Positions 1-64,000 of a stretch of 64,000 bases of DNA are shown here, one piece after another. Below the pieces are notes generated by a model. It saw only the letters and a program-made list of their open reading frames with translations, made no database searches and was not told the DNA's origin. The stretch comes from an uncultured Nitrososphaerota archaeon (GTDB taxonomy: Archaea; Thermoproteota; Nitrososphaeria; Nitrososphaerales; Nitrosopumilaceae): contig CAWGPD010000002.1 in the NCBI GenBank assembly GCA_963824385.1, positions 224,001-288,000 on the forward strand, written 5' to 3'. The translations under genes and the position numbers were made by a program. Position 1 is the first letter of the stretch, and each line of letters starts with the position of its first letter.

Positions 1-895
1 TCTCGATATAATCTAGATGAAAAATTTATTGAAAATCAGAGAAGTATAAAAAATTCATATGAAAAAATGGGAGCAATTCCATCTTATTCTTGTATTCCAT
101 ATGAGATATTTGATGTACCAAAACAAGGTACCCAAGTTTCATTTGCAGAAAGTAATGCTGCAATTTACGCAAATTCGTTTTCTGGACTTGTCACAAACAA
201 GGAGGGTGCATTTAGTGCACTTGCAAGTGCACTTACAGGTAAAAGTCCATGCTCTGATCTAAGAGACAACGATATCAGAAAACCAAACCTGACAATTCGC
301 ATGAAAGTTGAATCTCCAAATGAATTGACTTATGGCATGCTTGGATATTTTGCAGGAAAAGTTGCAGGTAGACTCAGTTGCACTATCTGGTGTAAGTGGA
401 CTTGATAGACGTAGTTGCAAATCTCTATGTGGAGGAATGGGTACATCTGGAGCTTGTGGAATGTTCACATTTGGAGAAGAAGAAGGCGAGAAGATTGATT
501 TTGATAAAAAAGAGATGCAAAAAATTCATGATGAGCTTAACACCTCTGAGAGTGGTGACTTGATAACACTTGGTAGTCCTCAACTTGGACTCGATGAGAT
601 TGGTGATCTAGCCACAATGCTCAAGGGAAGATCATTTAAGAAACGTTGCATGATATTTTGTCCAAGTGCAATTAAAGGACAAATGAGAGACATGGGTTAT
701 AGAAAAGAAATAGAACGTGCTGGAGGAGAACTATTGTTTGACTGTTGTACATGTTTATCTCCACTAGTTGATAACAAGGAGGTTGATTCTGTTACCACAA
801 ATAGTGTAAAGGGTGCATATTATCTAAGAACTTCAAACAAAGTTGATGTCAATCTAAAGAGCCTCAAAAGAATAGTAGAAGAGGAAACAAAATGA
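1..895 (+). CDS. Aconitase X catalytic subunit (probable phosphomevalonate dehydratase large subunit); 5'-truncated, apparent +1 frameshift near 370
   Basis: Frame 1 is open from base 1 and contains SCIPY and AESNAAIYANS. It continues in ORF 332..895 (GSPQ, DCCTCLSP, TNSVKGAYY), AcnX-type motifs. Removing one base at gcaggtagactca joins the two. Followed by a DUF126 subunit. Confidence 0.85.
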
Positions 896-1275
896 ATGTA
901 AAGGTAATTGTTAAGGGACAGGCAAAAGGTTCGTTACTTGTAGCCAAAAATCCATTAAATTTTCTTGGAGGAATTGATAAAAAAACAGGGATGGTACAAG
1001 ACAAAAATCATGATCTCTTTGGAAAATCTGTTGGCGGTAAAATTCTTGTATTTCCCTTTGGGATAGGAAGCAGTGTTGGAGCATATACCATATACTCTTT
1101 AAAATATAATCACTGTGCACCATTAGCCATGGTTTGTCTAAAAGCAGATCTGACAACAGCATCTGGATGTGCAATATCTGATATTCCTCTAGTTGTTGCA
1201 AACAAAAATGATTATGACTTGTTAAAAGAAGATAGACAAGTTGTACTTGACGCAATTAAGGGACAAATATCATAA
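892..1275 (+). CDS. Aconitase X small (swivel, DUF126) subunit
   Basis: LNFLGGID and GKILVFP-G-GSSVG motifs; ATGA overlap with the large subunit. Confidence 0.88.
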   Translation: MNVKVIVKGQAKGSLLVAKNPLNFLGGIDKKTGMVQDKNHDLFGKSVGGKILVFPFGIGSSVGAYTIYSLKYNHCAPLAMVCLKADLTTASGCAISDIPLVVANKNDYDLLKEDRQVVLDAIKGQIS

Positions 1276-1869
1276 TTCTAATCTTTTGATTGATCCATTT
1301 GGTTCTGTCTCTTTGAAAACAATTCCCTCAAATTTTAAAATCATTGCGCTTTTTCTTTTCCAGTAATTGACAGGAGCTCCTGCCTTTTCACAAGCATGAC
1401 CAAGAAATTCTTCTACATTCCATCCATACTCAACGGGAACTTGAGGTAAAAGCAGACCTGCTCCAAACTCCCATTTTATGATAAGACCATCTCTTCCTAT
1501 CTTTATCATTTTAGGATATTCTGATGGATCCTTTACCTTGATCTCAACAGGCGGAGTTAGTGTTGTCACTTCAAATGTTATTTCATTTAATTCTCCATAT
1601 AATACGGGAGGAAAACGAGGATCTTCAGTAGATGATGCTATTGCTGCATCAACAAGAGATTGATGTAATATTCTATCCGGAGTTGGAAATCCAATACATC
1701 CTCTTAGATTTTCTTCCTTGTTTAATGTAACAAAGACTCCTGATTTATATGAAAACTTGGATTTGATCTCATTTGATATCTCAATTTTTTTTCCTTTCTT
1801 GAGATATTCTGTAACAGCTAGACGGGCAGTTCTTACTAATATTTGACCATCTTCATCTGACAAACTCAA
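1270..1869 (-). CDS. AMMECR1-domain protein
   Basis: GVFVTL, LRGCIG, DPRF and GLLLPQV motifs. Confidence 0.92.
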   Translation of the reverse strand: MSLSDEDGQILVRTARLAVTEYLKKGKKIEISNEIKSKFSYKSGVFVTLNKEENLRGCIGFPTPDRILHQSLVDAAIASSTEDPRFPPVLYGELNEITFEVTTLTPPVEIKVKDPSEYPKMIKIGRDGLIIKWEFGAGLLLPQVPVEYGWNVEEFLGHACEKAGAPVNYWKRKSAMILKFEGIVFKETEPNGSIKRLEL

Positions 1870-2354
1870 TTTATTCTATCATTTAATTTAGTTGCAAACT
1901 CTTGAAGTTTTTCAAAATGAGTTCCTTCCCAGTAAACCTTTTTACAAGAATCACACATCCAAAACTTTTTCTCTCGCTCTAATACTCCTTCTGGAATTTT
2001 TCCTATGATTCTAAATTTTTCTACTACTTCCAACTTTCCATTGCAAGCAATACAGCGTGAATTATTTGTATCAATTACAAATCTATCTAGTTTGAACTTT
2101 GCATTTATTTGTATAATTTGTTCTGATTCATCATTTCCTCTAATTAGAACAAAATTTACATTTTGCTTTTCCGCAATTTTTGTAAGTTGCTCATCTTTTG
2201 TTAAAATTATGCGTTTTTCATTTTTTGCTATTGCAATTAATTTATCATCTTCAATTGAGGAAAAATATTTTGAATCATATCCTAAAATTCTTAATTTCTT
2301 TGCTAAATTTCCTAACATTGCATCAACTATGAAAATTGGTTTTAGAGTACTCAA
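1866..2354 (-). CDS. Mut7-C RNase domain protein (PIN-like plus Zn ribbon)
   Basis: FIVDAMLG-LAK-LRILGYD, RC-ACNG and C-SCKKVYWEGTH. Confidence 0.9.
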   Translation of the reverse strand: MSTLKPIFIVDAMLGNLAKKLRILGYDSKYFSSIEDDKLIAIAKNEKRIILTKDEQLTKIAEKQNVNFVLIRGNDESEQIIQINAKFKLDRFVIDTNNSRCIACNGKLEVVEKFRIIGKIPEGVLEREKKFWMCDSCKKVYWEGTHFEKLQEFATKLNDRIN

Positions 2355-4281
2355 TTGTATGCCTCTCCCTCACCAGATTCTACTATATGGCTGTCTCCTG
2401 CGGGAAGTATTCGAGTAAAATCATCCATTGAAATTGCTTTAACTATCTCTTCTTTTTCTTTAAATTTCATAAATTCAAGTTTTACCTTCTTTGCAAGCTC
2501 TGCCATATCAACTCCAGATGGTTCTATTATTACATAATAGATGCAATGTTTCTTAATTGCTGAAGGTGGACCACACATTAGTAAATAACTCTCATCTTTT
2601 TCATACAAACCAATAGCTAACTGTAATGTACTAACTTGAACAAAATTTTTCGATCCTTCTATAACAAATGATCCTTTTGCAATAAATTGTCCACTTGGGC
2701 AGCTGTCTTGATCTGTTCTGGTCTCATCCAATATGCATTTAATCCATAAATTCCAGCTCTCCATGCTCTACTAAAACACACTGTAGCTTGAGAAACTTCT
2801 TTCACACTTGAAACATCCTCATCAGTACTCTCTCTTAAAAGAAAAAATGGTGAACCGACAATTTCTGCATGAAACACTCTATCATTTTTGTTAAGATGTT
2901 TTCTTATAACAGCCGAGTTTGAAGAAGCATCACGCCCTCCAATTGCTAAACGTCCATCTGAAGTGATAAACCATCTGTATCTTTCAAACCATTCTTTCTT
3001 TTTTTGAACTGCAAATACAATAGAATCTTGGGCAACACTTGCCTGTTTTTTGAAAAGTTCAAGACTTTTTTCAGTCTTTTTCTTTTCTAAATTAATTGTA
3101 TCAGTTGCTCTCATCTGTTTTTTTGATTCATTAAATAATGTTGAAGCAATTGCTTGTATTGACGATTTAGGATCTAACTTTATCTTCTCTCCTTCTATGT
3201 TGATTAGAAAGATGCCGCTCTCTCTTGCTACATGTGAGTTGTATTTGGTTAATAATGTCTGAATTACTGGGTCTTCAATTGACGTTATACCGGTATATGA
3301 TATTTCAAGAAGTGCTTTTGCCACACCAGAAATTGAACTTGATCTCTCCTTTACTAGTAAAATTGCCTTGTTTTGCTCTTCTAGCTTGTGCTCAAGTTCA
3401 GTAATCTTTTGATTTGCTGTAATAGATTGGGACGATTTGCCATGTTCAAGAAGATTTTCTGAAAAAAGTGAATCTAATCCTTCCATAAAACTAGATACCT
3501 TAACTGCATTTCTTTCTTGCAAGTTTCCAAGAGGTATTGGAATTACGTCTGCATTTTTTATATCACGGATTATGTAAGGATCATGTTTTCCTGTGATTAC
3601 TTTATCAATGATATCTTTTGTTGCATTAAATATATCCTCAATCTCTTTATCTGTCAAAGTATTGCCTAACCTATCTGGATCCAAACCTGTCATTTGGATT
3701 ATTTCCTCTGTATACTTTCCTGGCAATCCCAATGTTCTTCCTACCCATCTTACAATTGGAGAAGAACTTGTTTTGATATCTGCGATATTTTCTTTGGTAA
3801 CATCCAAAATGTTTAATCCTGAAGAAGGTGGAGGAACATAATTCAAACCAACTCCAAGTTTTCTATGTCTTACATCAATTGAATGCAATAATGATAAAAT
3901 CTTCATTTCTTTATTGCACAAAATTATATTTCCGTCTCCAAAAAATTCTCCAACTAAAATAAATTCCTGATCAAATCCTGAAAATGTTACATATGCAATT
4001 CTCTCACTTCCAGACTGTTTGATCTCTATTATTTTGCTGCGTAAAAGATCATTTCTTAATCGTTTTATCAGTCGGTTCTCTTCCATTTGATTTATCTTTA
4101 CATTAGTTATCCATAAACCAAAAGTAGAGAACATGACAAGTAAATCTGGTTTATCTGGATGATGTAGCTTGAAAAGAACACTGTTACGACTTACGCCGTA
4201 AATGTTGCTTACATAATAGTCCTTTACTTGTTTATTCATCTCAGTAATCAAATAACGTAGTTCTATACCTGCAAGTGTCAT
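2351..4281 (-). CDS. rqcH: Rqc2/RqcH (NFACT family) ribosome quality-control protein; apparent -1 frameshift near 2700
   Basis: EFFGDGNIIL, WFERYRWFITSDG and GGRDASSN in ORF 2659..4281. The expected K-APSGQF-KGSFVIEG continues in ORF 2351..2764 after one C is restored. Confidence 0.88.
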
Positions 4282-4373
4282 AATTTCTAATTTCTATCCT
4301 CCGTTGATTATATCTTTACTATTGCTATAGCAACCAAACATTTTAAACGGGATTAATCAGAAATTTATTTTAG

Positions 4374-4778
4374 TTGGTACGACATCCAAAGAAAAAAGAC
4401 GATGAAAACCCTGATACTAATGACAGTAAGGATAATCCTACAGTACCATCTGCTCAAACTGACGAGGCAAAACTAAAGGCTGGACTGGATAAATTATTCT
4501 GGCTAAGAATAGGTTTGGCAGTATTGGCAGGAACACTTTCTGCATTAATTGGAAGTTCCTTACAATCTCACAAAGGCATTATGGCTCTTGGAATCATGAT
4601 AGTTTTGTTTATTGTTTCAGTTGGAATTGCAAAATCTATGAGACTTCCCATTCTTCCAACAGAAAAAAAGAAACTTATCACAACAGGCTATGGAAGCTAT
4701 ATTCTTATCTTCATTTTCAGTTGGATCTTAGTAAATACTATAATTCATGCACCTACAGCAATAACATCCGTTAAGTAG
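4374..4778 (+). CDS. Small membrane protein with three predicted TM helices
   Basis: Charged N-terminus followed by three hydrophobic segments. Confidence 0.7.
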   Translation: MVRHPKKKDDENPDTNDSKDNPTVPSAQTDEAKLKAGLDKLFWLRIGLAVLAGTLSALIGSSLQSHKGIMALGIMIVLFIVSVGIAKSMRLPILPTEKKKLITTGYGSYILIFIFSWILVNTIIHAPTAITSVK

Positions 4779-4809
4779 TTCTAAATATTGATAAAAATTT
4801 AGTAAATAT

Positions 4810-5400
4810 ATGTGGAAACATAGCACACCAGGAATTCCAGATGAACTTTTTGAAAGAGTAGAAGATGTACCAATTACAAAAGAAGAAGTACGTGTAATCC
4901 AAATAAGTAAAGCAAGATTATCACCAGGACAAATAGTATACGATGTTGGATGTGGAAGTGGATCGATATCAATAGAAGCATCACATCAGATAGGAAATAC
5001 TGGTAAAGTTTTTTCAATAGATATTGATCCAAACGCAGTTGAACTTACCAAGAAAAACTTGGACAAATTTCAAGTCTCTAATGTATCTGTAATTTTAGGA
5101 AATGCAATACAAAAAATCAATGAATTACCAATTGCTGATGCTATTTTTATTGGCGGCACAGGTGGGGAAACATCTGAAATAGTAAAACTATGTGAAACAA
5201 AACTAAAACAAGGAGGAAGAATAGTGATTGGAACTATTCTTATTGAAACACTATATTCTGTACTAAATACAATTGAAAAACTAAAGTTCTCTTCAATTGA
5301 TATAACTCAAGTAACTATATCCAAGAGCAAAAAAACTTCAACTGGTACCATGTTTCTTGCAAGAAATCCTGTTACCATAATTTCTGCAACAAAAATCTAG
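4810..5400 (+). CDS. cbiT: Cobalt-precorrin-6B C15-methyltransferase (decarboxylating)
   Basis: GIPDELF, PITKEEVR, DVGCGSGS and ARNPV motifs; cobalamin gene context. Confidence 0.92.
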   Translation: MWKHSTPGIPDELFERVEDVPITKEEVRVIQISKARLSPGQIVYDVGCGSGSISIEASHQIGNTGKVFSIDIDPNAVELTKKNLDKFQVSNVSVILGNAIQKINELPIADAIFIGGTGGETSEIVKLCETKLKQGGRIVIGTILIETLYSVLNTIEKLKFSSIDITQVTISKSKKTSTGTMFLARNPVTIISATKI

Positions 5401-5427
5401 CATTTTAATTAGGTACATGGAGGTTTT

Positions 5428-6156
5428 TTGATAATGGTAGAAATAACATGTGTAGGCTGTGGACCTGGCGATCCTGAACTACTAACCGTAAAAGCAGTAA
5501 AATCTATCAAAAATGCTGATGTAATAATGTGCCCTACCTCTAAAGAAGGAAAGGACAGTATTGCTTATTCTATAATATCTACACTTGTTGATGAATCAAA
5601 AAAGCCTGAAATAATTAACCTTGTATTTCCAATGGTAAAAGACAAAGATATCCTTGAAGACACTTGGGAGAGAAATGCAAGAATGATTGCTGAAGTTGTA
5701 CGAGCCGGAAAAAATGTTGTCTATCTTACAGTTGGCGATCCCTCGCTATATAGTACATGGATCTATGTTCAAAGAGAACTCAAATCAAAATATCCTGATA
5801 TCAAAATTAATGTAATTCCAGGTATAGTATCCATGTTTGCATTTGCATCAAAGGTTGGTATCAGTATTGCAGAAGGTGATGAAACCATGGCAGTTATTCC
5901 AGCATGTTATGATCTTGGAAGAGTAAAGGAGACTGCAAAAAATTGTGATACAATGATATTTCTAAAAGATGGAAGATATTTTGATCAAGTGATTGCATTA
6001 CTTAGAGAAGCTGGTTTTCCAGATACATCAATTTTTGCTATAGCTCAAGATGTTGGAACAGATCAAGAAATTGTTAGAAAACTAACATTGGGACAAGTTA
6101 CCCAAGATTCTTTTACAACTAAATATTTTTCTATAATGGTGGTCAAGCGTGCATAA
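5428..6156 (+). CDS. cbiL: Precorrin-2 C20-methyltransferase
   Basis: VGCGPGDPELLTVKA, FPM, GDPSLYST and IPGI motifs (start may be the ATG at 5434). Confidence 0.9.
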   Translation: MIMVEITCVGCGPGDPELLTVKAVKSIKNADVIMCPTSKEGKDSIAYSIISTLVDESKKPEIINLVFPMVKDKDILEDTWERNARMIAEVVRAGKNVVYLTVGDPSLYSTWIYVQRELKSKYPDIKINVIPGIVSMFAFASKVGISIAEGDETMAVIPACYDLGRVKETAKNCDTMIFLKDGRYFDQVIALLREAGFPDTSIFAIAQDVGTDQEIVRKLTLGQVTQDSFTTKYFSIMVVKRA

Positions 6157-6916
6157 AGTATACTTTGTAGGCTGTGGACCTGGCGATCCAGAATTAATTA
6201 CAGTCAAGGCAAAAAAACTAATTCAAAAAGCAGATGTAATAGTTTACTCTGGCTCACTTATTCCGCCTGAAATTATCAAAATGTGCAAGAAAGCACAACT
6301 GCATGATGCTGCAAAACTTGTAAGAGAAGATATTTTTAAAATTCTAAAAGACAATGCACTAAAAGAAAAACTTGTTGTTAGATTACACGATGGGGATCCT
6401 AGCATTTACGGAGCAATAAGGGAGCAGACAGATAATCTCAAAAAAGAAGGAATAGACTATGAAGTAGTTCCTGGAATAACGTCATTTTTGGCCTCAGCTG
6501 CCGCACTTGGATGTGAACTTACACTACCTGGTGTAACTCAAACAATAATTGTAACAAGGGCTGAATCTCGAACCAAAGTACCAAAACAGGAACAAATCTC
6601 TGAACTTGCAAAACACAAAGCCACCTTGATCTTTTATCTTAGTATTCATCTGATTCCAAATATTGTAAAAGAAGCAATCAAGGGAGGATATGCCAAGTCA
6701 ACACCTGTTGGAGTAGTTTACCGCGCAAGCTGGAAGGATGAAAAGATAATCAGAGGAACTCTAGAAGATATTGCAAAAAAAATAAGAGATGAAAAAATAA
6801 CAAGAACTGCAATAATAATAATTGGAGATGTTGTTAATCCAAAATCATATGAATATTCAAAACTATATGATAAAACATTTACTCATGGATATAGAAAAGC
6901 CAAAGTAAAATCATAA
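6149..6916 (+). CDS. cbiF: Precorrin-4 C11-methyltransferase
   Basis: GPGDPELITVK, YSGSL, RLHDGDPSIYGA, QTIIVTR and SKLYD motifs. Confidence 0.93.
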   Translation: MHKVYFVGCGPGDPELITVKAKKLIQKADVIVYSGSLIPPEIIKMCKKAQLHDAAKLVREDIFKILKDNALKEKLVVRLHDGDPSIYGAIREQTDNLKKEGIDYEVVPGITSFLASAAALGCELTLPGVTQTIIVTRAESRTKVPKQEQISELAKHKATLIFYLSIHLIPNIVKEAIKGGYAKSTPVGVVYRASWKDEKIIRGTLEDIAKKIRDEKITRTAIIIIGDVVNPKSYEYSKLYDKTFTHGYRKAKVKS

Positions 6917-7664
6917 TGAACTTACTTTATTTTTAATTCCAATCTTAATCAATTTCTGATGAAATTTTTCTATATCTCCTGATGCATAAATTTTAAGACT
7001 ATATTTTGATTTTTTATGTTTTAATATTTTTAAAATATACAGTGCTACTGAATCTGCTGGATCTAAAAATTGTACATTAGGAAATAATTTATTTAAAATT
7101 GGTAAAAGAAATGGAAGATGGGTGCTTGATAAAGTAAATACATCTATATTATTTTTTATATGTGGAGTAATGATTTTTTTAATTAAATTTATTGTTGGTT
7201 GTTTTTTTGATAAAAACTTTCCAGACTCGACAAGATCAACAAGGGGAGTTGCATTAATTTTTGTAACTTGAATTTTTACAGGAATATACTTTTTGATATA
7301 TTTATCTAGAGATTTACTTTTTACAACTGACTTTGTTGCAAGTATTCCAATTCTTCCAGTCTTTGTTTTAGAAACAGACTTCCCTTAACGGAGGAAATAC
7401 ACCAATTATTTTATTCTTTTTTTCAATATCAAGTAATAATGATGGAGTGTTTGAGCCAACTACTATAATATCAGGATTAAATTTTTCTTGTAATTTTGTG
7501 ATTGTATATTTTATTATCTTGTCTAATTGTTGAACTCTCTTTGTACCATAAGGGTAGTTATCCTGATCTGCAACGTAGATTATTTCAGCATTGATTTTTT
7601 TTCGGATAGATTTTATCACTGATAGTGAACCTACGCCTGAATCAAAGACTACTATCTTTGGCAT
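6911..7664 (-). CDS. Glutamate racemase (MurI)-like protein; apparent +1 frameshift near 7378
   Basis: VFDSGVGSLSV, D-NYPYG and GSNT in ORF 7368..7664. After correction the frame reads EAVSKTKTGRIGILATKS...TLSSTHLPFLLP to a TGA at 6911-6913. Confidence 0.82.
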
Positions 7665-7770
7665 GATGAGAAAATAATAGAGTCTGATTTACATTTTGTG
7701 AGCTAAATTTATCCTAATGTTGAGGATTCTATACACCGCCCATTAAGAAGTAACTTTTGAACCTACCCGC

Positions 7771-8412
7771 ATGACCGGCTTCGATAAGACCTGGACTCGA
7801 CCAGAGTCTGCAGGTATATCAGAAAAATTACGTGAAACTGTAAAACCTCAAGGCGCGCTAAAACCTAGGATTGAAGGCGCCGTGAACAAATTACAGGGTC
7901 AAATATCGAAGATGGATTCTATGTTGAGCAAGCTGAGAGAAAGGGATGCTCAGTTGTTCAAACGAATCGTAGCCGCAATGCAACATCACGATGCAGCAAC
8001 AAGTAGAGTTCTGTCAAACGAACTAGCTGAGATTAGAAAAGTGTCAAAGATGTTAGGAAATGCTAGAATGGCATTAGAGCAAGTACAATTGCGTCTAACA
8101 ACAATACATGACCTCGGTGATGCAATGGTAGCAATCGCCCCTGCAATGTCCACAATGAAAGGACTCAAATCATCACTTGGAAGATTCATGCCAGAAGCAG
8201 ATTCCGAACTTAATGCAATGACACAAACTCTCAACGGTTTGATGATGGATTCACTAGCAGGTGGAGACTTTAATGTTGATACCGAAGCATCAAACGAAGA
8301 AACAGAGAGGATATTGCAAGAAGCATCTGCAGTTGCAGAACAGCAGATTGGCGACAGATTCCCATCAGTTCCATCACCCTCCAGCGTATCGTCACAATCA
8401 ACAGTCGAGTAG
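7771..8412 (+). CDS. cdvB: CdvB-like ESCRT-III (Snf7 family) cell division protein paralogue
   Basis: Coiled coil with ELAEIRK, LEQVQLRL-T and EETERILQEA, typical of thaumarchaeal CdvB paralogues. Confidence 0.88.
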   Translation: MTGFDKTWTRPESAGISEKLRETVKPQGALKPRIEGAVNKLQGQISKMDSMLSKLRERDAQLFKRIVAAMQHHDAATSRVLSNELAEIRKVSKMLGNARMALEQVQLRLTTIHDLGDAMVAIAPAMSTMKGLKSSLGRFMPEADSELNAMTQTLNGLMMDSLAGGDFNVDTEASNEETERILQEASAVAEQQIGDRFPSVPSPSSVSSQSTVE

Positions 8413-8493
8413 GGAAACTCGGATGGGGAGATTGGCGAATGCGTCTCTTTTTATATTTTAAATCTTTGAAGACTGTATGCAAATTATTGTATA

Positions 8494-9171
8494 CTATGAC
8501 TTTTTGTCAAGAATTTGTTTTGATTTTGAAAAGATGTATGCCCATTGATCCCAGTTTAATCTACCTGTCTGTGTATTTTGCTTGCTAGGATGATATGAGC
8601 ATAATATTATCCAACCTTGATGTAAAAACAAGTTTCCGTGATAAAACTTGGCTTTTTTTATGTCTAAAAGCCTGCAACAAGCATCAAATGCAATTTTGCC
8701 CAAGCAAACTATTATTTTTATATTTTTTAAAATTGACAACTCTTTTTTTAGATAACAAGAACAATTTTGAAGCTCATCACGAGTTGGTTTGTTTTTTGGA
8801 GGGGCGCACCTAAGAGCAGCAGTTATGTACGTGTTTTGAAGTTTGTAGCCGTCATCAAGACTCTTACTAGATAGTTTGTTCGAAAAACCATTTTCATAGA
8901 GTGCCTTTGCAAGCCAATCACCAGAACTGTCTCCTGTAAACATTCTTCCTGTTCTGTTTCCGCCGTGAGCCGCAGGCGCAAGACCAATTATCAATAATTC
9001 TGCCTTGGGATCTCCAAAGCCTGTAAGCGGCTTTCCCCAGTATTTTTCTTTCTGGAATCTTTTTACTTTATTTTTAGAAACTTCTTTTATGTATAAAGAA
9101 AGGCGCGGACATTTTTTACAATTAATGATTTTATTATTTAGTCTGTCAAGACTTGTTTTTTGTGCTTTCAT
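8494..9171 (-). CDS. Uracil-DNA glycosylase family 5
   Basis: CxxCPRL Fe-S motif, GLAPAAHGGNRTGRMFTGDSSG, RCAPP-NKP and YHPS-QNTQTG. Confidence 0.93.
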   Translation of the reverse strand: MKAQKTSLDRLNNKIINCKKCPRLSLYIKEVSKNKVKRFQKEKYWGKPLTGFGDPKAELLIIGLAPAAHGGNRTGRMFTGDSSGDWLAKALYENGFSNKLSSKSLDDGYKLQNTYITAALRCAPPKNKPTRDELQNCSCYLKKELSILKNIKIIVCLGKIAFDACCRLLDIKKAKFYHGNLFLHQGWIILCSYHPSKQNTQTGRLNWDQWAYIFSKSKQILDKKS

Positions 9172-9189
9172 TATTGTATTATGTCTATT

Positions 9190-9969
9190 CTATCTAGTAA
9201 ATCGAATTAATCTTGTTCTAGTCATGAAGATAAAAAGCGATAATCCAATCACTAGAGTAATAACTGGTAATGGGAATTCAGGCAGAGATTTATCAGGTGA
9301 TACAATCTCTCCCCACATGTTAGGGCTAGATATTTTTGATATGTCTAGTGATGTTGAATTCTGTGTAGGCCAAGTATAGAGTTTGTGTGAATTTAGAACT
9401 TCAATGTAAAAACCATATTTATCAGATCTTCCAATTAAATCAGTTGGTATTTTAAATTCATAACTTTCATGTGGACTAACTGTATATCTATCGCTCATAT
9501 CTGAAACACCTCCAACTCCCTCCAATTCTGGTGGATTTGAAATTTTGGTGTAATGATTGGTAAATGCTAATTCTGAACCGCCTTGTAAAAGTACAGGTTG
9601 ATTTTCTCCAACTGTTGCTATTATACAATAATCTCCTGCATCTGGAAGAGTACTCTTGGTATTATTACTATCAAAACAAATTATAGCTTTATCTGTGTGT
9701 TTGTTAACTGTGGTAAAAGTTGTAGCATCAATCATGGCATAAACAAAATTTCCTTGATGTGCAGTTCTTAAGACAAATGCATTACCGTCTACAAAATTCA
9801 TTGTATCAAGACTTGTATTTTTCCATTCTTTGTAAAATGTCCACTTTCCATCAAAAATTACTTTGTCCCTGTCAGCAGAAATTGTTATCAATATTGGTTC
9901 AATTGCAAATACGTTGCTGGTAGAAAGTATGCATATGACGAAAGCAAATAAAATTGGTATAAATCTCAT
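9190..9969 (-). CDS. Exported surface protein with a PEF-CTERM-like C-terminal anchor
   Basis: N-terminal signal peptide; C-terminal LPEFP followed by a hydrophobic helix and a basic tail (TRTRLIRFTR). Confidence 0.75.
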   Translation of the reverse strand: MRFIPILFAFVICILSTSNVFAIEPILITISADRDKVIFDGKWTFYKEWKNTSLDTMNFVDGNAFVLRTAHQGNFVYAMIDATTFTTVNKHTDKAIICFDSNNTKSTLPDAGDYCIIATVGENQPVLLQGGSELAFTNHYTKISNPPELEGVGGVSDMSDRYTVSPHESYEFKIPTDLIGRSDKYGFYIEVLNSHKLYTWPTQNSTSLDISKISSPNMWGEIVSPDKSLPEFPLPVITLVIGLSLFIFMTRTRLIRFTR

Positions 9970-10019
9970 TTAATTTTACAAAATACAGGTTGTATTTATA
10001 ATATATAAATTCACAAACC

Positions 10020-10220
10020 ATGGAAGATATGTTTTTAGTAACAGTAACAAGTTGTATTTTTGTGAATAATAAATTGATAATTGGTATTGTTATAGTAATA
10101 ATTGTAGGAATAGTATCACTTGTGCTAAGTAATTCCTATTTTCATCAGATAAGCTATTACTCAGGTCCAACCAGTGTCTACTCCAAGTTTACCAAGACAT
10201 CTATCGATAAATCTGATTGA
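10020..10220 (+). CDS. Possible small single-TM protein
   Basis: 66-aa ORF with one strongly hydrophobic segment; no family recognised. Confidence 0.35.
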   Translation: MEDMFLVTVTSCIFVNNKLIIGIVIVIIVGIVSLVLSNSYFHQISYYSGPTSVYSKFTKTSIDKSD

Positions 10221-10260
10221 AAACATGCAAATTACTCAAAGCCCTTAAAGTGTACGCCTA

Positions 10261-10273
10261 GATCCATTTTGGA
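10261..10273. promoter_or_regulatory. Palindromic TCC-N5-GGA site, putative transcription-factor box
   Basis: GATCCATTTTGGA. The 12-mer GATCCATTTTGG recurs exactly at 14114. A TATA-like TATATT lies about 26 bp downstream. Confidence 0.5.
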
Positions 10274-10317
10274 GCTACAAGTCAACTATATTTTCCACAA
10301 GTTCTATAAATAACAAT

Positions 10318-10999
10318 TTGACAATACAGCCTATGAATAGAAATTCATCCATTGCACTATTCGGTGCAGTCTTTGTGGTCGCAGTAGGACTCATGGGCGC
10401 TAATGGAGTTTTCTCAATGTCATCGGGCATTATTGGCACATCTGGTACAAATTACCATGAAAATGCAGGAAACTTACTAGGCCATGTTACTCTAGTCGCA
10501 CAAGATCCAAGTGGAAACATTAAGGCATATCGACAAATGGACAACGTCGTAACACAGGTAGGAAGAACATGTACCGCAGCTTCTTTATTTGGAACAGTTC
10601 AATCATCAGGTTCTGATGCAGGCTGTTGGCCAAGAGGTACACAAGCTTCAGGTGAATTCCAGTACATCGGTATAGGATCATTGTCAAGAGCTGAAGTTAC
10701 ATCTGATACTAGTCTTGATTCCTATATACCAGGTTCTCCACCACAAGCACGAACATCATATATCTTGACCAACTCATCAAGCTCTACTAATGCAGGTGGA
10801 ACGTATGGTGCTACAGCAGTACAATCGACAAGCTTCATTTTCGGTGCACTCACAAACTGTTGGCGAAGCAGACTTGCAGGATGCCGCAGCAACTGTACAA
10901 GCATCAGAACATGCGTTTGCCAGAAAAGCAATTACCCCAACAATTGGTGTAAACAGCGGTGATACCTTAACTGTCACTTGGACAATATATACTGGATAA
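10318..10999 (+). CDS. Exported small beta-rich protein, paralogue 1 (phage-fibre-subunit-like); apparent +1 frameshift near 10849
   Basis: Hydrophobic N-terminus; GHVTLVAQDPSGNIKAYRQMDNVVT and YIGIGS...DTSL. After correction, QTVGEADLQD...HAFARKAITPTIGVNSGDTLTVTWTIYTG (ORF 10790..10999), collinear with the intact paralogue at 13454. Start may be the ATG at 10333. Confidence 0.8.
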
Positions 11000-11157
11000 A
11001 TTTCCAGTACTTACAACTTTTTTATTTTAACTATTCTTTAAGTAATTTATACATAGTTATGAATCAATAATTAATTTTATTTTCTAGCAAATGTCTTGTT
11101 GAGTACCATAAAACTAGTCTTACAATATATTTATCAAGGGATTGTCATAACAATGGT

Positions 11158-12000
11158 ATGAAACATAATAATGTATTTTTATGTTCTATGTTGTTGATAA
11201 TCACAATATCAGGTTCAATCTTTTCATTTGCTTTTGGATTATCAGATAATGTCACATCTTTGATAACAAAAGGAGATACTGCCATCTACGCCAAAAACTT
11301 TACTGGCGCAATTTCTTATTTTGATCAAGTATTAAAAACTAATCCAAATAATACTGACGCATTAATCAATAAAGGAGTTGCATTAGGAAATCTCCAAAAC
11401 TTTACCGGCGCAATTTCTTATTTTGATCAAGTATTAAAAACTAATCCAAATAATACAGATGTATTAAACAATAAAGGTGCAGCTTTAATCAAGGAATCAA
11501 AATTTGATGAAGCAAATTCAAACTTTGATAAAGTACTAAAAATTGATCCCACCAATACAATAGCAATTTCAAATAAAAAGGTAATATCGAATAGATACAA
11601 TCCTACCCAACCATATAACAGCTCTCGCTTTACTTTATTTTGTCAAGTAGAGATTCGAGACAAAGATAATCACTTGGTTAGTTATATTGAGCCTCAAATA
11701 ATCCAAGTTCCAGATCCAGATTTTCTTGATATTATGCTAGATACATGGAGTGCAGGAAAATTTAATCAAAGTGGTCAAATACTAACTATAGAAAAATCAA
11801 TTATACATAAAGATGGTAAAGATTTTGAAATGTTCAAGTTTTCAAATAATTCTACATTTGATGGTAATAGTATAATGGTTTCAAAAACTGGATATGCAAT
11901 GGCTGGAGTGTGGGTTATCTATGGATATCATGATGGATATCAACTTGAAACTGGTGATAGAGAGATATTAAAATTCACTATTATTAGACCCGTTAGTTAA
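11158..12000 (+). CDS. Exported TPR-repeat protein with a C-terminal domain resembling the small paralogues
   Basis: Signal peptide, three TPR-like units (NFTGAISYFDQVLKTNPNNTD twice), then QVEIRDKDNHLVSYIE...GYQLETGDREILKFTII. Confidence 0.85.
   Translation: MKHNNVFLCSMLLIITISGSIFSFAFGLSDNVTSLITKGDTAIYAKNFTGAISYFDQVLKTNPNNTDALINKGVALGNLQNFTGAISYFDQVLKTNPNNTDVLNNKGAALIKESKFDEANSNFDKVLKIDPTNTIAISNKKVISNRYNPTQPYNSSRFTLFCQVEIRDKDNHLVSYIEPQIIQVPDPDFLDIMLDTWSAGKFNQSGQILTIEKSIIHKDGKDFEMFKFSNNSTFDGNSIMVSKTGYAMAGVWVIYGYHDGYQLETGDREILKFTIIRPVS
11294..11459 (+). repeat. Near-identical internal duplication with a 102-bp period (one TPR unit)
   Basis: aaaactttac(t/c)ggcgcaatttcttattttgatcaagtattaaaaactaatccaaataatac at 11294 and 11396. 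Confidence 0.9.
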
Positions 12001-13194
12001 CCTGTTTGAAAATAAAATTCCTACACCTATGGCAAAGAAAATTACAACAGGGATCTGTCTGTATGGTTCAAGTGTATAAGTTGTAAGTCCTGAAAGTAGT
12101 GGAGAGGAGAAAAGTGTCCATGCTAGAAAAATCATTGCCGAATATGCATAAAATATTTTTTGCTTTGCACAGATGTATAATGCTATTACCAGAGGAAGTA
12201 AACAAAATAAAACAAGCCAGTCATTTCTTAATTGAAATGAAACTGAGGCAAAGCCATCCCAAAATCTTTGAGCGCTAAATGATATGTCTGGTATACCTGG
12301 TACCAATCCCTTGATCTGTGTTGATACTACAAAAATTAATCCCATTATTACATATGGCGTAACAACTAGAATCTTTTTTCTTTTTGATATATCTGAATTT
12401 AGAGTAAAAAATAAAGTCATGGGAATAAAAATAGCAGTCAATGCCTTTGAAAATACTGATAAGATAAAAGATACATGAGATAGATACCACTTTTTTAAAA
12501 TCAAAAATAAAGATAAAAGATAAAAAAATATCCAAAAGTTTGCATATGATGCAGTACTGTCATATGTCAAAAAATTATTACTTTGAAGTACCATAATTAC
12601 TGCAATCAGAGAACCTATTCTTTTTTTGGTTAATTCTAAAGTTGTAAAATAAACTAGCAGCAACATCAAAAAACTTGAAATTAACGGTATCATTCTGATA
12701 TTTTTGAAAATTATTATGGAAGCGTGAAGTAGAAAATATTTAAAGCCAAAAGTAATGTTATCTATGCTAAAACTCCAGTTAGTTCCCTGATATTTTGCAA
12801 TTTGATAATCATCATAAGTCTCTTCACTGTAAATATGTGACAAGGTAAATGCAAGATAAATTGCATACAAAACTATGATTGTAACAAATGCTACCTTCCA
12901 TGAAACATCAAACTGTTGTATAAAACCAAAGAATTTTGTAATTTTACTTGGAAGTTTTCCTTTTTTATTTAAAATAATAATTCCAATTAGAATTGAATTT
13001 ACAATTAGAAAAGGTATTGCTACTAGTCCTGGCTCAAATGGACTAATGGAATTATCTTGCAAATTACTTACAAGTCGTACTATTAATCTGGGAAAAACAA
13101 TTGATGATAAACTTGTGATAACTACAAAGAGTGTAAAAGCAAGAACGCTGTAAGAAAAAATTCTTGATTTATTATTTGAAGAAACATTTTCCAT
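11968..13194 (-). CDS. Polytopic membrane protein, possible GT-C (PMT-like) glycosyltransferase
   Basis: About 10-12 hydrophobic segments, an acidic EETYDDY loop after an early TM, and a late PYR motif. The GT-C call is inference from this layout. Confidence 0.6.
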   Translation of the reverse strand: MENVSSNNKSRIFSYSVLAFTLFVVITSLSSIVFPRLIVRLVSNLQDNSISPFEPGLVAIPFLIVNSILIGIIILNKKGKLPSKITKFFGFIQQFDVSWKVAFVTIIVLYAIYLAFTLSHIYSEETYDDYQIAKYQGTNWSFSIDNITFGFKYFLLHASIIIFKNIRMIPLISSFLMLLLVYFTTLELTKKRIGSLIAVIMVLQSNNFLTYDSTASYANFWIFFYLLSLFLILKKWYLSHVSFILSVFSKALTAIFIPMTLFFTLNSDISKRKKILVVTPYVIMGLIFVVSTQIKGLVPGIPDISFSAQRFWDGFASVSFQLRNDWLVLFCLLPLVIALYICAKQKIFYAYSAMIFLAWTLFSSPLLSGLTTYTLEPYRQIPVVIFFAIGVGILFSNRLTNGSNNSEF

Positions 13195-13345
13195 TATTGA
13201 TTAAAATTAAAATGCCTGAGATTTAAAGTATCTTTGGTAAAAGTTGATTCAAATTATGTTTTTAATGTTGATATCAAGTCTTACTTGATGTGTGATATTG
13301 ATCATTATTCAAAATTAACATGATTTTCTTTTCATTATACAAATG

Positions 13346-13387
13346 TCCGTTACGGATCATCTAATTATTTTTCAATTCCATTTCGGT
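13346..13387. promoter_or_regulatory. Two TCC-N5-GG(A/T) sites in a divergent promoter region
   Basis: TCCGTTACGGA at 13346-13356 and TCCATTTCGGT at 13377-13387. Confidence 0.45.
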
Positions 13388-13453
13388 ATGTTGTTTTCTT
13401 GGAGTTGTTGTTTTAGTTTCCCTAGTTTACATTTTTCAAACAAAAGTTATTAA

Positions 13454-14077
13454 ATGACAGAAAAGAATCAAATGTTGATATCTATGAAAAATATTTTAAT
13501 TGTAATGCTTGTAACTGCTTCAATCTCTGCTGGTGGAGTATTTTCATTTTTAACAAGTGAGAGTTTACCATCTGCAATGCATGACGAAAGCACAAAGGTA
13601 CTAGGACATGTAGAGTACAAAGTGTTCGGTCCTGATGGCAATATCAAAGAATATCTTCAAGCTGATAACTTGGTAGTAACCAACGGTGATAACTCGACAG
13701 TAAACAAGATGTTTAGTGTTTCAAGAACAACTACAAGTGTAACGATAAACCCCTTTATTGCAATTGCAGTAGGGACTGGAAGCACTGGTCCTTTTACAAC
13801 TGATACTGCACTTGGTACTCAACAAGGACACAAAACTATTGCAACCACTTCTATTACTACGGCAACTCACGGGCAGGTCACATTGACAGGCGTATTTAAT
13901 CCAGGAAAAATTACCAACTCTACAACTCAGACAATAACCGAGTCGGGTGTCTTTGATAATACTGCTACAACTCTGAATAGTAACTCTACTAACATGTATG
14001 CAAGACAGACCTTTAGTGGAATTACTATAGCATCTTCAGATACGCTTCAGGTTACTTGGAACATAACCATAACTTAG
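13454..14077 (+). CDS. Exported small beta-rich protein, paralogue 2 (phage-fibre-subunit-like)
   Basis: Hydrophobic N-terminus; GHVEYKVFGPDGNIKEYLQADNLVVTNG, IAVGTGST-DTALG, ITESGVF and MYARQTFSGITIASSDTLQVTWNITI. Confidence 0.85.
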   Translation: MTEKNQMLISMKNILIVMLVTASISAGGVFSFLTSESLPSAMHDESTKVLGHVEYKVFGPDGNIKEYLQADNLVVTNGDNSTVNKMFSVSRTTTSVTINPFIAIAVGTGSTGPFTTDTALGTQQGHKTIATTSITTATHGQVTLTGVFNPGKITNSTTQTITESGVFDNTATTLNSNSTNMYARQTFSGITIASSDTLQVTWNITIT

Positions 14078-14113
14078 ATCGCAGTTAATTTGTATATTAT
14101 ATTGGTATCAAAT

Positions 14114-14126
14114 GATCCATTTTGGT
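14114..14126. promoter_or_regulatory. TCC-N5-GGT site upstream of the HYR/pentapeptide gene
   Basis: GATCCATTTTGGT, followed by TATATT at about 14142. Confidence 0.5.
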
Positions 14127-14186
14127 ACTTGTAATATTGGATATATTGCAACATCTCTTATATTAGACTAAAACATAATTGACATA

Positions 14187-17100
14187 TTGCACCATATTGG
14201 GAATGTTAGGTTATTCTATCTACTTTTAATTGTAATAGGCTCTTCTGTTTTGGGACTAGGTATTAATTCTGCATCTGCTCAACTTGCCGCTCCTAATTGT
14301 AGCGGTATTGCACCAGGTGAAAATGTAAACTATAACGGTTGTGACTTTTCTATTTATCCTTCTACCTTTAGTTTTCAAAATGCTGATCTGAAAGGAGCAA
14401 CATTTGTAAATGCCCAACTTAGCGGTGTAAATTTTGATGGTGCTCTACTCCAAGGTGCAAATTTTAATGGAGCAGACAATAACGGCAATATTGGAAATGT
14501 AGAATTAGTTAATGCTAATCTTACCAGAGCAACATTTGAAAATATTAATCCAGATGAAAGCACATGGCATTTCCAAAGTGCAGATCTTCATTATGCTGAC
14601 TTTATAGGAGCTGATCTATCAAACTCTGATCTTACCTCAGCTGATATTACAGGATCAAACTTTACCGGTGCAACTCTTCAAGCTACAGATTTTACAAATG
14701 CGTTTATGGAAAACGTAATATTTTCTAGTACAACATACATTCAAAATTCAAGTTTTCTTGGTGTTGATTTTAGTGGTACAAAACTTACTCACTTGAATCT
14801 CTCAAATAATAATTTTGATGGTGCTAGTTTCCTTAATGCTAATTTGACTGGAACTTCAATGGTAAATACTTCTCTTGTTGATGCTACGATTGACATATCA
14901 AACGTATCTACAAATGTCGCTACAACCTTCCAAAATGCAGATCTTAATTATGTTGACTTTACTGGAGCACAAATGTCTGCTGATACAAACCTCTCCGGTG
15001 CAACTCTTGTAGGAACCACCTTTGCTTGTACAGGTAACGCTATTTGTACGGCAAGTAATAATTCTCCACCAGTCATTAACTTTGATAAAATATCATTTAC
15101 TGGTGGTACAAGTCTAGTCCAAGTTAACTCTACAGCATGGAAGGTAGGTGCAGCAACAAGTTCTGGCACTAATGTGCAATTCACTGGAGTTTATGCAACA
15201 ATAGGAACAACTACAATCGAGCAGGGCTCAAATCTAGTTTGTACTCCAAATAATACGTTATTTCCTCTAGGTACTAATCAAGTCACATGTACTGCAACAG
15301 ACCCGAATAATCCAGCAAATACCAGTGTTGCGCATTTTTACATAATTATAGTAAATAACACTCCTCCCTCAATTTCTACACCAACTAGTGTAGTTGCGGA
15401 AGCAACAGGACCAAATGGAGCCATGGTAACTTATCATGCTACTGCAAATGATCCTGTAGATGGAGATATTACATCAAAGATGATATGTACACCTGCTAGC
15501 GGTTCACAATTTGCCCTAGGTTCAACAACAGTAACATGTAATGTGACTGACTCGGGCGGAAATTCTGCAAGTGCTCATTTTACAGTCACAGTAAAAGATA
15601 CTACACCACCTATCATCACTGCTGCTAGTCCACAATATCAAGAAGCAACAAGTTCAGCAGGCGCCAAAATATTTTATCATGCAACTGCATTTGATTTGGT
15701 AAGCGGAAACATTCCACTAACAGGAAGTGGTCCAACTAATTTCTGTACACCACTTAACGGTACTCAAGAAGCATTTGGTTCAACTACAACAGTTACCTGT
15801 TCAGCAACAGATGCTGCAGGAAATACTGCAAGTGGTACTTTTTCAGTTACCGTACGAGACACTACACCGCCTAAAATCATACTGGTTCAACCAACTATCA
15901 CCATGGCAGCAACAGGTACACTAACCCAAGTTAATCTAGTTGGAACTGTAACTGCTGCTGATACTGTAGATCCAAATCCACAATTGACAAATAATGCACC
16001 AGTATCTGGCTTTTCAATAGGAATATCACAAGTAACATGGACAGCAAAAGATGCATCTGGTAATGTTGCACAGGCAGTTCAGACCATAACTATAACAACA
16101 AATCCATCACTAGTTACAATCACGCCTTCTTCTAACGTTGTAACAGGAGCAACAGGTCCTCTAACCCAAATATCGTTGATAACTCCAGCTTTTACTGATC
16201 CATTTGATCCACATCCTACAATAACAAATAATGCACCAGCAGACTGGTTATCTAGTAGGAATAACTACTGTAACTTGGACTCTAGTAGACCATGCCAGTC
16301 CACCTAACACTGCTACTGGTCAGCAGACAGTTACAGTACAAGATACTACATCACCTACAATCACTGCTGCTAGCCCACAATATTTCCAAGCAACAGGACC
16401 ATTGGGAGCCATTGTATCTTACAAAGCAACTGCGTTTGATCTTGTAGACGGAAAAATTACGCCAAGCTGTACACCAATTAATGGAACTCAATTTGCAATT
16501 GGAACAACACCTGTAACATGTACTGCAAGTGATAGTCATCATAATACTTCAACACAAACATTTTCAGTAATAGTTCAAGATACCGTAGGACCTGTTATGA
16601 CTCTGACACCTAATCCTGTGATTGTAGAAGCAGTTAATCAAAATGGAGCACCAGTGACTTTCAATGTTACTGCAACTGATCTTGTAACAGGTCATGCTTC
16701 AGCTTCATGTACTCCACCTTCTGGAACAATCTTTGGATTGGGACAAACATCAGTAATATGTACTGCAAGTGATAATCAAAATCCACATAATACCAGTACA
16801 CTTTCATTTCTAGTTACAGTACGAGACACTATACCGCCTACAATTACTGCACCGCCAAATATTACTACTAAAGCAACAGGTACTCTAACCCAAGTGACCT
16901 TGGGAACTCCAACTGTTTCTGATACAGTTGATCCAAATCCAATAGTTACAAATAATGCACCAGCAGCAGGTTTCCCAGTAGGAACAACAATTATAACATG
17001 GACTGCAACAGATCACTCTGGTAACAAGGCAACAGCCGCTCAGACTATAGTTATTTTACCTCAAAATACCCCTGGTGAAGTATATAGTAAAGGTTCAATA

Positions 17101-17721
17101 GAAAAAGGCATTAACTTTAACATGTTCATCCAATCCTGTGATGGATTAACTTTCATTGGGCATCTTGATTATAATGACAACTCTGCGCACATAGATCTCG
17201 ATTCCGTATCTATTACATCACTAAATGTTGATAGCACAGGTACAAAGGCTAACTTTACTGGAACTGCTACATTAAACGATCATTATACTGGATATACATT
17301 CAAAGCATATGTGATTGATAATGATAATGGAAAACAAAGTAATGGTAAAAATGACTTTTTCCAAATTGCAATATTTGATAGTACTGGCAGACAAATTTAT
17401 GCAAACAGTGGACATCTAATCCATGGTAGTATTGAAGTTAGCAACCAAGTCGGTGTAATCAATAGGCCATGTGACTATGACCAGAGAGATTACGGCAATT
17501 CCAATAATTATACCTCAAATAATGACTACTGGAATCCTAATCACTGGCATAACGGTAAGTGGGATAACCACCAAGGAAATAATGGTCAAGGAAATATTTG
17601 CCAAGGCAATAATGGCTGGGGAAATAACAACCAAGGCAATAATGGCTGGGGAAATAACAACCAAGGCAATAATGGCTGGGGAAATAACAACCAAGGAAAT
17701 AACTTCAATAACGGACACTAG
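14187..17721 (+). CDS. Exported protein (~1,177 aa) with pentapeptide repeats, multiple HYR/Ig-like domains and a Gly/Asn-rich tail; apparent +1 frameshift near 16243
   Basis: Signal peptide; A(D/N)LxxA pentapeptide repeats; repeated C-P-SG--F-G-T-VTC-ATD...V-DTTPP HYR units. ORFs 14187..16307 and 16231..17721 join at NNAPA-G, matching the sister unit NNAPAAGF. Confidence 0.88.
17569..17710 (+). repeat. 27-bp tandem repeat encoding QGNNGWGNN
   Basis: ccaaggcaataatggctggggaaataacaa repeated three times, with degenerate flanking copies. Confidence 0.9.
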
Positions 17722-18187
17722 TACGTTTAAACAATAACTATCACCTCTTTTACGAGATTTAGATATGAAAATGACTTTCTGCATGTATTAAGCAAAATCA
17801 AATTTCAAATGTTGACCAAGACACCATTTTCAGTTAAAGATGAGTGCCTTTATCAGATATGGCTATTTTTTTTTAAGGGAAAATGATTGACAAACCATCT
17901 CTTACTCTATATTCTTAAAATCAGTTGATAAAATCCTCTTCTCATGCTAGAAATTAAAAAATCCACCTAAAAATCATATGAATATATGTAATCCTGATAA
18001 TCTAAAAGTCAATCACATGATTACAAGTATCCTTTGAAATCTATCTCTAGGTTTTGTCCCATTTTGTTAAATTTGTGATTAAACTAAAGTTTTATGACAT
18101 TAGTTATCCAGACAAGCAAATTAAGAATTATCGATTTTAGCCTTTGAGGAAATTAAACATTGTAATAATTTGTTTACTACTTTAATG

Positions 18188-18559
18188 TCATAATGCTTTC
18201 ATTTTCTCCTCAACAATCTGCCTATATTTTGGAAAGTTCGTTATCATATACTCTGATTCCGATGTTTCAATAAATATAGAATCTTCAATTGCAATGAATA
18301 GATGAGCAATATCTTTTGGAATATGTATTATTGCAGGTGCCTTGAATGTTTGAACTGTTTCTTGATCGATAGAAATGTCATTGAATCTGACTTCTACTTG
18401 ACCAGAAATTAATGTATGATCTTGATCATATTTGTGATAATGACCTCCACGAGCAAACCCCTTCCTAGTCTCTATAAGGTTGATTTTCATATTGTTATAT
18501 GAATAGAAGATGATCTTACCCCTTACATCATCAATTTCCTTTTCAAATTTTAAATTCAC
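18188..18559 (-). CDS. Cupin-fold protein, sugar isomerase/epimerase-like
   Basis: D-RG, RGGHYH and IP---AH cupin motifs. Confidence 0.75.
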   Translation of the reverse strand: MNLKFEKEIDDVRGKIIFYSYNNMKINLIETRKGFARGGHYHKYDQDHTLISGQVEVRFNDISIDQETVQTFKAPAIIHIPKDIAHLFIAIEDSIFIETSESEYMITNFPKYRQIVEEKMKAL

Positions 18560-18836
18560 AAAATTAATAATTAACTAATTACTATTTCAAGACTTCCAAA
18601 TTTTTTATTATAGTCATCTGACATGTACAGTAATTAGAATCAAAATTCTTTTTATGTTAATATCCAAGATAAACATTACATTTACACATAAAAAAAAGAA
18701 ATATATCCAAAACTAAAGTTGTTTATTATTGTACCATGAATTAGTCAAGTATCTGTGCAATTAAAATAATGTTCTAAATTAAATTGACTTTGATGTTTTA
18801 GATAATCTTTAAGATCAAGATAAAAATATTACATGT

Positions 18837-19295
18837 ATGAAAAATTTTCAATATGCACCAAAACAAATCTATGATCAATTTGGAAAATATTTTCCATTTT
18901 CAACTGTAGATGTAATAATATTCCAACAAGACTCTATTCTTTTGATAAAACGAAAAATAATTCCTTACAAGGGAAAGTGGCATTTTCCTGGAGGACTGAT
19001 ACGAAAAAATGAAAAAATAAAAGATGCTGCAAAACGTGTTGTTAAAGTAGAATTGAATTTAGATATAAAACTTGAAAATTTTTTAGGAGTTTATGAAAAT
19101 CCTATTAGAACTCGTCATGATATAACACATTGTTTTATTGCGACTATGAAAAATAAAATTAACAATGATTATGAAACCAAATCAATAAAATTCTTTCAAA
19201 AAATTCCAAACAACACAATTCCATATCATAAATTAATAATTAAAGATGCATTTGAATATATGAAAATAGCAAAGAAAATTTCTTATCGTCGGTAA
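18837..19295 (+). CDS. NUDIX hydrolase (possibly GDP-mannose mannosyl hydrolase-like)
   Basis: PFSTVD and W-FPGG-IRKNE----AAKRVVKVEL, a variant Nudix box. Confidence 0.8.
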   Translation: MKNFQYAPKQIYDQFGKYFPFSTVDVIIFQQDSILLIKRKIIPYKGKWHFPGGLIRKNEKIKDAAKRVVKVELNLDIKLENFLGVYENPIRTRHDITHCFIATMKNKINNDYETKSIKFFQKIPNNTIPYHKLIIKDAFEYMKIAKKISYRR

Positions 19296-19536
19296 GTATT
19301 ATATTTTAATTATAATTTAAATTAATTAAAAAATATTATTCATTTGTTTTTTATAATTACATAATTATTTACTTGCTAAAAAAAATATTTTATAATTTGT
19401 TACAATTCAATTTTATTTTTTAAAATGATCAAAATTTTAAAAATTAATTTAGAAAAAATATTTTTCTAAAAATTATTCATTTGACATAATTTAGAAATTT
19501 TTTAACTAAAATTAAAAAAATAGATTTTATTTGATA

Positions 19537-19549
19537 GTCCAAAAAGGAC
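19537..19549. promoter_or_regulatory. Perfect palindrome GTCC-AAAAA-GGAC upstream of the giant gene
   Basis: Stands out at the end of an extremely AT-rich intergenic stretch; same TCC-N5-GGA core as the other sites. Confidence 0.45.
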
Positions 19550-19748
19550 ACCTAAAATGGTCTTGTTGCCAGAACGGTTAATCTATCCATTCGATAATTC
19601 CTCTCCTCTTTAATCCAATGTTGGATAATTTTACAATGTTGGAAATTATGCAATATTTCCCAGATTCTCTAGAATTGATCCTAGACTATTCTGTAATTCA
19701 TTTTAAAATTTCTGATCTAAAAAAAATTAATTTTTGGAGTTTTGAAAA

Positions 19749-22700
19749 ATGAAAATTGGTATTTTAATTTCTTGTTTGTTATTGATATCTGTTTTTAGCT
19801 ATGCATATGCTGATTCAATTATAATAGATGCTGATGTCAAACAAGCTGATACAAGACAAAACTTAACTCCATCATTACAAAATTCTTTGCCAACCAATAC
19901 AAAAAAATATTTTTCAATAAATCTAAATGAAAATATTGGAATTTCTGCAAATGATCAAAAACCATCTTCTCCAAATTCTAAATCTATGATGGTTGGATCC
20001 ATAAAAAGAATTTCTCTTTCTGAATATATTTCAATAACTACAGCTGGACTAGATCATAATTCGATTGCAATTTTTAAAAATAATAATATGGATAAAATTA
20101 CAACACTTGAACAACTTTCTTATCCTGAAAGAATAAGACTTAATGGAAAAAATGTTTTAGTTGATAATTATAATGTAAATCTTTTACTTGATCAATTTCC
20201 AATTGTCAAGGTTACAAATAATCTTCTAACTAATCTTTACTATGAAAAAATTACTTATTGCTGTATCGAGGAAAAAATTCAAATTGTAAATGATATTGCA
20301 TTTGTTGATAATTTCTTACTTGAAAATAACATTCCACAATTTTACCAATTAGATAATATTGCAAGTACTGACTTTGCTGACGTTGTACATGATTTGTCTG
20401 CCAGTACTAATCCTACAATTCTTCTCTTGTTGGTACTCCTTTCGAGTTATTTGTTATACTCTTACGAGGACGTAAAAATAAAGTATAACAAAAATAGAAT
20501 TTTTTCATTTTGTTTTATTTTGATTCTTGCTTTATCTTCAATCTTTACTCCGTTTTCGATATCTCAAAGTTATTGGGGTTATGCATATGGTGAGGTTGAA
20601 AGCAATTCGTCTAGTGCAATATACTCTACTACCCCACAAAATTCATTATCTCTTACGAACCCGGCTAGTAATTCAACCATATATCATACTACACAAGTAT
20701 CGCAGAATGATACATCTCAGACAGGTAATCTCACATACTATCATTGGAACTTGTTCCATTCTAAGAACCAGACAAGCTTACCATACCATATATCACTAAA
20801 TGCTACACCCAATGCAGGCAATTCTACATCCCCTCATTGGAACTCGTCGCATTCTAGGAGCCAGACAAGCTTACCATATCATACATCGCAGAATGTTCCA
20901 TCTCAAACAAGCAGCCCCACACCCTTACAACTCCCTAATGGAGTAAATACCCAGCCAACACCTGCACTCAATGGTGTTGGTATGAGTGATGTACTCACAA
21001 TAAAAGTCACTAGGGCAAATCCAACTGGTACCTCTATTTCCAGTCTACCTATCAATACAAATAACCCACAAAATGCTACTTCCTCTTTCTCAAACCTACC
21101 CATGTCTGATTCAGTCTTGGCAATGCTTCGTACACTATCTGGCTCTGTAACTAGCGTCTATGTCTCAAACCAAGTATCATTGGCTGATTCAGTCTCATTT
21201 GTAACTACCAACTCAAATGGCTCCAAAATAGTGCCAGTTTTCTTAAACCAGGTAACCATATCTGACTCTGTTATAGTTACCAAGCCAGGAGTAACCGTAC
21301 CAAATTCTACTCAATCTTGGCAATTCAACTCCATTAACAGTACTAACCACGTAGGCAACGTAGCCATCATAAACGGCACCAATGGAAATTTGCTACAACT
21401 CCAAGGAAATGGCTATCTTACTGATAAATCAAATCAGACAAAAACACTCGAAAACTTTACAATATCAGCCTGGGTCAAGCCAGATTATAGCCAAGGATCT
21501 CCTGTTTTTACTGTTGTAAGCAAGTACAACGAGTTTGCCCTTACTATTAACAACAACATAAACCCAAGAGGAGTTGCCTCATTTGGTGTCTATGACGGTA
21601 TTAAGTGGACAACGGTAAACTCTACGGTCCAATTAAACCAGACCTGGAATCACCTTGTTAGTACCTATAATGGCTCTGCAATTAGCATCTATGTCAACGG
21701 TACACTACAATCAACAACACCAATCAAAAGTACTCTAGTCTTGGCTGCTGACGGTGATCTTGTTCCCAAGACTCCAGACCAAATATCCTCAAACAATGAT
21801 GTAGTCATTGGGGCATTACTAGACACGGCACGAGGCTTTGGCCAGCCTATGAACAGCTTCTCTGGTCTTATCCAAAAGGTATCATTCTATGAGCCATACC
21901 TAAATCAGCAGCAAGTAGCTCAATTATATATCCAGGAACTGCCTACTTTTGTACCTCCGTCTTCTGCTTCCTATATCACTCCAGTATCTGATGGAATTGA
22001 TATTTTAGATGCAATTGCTACTTGGCTTGACTCTTCAAATCTTAACACTACATCTCTTGCTGCTGTACCTTCAGTTAACAACACACAACAGACTTATCTT
22101 ATTACACAAAATCCAGAATTTATCTACCAGTATCTATCTGATGCCCAACTTTTGACAATTACACCTGCAATAAAACCATCTCACAAGCAGCCACAAACAG
22201 GAGGCTGGGCTGATTCAGAGAAGTCAATTACTATTGATATAACAGGTCCGGATGGAAAGAAGAAGACATTCTCACCAACTATTTCAGAGATAAGACAAGG
22301 AAAATACGACATTAAAGTTCCATCATTAAGAGACGTAAGGGCTGGTATTTACAGTGTAAAAATAACCATGGTAAGAAATGGCCAGAAATTTGTAACTAAT
22401 GACCAATACCAGTGGGGTCTAGTCTCAGTTAACACAGACATGAGTACATACAAACCAGGAGACGTTGCAAAACTAATCCTTGTTGTACTAAACAGCACTG
22501 GAAATTCTGTTTGCAATTCTAATATCTTGATGACAATCACCGATCCTCAATCCAAAAAGACTACACTTGCAACTGGACTTGGAATTACACCAAGCAATGA
22601 GTGTGGTCTGTATGACGCAAATTACACAACCACCACACAAGGTAATTATTCCGTAAACGTCTCTGCACAGACTCAGACAGGATATGCGTTCTTTTCAACC

Positions 22701-25700
22701 TCATTTTTAGCACAAAATTATACACAATATCAAATAACAAGACAGGCAGATTCAAAGATAGACCCAGTTGACTATCCAAATAACTTCAAGGTAACACTTG
22801 ATGTGCAATCCTTTGTTGGCAATGCACCCGTTGTTATCAGAGAGTATGTACCTGCAAACTTTACCGTAACTACAGATGGACAGGTAAACCAAACTGGAGA
22901 CACCAAAGTTATCACCTGGCTGAAAAACTTGGGTCCTGGAAACAGCACCAATGTATCGTACAATTATTCCGTACCCAAGATTTATCCAAAACTGTATGCG
23001 CTAGGCAAGGCACAGATAGGCCAGAGCAACATGACATATGTCGAGGCAAGAAACTGGTTTGTCGCAGTTGATCCTCTAACCACTCAAGTAGATACTACGA
23101 CTGCAGCCAACACCAATGCACTAGCCGAAGAAAAATCAACCAAGCAGAATGTCTGTATATCGGCCACCGTGTGTTATTCTGCCTACATTACCTCATCTAG
23201 TAATGCTGTAATGGCAAAATCAACCGATGGTGGTAATACTTGGGGTGCACCAGTAGCACTCAGCTCAGGTCTTACGGTTGTTGGACTGGGAATATGGTAT
23301 GACAGATGGACACCAGGAGACAAGACAGGCAATAACATCCATGTCTTATTCTTGGACAGTGGCAACGACAGGACAAACTATGTACGATACAGCACAAATA
23401 ATGATTCTGCTTCAACCTCAGTTCAGACAGTTACCTTCGCAATGGGTTCACAAACTGATAACAATGATCTTGGAATAACTAAAGGTGCTGACGGAACACT
23501 CTATGCCGTAACAGATGATACTACTGGATTGACTGGTGGTCACTCGTTTATGCACTATTGTAAATCAGACTGTACTGTTGCTTCAAACTGGAAGGAGACT
23601 CCACAATTATTTGCTTCCGGAAATAAGGTTGGTACCTTGGGAGAAAATGATAACCTCCTACTTCCTCTAAACGATACAGATTCTTCTGTAATGATAGTTG
23701 CCCAAAATGTTACAACATCAACCTTCAAGGGAGCTATATACTATAACATCTTTGATCCAGTCACAAACACAACAAAATACTCTGACTTTCAAGTAATTAC
23801 TGGAGGAACTACACACGGATGGAAGACCAACGCCAATTACAGGCATACATTATCTGGAGCAGTAGACCCACTGTACCACACAATCTACATTAGTTATGTG
23901 AACAATACCGATGTAGCAGGTGTCAGTACAGCAATTGGAGTATGGAAGTATGTTCCATCATCATCTCCATCTTGGACTCAGCTTACAAAAATACCTGCTA
24001 CCAACTCTTCATCGTTTATACTTGATTCATCAATTGGAATTGCCAACTCGACAGGGTTGTATGTGGCATATTCTGAAGCAAAGACTGTAGGCACTGATAA
24101 TATCTATTATGCAGTATCTGTAGATGGAGGCAACACCTGGACCCAAGACCAGCAGATAAATGATATTGCAGCAGGTGACTTTAGGAGTGTCTCTATTGAA
24201 GCATCATCTGATACATCTTTACATGTTTTGTGGCAATCTAGGACTACTGGTCCTACAACTATTCACCTGTATACGGATACTGTAACACAGGTTGCATTCC
24301 AGAGGGAATCTATGGCAATTGTTGACCAGCCAGTAGTTATTGTCAGAAGAAGATCATCAAGCCAATCTGATTCAATGCCGTTATCAGATGCGCTAACAAT
24401 AGGTGGAAAACGTTCAGCCATGGTATCTAATGCAATTCCATTATCAGATGTACTGAGTACAGCTGGTGTACATCACCTTACACTAAACGAGGCTTCATCG
24501 ATATCTGATACAAGTTCCCGTCAAAGATTCAAGATAGCCACTGAAATAGATTCAATCCCATTGTCTGATCAACTAACCATACAAAAGAAATTATCAAGAT
24601 CACTCTCTGACGCAATTCCACTATCTGATTCATTAACCATAGCCAGAAAAACTTCTAAATCATTATCAGATTCAATCCCATTATCTGACCAGCTAACATA
24701 CAAGAGAGTCAGCTTCACTCTCCCTATCTGACGCTATCCCATTATCAGATCAACTAACTATACAGAAGAAATTATCACGAACATACTCTGACGCAATCCC
24801 ACTAGCAGACCAATTAACATACAAGAAATCAACCTCTACTTCACTAGCAGATTCAATCCCATTATCTGACCAGCTAACATACAAGAGAGTAGCTTCACTC
24901 TCCCTATCTGACGCTATCCCATTATCAGATCAACTAACTATACAGAAGAAATTATCACGAACATACTCTGACGCAATCCCACTAGCAGACCAATTAACAT
25001 ACAAGAAATCAACCTCTACTTCACTAGCAGATTCAATCCCATTATCTGACCAGCTAACATACAAGAGAGTCAGCTTCACTCTCCCTATCTGACGCTATCC
25101 CATTATCAGATCAACTAACTATACAGAAGAAATTATCACGAACATACTCTGACGCAATCCCACTAGCAGACCAATTAACATACAAGAAATCAACCTCTAC
25201 TTCACTAGCAGATTCAATCCCATTATCTGACCAGCTAACATACAAGAGAATCAGCTTCACTCTCCCTATCTGACGCTATCCCATTATCAGATCAACTAAC
25301 TATACAAAAGAAATTATCACGAACATACTCTGACGCAATCCCACTAGCAGACCAATTAACATACAAGAAATCAACCTCTACTTCACTAGCAGATTCAATC
25401 CCATTATCTGACCAGCTAACATACAAGAGAGTCACTTCACTCTCCCTATCTGACGCTATCCCATTATCAGATCAACTAACTATACAAAAGAAATTATCAC
25501 GAACATACTCTGACGCAATCCCACTAGCAGACCAATTAACATACAAGAAATCAACCTCTACTTCACTAGCAGATTCAATCCCATTATCTGACCAGCTAAC
25601 ATACAAGAGAGTAGCTTCACTCTCCCTATCTGACGCTATCCCATTATCAGATCAACTAACTATACAAAAGAAATTATCACGAACATACTCTGACGCAATC

Positions 25701-28700
25701 CCACTAGCAGACCAATTAACATACAAGAAATCAACCTCTACTTCACTAGCAGATTCAATCCCATTATCTGACCAGCTAACATACAAGAGAGTCAGCTTCA
25801 CTCTCCCTATCTGACGCTATCCCATTATCAGATCAACTAACTATACAAAAGAAATTATCACGAACATACTCTGACGCAATCCCACTAGCAGACCAATTAA
25901 CATACAAGAAATCAACCTCTACTTCACTAGCAGATTCAATCCCATTATCTGACCAGCTAACATACAAGAGAGTAGCTTCACTCTCCCTATCTGACGCTAT
26001 CCCATTATCAGATCAACTAACTATACAAAAGAAATTATCACGAACATACTCTGACGCAATCCCACTAGCAGACCAATTAACATACAAGAAATCAACCTCT
26101 ACTTCACTAGCAGATTCAATCCCATTATCTGACCAGCTAACATACAAGAGAGTAGCTTCACTCTCCCTATCTGACGCTATCCCATTATCAGATCAACTAA
26201 CTATACAAAAGAAATTATCACGAACATACTCTGACGCAATCCCACTAGCAGACCAATTAACATACAAGAAATCAACCTCTACTTCACTAGCAGATTCAAT
26301 CCCATTATCTGACCAGCTAACATACAAGAGAACAACCACTGCCAATCTATCAGATGCAATCCCATTATCTGATCAACTAACTATACAGAAGAAATTATCA
26401 AGATCATACTCTGACGCAATCCCACTAGCAGACCAATTAACATACAAGAGAACAACCTCAACATCATTATCAGATTCAATCCCATTATCTGACCAGCTAA
26501 CATACAAGAGAACAACCACTGCCAATCTATCAGATGCAATCCCATTATCTGATCAACTAACTATACAAAAGAAATTATCAAGATCATACTCTGACGCAAT
26601 CCCACTAGCAGACCAATTAACATACAAGAAATCAACCTCAACATCATTATCAGATACAATCCCATTATCTGACCAGCTAACATACAAGAGAACAACCACT
26701 GCCAATCTATCAGATACAATCCCATTATCTGATCAACTAACTATACAAAAGAAATTATCACGAACATACTCTGACGCAATCCCACTAGCAGACCAATTAA
26801 CATACAAGAAATCAACCTCTACTTCACTAGCAGATTCAATCCCATTATCTGACCAGCTAACATACAAGAGAGTAGCTCACTCTCCCTATCTGACGCTATC
26901 CCATTATCAGATCAACTAACTATACAAAAGAAATTATCACGAACATACTCTGACGCAATCCCACTAGCAGACCAATTAACATACAAGAAATCAACCTCTA
27001 CTTCACTAGCAGATTCAATCCCATTATCTGACCAACTAACATACAAGAGAACAACCACTGCCAATCTATCAGATGCAATCCCATTATCTGATCAACTAAC
27101 TATACAAAAGAAATTATCAAAATCATACTCTGACGCAATCCCACTAGCAGACCAATTAACATACAAGAGAACAACCTCAACATCATTATCAGATTCAATC
27201 CCATTATCTGACCAACTAACATACAAGAGAACAACCACTGCCAATCTATCAGATGCAATCCCATTATCTGATCAACTAACTATACAAAAGAAATTATCAA
27301 GATCATACTCTGACGCAATCCCACTAGCAGACCAATTAACATACAAGAAATCAACCTCAACATCATTATCAGATACAATCCCATTATCTGACCAGCTAAC
27401 ATACAAGAGAACAACCACTGCCAATCTATCAGATACAATCCCATTATCTGATCAACTAACTATAATCAAGTCACTATCAAGAACACTATCAGATTCACTT
27501 CCATTATCTGACCAACTAACAACAATGAAATCAACCTCAACATCATTATCAGATACAATCCCATTATCTGACTCACTAACTGCAAAGAGAATTGCCTATG
27601 CAAATCTCTCTGATTCTATTCCACTATCAGATTCATTAACAGCTATCAAATTAAATAAATCTCCATCTCTCGCCGACGCAATCCCATTATCTGACTCACT
27701 AACTGCAAAGAGGATTGCCTATGCCAATCTATCAGATACAATCCCATTATCAGACCAACTAACATACAAGAAATCAGCTACTCTATCCCTATCTGATACA
27801 ATCCCACTATCCGACCAATTAACATTCATCAAGTCAGTCTCAAAATCCCTCTCAGATACAATTCCATTATCTGACCAACTAACAACAATGAAATCAACCT
27901 CAACATCATTATCAGATACAATCCCATTATCTGACCAGCTAACATACAAGAGAACAACCTCAACATCATTATCAGATACAATCCCACTATCCGACCAATT
28001 AACATTCATCAAGTCAGTCTCAAAATCCCTCTCAGATACAATCCCATTATCTGACCAACTAACAACAATGAAATCAACCTCAAAATCCCTCTCAGATACA
28101 ATCCAATTATCAGACCAACTAACATACAAGAAATCAACATCCACATCACTTGCTGATACTATTCCATTATCTGATCAACTAACATTCATCAAGTCAGTCT
28201 CAAAATCCCTCTCAGATACAATCCCATTATCTGACCAACTAACAACAATGAAATCAACCTCAACATCATTATCAGATACAATCCAATTATCAGACCAACT
28301 AACATACAAGAAATCAGCTACTCTATCCCTATCTGATACAATCCCACTATCCGACCAATTAACATTCATCAAGTCAGTCTCAAAATCCCTCTCAGATACA
28401 ATCCCATTATCTGACCAACTAACAACAATGAAATCAACTTCAACATCATTATCAGATACAATCCAATTATCAGACCAACTAACATACAAGAAATCAGCTA
28501 TCTCTATCCCTATCTGATACAATCCCACTATCCGACCAATTAACATTCATCAAGTCAGTCTCAAAATCCCTCTCAGATACAATTCCATTATCTGACCAAC
28601 TAACAACAATGAAATCAACCTCAAAATCCCTCTCAGATACAATCCCATTATCTGACCAACTAACATACAAGAAATCAACCTCAACATCATTATCAGATAC

Positions 28701-31700
28701 AATCCCACTATCCGACCAATTAACATTCATCAAGTCAGTCTCAAAATCCCTCTCAGATACAATTCCATTATCTGACCAACTAACAACAATGAAATCAACC
28801 TCAAAATCCCTCTCAGATACAATCCCATTATCTGACCAACTAACATACAAGAAATCAACCTCAACATCATTATCAGATACAATCCCACTATCCGACCAAT
28901 TAACATTCATCAAGTCAGTCTCAAAATCCCTCTCAGATACAATCCCATTATCTGACCAACTAACAACAATGAAATCAACCTCAACATCATTATCAGATAC
29001 AATCCAATTATCAGACCAACTAACATACAAGAAATCAACATCCACATCACTTGCTGATACTATTCCATTATCTGATCAACTAACATTCATCAAGTCAGTC
29101 TCAAAATCCCTCTCAGATACAATCCCATTATCTGACCAACTAACAACAATGAAATCAACTTCAACATCATTATCAGATACAATCCAATTATCAGACCAAC
29201 TAACATACAAGAAATCAACATCCACATCACTTGCTGATACTATTCCATTATCTGATCAACTAACATTCATCAAGTCAGTCTCAAAATCCCTCTCAGATAC
29301 AATCCCATTATCTGACCAACTAACAACAATGAAATCAACCTCAACATCATTATCAGATACAATCCCATTATCAGACCAACTAACATACAAGAAATCAGCT
29401 ACTCTATCCCTATCAGATACAATCCCACTATCCGACCAATTAACATTCATCAAGTCAGTCTCAAAATCCCTCTCAGATACAATTCCATTATCTGACCAAC
29501 TAACAACAATGAAATCAACCTCAACATCATTATCAGATACAATCCCATTATCTGACCAACTAACATACAAGAAATCAACCTCAACATCATTATCAGATAC
29601 AATCCCACTATCCGACCAATTAACATTCATCAAGTCAGTCTCAAAATCCCTCTCAGATACAATTCCATTATCTGACCAACTAACAACAATGAAATCAACC
29701 TCAAAATCCCTCTCAGATACAATCCCATTATCTGACCAACTAACATACAAGAAATCAACCTCAACATCATTATCAGATACAATCCCACTATCCGACCAAT
29801 TAACATTCATCAAGTCAGTCTCAAAATCCCTCTCAGATACAATCCCATTATCTGACCAACTAACAACAATGAAATCAACCTCAACATCATTATCAGATAC
29901 AATCCAATTATCTGACCAACTAACAACAATGAAATCAACCTCAACATCATTATCAGATACAATCCCACTATCCGACCAACTAACAATCATCAAATTCACA
30001 TCACCGTATCTATCAGATTCCATTCCATTATCCGACCAACTAACAATCATCAAATTCACTACTGCCAATCTCTCCGACTCTATCTCATTATCCGACCAAC
30101 TCACTGCGAAGAAGTCAACCTCAACATCACTTGCAGACTCAATCCCACTAACAGACCAACTAACATACAAGAAATCAACCTCAACATCATTATCAGATAC
30201 AATCCCACTATCCGACCAACTAACAATCATCAAATTCACATCACCGTATCTATCAGATTCCATTCCATTATCTGACCAGCTAACAATCATTAAATTCACT
30301 ACTGCCAATCTCTCCGACTCTATCCCATTATCAGACCAACTAACAACAATGAAATCAACCTCAACATCATTATCAGATACAATCCCACTATCCGACCAAC
30401 TAACAATCATCAAATTCACATCACCGTATCTATCAGATTCCATTCCACTATCCGACCAACTAACAATCATCAAATTCACTACTGCCAATCTCTCCGACTC
30501 TATCTCATTATCAGACCAACTAACAACAATGAAATCAACCTCAACATCACTTGCAGACTCAATCCCACTAGCTGATCGACTAAGTGTACAGAGAACAGTC
30601 TACGCTAATCTCTCCGACGCAATCCCATTATCCGACCAACTAACAACTATCAAATCAGGTTCTACCTCTCTATCTGACTCCATCTCATTATCTGATCAAC
30701 TAACAATCATCAAACTCACTTCTGCTTCACTCTCCGACGTTATCCCATTATCTGACCAGCTAACAACAATGAAATCAACCTCAACATCATTATCTGATAC
30801 AATCCCATTATCAGATCAACTAACATACAAGAAATCAGCTACTCTATCCCTATCTGACTCCATCCCACTATCCGACCAACTAACAATCATAAAATTCACT
30901 TCTACCTCTCTATCTGATTCACTTCCATTATCAGACCAACTCACTGCAAAGAAGTCAACTTCTACCTCTCTCTCCGATTCAATCCCACTAGCAGATCAGC
31001 TAACTATACAAAGAATAGCCTACGCTAATCTCTCCGATTCACTCCAACTATCCGACAAACTAACCACAATAAAATCAGCCTCTGCTTCTCTCTCCGATAC
31101 AATCCCATTATCCGACCAATTAACCACTATCAAATCTCTTTCCACTTCACTCTCCGACTCTATTCCGTTATCTGATCAATTAACTGCAAAGAGAATAGCC
31201 TACGTCTCTCTATCAGATACAATCCCACTAGCAGACCAACTAACTGTACAAAAGTCATCTGTTGTCAATCTCTCCGACTCTATCACACTATCCGACTCTC
31301 TAACACTTCCCAACAAATTAATCTCAAAATATTTCTCTGACACAATTCCATTATCTGACCAACTAACAACAATGAAATCAGCTACTGCCAATCTCTCCGA
31401 CACAATCTCATTATCTGATTCACTAACTGCAAAGAGAATAGCATACGTCTCTCTCTCCGATTCACTCCCATTATCTGATCAACTAACAATCATCAAATCA
31501 CTCTCCAAGTCCCTCTCCGATTCAATCCAACTATCCGACCAACTAACAGCCTTCAGAACAACAGCTGCCGTCTCTCTATCTGATTCTATCCCACTAGCAG
31601 ACCAACTATATGTAAAGAGAATAGCCTACGCTAATCTCTCCGATTCACTCCCACTATCAGATCAACTAACAACACAGAGAACAGCCTCTGCTTCCCTATC

Positions 31701-34700
31701 TGACGCAATCCCATTATCCGACCAACTAACAACAATTAGAACAACAGCTGCCGTCTCCCTCTCCGACATAATTCCACTATCTGATAAATTAACAACAATG
31801 AAGTCAACTTCTACCTCTCTCCCCGACACAATTCCATTATCCGACCAGATAACCATACAAAGAACAGCCTCTGCTTCCCTATCTGATTCAATTCCATTAT
31901 CCGACCAGCTAACAACACAACTAACAACATCCACATCATTATCTGATTCAATTCCATTATCCGACCAGCTAACAACACAACTAACAACATCCACATCATT
32001 ATCTGATTCAATCCCATTATCCGACCAACTAACAACACAGAGAACAGCCTCTGCTTCCCTATCTGACGCAATCCCACTATCCGACCAGCTAACAATAACC
32101 AAATCTCTTAGCACTTCTCTCACTGATTCAATTCCATTATCCGACCAGCTAACCATACAACAATCTCTTAGCACTTCTCAATCTGATTCAATTCCATTAT
32201 CCGACCAGCTAACAACACAACTAACAACATCCACATCATTATCTGATTCAATCCCATTATCAGATCAACTAACAACACAGAGAACAGCCTCTGCTTCCCT
32301 ATCTGATTCAATTCCATTATCCGACCAGCTAACAACACAACTAACAACATCCACATCATTATCTGATTCAATTCCATTATCCGACCAACTAACAACACAA
32401 CTAACAACATCCACATCATTATCTGATTCAATCCCATTATCCGACCAACTAACAACACAGAGAACAGCCTCTGCTTCCCTATCTGACGCAATCCCACTAT
32501 CCGACCAGCTAACAATAACCAAATCTCTTAGCACTTCTCTCACTGATTCAATTCCATTATCCGACCAGCTAACCATACAACAATCTCTTAGCACTTCTCA
32601 ATCTGATTCAATTCCATTATCCGACCAGCTAACAACACAACTAACAACATCCACATCATTATCTGATTCAATCCCATTATCAGATCAACTAACAACACAG
32701 AGAACAGCCTCTGCTTCCCTATCTGATTCAATTCCATTATCCGACCAGCTAACAACACAACTAACAACATCCACATCATTATCTGATTCAATTCCATTAT
32801 CCGACCAGCTAACAACACAACTAACAACATCCACATCATTATCTGATTCAATCCCATTATCCGACCAACTAACAACACAGAGAACAGCCTCTGCTTCCCT
32901 ATCTGACGCAATCCCACTATCCGACCAGCTAACAATAACCAAATCTCTTAGCACTTCTCTCACTGATTCAATTCCATTATCCGACCAGCTAACCATACAA
33001 CAATCTCTTAGCACTTCTCAATCTGATTCAATTCCATTATCCGACCAGCTAACAACACAACTAACAACATCCACATCATTATCTGATTCAATCCCATTAT
33101 CAGATCAACTAACAACACAGAGAACAGCCTCTGCTTCCCTATCTGATTCAATTCCATTATCCGACCAGCTAACAACACAACTAACAACATCCACATCATT
33201 ATCTGATTCAATTCCATTATCCGACCAGCTAACAACACAACTAACAACATCCACATCATTATCTGATTCAATCCCATTATCCGACCAACTAACAACACAG
33301 AGAACAGCCTCTGCTTCCCTATCTGACGCAATCCCACTATCCGACCAACTAACAATAACCAAATCTCTTAGCACTTCTCTCACTGATTCAATTCCATTAT
33401 CCGACCAGCTAACCATACAACAATCTCTTAGCACTTCTCAATCTGATTCAATTCCATTATCCGACCAGCTAACAACACAACTAACAACATCCACATCATT
33501 ATCTGATTCAATCCCATTATCAGATCAACTAACAACACAGAGAACAGCCTCTGCTTCCCTATCTGATTCAATTCCATTATCCGACCAGCTAACAACACAA
33601 CTAACAACATCCACATCATTATCTGATTCAATTCCATTATCCGACCAGCTAACAACACAACTAACAACATCCACATCATTATCTGATTCAATCCCATTAT
33701 CCGACCAACTAACAACACAGAGAACAGCCTCTGCTTCCCTATCTGACGCAATCCCACTATCCGACCAGCTAACAATAACCAAATCTCTTAGCACTTCTCT
33801 CACTGATTCAATTCCATTATCCGACCAGCTAACCATACAACAATCTCTTAGCACTTCTCAATCTGATTCAATTCCATTATCCGACCAGCTAACAACACAA
33901 CTAACAACATCCACATCATTATCTGATTCAATCCCATTATCAGATCAACTAACAACACAGAGAACAGCCTCTGCTTCCCTATCTGATTCAATCCCATTAT
34001 CCGACCAGCTAACAACACAACTAACAACATCCACATCATTATCTGATTCAATTCCATTATCCGACCAGCTAACAACACAACTAACAACATCCACATCATT
34101 ATCTGATTCAATCCCATTATCCGACCAACTAACAACACAGAGAACAGCCTCTGCTTCCCTATCTGACGCAATCCCACTATCCGACCAGCTAACAATAACC
34201 AAATCTCTTAGCACTTCTCTCACTGATTCAATTCCATTATCCGACCAGCTAACCATACAACAATCTCTTAGCACTTCTCAATCTGATTCAATTCCATTAT
34301 CCGACCAGCTAACAACACAACTAACAACATCCACATCATTATCTGATTCAATCCCATTATCAGATCAACTAACAACACAGAGAACAGCCTCTGCTTCCCT
34401 ATCTGATTCAATTCCATTATCCGACCAGCTAACAACACAACTAACAACATCCACATCATTATCTGATTCAATTCCATTATCCGACCAGCTAACAACACAA
34501 CTAACAACATCCACATCATTATCTGATTCAATCCCATTATCCGACCAACTAACAACACAGAGAACAGCCTCTGCTTCCCTATCTGACGCAATCCCACTAT
34601 CCGACCAGCTAACAATAACCAAATCTCTTAGCACTTCTCTCACTGATTCAATTCCATTATCCGACCAGCTAACCATACAACAATCTCTTAGCACTTCTCA

Positions 34701-37700
34701 ATCTGATTCAATTCCATTATCCGACCAGCTAACAACACAACTAACAACATCCACATCATTATCTGATTCAATCCCATTATCAGATCAACTAACAACACAG
34801 AGAACAGCCTCTGCTTCCCTATCTGATTCAATTCCATTATCCGACCAGCTAACAACACAACTAACAACATCCACATCATTATCTGATTCAATTCCATTAT
34901 CCGACCAGCTAACAACACAACTAACAACATCCACATCATTATCTGATTCAATCCCATTATCCGACCAACTAACAACACAGAGAACAGCCTCTGCTTCCCT
35001 ATCTGACGCAATCCCACTATCCGACCAGCTAACAATAACCAAATCTCTTAGCACTTCTCTCACTGATTCAATTCCATTATCCGACCAGCTAACCATACAA
35101 CAATCTCTTAGCACTTCTCAATCTGATTCAATTCCATTATCCGACCAGCTAACAACACAACTAACAACATCCACATCATTATCTGATTCAATCCCATTAT
35201 CAGATCAACTAACAACACAGAGAACAGCCTCTGCTTCCCTATCTGATTCAATTCCATTATCCGACCAGCTAACAACACAACTAACAACATCCACATCATT
35301 ATCTGATTCAATCCCATTATCAGATCAACTAACAACACAGAGAACAGCCTCTGCTTCCCTATCTGATTCAATTCCATTATCCGACCAGCTAACAACACAG
35401 AGAACAGCCTCTGCTTCCCTATCTGACGCAATCCCACTATCCGACCAGCTAACAATAACCAAATCTCTTAGCACTTCTCTCACTGATTCAATTCCATTAT
35501 CCGACCAGCTAACCATACAACAATCTCTTAGCACTTCTCAATCTGATTCAATTCCATTATCCGACCAGCTAACAACACAACTAACAACATCCACATCATT
35601 ATCTGATTCAATCCCATTATCAGATCAACTAACAACACAGAGAACAGCCTCTGCTTCCCTATCTGATTCAATTCCATTATCCGACCAGCTAACAATAATG
35701 AAATCAACATCAAAATCCCTATCAGATACAATCCCACTATCTGACAAGCTAACTATAATCAAATCCACTTCTGCTTCCCTATCTGACGCAATCCCACTAT
35801 CTGACAAGCTAATCATCAAGAAATTAACATCCACATCATTATCCGATACAATCCCACTAGCAGACCAACTAACTGCAAAGAAATCCACCTCTATTCACAT
35901 ATCTGATATGATCCCACTAGCAGATCAACTAACAATAATGAAATCAACATCAAAATCCCTATCAGATACAATCCCACTATCTGACAAGCTAACCATCAAG
36001 AAATTAACATCCACATCATTATCCGATATAATCCCACTAGCAGACCAACTAACTGCAAAGAAATCCACCTCTATTCACATATCTGATATGATCCCACTAG
36101 CAGATCAACTAACAATAATGAAATCAACATCAAAATCCCTCTCAGATACAATCCCACTATCTGACAAGCTAACCATCAAGAAATTAACATCCACATCATT
36201 ATCCGATATAATCCCACTAGCAGACCAACTAACTGCAAAGAAATCCACCTCTATTCACATATCTGATATGATCCCACTAGCAGATCAACTAACAATAATG
36301 AAATCAACATCAAAATCCCTATCAGATACAATCCCACTATCTGACAAGCTAACCATCAAGAAATTAACATCCACATCATTATCCGATATAATCCCACTAG
36401 CAGACCAGCTAACAATAATGAAATCAGCCTCTGCTAAACTCTCCGATGCAATACCACTATCTGCTCAACTAACTATAATCAAATCCGCATCAAAATCCCT
36501 CTCAGATACAATCCCACTATCTGACAAGCTAACCATCAAGAAATTAACATCCACATCATTATCCGATATAATCCCACTAGCAGACCAACTAACTGCAAAG
36601 AAATCCACCTCTATTCACATATCTGATATGATCCCACTAGCAGACCAGCTAACAATACAGCAATCCCTTACCAGATCTCTATCTGATACAATCCCACTAG
36701 CTGACAAGCTAACAATAACCAAATCCACCTCTGCCTCACTTGTAGACTCCATCGCACTATCAGACCAGCTATCAGCAACAACTCAAAAACAAACTACATT
36801 ATCAGATTCATTTGCAATGACTGATGCAATCTCTTATAGATTATACAAGGTAGCTTACTTGACTGATGCAATTCCATTAGCATCACCAGCATTATCATTT
36901 GGTGGAGGATTGATAATTGAAGCAAGAGATCTGAACAATGTACCAATTCCAGGTGCAATATACACAATATATCCAAACCCAAGTGGTACATCCACTCCTC
37001 TTGTTATAGCTGATGGACAGTACGTCTCACCAAACGGAGATTATGATAGTTACTCAGGTACTAACAATAATGGAAATGTGATAGTAACAAAGGTACCATT
37101 TGGCTCATACCAGATAAACATGACAACAATACCCTCTGGATATGATGTTCTTGGCAACTCGACAGTATACACACTTCATGGAACCAACTTTAATGGAACT
37201 ACAATATTCAGAATGGTTCCAGTTGGTACAGTATTATCTAACATGACACATACAACAATCACTAGTGCTCCTGACCTAAATGCCACAACATGGAATACAT
37301 GGGTTTACTCATTTAATGCCAAAGTGATTAACGGCAGTACTACTACAAAGGTACAGTCAGTATCTACACTACCAGATATCCAATCAGCTGGAATAAACAA
37401 TACATCTTCTATTAACAAGGCAATACAGAACCAAGCATCAGTTGTTCTATCAACATCTGATACATCGTCTATGACTGGTACTTCTATAATCAACTACCTA
37501 AAGGTGCCACTCTATTCAGTTCCACAATCAAACAAGGTAGTATCAGTATTGCCAAGTATAATTTCAACAGGAAGACTCCACTCATATCAGGTAATATCTA
37601 CGCCACCACTTAATGCAACAATTCCAGGACAGAAAATAATTATCCCAGTACAGCAGAGTGCCATTCCATCAACTGGTGGTGTAAAAGAGATTGATGCCCA

Positions 37701-39698
37701 GTCCAACTCATCGTCACCTCAAGGCAATGCAACAAATGATTGGTTTGTAATCAAATCAGTTAACACACTTCCATCTACATTACCAGTACTTCCAAAGAGT
37801 GACAAGGACATACTATATGTCAATGTGGACTATCAACATGAAGAAAATGGTATTGGATTTGACTGGAGTAAACCACGAAACTTTGAAAAACCACCACAGA
37901 TTGACATTACAGTTACCAAAGAATGTACCTGGAGTAGTGTCAGATTCCAATGGATGTCCAGTATCTGATGTCTTCTTGTATGACCCATCCACAGGAAGCT
38001 GGACTACAAATGCAGTAACAATTATCTCTTCAGCATACAATGGAACTACCAATGCATGTGATGTTATAGTCCAAGCCCCACACTACTCACAATTTGCATT
38101 AGGTGCTCCTGCAGTAGCAGCCCCAGCCCCAGCCCCAGCACCAATTAGTGTAGGATATAGTGCAGGTGGAGCAGGAGCAGGAGGGCCATCTCCATCACCA
38201 GTAGTAAGTTCAGGAGGGGGAGCGAGGAGGGCCTTACTTTAAGATCGAAAAGATATCTTATGATGTATGTGACAAGCAAATTGTAACAATACAGGTTGGA
38301 ACAGGCAGCAACAAAACTGATCCATCTGTAATTGTCAGAACATCTATCAGCGGAGTAGTAGACGCACAGCTTCTACCAGTTCAACCATATGCACAACAAA
38401 ATGTTAACGCTACAGTTAGAGAACTAGTATACCAAGCTACTATCTCTCCAAATGAAAAAGAATTTGAAGTTGTTGCAATAGAGGAAGTTGATAACAATGT
38501 CTATTCAGTAGGAAAGACTGTTGAGGTTACTGGCTGTAGCGAGGAACTCAATCTGGTACAGATTCAAATCGCAGTACCTACTACTGTTATTGATCTTGCA
38601 GCACCAAGAATATTTGACTTTAAATTCCAAGTAGATAACGGAACAAAACAACTTGCAACAGAGCCAACAACGCAATTTGTAGATAATCAACCACTCACAG
38701 TATATGCTATAATAGATTCAAAGACACCAATTGCAACTGCTGATCTAAGATTTACTGATGTCACAAGTACTGATTCTAGTGTATATCACGCTACAACAAT
38801 GGATGTTACTCCACTACTAATATCCAACAGCACGTATATCGTATCAGCAACAATTCCATCAGACTTGTTAGATGCACCTGGAATGAAATATTGGATACAT
38901 GTTGAAAATAATGCCCACAAGGTAGCAGATTCCGATACTGCTACAATAGGAGTAAAACCAGATTATCCAATTGACGGCAAACTAGAGTTGGATGTCTCAC
39001 AAAATAGAGCAGCAGGAACAACAGCAAGACCTGCAGCCTACTTTACCAACAACGGACAGCCAGTGTATGGTACAATCTCACTTGTAGTAGATGGTAATAC
39101 TGTTTACACTTCTCCAGGACAAGTATTTGCCAAAGGACAGACTGCAGTAGGACTAGAATGGCAGACTCAACCAACAGATAGTCTTGTCAATCACAAGATT
39201 GAGGCAGTAGCCAACATATACGACAAGTCATTTACTGTTCAAGCCAACATCATTACCTTCTCATCAATAAAGACCCAATCCATAGCACAACCAATTACTA
39301 TATCTTCAATCAATGACAACAGCGGTAATGCAATTGCTACTCCACAGATTCTCTATTCTTCGTTTAACAATGATGGTAACATGAGATTCAAGGTATCTGC
39401 ACCTGATGGAACATGTGTGATAGGCCCATCTGATGACTGTCTTGTTAAGGACTCGACATTTGATTTGCCAGGACAAATAAAGAGTGTAGTTATAGGCGAC
39501 CAAGTTTTCAGAGTCAGATATTCTGGAACAAATGATCCGCTAGAAAGATTCTCTATCACATCAGTAGATCCTATAGTCGGAACATGGAATGTTGAGATTG
39601 ATTCTCAGGTAGACCTTACACCACAGACACAGGTAATGGAAACTGTCCCACTCAAGATAACCTTTAGACCAGTGGAAATACCATTTGAATCTGATTAG
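19749..39698 (+). CDS. Giant (~6,650 aa) repetitive surface protein: signal peptide plus 2 TM, LamG, MG2-like, Asp-box propeller, ~205-210 x 20-aa repeats, C-terminal domains; broken by 8 single-base indels
   Basis: ORFs 19749, 27525, 28609, 37799 and 38799 join with +1 at ~24710, ~25071, ~25251 and ~25792, -1 at ~26878, and +1 at ~28501, ~37900 and ~38224. The predicted frame matches every ORF start. LamG: FTISAWVKP, WNHLVSTYNG, IYVNG. Asp-box: STDGGNTW, SVDGGNTW. MG2-like: VNTDMSTYKPGD. Confidence 0.88.
24358..36880 (+). repeat. ~12.5-kb coding tandem array of 60-bp units with higher-order 180-bp and 420-bp periods
   Basis: The core tctga...atcccattatctgaccaactaac recurs every 60 bp and translates to (S/T)LSD(S/T/A)IPLSDQLTxx(K/R/Q)xx. 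Confidence 0.97.
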
Positions 39699-39728
39699 TA
39701 AATTTATTTTTATTATCTAATTTCCAAC

Positions 39729-41186
39729 TCAGGGAAATGCAGTGGCTTGTGCAAGATGCGAATCTAATTCTGAAATCTTGATCCTTTCTTGACTCATTGA
39801 ATCACGATTTCGTATTGTAACTGTATTATCTTCCAATGTCTGATGATCAATTGTTACTGCGAAGGGGGCACCTATCTCATCAAGTCTTCTATATCTTCTT
39901 CCTATTGCACCAGAATGATCTAAAAATGCATCATACTTCTTTTTTAACATAAAATACACCTCATCTGTCTTTTCTGCCAAGCCATCTTTTTTTACAAGCG
40001 ATAATACACCAACATGAATTGGTGCAAGATAAGGCTCCAAAGAAAGAACAACTCTCTCATTTTCTTTATCTTCACGTAGTCTATGTTCTATCATAGTATA
40101 GAGACTTCGGTCTATACCCATTGATATCTCAAAGACATGTGGAAGAACCTTGATCTCATCATCAATTACCTCAAATTTTTCCTTGCTTGTATTGGCATGG
40201 CTCTTTAAATCATAATCTGATCTATAGTTACATGCAACAAGTTCCAACCAACCTGTATTGGTTTCTACTTCAAAATCAAAAGCAACTGTTGCATAGAATG
40301 CTTTTTCTTTTTCTCCTAGTTTTCTAAATCTACTTCTATTAACATCAATCCCAGTTTTTTGATAAAACTCCACTAGTAATCCAAGATAATATGCAACAAG
40401 CTTGTTTGGTATTACCCCAGAATCTACAGCTTCCTTACAAGTCATGCTTTTTATCGTATCATCTACCATTATTCTGATTATAGTATTTTCTACCTCTGAG
40501 AATTTTGATATATCGTCAAGCTTCTCTGGATTACAAAAGACCTCAATCTCTGCTTGGTAAAACTCTCTTAATCTAAGAAGACTCTGTCTTGGTGAGATCT
40601 CATTTCTAAAACTCTTTCCAATTTGGGCAACTCCTATTGGAAGCTTTCCTCTCATGGTCTTGAAAAGTCTTGGAAAATCAACAAAGATTGACTGACATGT
40701 TTCAGGTCTTAGGTATGCAGGTTCTCCCTGTGCTCCTATTCCAACCTTGAACATCATGTTGAATTTTTTAATATTTTCAAGACTTCCCTTACATTTGGGA
40801 CATGTAATCTTCTTCTCTTCTATTATTCTATCAAATTCTGTCAAGTCTGCATTTTCAGGAATTATTATTTTGGTAATCTCTTCTATCATTTTGTCTGCTC
40901 TAAAGATTGATTTGCATTTAGTACATGTTGCAATAGGATCTGCAAAGCTTGCAAGGTGACCAGAGGCTACAAAAACATTCTGTGACATAATCTGAGAACC
41001 ATCAATCTCCCACATTCTATCTCTTCTTACTAATTCCCTTCTCCATAGTTCTATGAATTTGTTCTTTAGGCTAACTCCAGACGGGCCGTATTCCCAAAAA
41101 CCTGCATGGGCATCTGAATAGATCTCACAACTAGGAAAATAGAATCCGCGTTCCAGCGCAAGTTGCATTATTTGTTCATAATTCAT
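39729..41186 (-). CDS. glyS: Glycine--tRNA ligase
   Basis: YLRPET, QIGKSFRNEISPRQ-LLRLREF-QAE, PHVFE-S-GIDR and IGRRYRR-DEIG. Confidence 0.95.
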   Translation of the reverse strand: MNYEQIMQLALERGFYFPSCEIYSDAHAGFWEYGPSGVSLKNKFIELWRRELVRRDRMWEIDGSQIMSQNVFVASGHLASFADPIATCTKCKSIFRADKMIEEITKIIIPENADLTEFDRIIEEKKITCPKCKGSLENIKKFNMMFKVGIGAQGEPAYLRPETCQSIFVDFPRLFKTMRGKLPIGVAQIGKSFRNEISPRQSLLRLREFYQAEIEVFCNPEKLDDISKFSEVENTIIRIMVDDTIKSMTCKEAVDSGVIPNKLVAYYLGLLVEFYQKTGIDVNRSRFRKLGEKEKAFYATVAFDFEVETNTGWLELVACNYRSDYDLKSHANTSKEKFEVIDDEIKVLPHVFEISMGIDRSLYTMIEHRLREDKENERVVLSLEPYLAPIHVGVLSLVKKDGLAEKTDEVYFMLKKKYDAFLDHSGAIGRRYRRLDEIGAPFAVTIDHQTLEDNTVTIRNRDSMSQERIKISELDSHLAQATAFP

Positions 41187-41207
41187 AAAAATCCAAACTC
41201 TTCCAAA

Positions 41208-42052
41208 TTAAGCCAATTCTTTTGCCTTATTCAAGTTTCCAATGTCATCTCTTCTTTCATCAATAGGAGTCTCTAAGATTATTGGAATTTTTTTACGGCT
41301 AATTGATTTTACAATATAGCCTAGTCCTTTCTCGCCTATGTGTCCCAATCCAATATGCTCATGTCTGTCCAGATTACATCCTAGTTCTCCCTTTGAATCG
41401 TTCAAGTGTAAAATTTTAAGATGCTCAAAGCCTATTGCTTTATCTAATTTTTCAAGTGTTGATTTTGCCTCCTTTTCAGTCCTCATGTCATATCCTGCAG
41501 CAAAAGCATGGCAAGTATCAAAACATATACCAAATCTTTTTGCAGGTTTTAGCTGAAATAATATAGATAGCAAGCTGATTAAAGATCTGATCCTACACTA
41601 TTTTTTTGACCTGCAGTATTCTCAAGAAGAATCATAACATCGTCTGAAGTTTCTGCGGCAGCCTTTGTAAAGGCCTTTACTAGCATCTCAATTCCTTTTG
41701 CATCTCCTTCACCCTTGTGACTTCCCAGATGTGCAACGATATATGGAATTCCTAGTTTGCTACATCTTTTTATCTCGTCTATGAGAGAACCAACAGATCT
41801 TGCAAAGGGGTCTTCCTCGGGTGAAGATAAATTTGGCAAGTATGGCATGTGGGCAACAGTAGAAAATCGATCAATTTTACTTGCAGCAAGTTTTTCTTTG
41901 AAACTTGCAACATCTTTACTTGCTAGAGGCTTTGCAGCCCATCCACGGGGATTACGAGTAAAGATTTGAAATGCTGTACATCCAGTTGCAACTGCGTTAT
42001 CCACTGCTCTATCGATTGAGCCTGCGATGGATACATGTAATCCAACTAGCAT
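41208..42052 (-). CDS. nfo: Endonuclease IV (AP endonuclease); two apparent +1 indels near 41570-41582
   Basis: GLHVSIAG, QIFT-NPR, H-PYL-NL and LLENTAG in the first ORF; CFDTCH-FAAGY, HLNDS, DRHEHIG and ILETP in the second. Confidence 0.92.
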
Positions 42053-42178
42053 GTGACTAATTTATTTGAGGATAATTTAAACTCGTATGGAATAATTTGG
42101 AAAATTCCTAGTCATGACAAAACACTAGTCAATTGGCAAGATAATCAAATTTTTAAACATAGTAAGAACAAAGAAAAT

Positions 42179-43190
42179 GTGCTAAAAATTGGAATAAAGG
42201 ATCTGGCAAAATATCCTTTTTTGACAGAAGCTGGTGAATATTTAGCAAATACTGGATTGAGTCTTGAACAACTCAGTCATCCTGACTGGAAGCCTATTGT
42301 AGAAAAAGCATATGGTAGAATTGTAGTTGCATCATCTGGTCAAATTTATGGCTCAAGATTTAGAGTCACAAGATAATGATTCTGAATTATTCTCTTTTAT
42401 TGTAGCTATAATCTTACTCAAGTCAGCAGGATATTGCTACACTAATCAGAAGATTTTCTCTGGCAGAAGCTAGAAGATCTGAGAGATTTTTACAACAAGA
42501 TCTTTGGGTAAGCCGAGATAAAAAAAATCTGGAACTTCCATTAAAAATAATTCAGGATCTATTTGCAGTTAAGGTACTATTGATAATGATGAATTTGTGA
42601 TCAAAGTGCCAGATTATCTACAACGGGCTGTACATTTTCATGAAAAGGAATGGAAGTTGGTAAATCGTAGAGTAGCAAATGGATTTGTCTACTTGAGTGC
42701 TCATGAAACAGTCAGATTGATACGTGCTGAACTTGGAGAATATATCAATGGAAAAATTCAATCAGTTAGCATACAATCTATTCCACAAGGCTTCAAGCAA
42801 AGAGTTGAAGACTTGGTTATACTTGCCAAAAAGTTTTCAGACACAACTTTTGTCTCTTCAGAATATCCACCATGTGTTAAACATGGAATTGAAGTTCTTG
42901 AAAAGGGAGAAAACTTGCCACACTCTGGGAGATTCTTGCTTGCTACTTATCTTCTCTCCAAGGGCCAGACAGTTGAACAAATTGCTCCTCTATTCAAAAA
43001 TGCTCCAGATTACAACGAACGAACTACAAAATATCAACTAGAACATATATCTGGCTCATCTGGAAGCGGAACCAAATACCAATGTCCTTCATGCGAAAAG
43101 TTACGAAGTGAAAGTCTATGTTTTGCTACATCTGACTGTGATGGAATTATCAACCCAATACAATTTGGCAAAAAGAGGAAAAATAAATGA
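42179..43190 (+). CDS. priL: DNA primase large subunit; three apparent indels (~42355, ~42431, ~42575)
   Basis: AKYPFL, RRFSLAEARR-E, WKLVNR, YPPC, NLPHSGRF, PDY---T-YQ and Y-CPSC; adjacent to priS. GTG start at 42179 is inferred. Confidence 0.88.
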
Positions 43191-44311
43191 ATGAGAAAAA
43201 TATCTCGTTAATAGAATCTGCATTCAAGGAATATTATTTCAATAGGTTTGATCTCATACATGTTCCAAAAAGAGCTACAGAAAGAGAGTTTGGATATCAA
43301 AAATTTAACTCTGGAATGATCAGACACCTTGATATCAAAAATGACAAGGAACTCCATCTCTTATTAATGAAGGAAATCCCCTCTGATGTATATTGTTCAA
43401 ATGCATACTATACATTTCCAAATCTTCCCATGTCTGAAAAAGACTGGAAAGGAGCTGACTTGATATTTGATATAGATGCAAAAGACCTGGCTTTACCATG
43501 CAGAAAGGATCATACCATATTCAAGTGCGGTTCATGCAATAGTTCTGTAATTGAATACCAATCAACATGCTCCAAATGTGGCTCCACAAAGTTTGAGACT
43601 GCATCTGTAATTTGTAAAAATTGCATTTCAGAATCTAAAAAAGAGGTGTCAAAACTTGTTGATATTCTGACATCTGACTTGAATGTCAAAAAAGAAGAGA
43701 TTGAGGTCTATTTTTCCGGAAATGAGGGATTTCATATACGAGTGACAAATAGTGATTATGAACCATTGGGTTCGCAAGAAAGGGCTGACCTTGTAGACTA
43801 TATTATGTTCAATGGAGCAATCCCAGAATCCTTTGGAATACGAAGACAAGATAATTCCAAGTCTTCTCTTCCCACACTTGAGGAAAAAGGATGGCGAGGG
43901 AGAATTGCTCATAAATTATTTACATCAAAATCAAAGACTCCTAAAATATCCAAGGAGATAATTTCCAGTGGTTATACTGCATTTCAAGTACAATTAGAAG
44001 AAATCAAAAAAACAATGGGGGTAAGGGTAGATCCTAAAGTAACTATGGATATTCATAGAATATTCAGACTTGAAGGTTCGATAAACAGTAAAAGTGGTCT
44101 TTCAAAGATTCAGTGTGTTGATTTGGATTCTTTTGATCCATTTTCAGAGGCATGCTTACTAGGTGATGACAATGTACAAATTCTAGCAGATTGCCCATTA
44201 CAAATTAAACTTAGAAATAAGAAATTTGGACCGTACAAAAATGAGGTAGTTTCTTTACCAAAATATGTTGCAGTTTACTTGTTGTGTAAAGGCTTGGGAA
44301 ATGCAATCTAG
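43187..44311 (+). CDS. priS: DNA primase small subunit with a Cys-rich Zn-ribbon insertion
   Basis: REFG, DLIFDIDAKD, FSGNEGFH and D-KVT-DIHRIFRL-GS. Confidence 0.93.
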   Translation: MNEKNISLIESAFKEYYFNRFDLIHVPKRATEREFGYQKFNSGMIRHLDIKNDKELHLLLMKEIPSDVYCSNAYYTFPNLPMSEKDWKGADLIFDIDAKDLALPCRKDHTIFKCGSCNSSVIEYQSTCSKCGSTKFETASVICKNCISESKKEVSKLVDILTSDLNVKKEEIEVYFSGNEGFHIRVTNSDYEPLGSQERADLVDYIMFNGAIPESFGIRRQDNSKSSLPTLEEKGWRGRIAHKLFTSKSKTPKISKEIISSGYTAFQVQLEEIKKTMGVRVDPKVTMDIHRIFRLEGSINSKSGLSKIQCVDLDSFDPFSEACLLGDDNVQILADCPLQIKLRNKKFGPYKNEVVSLPKYVAVYLLCKGLGNAI

Positions 44312-44398
44312 AGAACCTCTCTATTTGACTTATTAATGGTGTTTTAGAAAAGAAATTGGGTAAGAAATTAATTTGACACAAAGGAAGGTAGACTAATT

Positions 44399-47242
44399 TT
44401 GTATAATTCATCTACTCAATCCAGTCCACCTCCGCGAGATGCTGGAAAATATGTTAGAATAGGAATTGTAGCTCTGATTGCCATTGTAATTTTTGTCTTG
44501 ACAAGTAATCAGGCAGTAGTAATGTACATGAATTCACAAGAGTTTGGTACTCTATTTACAAAACCACTCTATTTCTCATTGCTTTCTGCAGTTGTATTGG
44601 CTTCTATTGCGTTGATACGAGTTAACATCAAAAACCGATCCTCAATTTCATGGTATGGTCTCAATCTTGCTCTGACATTTTTTAAGCAAGGAGGAAACTA
44701 CTCTGTAGCACAAAACATTCCTAACTTTAAGGAATACAAACTTAGTATTCCAAACTTTATAATTTGGCAGATAACAAAGGTCGTACTTTTCGGGGCTTTC
44801 TTTACAAATCTCATGTTTGGATTTACTCTGGCATATTTAATGGATGGCCACCACGATCTAGGCATCAAAAGTGTTTTGAATATATTCTCACTTCCATTTG
44901 TTACACCTCCTACTGATCCCTCATATGCTCTGACACACGTTGTACCAATGATTCCTGCACTAACAATTCTTGTTCCTCCAATTCTTGGAGTAATTGGTAT
45001 TAGACTTGTTCTCTATGTAGGATTACAAAATATTGTAGGACTAGTCACCAAATATATCCAAGATGCAGCAAAAAGCAAACCAAAGTTTCTAGACTATATT
45101 GCCACAATTGAAGCAATGATTGGAATCGGAGTCATATGGGCTGGAATAAACATGTTCTTTACAGATCAAATAGATTACAACACAAAATATGCAATTGGAG
45201 GTACACTGGTAGCAGGATTTACTTTAATTGGATTTTACTTTATTGACAAATTCAAATCCAAAGTAATCATACTTCCTTCAAAACGAGATGTCTACATTCG
45301 TGTACTGGCTCTAGTGATAATTGCCCTAGTTGCAGGTTCAATAATGATGGTTAACAATAGTATTGCTGATGCAAAAAAAATAGAATATCTAGGACCTTAC
45401 AAGGCAGAGCAAATTGGTGTAAATCGTTACTTGGGACAATTGGATCAGATAACTGTAATACCACAAGAAACAAAGCTTAGCTCTGTCTCGGCAAATGATA
45501 TTCCTAGTTACGTCTCACAGAATAGCGAGCTTTTGGATAAAATTAGAGTATGGGACTGGGATGCAGCATTTGCAAAACTAAAGCCTGAGATTGGTCTTAT
45601 TCCATATGTTGATTTTGAAAATAATGATATTCTAAGATTCAATGATACATTGTATTGGACAGCCTCAATGAAGCCCATACTACCATCCTCAGTTACCGTA
45701 GAAAATACATGGTACAATCAGCATCTTGTATACACACACGTTGACAATGGTTTTCTTACACTTGATGCCAATAATGGAACAATTGTTGATAGTAATGACT
45801 TTTTCAAGCAGAGAATGATGTATTATGGAGAAGGTGGACTGTTCTCAGATACTTGGGCTGCCTATCCACAAGATAGGACAACATCTGCCGAATTAAATAA
45901 CGCATCATATAGCGGAAGTGGAGGAATTACTGTTTATCCTCCTATAAGCCAAATATTTGAGCCAAACTTCTTCTTATCATATCCAACAGAGCCAATACAC
46001 ATTATCAGATATAGAGACGTACATGACAGGATGCAACTGTTATACCCGTATTTCCAGTACGATCTGTTTGGAAAACAATTAGACATTCTTCCAGTGACTG
46101 ATGGAAAAAACACATACTGGCTTGTACCATTAATTGTAGGTCTTGATACACAAAATGTTCCATGGTCAGTCAGTAATCCATATTTGAGATTGGTAGGATA
46201 TGCATTGGTTGATGTTTACAATGGCAAAATAACGCTGATAAAAACTGGTGATGACTTTTTCACAAATATGTTTACAAGTCAATATGGAGATCAATTCATA
46301 GACATGCCTCAATGGCTTTCTAAACAACTCAGATATCCAGAAGCACTCTTCAACTGGAAAATTGACATGTTCAACATTTATCATGTAACGGATACTTCAA
46401 CATTCATTCAGGCAAAAGATTTCTATGAAGTCCCTGATGGGCTTGGAACTTATTATGTGGAGGAAAAACCACCAGGATTTGATAAACCGACTTATGTTGG
46501 TCTACTCTCACTTGAGTTACAAGGATCCCAAGGACGAAACTTGGCAGGTTACATGATTGTACAAAATGACATTCCAAATCTTGGTAAAATGCAGTTCTAT
46601 CAAGTTCCACTGGATTCAAAGACAAAACTCTTGGGACCATCTGCAGTTCGTGAAGCATTATCAAGAGATTCAGACTTTGCACAATTGCAAACCTTACTTC
46701 GAACTCCTAGAATAGGTGATAATATTCTCTATAGGATAGGAAACCAAGATGTTTACTTTATTCCTGTTTATACGGCAGGTTCTGGTGGTGTGGTAACACA
46801 ACTCGGAACAATTGCAGCAGTGGGTGCTGCATTTGATGGTGAGTATTATGTTGGTTTAGGAAGTACGCCTCAACAAGCATTTGCTGCCTATCTTGCCAAG
46901 TCTGCAGGTATTGCACCATCTAATGTTACCATTGCATTACAGCTTGACGAGTCTACTAGGATATCTACAATAAAATCAATACTTGAGGATCAAAAGATTA
47001 GTGTTCTAACTCCCCAGACGATTCAATTTCCACTTACTTTTGAGGAAGGTAGTGTATCATTTACACAACAATCAGATCTAGATAATACCAAAGGTCTTAT
47101 CTCTACATTTGTGAAAAACTTTGTTCATCCAGAAAGCAACAGAGTATTGTTCTGGCAAGAGAATGGCACTGTCAATCTAGGTGCTATAGTAGTAGAAGAT
47201 AACGTACCGGAACTGCATTACATATCTATAGGTGTAAGATAA
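44399..47242 (+). CDS. UPF0182 family membrane protein
   Basis: N-terminal TM bundle; IRVWD, HLVYTH, YYGEG, VDVYNG and LRYPE motifs. Confidence 0.85.
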   Translation: MYNSSTQSSPPPRDAGKYVRIGIVALIAIVIFVLTSNQAVVMYMNSQEFGTLFTKPLYFSLLSAVVLASIALIRVNIKNRSSISWYGLNLALTFFKQGGNYSVAQNIPNFKEYKLSIPNFIIWQITKVVLFGAFFTNLMFGFTLAYLMDGHHDLGIKSVLNIFSLPFVTPPTDPSYALTHVVPMIPALTILVPPILGVIGIRLVLYVGLQNIVGLVTKYIQDAAKSKPKFLDYIATIEAMIGIGVIWAGINMFFTDQIDYNTKYAIGGTLVAGFTLIGFYFIDKFKSKVIILPSKRDVYIRVLALVIIALVAGSIMMVNNSIADAKKIEYLGPYKAEQIGVNRYLGQLDQITVIPQETKLSSVSANDIPSYVSQNSELLDKIRVWDWDAAFAKLKPEIGLIPYVDFENNDILRFNDTLYWTASMKPILPSSVTVENTWYNQHLVYTHVDNGFLTLDANNGTIVDSNDFFKQRMMYYGEGGLFSDTWAAYPQDRTTSAELNNASYSGSGGITVYPPISQIFEPNFFLSYPTEPIHIIRYRDVHDRMQLLYPYFQYDLFGKQLDILPVTDGKNTYWLVPLIVGLDTQNVPWSVSNPYLRLVGYALVDVYNGKITLIKTGDDFFTNMFTSQYGDQFIDMPQWLSKQLRYPEALFNWKIDMFNIYHVTDTSTFIQAKDFYEVPDGLGTYYVEEKPPGFDKPTYVGLLSLELQGSQGRNLAGYMIVQNDIPNLGKMQFYQVPLDSKTKLLGPSAVREALSRDSDFAQLQTLLRTPRIGDNILYRIGNQDVYFIPVYTAGSGGVVTQLGTIAAVGAAFDGEYYVGLGSTPQQAFAAYLAKSAGIAPSNVTIALQLDESTRISTIKSILEDQKISVLTPQTIQFPLTFEEGSVSFTQQSDLDNTKGLISTFVKNFVHPESNRVLFWQENGTVNLGAIVVEDNVPELHYISIGVR

Positions 47243-47243
47243 C

Positions 47244-47789
47244 TTGCTGCTAGTTGTAGACAATGGTTCTGTCTACACTCCGTCTCTTTTGAAATGTATC
47301 CAGGATCTAAACCTAGATTTTGAACCTCATGTATTTTCTAATGTATCATCACTTAATCTTGATAATTATTCATCTATAATATTATCAGGAAGACGAAAGA
47401 ATAATCCAGAAATGAATATTGTAAATTCAAAATTAGTAAAGCATTCGATAGAAGAAAACAAGCCATTGCTAGGTATATGTTATGGTGCAGAAATTCTTGC
47501 ACTTACTCTGGGAGGTACAATAAAAAAAATGATATCTTCACGTCATGGTTTATATGAAATTAATATTACACAAAATAATCCGCTCTGTAGCGGTAAAATA
47601 AAAGGATTTGAAAGTCATTCATACATGGTATCAAAACTTGATTCTTCTTTTACACAAATAGCTACATCTGATGATTGTAAATTTGAGATATTCAAGTATG
47701 ACAACAAAAATATTTTCGGAACGCAATTTCATCCCGAAATGAGTAGTGATGGAAAATCTCTATTGGAGAAATTTAGTCTCATTAAATAG
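47244..47789 (+). CDS. Class I glutamine amidotransferase (GMP synthase subunit A-like)
   Basis: VVDNGS, PLLGICYG and QFHPE triad motifs. Confidence 0.85.
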   Translation: MLLVVDNGSVYTPSLLKCIQDLNLDFEPHVFSNVSSLNLDNYSSIILSGRRKNNPEMNIVNSKLVKHSIEENKPLLGICYGAEILALTLGGTIKKMISSRHGLYEINITQNNPLCSGKIKGFESHSYMVSKLDSSFTQIATSDDCKFEIFKYDNKNIFGTQFHPEMSSDGKSLLEKFSLIK

Positions 47790-47817
47790 TATTAATATTG
47801 TATAATTGATTGATTAA

Positions 47818-48765
47818 TTGATGGATTCTACTCATACACTAGAGATACCGCTAGTACAAGAAGAAAACATTTGTCTGCCGCTAGTTGTTAGTGCAGTGTC
47901 AAAATACTGGGGAATAGACTTGCCGCTAAAAGAGGCTACAGAAATTGCAAAAAAATATCCTCGCATGAAAGGAAGTATTCTCATAGAAGGAGTTGAGCTT
48001 GCTGAACGACATGGCCTTTCAGTTATTATTTCAAACTCTAGTCTTAAAGAATTAAAAAAAATGATAGATATTGGAGTTCCACCAATTGTGATACTTCCGG
48101 GAATAAAGGATGTAGTACAACACGCATCACTTGTTGTTGGATATGATGAAATAGAAAAAACTATTTTTCATTATATACCAGAACCTGAAAAAATTGGAGC
48201 CATTCCTGAGAAAAGATTTGATGAACAATGGCAAGAAGATGACAGATTGATGCTCTTGATAGTCCCACATGATATTTTATCTGATGTAGATACATTTGAT
48301 GAAAAAAAGACTAGATCTAATAGACTATGTTTTGATGGAGAAAAGTTAAGACTTCAAGGAAAAACTGACGAAGCCATAACTATACTAAAAAAGGCTCTTG
48401 AGATAAACAAATCAAACTCAACTGCTATGTGTCTCTTGGCAGGAATACTAAATGATCAAAATTCTAGCCAGGCTCTTGATTACTATAAAAAAACTATTGA
48501 ATTAAATTCAAAATATTATCTGGCTTACCGAGGATTGGGAAATTATTACTTGAAAGCAAAAGACTTTGAAAATGCCGAGAAATATTATACCATGGCAATT
48601 GAGGTTGACTCGTCTAGGTTTGCGCCAATTTACAAGAATCGTGGATTGGCAAGATTTGAGCAGAAAAAATCAACTTCTGCCAAAGAAGATTTTAAAATGT
48701 ATATAAAACAAATGCCAGAAGCAACTGACAAAATTAGCATTGAGCAAGCCATCTCACAAATGTAA
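47818..48765 (+). CDS. Peptidase C39-like domain plus TPR repeats
   Basis: N-terminal Q--NIC and HASLVVGYD motifs; C-terminal TPR-like helices. Confidence 0.72.
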   Translation: MMDSTHTLEIPLVQEENICLPLVVSAVSKYWGIDLPLKEATEIAKKYPRMKGSILIEGVELAERHGLSVIISNSSLKELKKMIDIGVPPIVILPGIKDVVQHASLVVGYDEIEKTIFHYIPEPEKIGAIPEKRFDEQWQEDDRLMLLIVPHDILSDVDTFDEKKTRSNRLCFDGEKLRLQGKTDEAITILKKALEINKSNSTAMCLLAGILNDQNSSQALDYYKKTIELNSKYYLAYRGLGNYYLKAKDFENAEKYYTMAIEVDSSRFAPIYKNRGLARFEQKKSTSAKEDFKMYIKQMPEATDKISIEQAISQM

Positions 48766-48790
48766 CTAAGGTAAAAGATTTAACACTCTC

Positions 48791-49219
48791 TTGAGGAAAA
48801 AATCCATGGATTGTATTTTCTGCAAAATAGTGAGTGGAGATATTTCTACAAAAAAATTATACGAAACCCCTAATTCACTTGCCTTTTTGGATGCCTTTCC
48901 ACTTGCACGAGGTCACACGCTTGTGATCCCAAAAAACCATTACGCAAAGGTACAAGACATGAGTGAATCTGATAGTAAAGATCTTTTTGAAACAGTCAAG
49001 ACTCTAGCTGGAAAACTTGAATCAATTTATTTATCATCATTAATTGCAATTCATAACGGAAAGGAAAGTGGTCAAGAGATACCACATGTACATGTTCATA
49101 TTGTTCCCAGAAACTCTTCTGATGGTGCAGGACCGATTCATAGCATGTTTGTAAAACGACCAGCATTTGATGAAACTGAATTTGAAAAAATAAAAAAAAT
49201 TATTCAAAATAATAAATAA
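48791..49219 (+). CDS. HIT family hydrolase
   Basis: DCIFCKI, GHTLVIPK and GQEIPHVHVHIVPR (likely start is the ATG at 48806). Confidence 0.93.
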   Translation: MRKKSMDCIFCKIVSGDISTKKLYETPNSLAFLDAFPLARGHTLVIPKNHYAKVQDMSESDSKDLFETVKTLAGKLESIYLSSLIAIHNGKESGQEIPHVHVHIVPRNSSDGAGPIHSMFVKRPAFDETEFEKIKKIIQNNK

Positions 49220-49227
49220 AATCAGGG

Positions 49228-49300
49228 TGCGGAGTGCGGGAATTGAACCCGCGACCTTCAGTTGGGAAGCTGACGTCCTACCAGGCTGGACTAACTCCGC
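49228..49300 (-). tRNA. tRNA-Gly(CCC); anticodon stem one base short as sequenced
   Basis: Minus strand GCGGAGT TA GTCC AGCCTGGTA GGAC G TCAGC TTCCCAA CTGA AGGTC GCGGG TTCAATT CCCGC ACTCCGC A; acceptor, D and T arms all pair. Confidence 0.88.
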
Positions 49301-49337
49301 TGAATCGAGATCTGGTATCTAACATTATATAGTTTAG

Positions 49338-49526
49338 TTGACAAATTATATCATGGATGCAAAATGTCCAGAATGTGACAAAGTTGCAATACTTGATGAT
49401 GAGATAACAAATGTCAAATGTCCTCATTGTGGGTTTGAGGCAAAATATGATGATTATCTTAATTTAATGAAACAAAAGGTAGGCGAACTGGCAGAAAACT
49501 TTCAATTTGACAGACCTGGCTTTTAA
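49338..49526 (+). CDS. Small Zn-ribbon protein
   Basis: CPEC...CPHCG (likely start is the ATG at 49353). Confidence 0.75.
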   Translation: MTNYIMDAKCPECDKVAILDDEITNVKCPHCGFEAKYDDYLNLMKQKVGELAENFQFDRPGF

Positions 49527-49649
49527 TCACCAAAACGAGCCCTTGTCTGAACAGTCTAGATGTGCTCCACAGTTTGTACATATCATATGACATGCTTGCA
49601 TTGAAACCATTATCTTGTCACATCGTGGACACTTGATTGACTCGTTCAA
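49527..49649 (-). CDS. 40-aa Cys-rich Zn-finger microprotein, absent from the ORF track
   Basis: TTG start; MNESIKCPRCDKIMVSMQACHMICTNCGAHLDCSDKGSFW; stop abuts the neighbouring gene's stop. Confidence 0.72.
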   Translation of the reverse strand: MNESIKCPRCDKIMVSMQACHMICTNCGAHLDCSDKGSFW

Positions 49650-49728
49650 TAATCTAGCAAAGGTCTTTGCATTTTTAAAAGATTTAGGTACAAAGATTAA
49701 TTAATAGTTTAAAGATTTTTTTTACTAC

Positions 49729-50133
49729 TTGGCTACATTCAAACTGAATATATCTGACAAAAAAGGAAAATCTATCACCAAAGAGGTAAAGGAGAAGGAT
49801 GCTGGACCATTTTTGGGTCTACAAGTAGGTAGTGAATTAGACGCTGCAATAGTAGGCGAGTCTGGTAAATTGAAAATTACTGGAGGTAGTGACAAGTCAG
49901 GAGTTCCTCTCCGAGAAGATATTCACGGCGGCGCTAGAAAATACATTTTGTTATCAAAGGGAATAGGATTAAGAGATGCTGAAAAAGGACAAAGAGTTCG
50001 CAAGCTTGTTAGAGGAAATATTGTAACAGAAGAAGTTTATCAATTAAACTGCTTTTTTGACGGAGAACTTAAGGTAGAAGAAAAACCAGCTGAAGGACAA
50101 GAAAAAGAATCTGCAGAGAAAACTAAGGCATAG
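49729..50133 (+). CDS. rps6e: 30S ribosomal protein S6e
   Basis: KITGGSDKSG-P, G-R-RK-VRGN; upstream of aIF2-gamma, the conserved archaeal order. Confidence 0.93.
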   Translation: MATFKLNISDKKGKSITKEVKEKDAGPFLGLQVGSELDAAIVGESGKLKITGGSDKSGVPLREDIHGGARKYILLSKGIGLRDAEKGQRVRKLVRGNIVTEEVYQLNCFFDGELKVEEKPAEGQEKESAEKTKA

Positions 50134-50157
50134 GTTAACATATCTGCTTTTACTAGT

Positions 50158-51429
50158 TTGTACATGCACTGGAAAGAAACTCTTCCTGATTGGTATGTAA
50201 AAAAATATGGTTATCAACCATGTGTAAACATTGGAACTGCAGGTCATGTTGATCACGGCAAGACAACTCTTATCCAAGCTTTGACTGGTGTCTGGACTAG
50301 TGCACACAGTGAGGAATTAAAACGAGGAATTACTATTAGGGTTGGATATGCCGATGCGGCATTTTACAAATGTAAAAAATGTGAGGTTCCATTGTGTTAT
50401 TCGGTTACACCAAAGTGTAATAATTGTGGAAAAGAAAGTGAATTATCACGTGTTGTTAGTTTTGTAGATAGTCCTGGCCATGAAAGTTTGATGGCAAATA
50501 TGCTATCGGGGTCTGCTCTAATAGATGGCGCAATGCTTCTAGTAGCAGCTAATGAAAAGGTTCCCCAGCCACAAACTAAGGAACACTTGCTTGCTTTGCA
50601 GACACTTGGAATTAAACAAATTGTTATAGTTCAAAATAAAGTTGATTTGATATCATATGAACAGGCAATGGAAAATTATGCTGATATAGTAAAATTTGTC
50701 AAGGGAACTACGGCTGCAAAAGCTCCAATCATTCCAATTTCTGCCCAATCAAAATTAAACATTGATGCACTAATAGGCGCAATTGAAACTTCAATACCTA
50801 CTCCTGAGAGAGATGAGAAAAAGAATACTGTTATGCACGTACTACGATCATTTGATGTAAACAAACCTGGAACTAAAATTAAAGACATCAAGGGTGGTGT
50901 TATTGGAGGAAGTATTGTTCAAGGAACATTCCAAGTAGGAGATGAAATTGAGATAAAACCTGGTCTGGCTAATGAAAAAACAGGAAAGTATGAACCTATT
51001 TTTACAGAGATTGCATCTTTAGGAACTGGTGCAGGAATAGTAAAAGAGGTAAAATCTGGCGGCCTAATTGCAATAGCAACCAAGCTTGATCCAGCAATGA
51101 CTAGAAGTGATTCACTAATAGGTTCTGTAATTGGCAAACCAGGTACTCTACCAGAAAATTCTTACAGTACAAAAATTGAGGTAAATCTATTTGATACTGC
51201 AGTAGGTTCAGGTGAAGAGATCAAAGTTTCTCCAATAACTACAGGAGAATCTTTGAGATTAAGTTTAGGAACTGCTCCACTCTTATCCAAAGTTACTAGT
51301 GTAAGAGGCAAGACAGTGGAATTGCAATTCAAAAGACCGGTATGTATTTTTGACAATAGTAAGGTAGCAATAAGTAGAAGAATTGCTGAAAGATGGAGAT
51401 TAATTGGTGCTGGTGTAGCAAGTGGTTGA
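50158..51429 (+). CDS. eif2g: Translation initiation factor 2 gamma subunit
   Basis: GHVDHGKTT, EELKRGITI, DSPGHE, QNKVD and WRLIG (likely start is the ATG at 50164). Confidence 0.96.
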   Translation: MYMHWKETLPDWYVKKYGYQPCVNIGTAGHVDHGKTTLIQALTGVWTSAHSEELKRGITIRVGYADAAFYKCKKCEVPLCYSVTPKCNNCGKESELSRVVSFVDSPGHESLMANMLSGSALIDGAMLLVAANEKVPQPQTKEHLLALQTLGIKQIVIVQNKVDLISYEQAMENYADIVKFVKGTTAAKAPIIPISAQSKLNIDALIGAIETSIPTPERDEKKNTVMHVLRSFDVNKPGTKIKDIKGGVIGGSIVQGTFQVGDEIEIKPGLANEKTGKYEPIFTEIASLGTGAGIVKEVKSGGLIAIATKLDPAMTRSDSLIGSVIGKPGTLPENSYSTKIEVNLFDTAVGSGEEIKVSPITTGESLRLSLGTAPLLSKVTSVRGKTVELQFKRPVCIFDNSKVAISRRIAERWRLIGAGVASG

Positions 51430-51798
51430 AATTATCTGTGATTCTAGTTTTCTCATAGTACTTGCTTCAAGAAGAATAAAGAACATCTCTAGTATAGAAA
51501 CAGAAATTGGAGCAATAGAGTATGTTGTACCAGATATGGTAGTAAAAGAATTAGAAAGAATAACTATGGATGATAAAAAAAAAGTTCTGCTGAAAATGCT
51601 TTAAAAATTGTAAGAGACTTAAAAAAGATCAACATCTCAGGAAAATCTGTTGATGATGCACTAGTTTCTTTTGTGAAAGAACATGGGGGGATAATAGCTA
51701 CACTTGATGCTGAACTCAAAATGAGAATTAAGAAAAACGGTGGTTCAGTTCTTTCTGTCTCAAGCGATAAAATTGTTCTTGAACCAAGTAATCTTTAA
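51422..51798 (+). CDS. PIN-domain (Fcf1-like) protein; -1 frameshift in the A-run near 51580
   Basis: IICDSSF and V-KEL in the first part; after the A-run, VDDAL...IATLD-ELK-R to TAA at 51796-51798; conserved position after aIF2-gamma. Confidence 0.82.
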
Positions 51799-51822
51799 TT
51801 TTGGTAGAACATAATTCTAGTT

Positions 51823-52479
51823 ATGTTTGAGTATAAAGGAATCAAAATAAAATGGCTTGGTCATAACTCTTTTAGTATAGTTGGTAATATCAAAATCATA
51901 ACTGATCCGTACAAAATTACTTTCCAGGAAAAAGCAGACTTGATCTTGATTTCACACAATCATTTTGATCACCTAAGTGTTGATGATCTAAAGAATATTT
52001 CAACAGAGAAAACCTCTATTGTTGCTGCAAACGAATGCATTGATATGCTAAAAGGATTTGCCTTTAAAGAAAAGATTGGCATCTCTCCAGGTGAAGAAAA
52101 GACTGTAAAAGGAATTAAAATTAAAGCAATTAGGGCATATAATGTAGATAAAATAAATCCAGAAACCAAAAAACCATTCCATCCTAAAGAAGATGATAAA
52201 ATAGGTTTTCTAATAGATCTAAATGGTACTACCATATATCATACAGGAGATACTGACTTGATTCCAGAGATGTCTGATCTAAAGCCCGATATAGCATTGG
52301 TACCTGTAAGTGGAACATATGTTATGACTGCAAATGAAGCATCTAAAGCCGTAGAAAGAATAAAACCCAAGATCGTAATTCCGATGCATTTTGGAACAAT
52401 TGTTGGTAGTGAAAAAGATGCTCAGGATTTCAAACAATTGATAAAATCTTGCAAGGTTCAGATTCTTACAAAAGAGTAA
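51823..52479 (+). CDS. Metallo-beta-lactamase-fold hydrolase
   Basis: WLGH, SHNHFDH, YHTGDT and PMH motifs. Confidence 0.9.
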   Translation: MFEYKGIKIKWLGHNSFSIVGNIKIITDPYKITFQEKADLILISHNHFDHLSVDDLKNISTEKTSIVAANECIDMLKGFAFKEKIGISPGEEKTVKGIKIKAIRAYNVDKINPETKKPFHPKEDDKIGFLIDLNGTTIYHTGDTDLIPEMSDLKPDIALVPVSGTYVMTANEASKAVERIKPKIVIPMHFGTIVGSEKDAQDFKQLIKSCKVQILTKE

Positions 52480-52509
52480 TAAACCGAGTAAATTCCATCA
52501 AAAACTATC

Positions 52510-55308
52510 TTGATACAAGATTCCAAATTGTTTACGGTAAGAAAATTTGACTTTCATTTAAGGCATCTACTTGTAATTGGAGTTCTTATAATTTCATTTT
52601 CCATTTCTGTAATGGTTAGATCTCAAGCTGCTGATTATGGTTTCCAATTAAATGAGTTTGATCCATTCTTCAATTACAGGGCAACACAGTACCTATTAGA
52701 TAATGGACTAAATGCATATGTTCATTGGCACGATAATATGAGTTGGTATCCTGAGGGCAGAGATGTTTTTACTAATGCTCAAGTGCCACTACATGTAACA
52801 GATGCAGTTCTATACAAAATCTTTGGCGGTGGATTAAGTCTCTATGATTTTACAATAATTTTTCCAGTAGTTTTTGGTTCTATGACGGTAATAGTCATAT
52901 TTGCACTGGTACGTGTTTTGGGAGGTACTAGTGCAGGACTCTTTGCTTCTCTTTTCTTTGCATTATCACCTGCTATTATAGTCAGAGGAACAATTGGCTG
53001 GTTCAAGTCTGAACCTCTTGGTTTGTTTTATGGGTTATTGGGACTCTATCTATTTCTAAGTGGACTCAAATCAGAAAATAAAAAAATTGCTATAGCCAAG
53101 ATGGTAGGCGGTGGATTCTTTCTAGCTGTAGGTTTTGCGTCTTGGGGTGGAATTGAATTCTTTTTACTTCCTTTAGGATTGTTCTTTGTTGCTTTACCTT
53201 TCATGCGAAAAGATCACAATTTCTTACTCTGGGCAGTTCCATTATTTGTAGCCGTGACTATGCTAGTAGCTGGAGGACTCTTTGCAAGACCTGGTCCAAC
53301 TTTTGTATTTGGAATAAGAGGACTTGCGATGATAGGTCCAACCATAATACTAGTCATAATAATTTTCATTCAAAAATATAGTAAAGAACAACACCGTATG
53401 CGTAATAGTTTACTTGCTCTTGCTATTCTAATAATAGTTGGGAGTGTGATCTTGCTTGGGGGAGGAGCTCTTCACGGTGTAAGCTTCCGTTATCTTAATG
53501 CATTAGACCCCTTCCTAACTTCAGAAGATCCTCTGGTCGATTCAGTTGCAGAACATGCAACTCCTACACTTGCACAGAACTTTAGCTATTTCTCGGTGCT
53601 AATGTTGTTTGCAGGTCTTGGAATATGGCTTATGTTTAGGAAAAAGAACGCCGATACAAAAACATCAGGATTGTCTCTTAGAAATGAGATGATTGTATTT
53701 GCTTTAATTGTGGGTATAGTTGGTGCATATGCTGGTTCTACTTTTACTAGATTGGAATTACTTACAGCAACTTCTGTCATTATACTTTCATCTATAGGTC
53801 TAGCTGCACTCACGGCCGATATTCTAAAACGAGAAAACAAGTCGGTGAAAATTATAGAATCCCCAAAGAAAGGAAAAACTCAAACAAGAAAGGAAACGAC
53901 TCAAACAAAAACAACTGGTGATTTACTTGGAAGAATCTCAAAGATAGCGTTTGTTGCTGTTATAGTGGCATTATTGCTGGTTCCAACCTTGTATCCTGTC
54001 AACGGAAACTGGATAACTGTAACAAAATCTCCACCTACAATTCTAAATGGTGGTTCCAATTTTGCTATTGCCACTAATGACTGGCCAGATGCTCTAAACT
54101 GGATGAAAAATAACACTCCAAAAGATTCCGTAGTTGCTTCATGGTGGGACTATGGATATTGGATACAGACTTTGGGAGAGAGAACTACATTTGTCGATAA
54201 TGCCACAGTTGACACAAATATCATAGCAAACATTGCAAGAATGCTTCTTGATTCTCCTGATGACGCATGGAATGCATTAAAGAAGATGGGGGCAAACTAT
54301 GTTCTAGTTTATGTCGTAGGCCAAAAGTTTGTTTCAAACGGAACTGAGCTTTACGTACTTGGAGGAGGAGGAGATGAAAGCAAGAAACAGTGGTTCATGA
54401 AAATAGGAGGCCTTGATTCATCACAATTCCTACAAGATGATGCATTTACACCGACTGACTATTTCTGGAAAAATACTCTGCTTGGGCAAATGTTTCCATT
54501 CACTCCAGTAACATACTATGATCCAAATACTCACAATGAATCACCAGCCTACACTACTGGTTATACAGCAATTTACACAAAGACCATCAAATATCCATCA
54601 AATGGAGATGGACCACTACGCCTAGCATACATGTCTGCAAGCTTGAATAGAACAGACTCGGGTGTCTTTTCAGGTGTATTGATTTATCAGGTCAATCCTG
54701 ATTATAAACCTCAGACAGCTGCTGCATTGTCTACTAGTAATCCACAAGGGAATAGCTCAAGCACAACAATAAAACCCATAACCGCTACAAATAGTAGTGG
54801 AGACATTGCAGTTATTGATACAAAGTTTGGAGAGATAAAATTCCAATTATTTGATAAGGTGGCACCACAGACAACGGCTAACTTTATCAATCTAGCCAAC
54901 TCTGGTTTTTATGATGGAACTGTATTTCACAGAATAATTCCAGGCTTTATGATTCAAGGTGGTGATCCAAATACAATAAAAGGCGATAGAAGCACTTGGG
55001 GCCTTGGAGATGCAGGACATACAGTTCCAGCAGAATTTAGTTCTAGTATGAATTTTACAAAATACATGGTAGGCATGGCACGCAGTTCTGATGTTAACAG
55101 TGGAAGCTCTCAATTCTTCATTACAGTTGCAGATGCGCCTTGGTTGAATAACCAGTATACTCTATTTGGCCAGGTCATATCTGGTCAAGATGTTGTTGAC
55201 AGGATAGCACAACTACAGACAGATCCTGCTACTAACCAGCCAGTGGTTGCTGATGATGCACGTGTATCAAAAATTAGTATAGAATCATCAAACAGTACGG
55301 CAAAATAA
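52510..55308 (+). CDS. aglB: Oligosaccharyltransferase AglB (STT3) fused to a C-terminal cyclophilin-type PPIase
   Basis: EFDPFF, SVAEH, WWDYG and DNAT (STT3). After a Ser/Thr linker: APQTTANF, FYDGTVFHRIIPGFMIQGGDP, MAR, SQFFI, WLNNQYTLFGQV (cyclophilin). Confidence 0.92.
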   Translation: MIQDSKLFTVRKFDFHLRHLLVIGVLIISFSISVMVRSQAADYGFQLNEFDPFFNYRATQYLLDNGLNAYVHWHDNMSWYPEGRDVFTNAQVPLHVTDAVLYKIFGGGLSLYDFTIIFPVVFGSMTVIVIFALVRVLGGTSAGLFASLFFALSPAIIVRGTIGWFKSEPLGLFYGLLGLYLFLSGLKSENKKIAIAKMVGGGFFLAVGFASWGGIEFFLLPLGLFFVALPFMRKDHNFLLWAVPLFVAVTMLVAGGLFARPGPTFVFGIRGLAMIGPTIILVIIIFIQKYSKEQHRMRNSLLALAILIIVGSVILLGGGALHGVSFRYLNALDPFLTSEDPLVDSVAEHATPTLAQNFSYFSVLMLFAGLGIWLMFRKKNADTKTSGLSLRNEMIVFALIVGIVGAYAGSTFTRLELLTATSVIILSSIGLAALTADILKRENKSVKIIESPKKGKTQTRKETTQTKTTGDLLGRISKIAFVAVIVALLLVPTLYPVNGNWITVTKSPPTILNGGSNFAIATNDWPDALNWMKNNTPKDSVVASWWDYGYWIQTLGERTTFVDNATVDTNIIANIARMLLDSPDDAWNALKKMGANYVLVYVVGQKFVSNGTELYVLGGGGDESKKQWFMKIGGLDSSQFLQDDAFTPTDYFWKNTLLGQMFPFTPVTYYDPNTHNESPAYTTGYTAIYTKTIKYPSNGDGPLRLAYMSASLNRTDSGVFSGVLIYQVNPDYKPQTAAALSTSNPQGNSSSTTIKPITATNSSGDIAVIDTKFGEIKFQLFDKVAPQTTANFINLANSGFYDGTVFHRIIPGFMIQGGDPNTIKGDRSTWGLGDAGHTVPAEFSSSMNFTKYMVGMARSSDVNSGSSQFFITVADAPWLNNQYTLFGQVISGQDVVDRIAQLQTDPATNQPVVADDARVSKISIESSNSTAK

Positions 55309-55317
55309 AACTAGTTA

Positions 55318-55473
55318 CTACTTGTATCTATCTGAAATACGATATCTTGCATACTTGTCATCTGGAGAATATTTTCCTGGATGTACAGTTACAGTCTGGT
55401 GTCCACACTTGGGACACTCGTCCTTTAGGGTATATCTTTTACAATCTGTACATTTTCTCATCTGAAAGTGCAT
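55318..55473 (-). CDS. nop10: Nop10 (H/ACA RNP subunit), 51 aa, absent from the ORF track
   Basis: MHFQMRKCTDCKRYTLKDECPKCGHQTVTVHPGKYSPDDKYARYR; directly downstream of aIF2-alpha. Confidence 0.92.
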   Translation of the reverse strand: MHFQMRKCTDCKRYTLKDECPKCGHQTVTVHPGKYSPDDKYARYRISDRYK

Positions 55474-55474
55474 G

Positions 55475-56281
55475 TTAACCTTCTCTTGTCTTCTTTGATT
55501 CTTCTCTTGTGAACTTGAAGGTGCCTCCCTTCTTCTCTATTACATCCTGTACAGAGGAAATAATTGGTTTGAGTTCCTTTTCAGCCTCCTTAAAGTTTGG
55601 AGCAGTAAGAGTAATGCGATATTTGGGAGCACCAATGTATGTGACAGAGATCTCCTTCTTGTTAGCTGTAGAATCAATTAATGCATGCTTGATTATTTCA
55701 ATGCCGTTTGACTTGTTGCAGGTTAGCTCAAAAATCCCGCGTATCTCAACATGGGGAACCTGAATTTTTGCACCCAATTCTGCAATAATAGATAATGCCT
55801 TTGGAGGAATGTTGAGATTATCTAAAACTGATATGCCTTTGGCTGAAACTTCAGAAAATGCATCATAAACTGAGCCAAATTTTTCTCCTAGGACATTTTC
55901 TAATTTTCCCATCTCCGATTCGGACAAGCTTATACGAGATTTGAGATTTTCAATTAAAGCCTCTTCTTTCTCACCGCGTTTTATCTCTAAAAGTTTCTTC
56001 TTCTTTTGATCAGATGATACCTGTTTTAATGACAAATCTATTTCAGATCTTCGAGGATCTACCCGTTTTACAAGTAAAACTTTTTTCTCGCCTAATTTGA
56101 GAAATTTTGCTACATTTCTTATCCAACCAGTAGCAATTTCTGAGACATGCAAAAATCCTTGGACATTATTATATTCATCAAGTGCAACATAGGCTCCCTG
56201 ATCCACTATTCTTGTAACAGTAGCAATTACAATCTCTCCCACTTCAGGAAAATTCTGAATAGTTGTTGTCATAGCCTTCAA
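55475..56281 (-). CDS. eif2a: Translation initiation factor 2 alpha subunit
   Basis: PEVGEIV, GAYV-LDEY, IDLSLK and YIGAPKYRI (likely start is the ATG at 56272). Confidence 0.95.
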   Translation of the reverse strand: MKAMTTTIQNFPEVGEIVIATVTRIVDQGAYVALDEYNNVQGFLHVSEIATGWIRNVAKFLKLGEKKVLLVKRVDPRRSEIDLSLKQVSSDQKKKKLLEIKRGEKEEALIENLKSRISLSESEMGKLENVLGEKFGSVYDAFSEVSAKGISVLDNLNIPPKALSIIAELGAKIQVPHVEIRGIFELTCNKSNGIEIIKHALIDSTANKKEISVTYIGAPKYRITLTAPNFKEAEKELKPIISSVQDVIEKKGGTFKFTREESKKTREG

Positions 56282-56310
56282 ATTTATTGTACATAATTTA
56301 ATGTTGCTGA

Positions 56311-56841
56311 TTAAAAGTCGATTCCTTTTTTTGCTTTTATTCCAGATTTGAATGGATGTTTAATCTCCCTCATTTCAGTAACTAAATCTGCTTTCTCTAT
56401 TAGTTCATCTTTGGCATAATTTCCAGTAAGAATCAAGCTAAGTTCATCAGGTTTGTTTGAAATAATTTCCAAGACATCTCTTAGATTTATCAGGCCAAGA
56501 TTTATGGCATAATTTATCTCATCTAGTATTACAATGTTGTAAATTTTTGAATTAATTTTCTCTTGAGCAACTCTGAGTGCCTCCTCTGCCACTTTTTTAT
56601 GATCCTCAATGGGACTCTTGTCATCTATTATTCCAATAAAGCCCTTGCCAATTGCAGTAAGTTCAAACTCCGGCTCTAGTCTCTTTGATGATGTCATCTC
56701 GCCGTAATGCCATGAACCCTTGATGAATTGTATCATGCAAACTTTATGATCATAGCCAATTGCACGAAGAGCTATTCCAAGAGCAGCAGTTGTTTTTCCT
56801 TTTCCCTTTCCAGTGTAAACTATTACCAATCCCTTTGTCAT
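56311..56841 (-). CDS. cobO: Cob(I)yrinic acid a,c-diamide adenosyltransferase
   Basis: YTGKGKGKTTAALG, QFIKG, LDEI and KHPF-G--AKKGIDF. Confidence 0.94.
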   Translation of the reverse strand: MTKGLVIVYTGKGKGKTTAALGIALRAIGYDHKVCMIQFIKGSWHYGEMTSSKRLEPEFELTAIGKGFIGIIDDKSPIEDHKKVAEEALRVAQEKINSKIYNIVILDEINYAINLGLINLRDVLEIISNKPDELSLILTGNYAKDELIEKADLVTEMREIKHPFKSGIKAKKGIDF

Positions 56842-56948
56842 TGAAAATATTTTTTATGTGCTAGGTAAAAAGATTGGGTTCAAAAATAGACTTGTCTTGA
56901 TAAAACCACAGCTTATAATATTGAACAAGGAAAATTTGAGTAATACTA

Positions 56949-58178
56949 ATGACTAGAAGTTATGATTATGATGTAGTTGTTGTGGGAGGAGGCCCAGCAG
57001 GCTTGTCAGCAGCATGGGGCGCTGCAAAAAAAGGTCTTAGTGTTGCAGTACTTGAAAGAGATGAGGCAATAGGACAAAATGTTAGAACAAGTGGTGTAAC
57101 ATGGATAAAGGAAGCAAAATCATTTGGCATACCACCTGAGTGTTATAACGAAATAAGCAACTATGCATTTTACTCTCCAAATAATTATGTAATAAAAAAA
57201 AGTGATACTGCCCAAGCTGCAGTTTTGGATGTGAGAAAGACATACCAATTTTTGGCATATCAGGCTGCAAGTGTAGGGGCAGACATTTTTTTAAGAACTA
57301 GTGTAACTGATGCAATAAAAAATGACGAGGGAAAATTAAGTGGAGTAAAGGCAACCTCACTTAAAGAAGAACTAGTTTTTAATTCAAAACTTGTAATAGA
57401 CGCAAGTGGTTTCTACTCTGTTGTAGGAAGATCTCTTGGCATTGTTATGCCATGGAAAAGATTTGGAGCGGGTGCAGAATATGAGGCATATGTCGATAAA
57501 ATTGATTCTGATACATGGTATCTCATGGTGGGTTCGCAGTACTCTCCAGCAGGCTATGCATGGATTTTTCCATTGGGAAAAAATAAGGTCCGTATAGGAG
57601 TGGGAGTAGGAAAACCCAATTCTCAGGCAGATGCAAGCAAACTCTTGATTGAATTGATGGAAAAAAGACCAAAACCGCTAAATGATCTAGGAAGAATTGT
57701 TCCAGTCGAGTTTCATTATGGTCTTATTCCAAATGAAGGACTAAGACAGTCAACCATAGATGATAATCTCATAATGGTAGGAGACTCTGCAGGACAGGCA
57801 AATCCATTGGTTCTAGAAGGGATAAGATATGCAATTGAATTTGGTAGATCTGCAGGAAAAATTGGTGGCGAGTCTGTACTCCAAGGTGATACATCTAAGG
57901 AATCTCTAAAAACCTATGAACAGAACATGAAAAAAGCAATAGGATCAAAGATAACAGCTGCAGTCAAGGTTCAGCATAGGTGGCTAAATCTAAGTGATCA
58001 AGAATGGGACAAAGAAATTGAAATAATAGGAGAACTCTCTGCCGAAGAATTTCTTAATTTCATCAAGGCGGATTTTGGCATGTTTGATATGCTAAAACTT
58101 GCAGCACATCACCCAAAACTTGCACTCCAACAACTTTTCCAGATTGTGAAAAATACTGGCAAAGATGAAGAGGTATGA
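56949..58178 (+). CDS. Geranylgeranyl reductase family FAD-dependent oxidoreductase
   Basis: GGGPAG, GYAWIFP and [13 protein letters not shown]. Confidence 0.88.
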
Positions 58179-59531
58179 ATATTCCAAGAATTATTCTTGC
58201 AGGTGTTACAAGCGGAGTGGGCAAGACATCTATAACAACTGCAATAATCCACGGTCTAAAGGAAAAGGGATACTCGGTTCAGCCCTTTAAGGTGGGACCG
58301 GACTTTATAGATCCTAGTTACCTCAGACTCTGTCTCAGGAAAAGTTGCCCGCAATCTTGATGTCTGGATGATGGGAAAAAGTGGAGTTTTGAAGAATTTC
58401 ATCCAAAATTCACGCCAAGACATTTCTGTTATTGAGGGGGTAATGGGATACTACGATGGATTTGACGGAAAATCAAGCTTTGCAAGCACATATGATGTTG
58501 CAAATATAACAAAATCTAGTGTTATACTTGTTTTGGATGCAAGCAAAGCCGCTCGCTCTGTTGCTGCAACCGCACTTGGATTTGAAAATTTTGAGAAAAA
58601 CTCTAGAATTTGTGGTGTCATACTAAATAAAATTGGAAGCAAAAAACACGAAACTCTGTGCAGGGATGCACTAAAAAAAGTAGGGCTTCCAATACTTGGA
58701 GTCATCCCAAGAAACAATGATCTCAAGCTTGAATCAAGGCATCTTGGATTAATACCTGTAAGAGAAAAGCAATCTCTTGATAGAAAAATCAAGTCTATTG
58801 CAAAATCACTTTCAGGTTTTATTGAAATTGAAAAAATAATTAAACTTGCCAAAGGCGGACCTGATCTGCCCAAAGTACCTAATCCAAAAGATAGGAAAAC
58901 ACAAACCAGAATAGCAGTGGCTATGGATGAGTCCTTTAATTTCTACTATCAGGATAATCTAGACTCGTTAAAAAGACTTGGTGCAGAAATTGTATTCTTT
59001 AGTCCAGTTTCAGATAAAAAAATACCACCATGTGATGGAATCTACATTGGAGGTGGATTTCCAGAAGTCAAAGGAAATCTACTCCAAAGAAATGATATCA
59101 TGAAGAAATTGATAAAAAAATATGCCCAAGATGGAATGCCAATTTATGCAGAGTGTGGAGGTTTGATGTATCTGACCAAACTCATAAGTTACAAGTCTGG
59201 AAAATTCAAGATGGTAGGGCTTTTTGATGCTGTTACTGTAATGGAAAAGAAATTAAAACTAAATTATACCAGTGCCAAGTTAGGACCAAATTCCCCATTT
59301 TCCTTGCAATCAAAAACTATCAAGGGTCACGAGTTTCATTATTCTGAACTGGATTTGTTGTCAAAAGATTCAAAATTTGCATATGAGATGTCCATTGGTA
59401 TTGGCATCAAAGATAAAAAAGATGGCTTGACAGTATACAATACACTTGCGTCATACATGCATGTGCACTTTGATGGCTCTCCAATTGCTTCCAACTTTGT
59501 AAAATCATGCATATCTTATTCAAGAAAGTAA
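58175..59531 (+). CDS. cbiA: Cobyrinate a,c-diamide synthase; apparent +1 frameshift near 58327
   Basis: SGVGKT and [10 protein letters not shown], then RNLD, EGVMG-YDG, RHLGL, FNFYY, AECGG-MYL and GHEFHYS. Confidence 0.92.
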
Positions 59532-59532
59532 A

Positions 59533-60171
59533 CTAAGATTTTGATCTTGCTGCAAGAATTTTGTAAAGTGCATTGATAATTGCAGAGGCACATGGACTGC
59601 CTCCCTTTCTTCCAATGTTTGTGATATATGGTACATTTGTGGTACGAAGCTCATCCTTTGACTCTACTGCACAGACAAATCCCACAGGAATTCCAATTAC
59701 AAGTGCAGGAGACGTTATGCCCTCTTTAATCATCTGTATTACCTCGATGAGTGCAGTAGGTGCATTGCCTATTACTACGATTCCATGGTCCATCTGCTTT
59801 GCTGCTAGTCTCATTGAAGTCTGGGCACGTGTCTTGTTGAGTTTTTTTGCTTCCTCTACTACCTGAGGATCTGATATACTGCATATCACCTGATTTCCAA
59901 ATTTTTTCATATTGTCCTTATTAAAACCGCCTATAACACCATTGACATCAACTATGATATTGCATCCTTTTTGTAATGCATCTATGGCGCTCTGTATTGC
60001 ATCCTTGTGAAACACAACCTTGTTCTGTCTTGCAAAATCAAAATCTGCAGTAGAGTGAATTATTCTTTTTACTATTATCCATTCCTCAGGTGAATATGGA
60101 TGAAAGCCAATCTCGCTATCTATTATCTCCATACTCTTGTCTTCTATTGACTGACCCTTTTGAGTAATCAT
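59533..60171 (-). CDS. cbiC: Precorrin-8X methylmutase
   Basis: IE-KS--II, IHSTAD, IGNAPTAL, PVGFV and GRKGGS. Confidence 0.94.
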   Translation of the reverse strand: MITQKGQSIEDKSMEIIDSEIGFHPYSPEEWIIVKRIIHSTADFDFARQNKVVFHKDAIQSAIDALQKGCNIIVDVNGVIGGFNKDNMKKFGNQVICSISDPQVVEEAKKLNKTRAQTSMRLAAKQMDHGIVVIGNAPTALIEVIQMIKEGITSPALVIGIPVGFVCAVESKDELRTTNVPYITNIGRKGGSPCASAIINALYKILAARSKS

Positions 60172-60914
60172 GTCTCTACCTCTTGGGCTCTCTCAATAAT
60201 CAGGTCAATCATCTTCTGATCAGTTCCTATGTGTTGTGTAATCAAAACTTTTTTCAGCTTGTGCTTTTCCAATGCTGGCCTAAGATCAGCATTGATATCT
60301 GTTTTTACATGTGCCCCCTCATGTAAAAAGTAAAAGACAACCACAAGAACTTCTGGATCTCTTTTCTTGCAGATTTCTATTCCTTGTTCTATGTTTGGCT
60401 CTTCGATCTCAAGAAAACAATAATCTACATTTCTATACAAATGACCAAGTTCATCTACCACATATTTTATTGACATTTTTGCATTAGGATCCTTACTTCC
60501 ATGTCCTATTACCAAGACGTCTACTTTGTCATTTGCTAGTGAGACTTTATCTTTGTCAAGTGCCGATTTGATCCTGCTTTCAACTAGTCTTACAAGAGTC
60601 ATGTGCATGGACATGGGTTTTGTGACAAGAAACTTGACACTCGTTGTTGTCTGATATTTCATGACTTCTGTAACAGCTGCCTTTACTTTTTTTCCTGGAT
60701 ACAAAAAGTACGGCACTATGGTAAGATAATCTATATCACTTTTTAAGCACTTTTTAATTCCGTCTTCGATGTATGGTGGTGTTACTTCTAGAAAACAGTA
60801 TTCAGCAAAATCATAACCGCCTTTCTTCTTTATTTCCTTGCAAATAGTTTCAAGCTCCTCGCTGACTTCTCTTTCCTTACTTCCTCTATCTATTAACAAA
60901 AGTCCACGCTTCAA
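60168..60914 (-). CDS. cbiX: Sirohydrochlorin cobaltochelatase (two-domain CbiX)
   Basis: Duplicated (R/H)GS...FLE...P...(P/F)YFL..G units; GAHVKTDI. Confidence 0.88.
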   Translation of the reverse strand: MKRGLLLIDRGSKEREVSEELETICKEIKKKGGYDFAEYCFLEVTPPYIEDGIKKCLKSDIDYLTIVPYFLYPGKKVKAAVTEVMKYQTTTSVKFLVTKPMSMHMTLVRLVESRIKSALDKDKVSLANDKVDVLVIGHGSKDPNAKMSIKYVVDELGHLYRNVDYCFLEIEEPNIEQGIEICKKRDPEVLVVVFYFLHEGAHVKTDINADLRPALEKHKLKKVLITQHIGTDQKMIDLIIERAQEVET

Positions 60915-61977
60915 TTTGTTCTCCTTGCTATTGCAATTGTAAGGTTTGGAGGAAATTTATGTTTCTGTACAATCAACTCTCCTCCTGAGGCCTTGATTGC
61001 AGCAGACTTCTGATACACTTGGTGTGCCCTCAAACGTTTGCACAATATCTGAGGGATTGGGTATGCTTATGGCAGAAAGTTCTGTCTTGTCAAAATACTC
61101 CAATGGCACATTCATCTCATCTGATAACTCCTGTAATCCCTTTACATCATCGTCTTTTTTAATTGATGCAAATTTTGCAACTGATTTTGGACTCATCTTG
61201 AATTTAGACAAGCAAAAATTCATTCCTTCCCTAATGGTATCTTTAGTGGTATCCCAATGTAGGCCTACTCCAACAACTAGAGTCTTTGGCCTGTAAATGA
61301 CAATGCGATCTTGGATTTCCTTGTTTTCTATTATTTTATCAGAAATTATAAGAAATCCCTTACAGTCAGATGATATCATCTCATCAAATGATTTGTAAAT
61401 GTGAACATTTTTTGGGAGACTCTTTTTTTGGTAACCACCAATCTTTTTCTCCTGCGTCTTGAAAGACACCAATTTTTTCTTCATTTACCATAAACGCACT
61501 AACCTTTGTTACGCTAGAAGTTTCATCAATACTCCAACCAAATTCCCTTCCAAGTAGGTCTACTGCAATTGTCTTGTTCACATCTGCCGCAGTAGTAATA
61601 ACTGGAATGGCACCAATCGAAGAAGCTATTTTCTCGGCAAGATCATTTGCACCTCCCAGGTGGCCAGAGAGTGTGCTTATGACAAATTTTGCAGTATCAT
61701 CAATGACTACTACTGCAGGATCTGTTTTTTTGTCTATCATATGTGGTGCAATCAATCTTATCACTGCACCAAGGGAAAAAATGCATACTAGTGCTTCATT
61801 ATTTTGGAACAACTCTTTTACCTTAAGGGTGGTTGATTCATCAAACCACTCTATGTCTTTTCCATCTTGGCGAAGCTTTGAGGGGGAAAATATCTTCCAT
61901 GTTGGAAAATGTTGTTTGAGCAAATGTGCTGTAGCAATACCGTTTTTTGTTATGGCAATTATTGCTACGTTTTCCAC
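60911..61977 (-). CDS. cbiG: Cobalt-precorrin-5A hydrolase; apparent +1 indels near 61430 and 61005
   Basis: GAVIR-IAP, K-TDPAV, LSGH-GGAN, VITTA, RP--LVVGVG and TPSVSE. Corrected C-terminus EAAA...KFPPNLTIAIAR ends at TGA 60911-60913. Confidence 0.88.
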
Positions 61978-61989
61978 AATGTAATTTTT

Positions 61990-63105
61990 CTAGGTCTTAA
62001 GATATTTGTTACTCTTTGGAAAAACCCCTATTACCTTACCGTCAAAATCAAACATTATAACCTCAATCTCAAACTTGTTATCAGAATATTTTCCTAGTTG
62101 TTTGTGCGCCTCTGAGCAAACAATGTCAAAATAGCCAGAAATGTTTTTTTCATTTATAATATCAAATACATGCCTTGCAGTGTTTGCCTTTTTGATATTA
62201 TCTACTACCTCTTGTGATGCCTTGCATCTCTTGGCCAAATCTGCAAGAAATTCCATGTCTACCTTTGAGCCCTTTACATGAGTCTGTTTTACCCCCATTG
62301 CCATTTTTGCTAACTTTCCGATAAATCCAGCAACATATGCTTTCTTGATGTCTTTCTTTGCACAAACCTGTACGGTATATCCTGAAAAATCTCCCATTTG
62401 TACAAAACAATGGTCTGGCAAATTAATTATCTTTCTTGCAAAATCTTCACTTCTTCCACCTGTTGTTAAAACAACAGTATCATCTCCCATTGCTCTAGTA
62501 ACTTCGATACTCTGTCTAATTGCTGCAGCAAATGATGCTGTAGAATATGGAACAACTATGCCACTTGTTCCAAGAATTGAAATGCCTCCGATAATCCCAA
62601 GTCTTGGGTTGTCTGTCTTGAGTGCAAGATCTCTTCCCTTTGGTACTGATATCAATACTCTGATTCCATTTTTTACAAGAAGATCTTTTGCTACTTCCAA
62701 AATGTTTTCTTTAATCATCTTTTTTGGAGTTGGGTTTATAGCAGCAGTACCTATCTCTAATCCTAATCCGGGTTTGGTAACTCTGCCAACTCCTTCTCCT
62801 CCATCAATTTCAATCTCTCCTGGTTTTTCAGTAAGTGAGATCTCTGTTACAATTTCAGCTCCATGAGTGACATCGGGATCATCTCCGCCATCTTTTATCA
62901 CTATACATGTAGAACTGTTTTCACTAAATTTACAATCTTCAATTTTTATTCGAATCTGAGATTTTTTGGGTAAGGTAACCTCGACAGAATCTATCTTTTT
63001 TTGATCTATGATTGCAAGTATTCCAGCTTTTGCACCAGCCGTTGCAGAGGTTCCCGTGGTAAAACCTGTTCTCATCTTTCCTTTTGGTTTCTCTTCTTCT
63101 CCCAT
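61990..63105 (-). CDS. cbiD: Cobalt-precorrin-5B C1-methyltransferase
   Basis: GFTTGT-A, KDGGDDPDVTHG, GVGRVTKPGL, AINPTP and NPRLGIIGGISILGT. Confidence 0.95.
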   Translation of the reverse strand: MGEEEKPKGKMRTGFTTGTSATAGAKAGILAIIDQKKIDSVEVTLPKKSQIRIKIEDCKFSENSSTCIVIKDGGDDPDVTHGAEIVTEISLTEKPGEIEIDGGEGVGRVTKPGLGLEIGTAAINPTPKKMIKENILEVAKDLLVKNGIRVLISVPKGRDLALKTDNPRLGIIGGISILGTSGIVVPYSTASFAAAIRQSIEVTRAMGDDTVVLTTGGRSEDFARKIINLPDHCFVQMGDFSGYTVQVCAKKDIKKAYVAGFIGKLAKMAMGVKQTHVKGSKVDMEFLADLAKRCKASQEVVDNIKKANTARHVFDIINEKNISGYFDIVCSEAHKQLGKYSDNKFEIEVIMFDFDGKVIGVFPKSNKYLKT

Positions 63106-63145
63106 GAAGATGACTTAATTTCTTATGTATTAATCCCTTATCAGA

Positions 63146-63586
63146 TTATTTCAATATGCTTGATAGAATTATCCAAAGGGCAATTGCTCCTAATCCTCCA
63201 TAAAGTATTAAATGAGTACTCATTGGGGAGGATTTTTTTTCTTGGTTATGTTCATAGTCTTGAGTAACTTTTGCCCCAAACTCATGTCTAAATTCAGCAA
63301 AGTTTGCTCCAAAATTAAATTCCTCACTTGTGTCCTTGTTATACTTTTTCCAAAAATCAGAATATTTTGCAGCTACCTCACTTTCTGAAATCTTGTCCTT
63401 TTTCTTCTCGTTATTTCTTAATTGCTGATACGCCTCAATTATCTTCTTGAATCTCTCTTCATTCTTGTCGTCCTTATTCCTATCCGGATGATACTTTAGT
63501 GAAAGTTGTCTGTATGCATTCTTTATCTCCTTTTGTGAAGCTCCTACTTGGATGCCTAAGATCTGATGGCAGTCTACTATATTCAA
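63146..63586 (-). CDS. J-domain protein with a C-terminal TM helix
   Basis: EIKNAYR-L--KYHPD and FK-I-EAY; hydrophobic C-terminus. Confidence 0.88.
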   Translation of the reverse strand: MNIVDCHQILGIQVGASQKEIKNAYRQLSLKYHPDRNKDDKNEERFKKIIEAYQQLRNNEKKKDKISESEVAAKYSDFWKKYNKDTSEEFNFGANFAEFRHEFGAKVTQDYEHNQEKKSSPMSTHLILYGGLGAIALWIILSSILK

Positions 63587-63644
63587 CTATCATATTATAC
63601 GATGAAGACCAAAATTAATTTGTCGGCATTAATCTCTGTTTTGT

Positions 63645-64000
63645 ATGAAACAAAGTAGATCAGTGGTAATTACTGGCGCAAATGGCTTTGTGGGAAGAAA
63701 TGTAGGCAAGTTTCTTTCAAAAGATGGATTTGATGTTATAGGTCTGGTACGCAAAGGAAATGAAAAGTCAATAAACTTTGCAAGAGTAATATCGTCTGAG
63801 ACATTATCTGAAAATTATCTTGTATCAAAAATAAAAGGTTGCAGTGCATTATTGCATTTTATAGGTCAAGGAAGACAAACTGTAGATTCAGATTATGAAA
63901 AGGTAAATGTCTCTCTTACAAAAAATGTCATTAAACTATGTAAAAAAGCAAGGATAAAAAAAATAATTTACATTAGCGGTCTTGGAGTTGATAAATCCTC
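63645..64000 (+). CDS. NAD-dependent epimerase/dehydratase (SDR), 3'-truncated by the window edge
   Basis: MKQSRSVVITGANGFVGRN Rossmann motif; open to the window end. Confidence 0.85.
   Translation, partial: MKQSRSVVITGANGFVGRNVGKFLSKDGFDVIGLVRKGNEKSINFARVISSETLSENYLVSKIKGCSALLHFIGQGRQTVDSDYEKVNVSLTKNVIKLCKKARIKKIIYISGLGVDKS

What the first reader, a model, noticed from the sequence alone, without database searches (positions are those of the whole stretch)
19749..39698. Five ORFs and two unannotated gaps are one ~20-kb gene
Seven +1 and one -1 single-base indels account exactly for the frame of every downstream ORF (net +6; about 6,647 aa). The gaps 24731-27525 and 38242-38799 are coding: repeats in the first, and GPYFKIEKISYDVCDK... 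running in frame into 38799 in the second. Automated annotation would split this gene. It would be an exceptionally large archaeal protein.
Basis: seen in the sequence. Interest (0 to 1): 0.8.

Follow-up and report, generated by a model that had tools for sequence, protein, structure and literature searches.

The report
Giant archaeal rope for phage-like fibres
Five apparent genes in a soil ammonia-oxidising archaeon read as one 6,647-residue surface protein broken by what are likely sequencing errors, and its 200-odd short repeats are predicted to act as a rope on which a neighbouring secreted protein, related to phage tail-fibre subunits, would be strung into a long cell-surface fibre.

Summary
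Seven +1 breaks and one -1 break join 19749-39698 into one 6,647-aa frame, and relatives carry the same domains as single ORFs of 2,400-3,400 aa.

The breaks are most likely assembly errors. All six in the repeat touch AGCT, and 61 of 86 frameshifts found elsewhere in this genome do too (chance 6). AGCT is m4C-methylated in a related archaeon. The other two breaks are absent from short-read contigs of 4 of 4 runs. The six repeat breaks were not bridged by any contig shown. The protein is large but not a record.

The new part is the stalk of about 209 20-residue repeats. The same repeat type lies beside a small beta-protein gene in 58 of 80 viral loci (0 of 62 controls) and 6 of 7 loci of other archaeal families. 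Two such genes, with signal-like N-termini, lie upstream here. The small protein resembles the subunits of phage chain-like fibres (GP4 gp80, A1002 gp41), which dimerise along a rope protein. Best reading: a cell-anchored rope-and-bead fibre shared with phages. Binding is untested.

The parts
19749..39698 (+). One giant surface-protein gene, about 6,647 aa, broken into nine reading-frame pieces in this assembly
   Evidence: collinear with single-ORF relatives
19749..19811 (+). Predicted signal peptide
   Evidence: hydrophobic segment, residues 1-19; function inferred
20415..20564 (+). Two hydrophobic segments, predicted membrane anchor near the N-terminus; no C-terminal anchor found
   Evidence: residues 249-267 pass the hydropathy cut-off; the segment at about 223-240 is read by eye; both are seen in relatives
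21405..21920 (+). LamG / concanavalin A-like domain
   Evidence: PF13385 E 1.6e-15, over cut-off
22428..22679 (+). MG2-like Ig domain
   Evidence: PF01835 E 2.4e-5, under cut-off
23085..24302 (+). Likely BNR/Asp-box beta-propeller; a variable slot in relatives
   Evidence: Atlas feature hits 0.90-0.91 to BNR/sialidase clusters, a lead only; shared with G005, replaced in G014 and G007
24300..36861 (+). About 209 tandem 20-aa units (core L-x-D-x-I-x-L-x-D), 37% Ser+Thr; the proposed rope
   Evidence: 207 units by motif, 200 spacings of 20, 5 of 21, one gap of 60; phrog_12240 E 7e-27
24700..28510 (+). Six single-base breaks inside the repeat (near 24708, 25069, 25250, 25791, 26877, 28502), each within 2 nt of an AGCT
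37901..37901 (+). Break 7: extra base, absent from short-read contigs
   Evidence: 4 of 4 runs
38223..38223 (+). Break 8: extra base, absent from short-read contigs
   Evidence: 4 of 4 runs
36880..39698 (+). Conserved C-terminal module of about 920 aa: predicted string of beta-sandwich domains with a Gly/Ala/Pro linker
   Evidence: SpaA-like hit; model of the intact G017 relative, pLDDT 87.9; only diffuse matches to multi-Ig chains
38081..38089 (+). His-Tyr-Ser motif; H-[FYL]-[ST] in 47 of 49 relatives; possible self-cleavage site (resemblance recalled, untested)
13454..14077 (+). Small predicted secreted beta-protein (207 aa) of the phage chain-like-fibre subunit / baseplate-hub fold; proposed bead
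   Evidence: phrog_5417 E 2.9e-14; model pLDDT 82
10318..10999 (+). Second, divergent paralogue of the small protein, itself frameshifted near 10850 in this assembly

Best explanation
The stretch is likely one intact gene for a membrane-anchored surface protein of about 6,650 residues whose eight breaks are likely long-read errors, mostly at AGCT sites predicted to be methylated, and whose roughly 209 repeats would each bind a dimer of the small secreted protein encoded upstream to build a rope-and-bead fibre like the chain-like fibres of phages GP4 and A1002. SHOWN: the frame arithmetic, single-ORF relatives, the AGCT bias of frameshifts, absence of two breaks from short-read contigs, the gene pairing of repeat and small protein in viruses and archaea, and the predicted fold of the small protein. 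INFERRED: sequencing platform, methylation in this organism, export and N-terminal anchoring, binding by beta-strand addition, one dimer per 20-residue unit, and a fibre of roughly 0.55 micrometre (at the 27 A per dimer implied by the A1002 rope) up to 1.4 micrometre that holds the C-terminal beta-sandwich module away from the cell for adhesion. Odds: one gene 0.9; rope-and-bead fibre 0.5.
For: ONE GENE. G005 aligns with the first piece (47%, residues 397-1558), the tail of piece 7 (49%, 1774-2164) and the last piece (70%, 2277-2766) in one ORF. P0002 spans breaks 7 and 8 in one frame at 86-92%. Breaks 7 and 8 are left out in 4 of 4 runs. ERRORS. 89 frameshift junctions were found in 450 orthologues (125,803 aa, against 776 kb of G014's 1.97 Mb); 61 of the 86 localised lie at AGCT against a null mean of 6.0 (maximum 14 in 200 draws), and none of nine other 4-mers exceeded its null maximum. 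Where the runs are otherwise near-identical to the window, 4 of 5 shared substitution events and the one indel restore an AGCT. One repeat unit occurs in 10 copies: 4 intact and 6 altered in four different ways at the same AGCT. AGCT is 96% m4C in a Nitrosoarchaeum bin (PMC6329791, passages), and this genome has an SPPY-type methyltransferase. Short-read depth of the 420-nt unit, about 7-9 times single copy by my division, fits its 9 copies. FIBRE. A repeat chain of 3 or more units lies within 6 kb of the small gene in 58 of 80 viral loci (26 of 32 clusters) against 0 of 62 random viral loci. It abuts the small gene in 6 of 7 loci of other archaeal families (7 of 20 such genomes fetched). In 12 genomes of other genera of the family, the small gene and the giant gene's C-terminus are present in the same 9 and missing from the same 3. 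The model's top structural matches are HFTV1 baseplate hub (Z 11.5) and GP4 fibre chain 8jou_a (Z 8.1, 117 of 136 aligned, rmsd 3.5). The profile's top three PDB sequence hits are HFTV1 hub (8.5e-9), the 171-aa chain of 26la/44nx = A1002 gp41 (0.0016) and 8jou_a (0.53). In A1002, 11 dimers each form an augmented beta-sheet with a rope region of about 226-270 residues and about 300 A (PMC13730344, sections 9 and 11 read), about 20-24 residues per dimer. A hydrophobic N-terminus (score 2.0 or more) is present in both window copies and all six rope-adjacent archaeal members, and in 0 of 44 viral-locus members (five of these were cut at the match start, three were read from an internal Met).
Against: No contig shown bridges the six repeat breaks. 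Around breaks 7 and 8 the runs differ from the window by 13 substitutions, so they are another strain, and removing those two bases does not itself give AGCT. Only 5 of 11 read-corrected indel events examined restore AGCT. 63 copies of another AGCT context in the array carry no indel. The methyltransferase's target is untested and the platform is not on record. The rope of KPP25 (same genus and same protein lengths as A1002) does not match the repeat profile: its best four-unit stretch falls at residues 396-470 with period 20, but shuffles reached the score in 82, 3 and 8 of 300 tries for three profiles. Profile-to-sequence comparison with gp41 gave only 11% probability. The best structural match is a baseplate hub that uses the fold without a described rope. 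A profile of archaeal repeats alone found 1 of 81 viral loci; the looser motif was written by me after seeing examples, and reversed sequences also pass it (55 of 81). The small gene is 5.7 kb from the giant gene with other genes between. Of the 9 co-occurring genomes, 4 are linked within 10 kb, 1 is far apart and 4 are unresolved; in G077 the giant gene has no detected repeat chain. No expression data.
Confidence: 0.5

Rival explanations
1. One gene broken by assembly errors, but the repeat is a bare, glycosylated Ser/Thr-rich stalk as in serine-rich repeat adhesins or mucins, and the small protein does something else (for example caps or anchors it).
For: 37% Ser+Thr; weak hit to a serine-rich family far under its cut-off (35 of 650 bits); solved ropes do not match the repeat profile; G077 has the small gene beside a giant gene without a detected chain.
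Against: Fixed hydrophobic and acidic positions at a strict period of 18-22 are kept between archaea and viruses whose copies are not Ser-rich; tight gene pairing; fold shared with rope-binding subunits.
Confidence: 0.35
2. The breaks are real: a decaying pseudogene or a strain-level inactivation, with one insertion spread among repeat copies by conversion.
For: The same inserted C recurs in several copies; the runs are not the same strain at breaks 7 and 8; giant genes of G015 and G041 are also split in their assemblies.
Against: No in-frame stop in 6,647 codons; the same kind of break hits conserved genes across the genome, primase large subunit included, at about 1 per 4.3 kb, predicting 4-5 in a gene of this length.
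Confidence: 0.07
3. Programmed frameshifting or phase variation tunes the stalk length.
For: Breaks cluster at one register of the repeat near its start.
Against: Six of eight are not in homopolymer runs or slippery heptamers; eight successive events would be needed; the same signature is genome-wide.
Confidence: 0.02
4. One gene, but the array was inflated in assembly and the true protein is nearer the 2,400-3,400 aa of relatives.
For: Intact relatives are less than half as long; no short-read contig spans the array.
Against: Depth of the 420-nt unit fits 7-9 copies against 9 assembled; sub-blocks of the array differ in sequence; G015 holds over 80 units and G041 sums to about 5,800 aa in pieces.
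Confidence: 0.06

Closest known systems
Chain-like (rope-and-dimer) tail fibres of podophages GP4 (gp80, PDB 8JOU), A1002 (gp39/gp40/gp41, PDB 44NX) and VP1
   Same: Small beta-protein of the same predicted fold (Z 8.1 to 8jou_a; profile E 0.0016 to gp41), encoded near a protein with a long low-complexity segment; about 20 residues per site.
   Different: Cellular housekeeping neighbourhood (glycyl-tRNA synthetase, cobalamin genes) rather than a virion; signal-like N-termini; about 209 sites against 5-11; the repeat motif is not detectably that of the KPP25/A1002 rope; binding untested.
HFTV1 baseplate hub gp44 (PDB 9H4P)
   Same: Best structural and sequence match of the small protein (Z 11.5; E 8.5e-9); holds two tandem copies of the domain.
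   Different: Domain inside a 954-aa virion protein; no rope mentioned in the passages read (PMC12494034).
'LamG-like jellyroll fold domain-containing' hypothetical proteins of Nitrosotalea, Nitrosotenuis, Nitrosarchaeum and Nitrosopumilus
   Same: Same family: LamG, MG2-like, repeats and the conserved C-terminal module.
   Different: Entries seen are up to about 3,400 aa or partial; this allele has several times more repeat units.
Giant archaeal surface proteins halomucin (about 9,000 aa) and SPEARE (up to 8,553 aa)
   Same: Size class, LamG and adhesion-type domains, membrane anchor (PMC6642349, passages).
   Different: No shared repeat or enzyme domains seen; direct homology not tested.
Serine-rich repeat proteins (SraP, GspB, Fap1; recalled)
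   Same: Long Ser/Thr-rich repeat stalk projecting a binding region.
   Different: No LPxTG anchor or accessory secretion genes seen nearby; anchor predicted at the N-terminus; period of 20 with a hydrophobic/acidic core.

Membership tests
Single gene split by assembly errors | Pieces collinear with single-ORF relatives | tested here: met
Single gene split by assembly errors | Breaks absent from independent accurate sequence (breaks 7 and 8) | tested here: met
   4 of 4 runs; a strain about 1% divergent there
Single gene split by assembly errors | Breaks absent from independent accurate sequence (six repeat breaks) | tested here: inconclusive
   no contig shown bridges them; pattern not found in metagenome contigs
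Single gene split by assembly errors | Same error signature genome-wide | tested here: met
   61 of 86 at AGCT, null 6.0
Single gene split by assembly errors | AGCT methylated in this organism | not testable with these tools
   candidate methyltransferase present; motif shown only in a relative (PMC6329791)
Phage-type chain-like fibre | Subunit with the gp80/gp41 fold | tested here: met
   Z 8.1, 117 of 136 aligned; E 0.0016 to gp41; moderate, and the HFTV1 hub scores higher
Phage-type chain-like fibre | Partner with tandem docking sites encoded nearby | tested here: met
   5.7 kb apart in the window
Phage-type chain-like fibre | Rope homologous to a solved rope | tested here: inconclusive
   no profile match to the KPP25 rope; same period in the expected region, weak score; GP4 rope sequence not seen
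Phage-type chain-like fibre | Subunit dimers bind the rope by beta-sheet augmentation | not testable with these tools
   needs biochemistry or cryo-EM
Phage-type chain-like fibre | Part of a virion tail | tested here: not met
   housekeeping neighbours, synteny with glycyl-tRNA synthetase in relatives; so it may work like such a fibre but is not a phage tail fibre
Serine-rich repeat adhesins | Ser-rich dipeptide-type repeats and C-terminal wall anchor | tested here: not met
   20-aa period with hydrophobic core; no C-terminal hydrophobic segment; 35 of 650 bits for a relative
GAIN/ZU5-type self-cleaving domain (recalled) | H-x-[ST] before the last strand, and the fold | tested here: inconclusive
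   motif in 47 of 49, followed by a strand; the whole-module fold search listed only diffuse multi-Ig matches; the domain was not searched alone

The most novel reading that the evidence does not exclude
Ammonia-oxidising archaea carry a domesticated version of the phage chain-like tail fibre: an exported, membrane-anchored rope whose repeat number sets fibre length, decorated by hundreds of separately secreted subunit dimers. It would be a kind of archaeal surface appendage distinct from archaella, type IV pili, hami, cannulae and threads (list recalled), here with about 200 sites. The D-x5-D repeat would mark ropes across thousands of unannotated viral and cellular genes (15,788 clusters at 50% identity match the subunit profile at E 0.001 or better).
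Probability: 0.45. Interest if true: 0.82.

Novelty: new variant of a known kind. Interest (0 to 1): 0.62.

Why it matters
First, a practical point. In long-read assemblies of these archaea, AGCT-linked indels break about one conserved gene in five, and repeat arrays break short-read assemblies, so this family-wide gene is mostly recorded in fragments. Second, if the repeat is a rope, a widespread group of nitrifiers builds a surface fibre from parts shared with phage tails, with length written directly in the gene. That gives a testable function to two unannotated families (phrog_5417-like subunits, phrog_12240-like repeats) and a candidate structure for attachment to soil particles or partners. 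The direction of transfer between phage and cell was not tested.

Tried and rejected
Complex prediction of the small protein with three repeat units gave no answer (score 0.00 twice, partner fold uncertain, controls not run); it counts neither way, and only a monomer, not a dimer, was offered. An exact pattern over the first break found nothing in metagenome contigs. A single-protein scan of viral contigs and a repeat query against annotated phages found nothing. Profiles of the repeat and of the C-terminal module had no meaningful PDB sequence match. Pfam hits of the repeat (GED, Vps23 and others) are composition artefacts with no passing stretch. GATC was not enriched at frameshifts by my loose test (14 against 7.8, null maximum 16), although about a dozen contexts read GAATC or GATTC. 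The viral-structure fold search never ran. Three look-ups of earlier findings returned nothing. Literature: searches showed no paper on this protein family or on a rope-type fibre in archaea, and the A1002 paper has no word beginning 'archae'. The library lacks most subscription journals; the GP4 paper was recalled, not read; no supplements were opened, and the A1002 supplements may give the rope contacts.
Full report
OBSERVATION. The five ORFs and two gaps are real. Between them the sequence stays coding in shifting frames. A 60-nt unit is repeated about 200 times from about 24550 to 36715. Six units have 61 or 59 nt, and two more extra bases lie at 37901 and 38223.

ORGANISM. The neighbours are archaeal housekeeping genes. 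Close relatives of the last piece are named Nitrosotalea sp. or Thaumarchaeota by their sources. The ten best-holding runs are labelled soil metagenome or metagenome. The assembly has 5 contigs and 1.68 Mb; that it is a long-read assembly is my inference.

ONE GENE. 23 of 24 genomes of the genus match the last piece, some only weakly through paralogues. At the same place, tail to tail with glycyl-tRNA synthetase, G005, G007 and G014 hold single ORFs of 2,766, 2,402 and 2,724 aa (G014 has a masked stretch). The window's pieces align with G005 in order, and P0002 runs through breaks 7 and 8 in one frame. Other genera give 3,441 and 3,219 aa. Many relatives end at a contig edge inside the repeat, and G015 and G041 are split as well.

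WHY IT IS BROKEN. All six repeat breaks lie within 2 nt of AGCT, which covers 6% of the array (the sites are not independent). One unit is present in 10 copies, 4 intact and 6 altered in four ways at that site. Against 776 kb of G014, 450 orthologues showed 89 frameshift junctions, about 1 per 4.3 kb. Of the 86 localised, 61 sit at AGCT (null mean 6.0, maximum 14 of 200 draws). Short-read contigs of four runs from three studies are nearly identical to the window at 11.9-24.7 kb; there and at 30578, 4 of 5 shared substitution events and the single indel restore AGCT. The same runs lack the extra bases at breaks 7 and 8 and those that split endonuclease IV and primase large subunit. AGCT is m4C-methylated in a Nitrosoarchaeum bin (96%; PMC6329791, passages read), and this genome encodes a 283-aa SPPY methyltransferase of untested specificity. 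A preprint ties nanopore errors to methylation motifs, but for substitutions (10.64898/2026.01.14.699587, abstract only). Limits: no contig shown bridges the repeat breaks; the runs are about 1% divergent around breaks 7 and 8; only 5 of 11 read-corrected indel events examined restore AGCT; 63 copies of another AGCT context are unbroken. Depth of the 420-nt unit (101 against 13.7, 180 against about 21, 26 against about 3) fits its 9 assembled copies.

ANATOMY. From the N-terminus: a predicted signal peptide; two hydrophobic segments at about 223-270 as likely anchor; LamG; MG2-like domains; a likely BNR propeller; about 209 repeat units (residues 1518-5703); then about 920 aa of predicted beta-sandwich domains (model of G017, pLDDT 87.9) with no C-terminal anchor. 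An H-[FYL]-[ST] motif before the linker is kept in 47 of 49 relatives. Its likeness to self-cleavage motifs is recalled and untested. On size: proteins of 8,553 and about 9,000 aa are described in archaea (PMC6642349, passages), and archaeal genes over 10,000 aa exist but are few (10.1101/2023.11.21.568195, passages).

WHAT THE REPEAT MAY DO. The repeat hits phrog_12240, and two upstream genes (13454-14077, 10318-10999) hit phrog_5417. In phages Simon and BcepGomr a gene ending in such repeats directly precedes the small gene, just after the tape measure gene. Of the best 80 of 319 viral loci with the small gene, 58 hold a repeat chain of 3 or more units within 6 kb, against 0 of 62 loci drawn by an arbitrary pattern and at most 1 of 81 after shuffling. 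I wrote the motif after seeing examples, reversed sequences pass it, and a purely archaeal profile found 1 of 81. In archaea the two genes co-occur in the same 9 of 12 genomes of other genera of the family, and the small gene abuts a long repeat-bearing ORF in 6 of 7 loci of other families. The rope-adjacent archaeal members have a hydrophobic N-terminus that 44 viral-locus members lack; N. devaniterrae's is named 'conserved exported protein of unknown function'.

The model of the small protein (pLDDT 82) matches phage tail parts first: HFTV1 baseplate hub Z 11.5, GP4 chain 8jou_a Z 8.1, phi812 baseplate Z 7.5 (Foldseek put the hub first). A wider profile ranks the hub, the 171-aa chain of 26la/44nx and 8jou_a first to third among PDB sequences. 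PMC13730344 (abstract, passages, sections 9 and 11 read) gives gp41 of phage A1002 as 171 aa in 44NX and gp80 of GP4 as 140 aa in 8JOU; I assign the chains by these lengths. It describes dimers of these proteins strung on a rope protein, each adding to a beta-sheet with it: 11 dimers on about 300 A in A1002, 5 on a separate rope in GP4. That is about 20-24 residues per dimer, close to the period here. Against this, the rope of the sister phage KPP25 does not match the repeat profile beyond a weak period-20 signal in the expected region, the pairwise link to gp41 is weak, and the best match uses the fold in a baseplate. The bead-chain neck fibre of cyanophage A-1(L) is built of trimers without a rope in the passages read (PMC10966104) and is not this kind.

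MECHANISM AND ODDS. Likely (0.9) the cell holds one intact gene. About even (0.5) that the exported, N-terminally anchored protein presents its repeats as a rope, that secreted subunit dimers of two paralogous types cover it as gp40 and gp41 do in A1002, and that the resulting fibre of roughly half a micrometre or more carries the C-terminal module outward for attachment. The main rival is a bare glycosylated stalk (0.35).

VERDICT. The gene family is in databases as hypothetical LamG proteins. The pairing with a phage chain-like-fibre subunit was not found in the searches run, is directly testable, and carries the score: new variant of a known kind, interest 0.62.

Noticed in passing
window 67-895, 14187-17721, 41208-42052, 42053-43190: Other genes split by single-base breaks: aconitase X-like (break near 372 at an altered AGCT), pentapeptide/HYR protein (16243), endonuclease IV, primase large subunit. 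The last three breaks are absent from short-read contigs.
   Followed up: yes
window 2351-4281 and 60957-61977: NEMF/Rqc2-like and CbiG-like genes (names recalled from the translations) appear as overlapping pairs, probably the same artefact.
   Followed up: no
window 11900-24700 versus 37500-38300 and 41000-56700: The short-read population is almost identical to the window on the left but about 1% divergent in blocks on the right: recombination between strains or a mixed-strain assembly.
   Followed up: partly
window 14187-17721: A secreted pentapeptide-repeat and HYR protein of about 1,170 aa ending in GNNNQGNNGW repeats lies between the small gene and the giant gene; long ORFs sit at the same place in G005 and G014.
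   Followed up: partly
G000:C4:402049-402750 (L034:1429-2280): Methyltransferase with an SPPY motif among housekeeping genes; candidate AGCT enzyme.
   Followed up: partly
genome-wide: About a dozen of the frameshifts not at AGCT read GAATC or GATTC, as if GATC were a second error-prone modified site.
   Followed up: partly
L029, L030, L031, L032, L033: Several Nitrosotalea genomes hold two to four paralogues of the giant gene with different middle modules; a small-protein gene lies directly upstream in L029 and L032.
   Followed up: partly
PDB 9h4p_BD residues 400-609: The HFTV1 baseplate hub holds two tandem copies of the small-protein domain, like a fused dimer.
   Followed up: no
L233:10719-18128, L235:9285-17999, L236:9498-15434: Repeat-bearing proteins of 2,000-2,900 aa or more in other families of the order, right behind a small gene with a signal-like N-terminus; two of the three do not match the C-terminal module of this family.
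   Followed up: no
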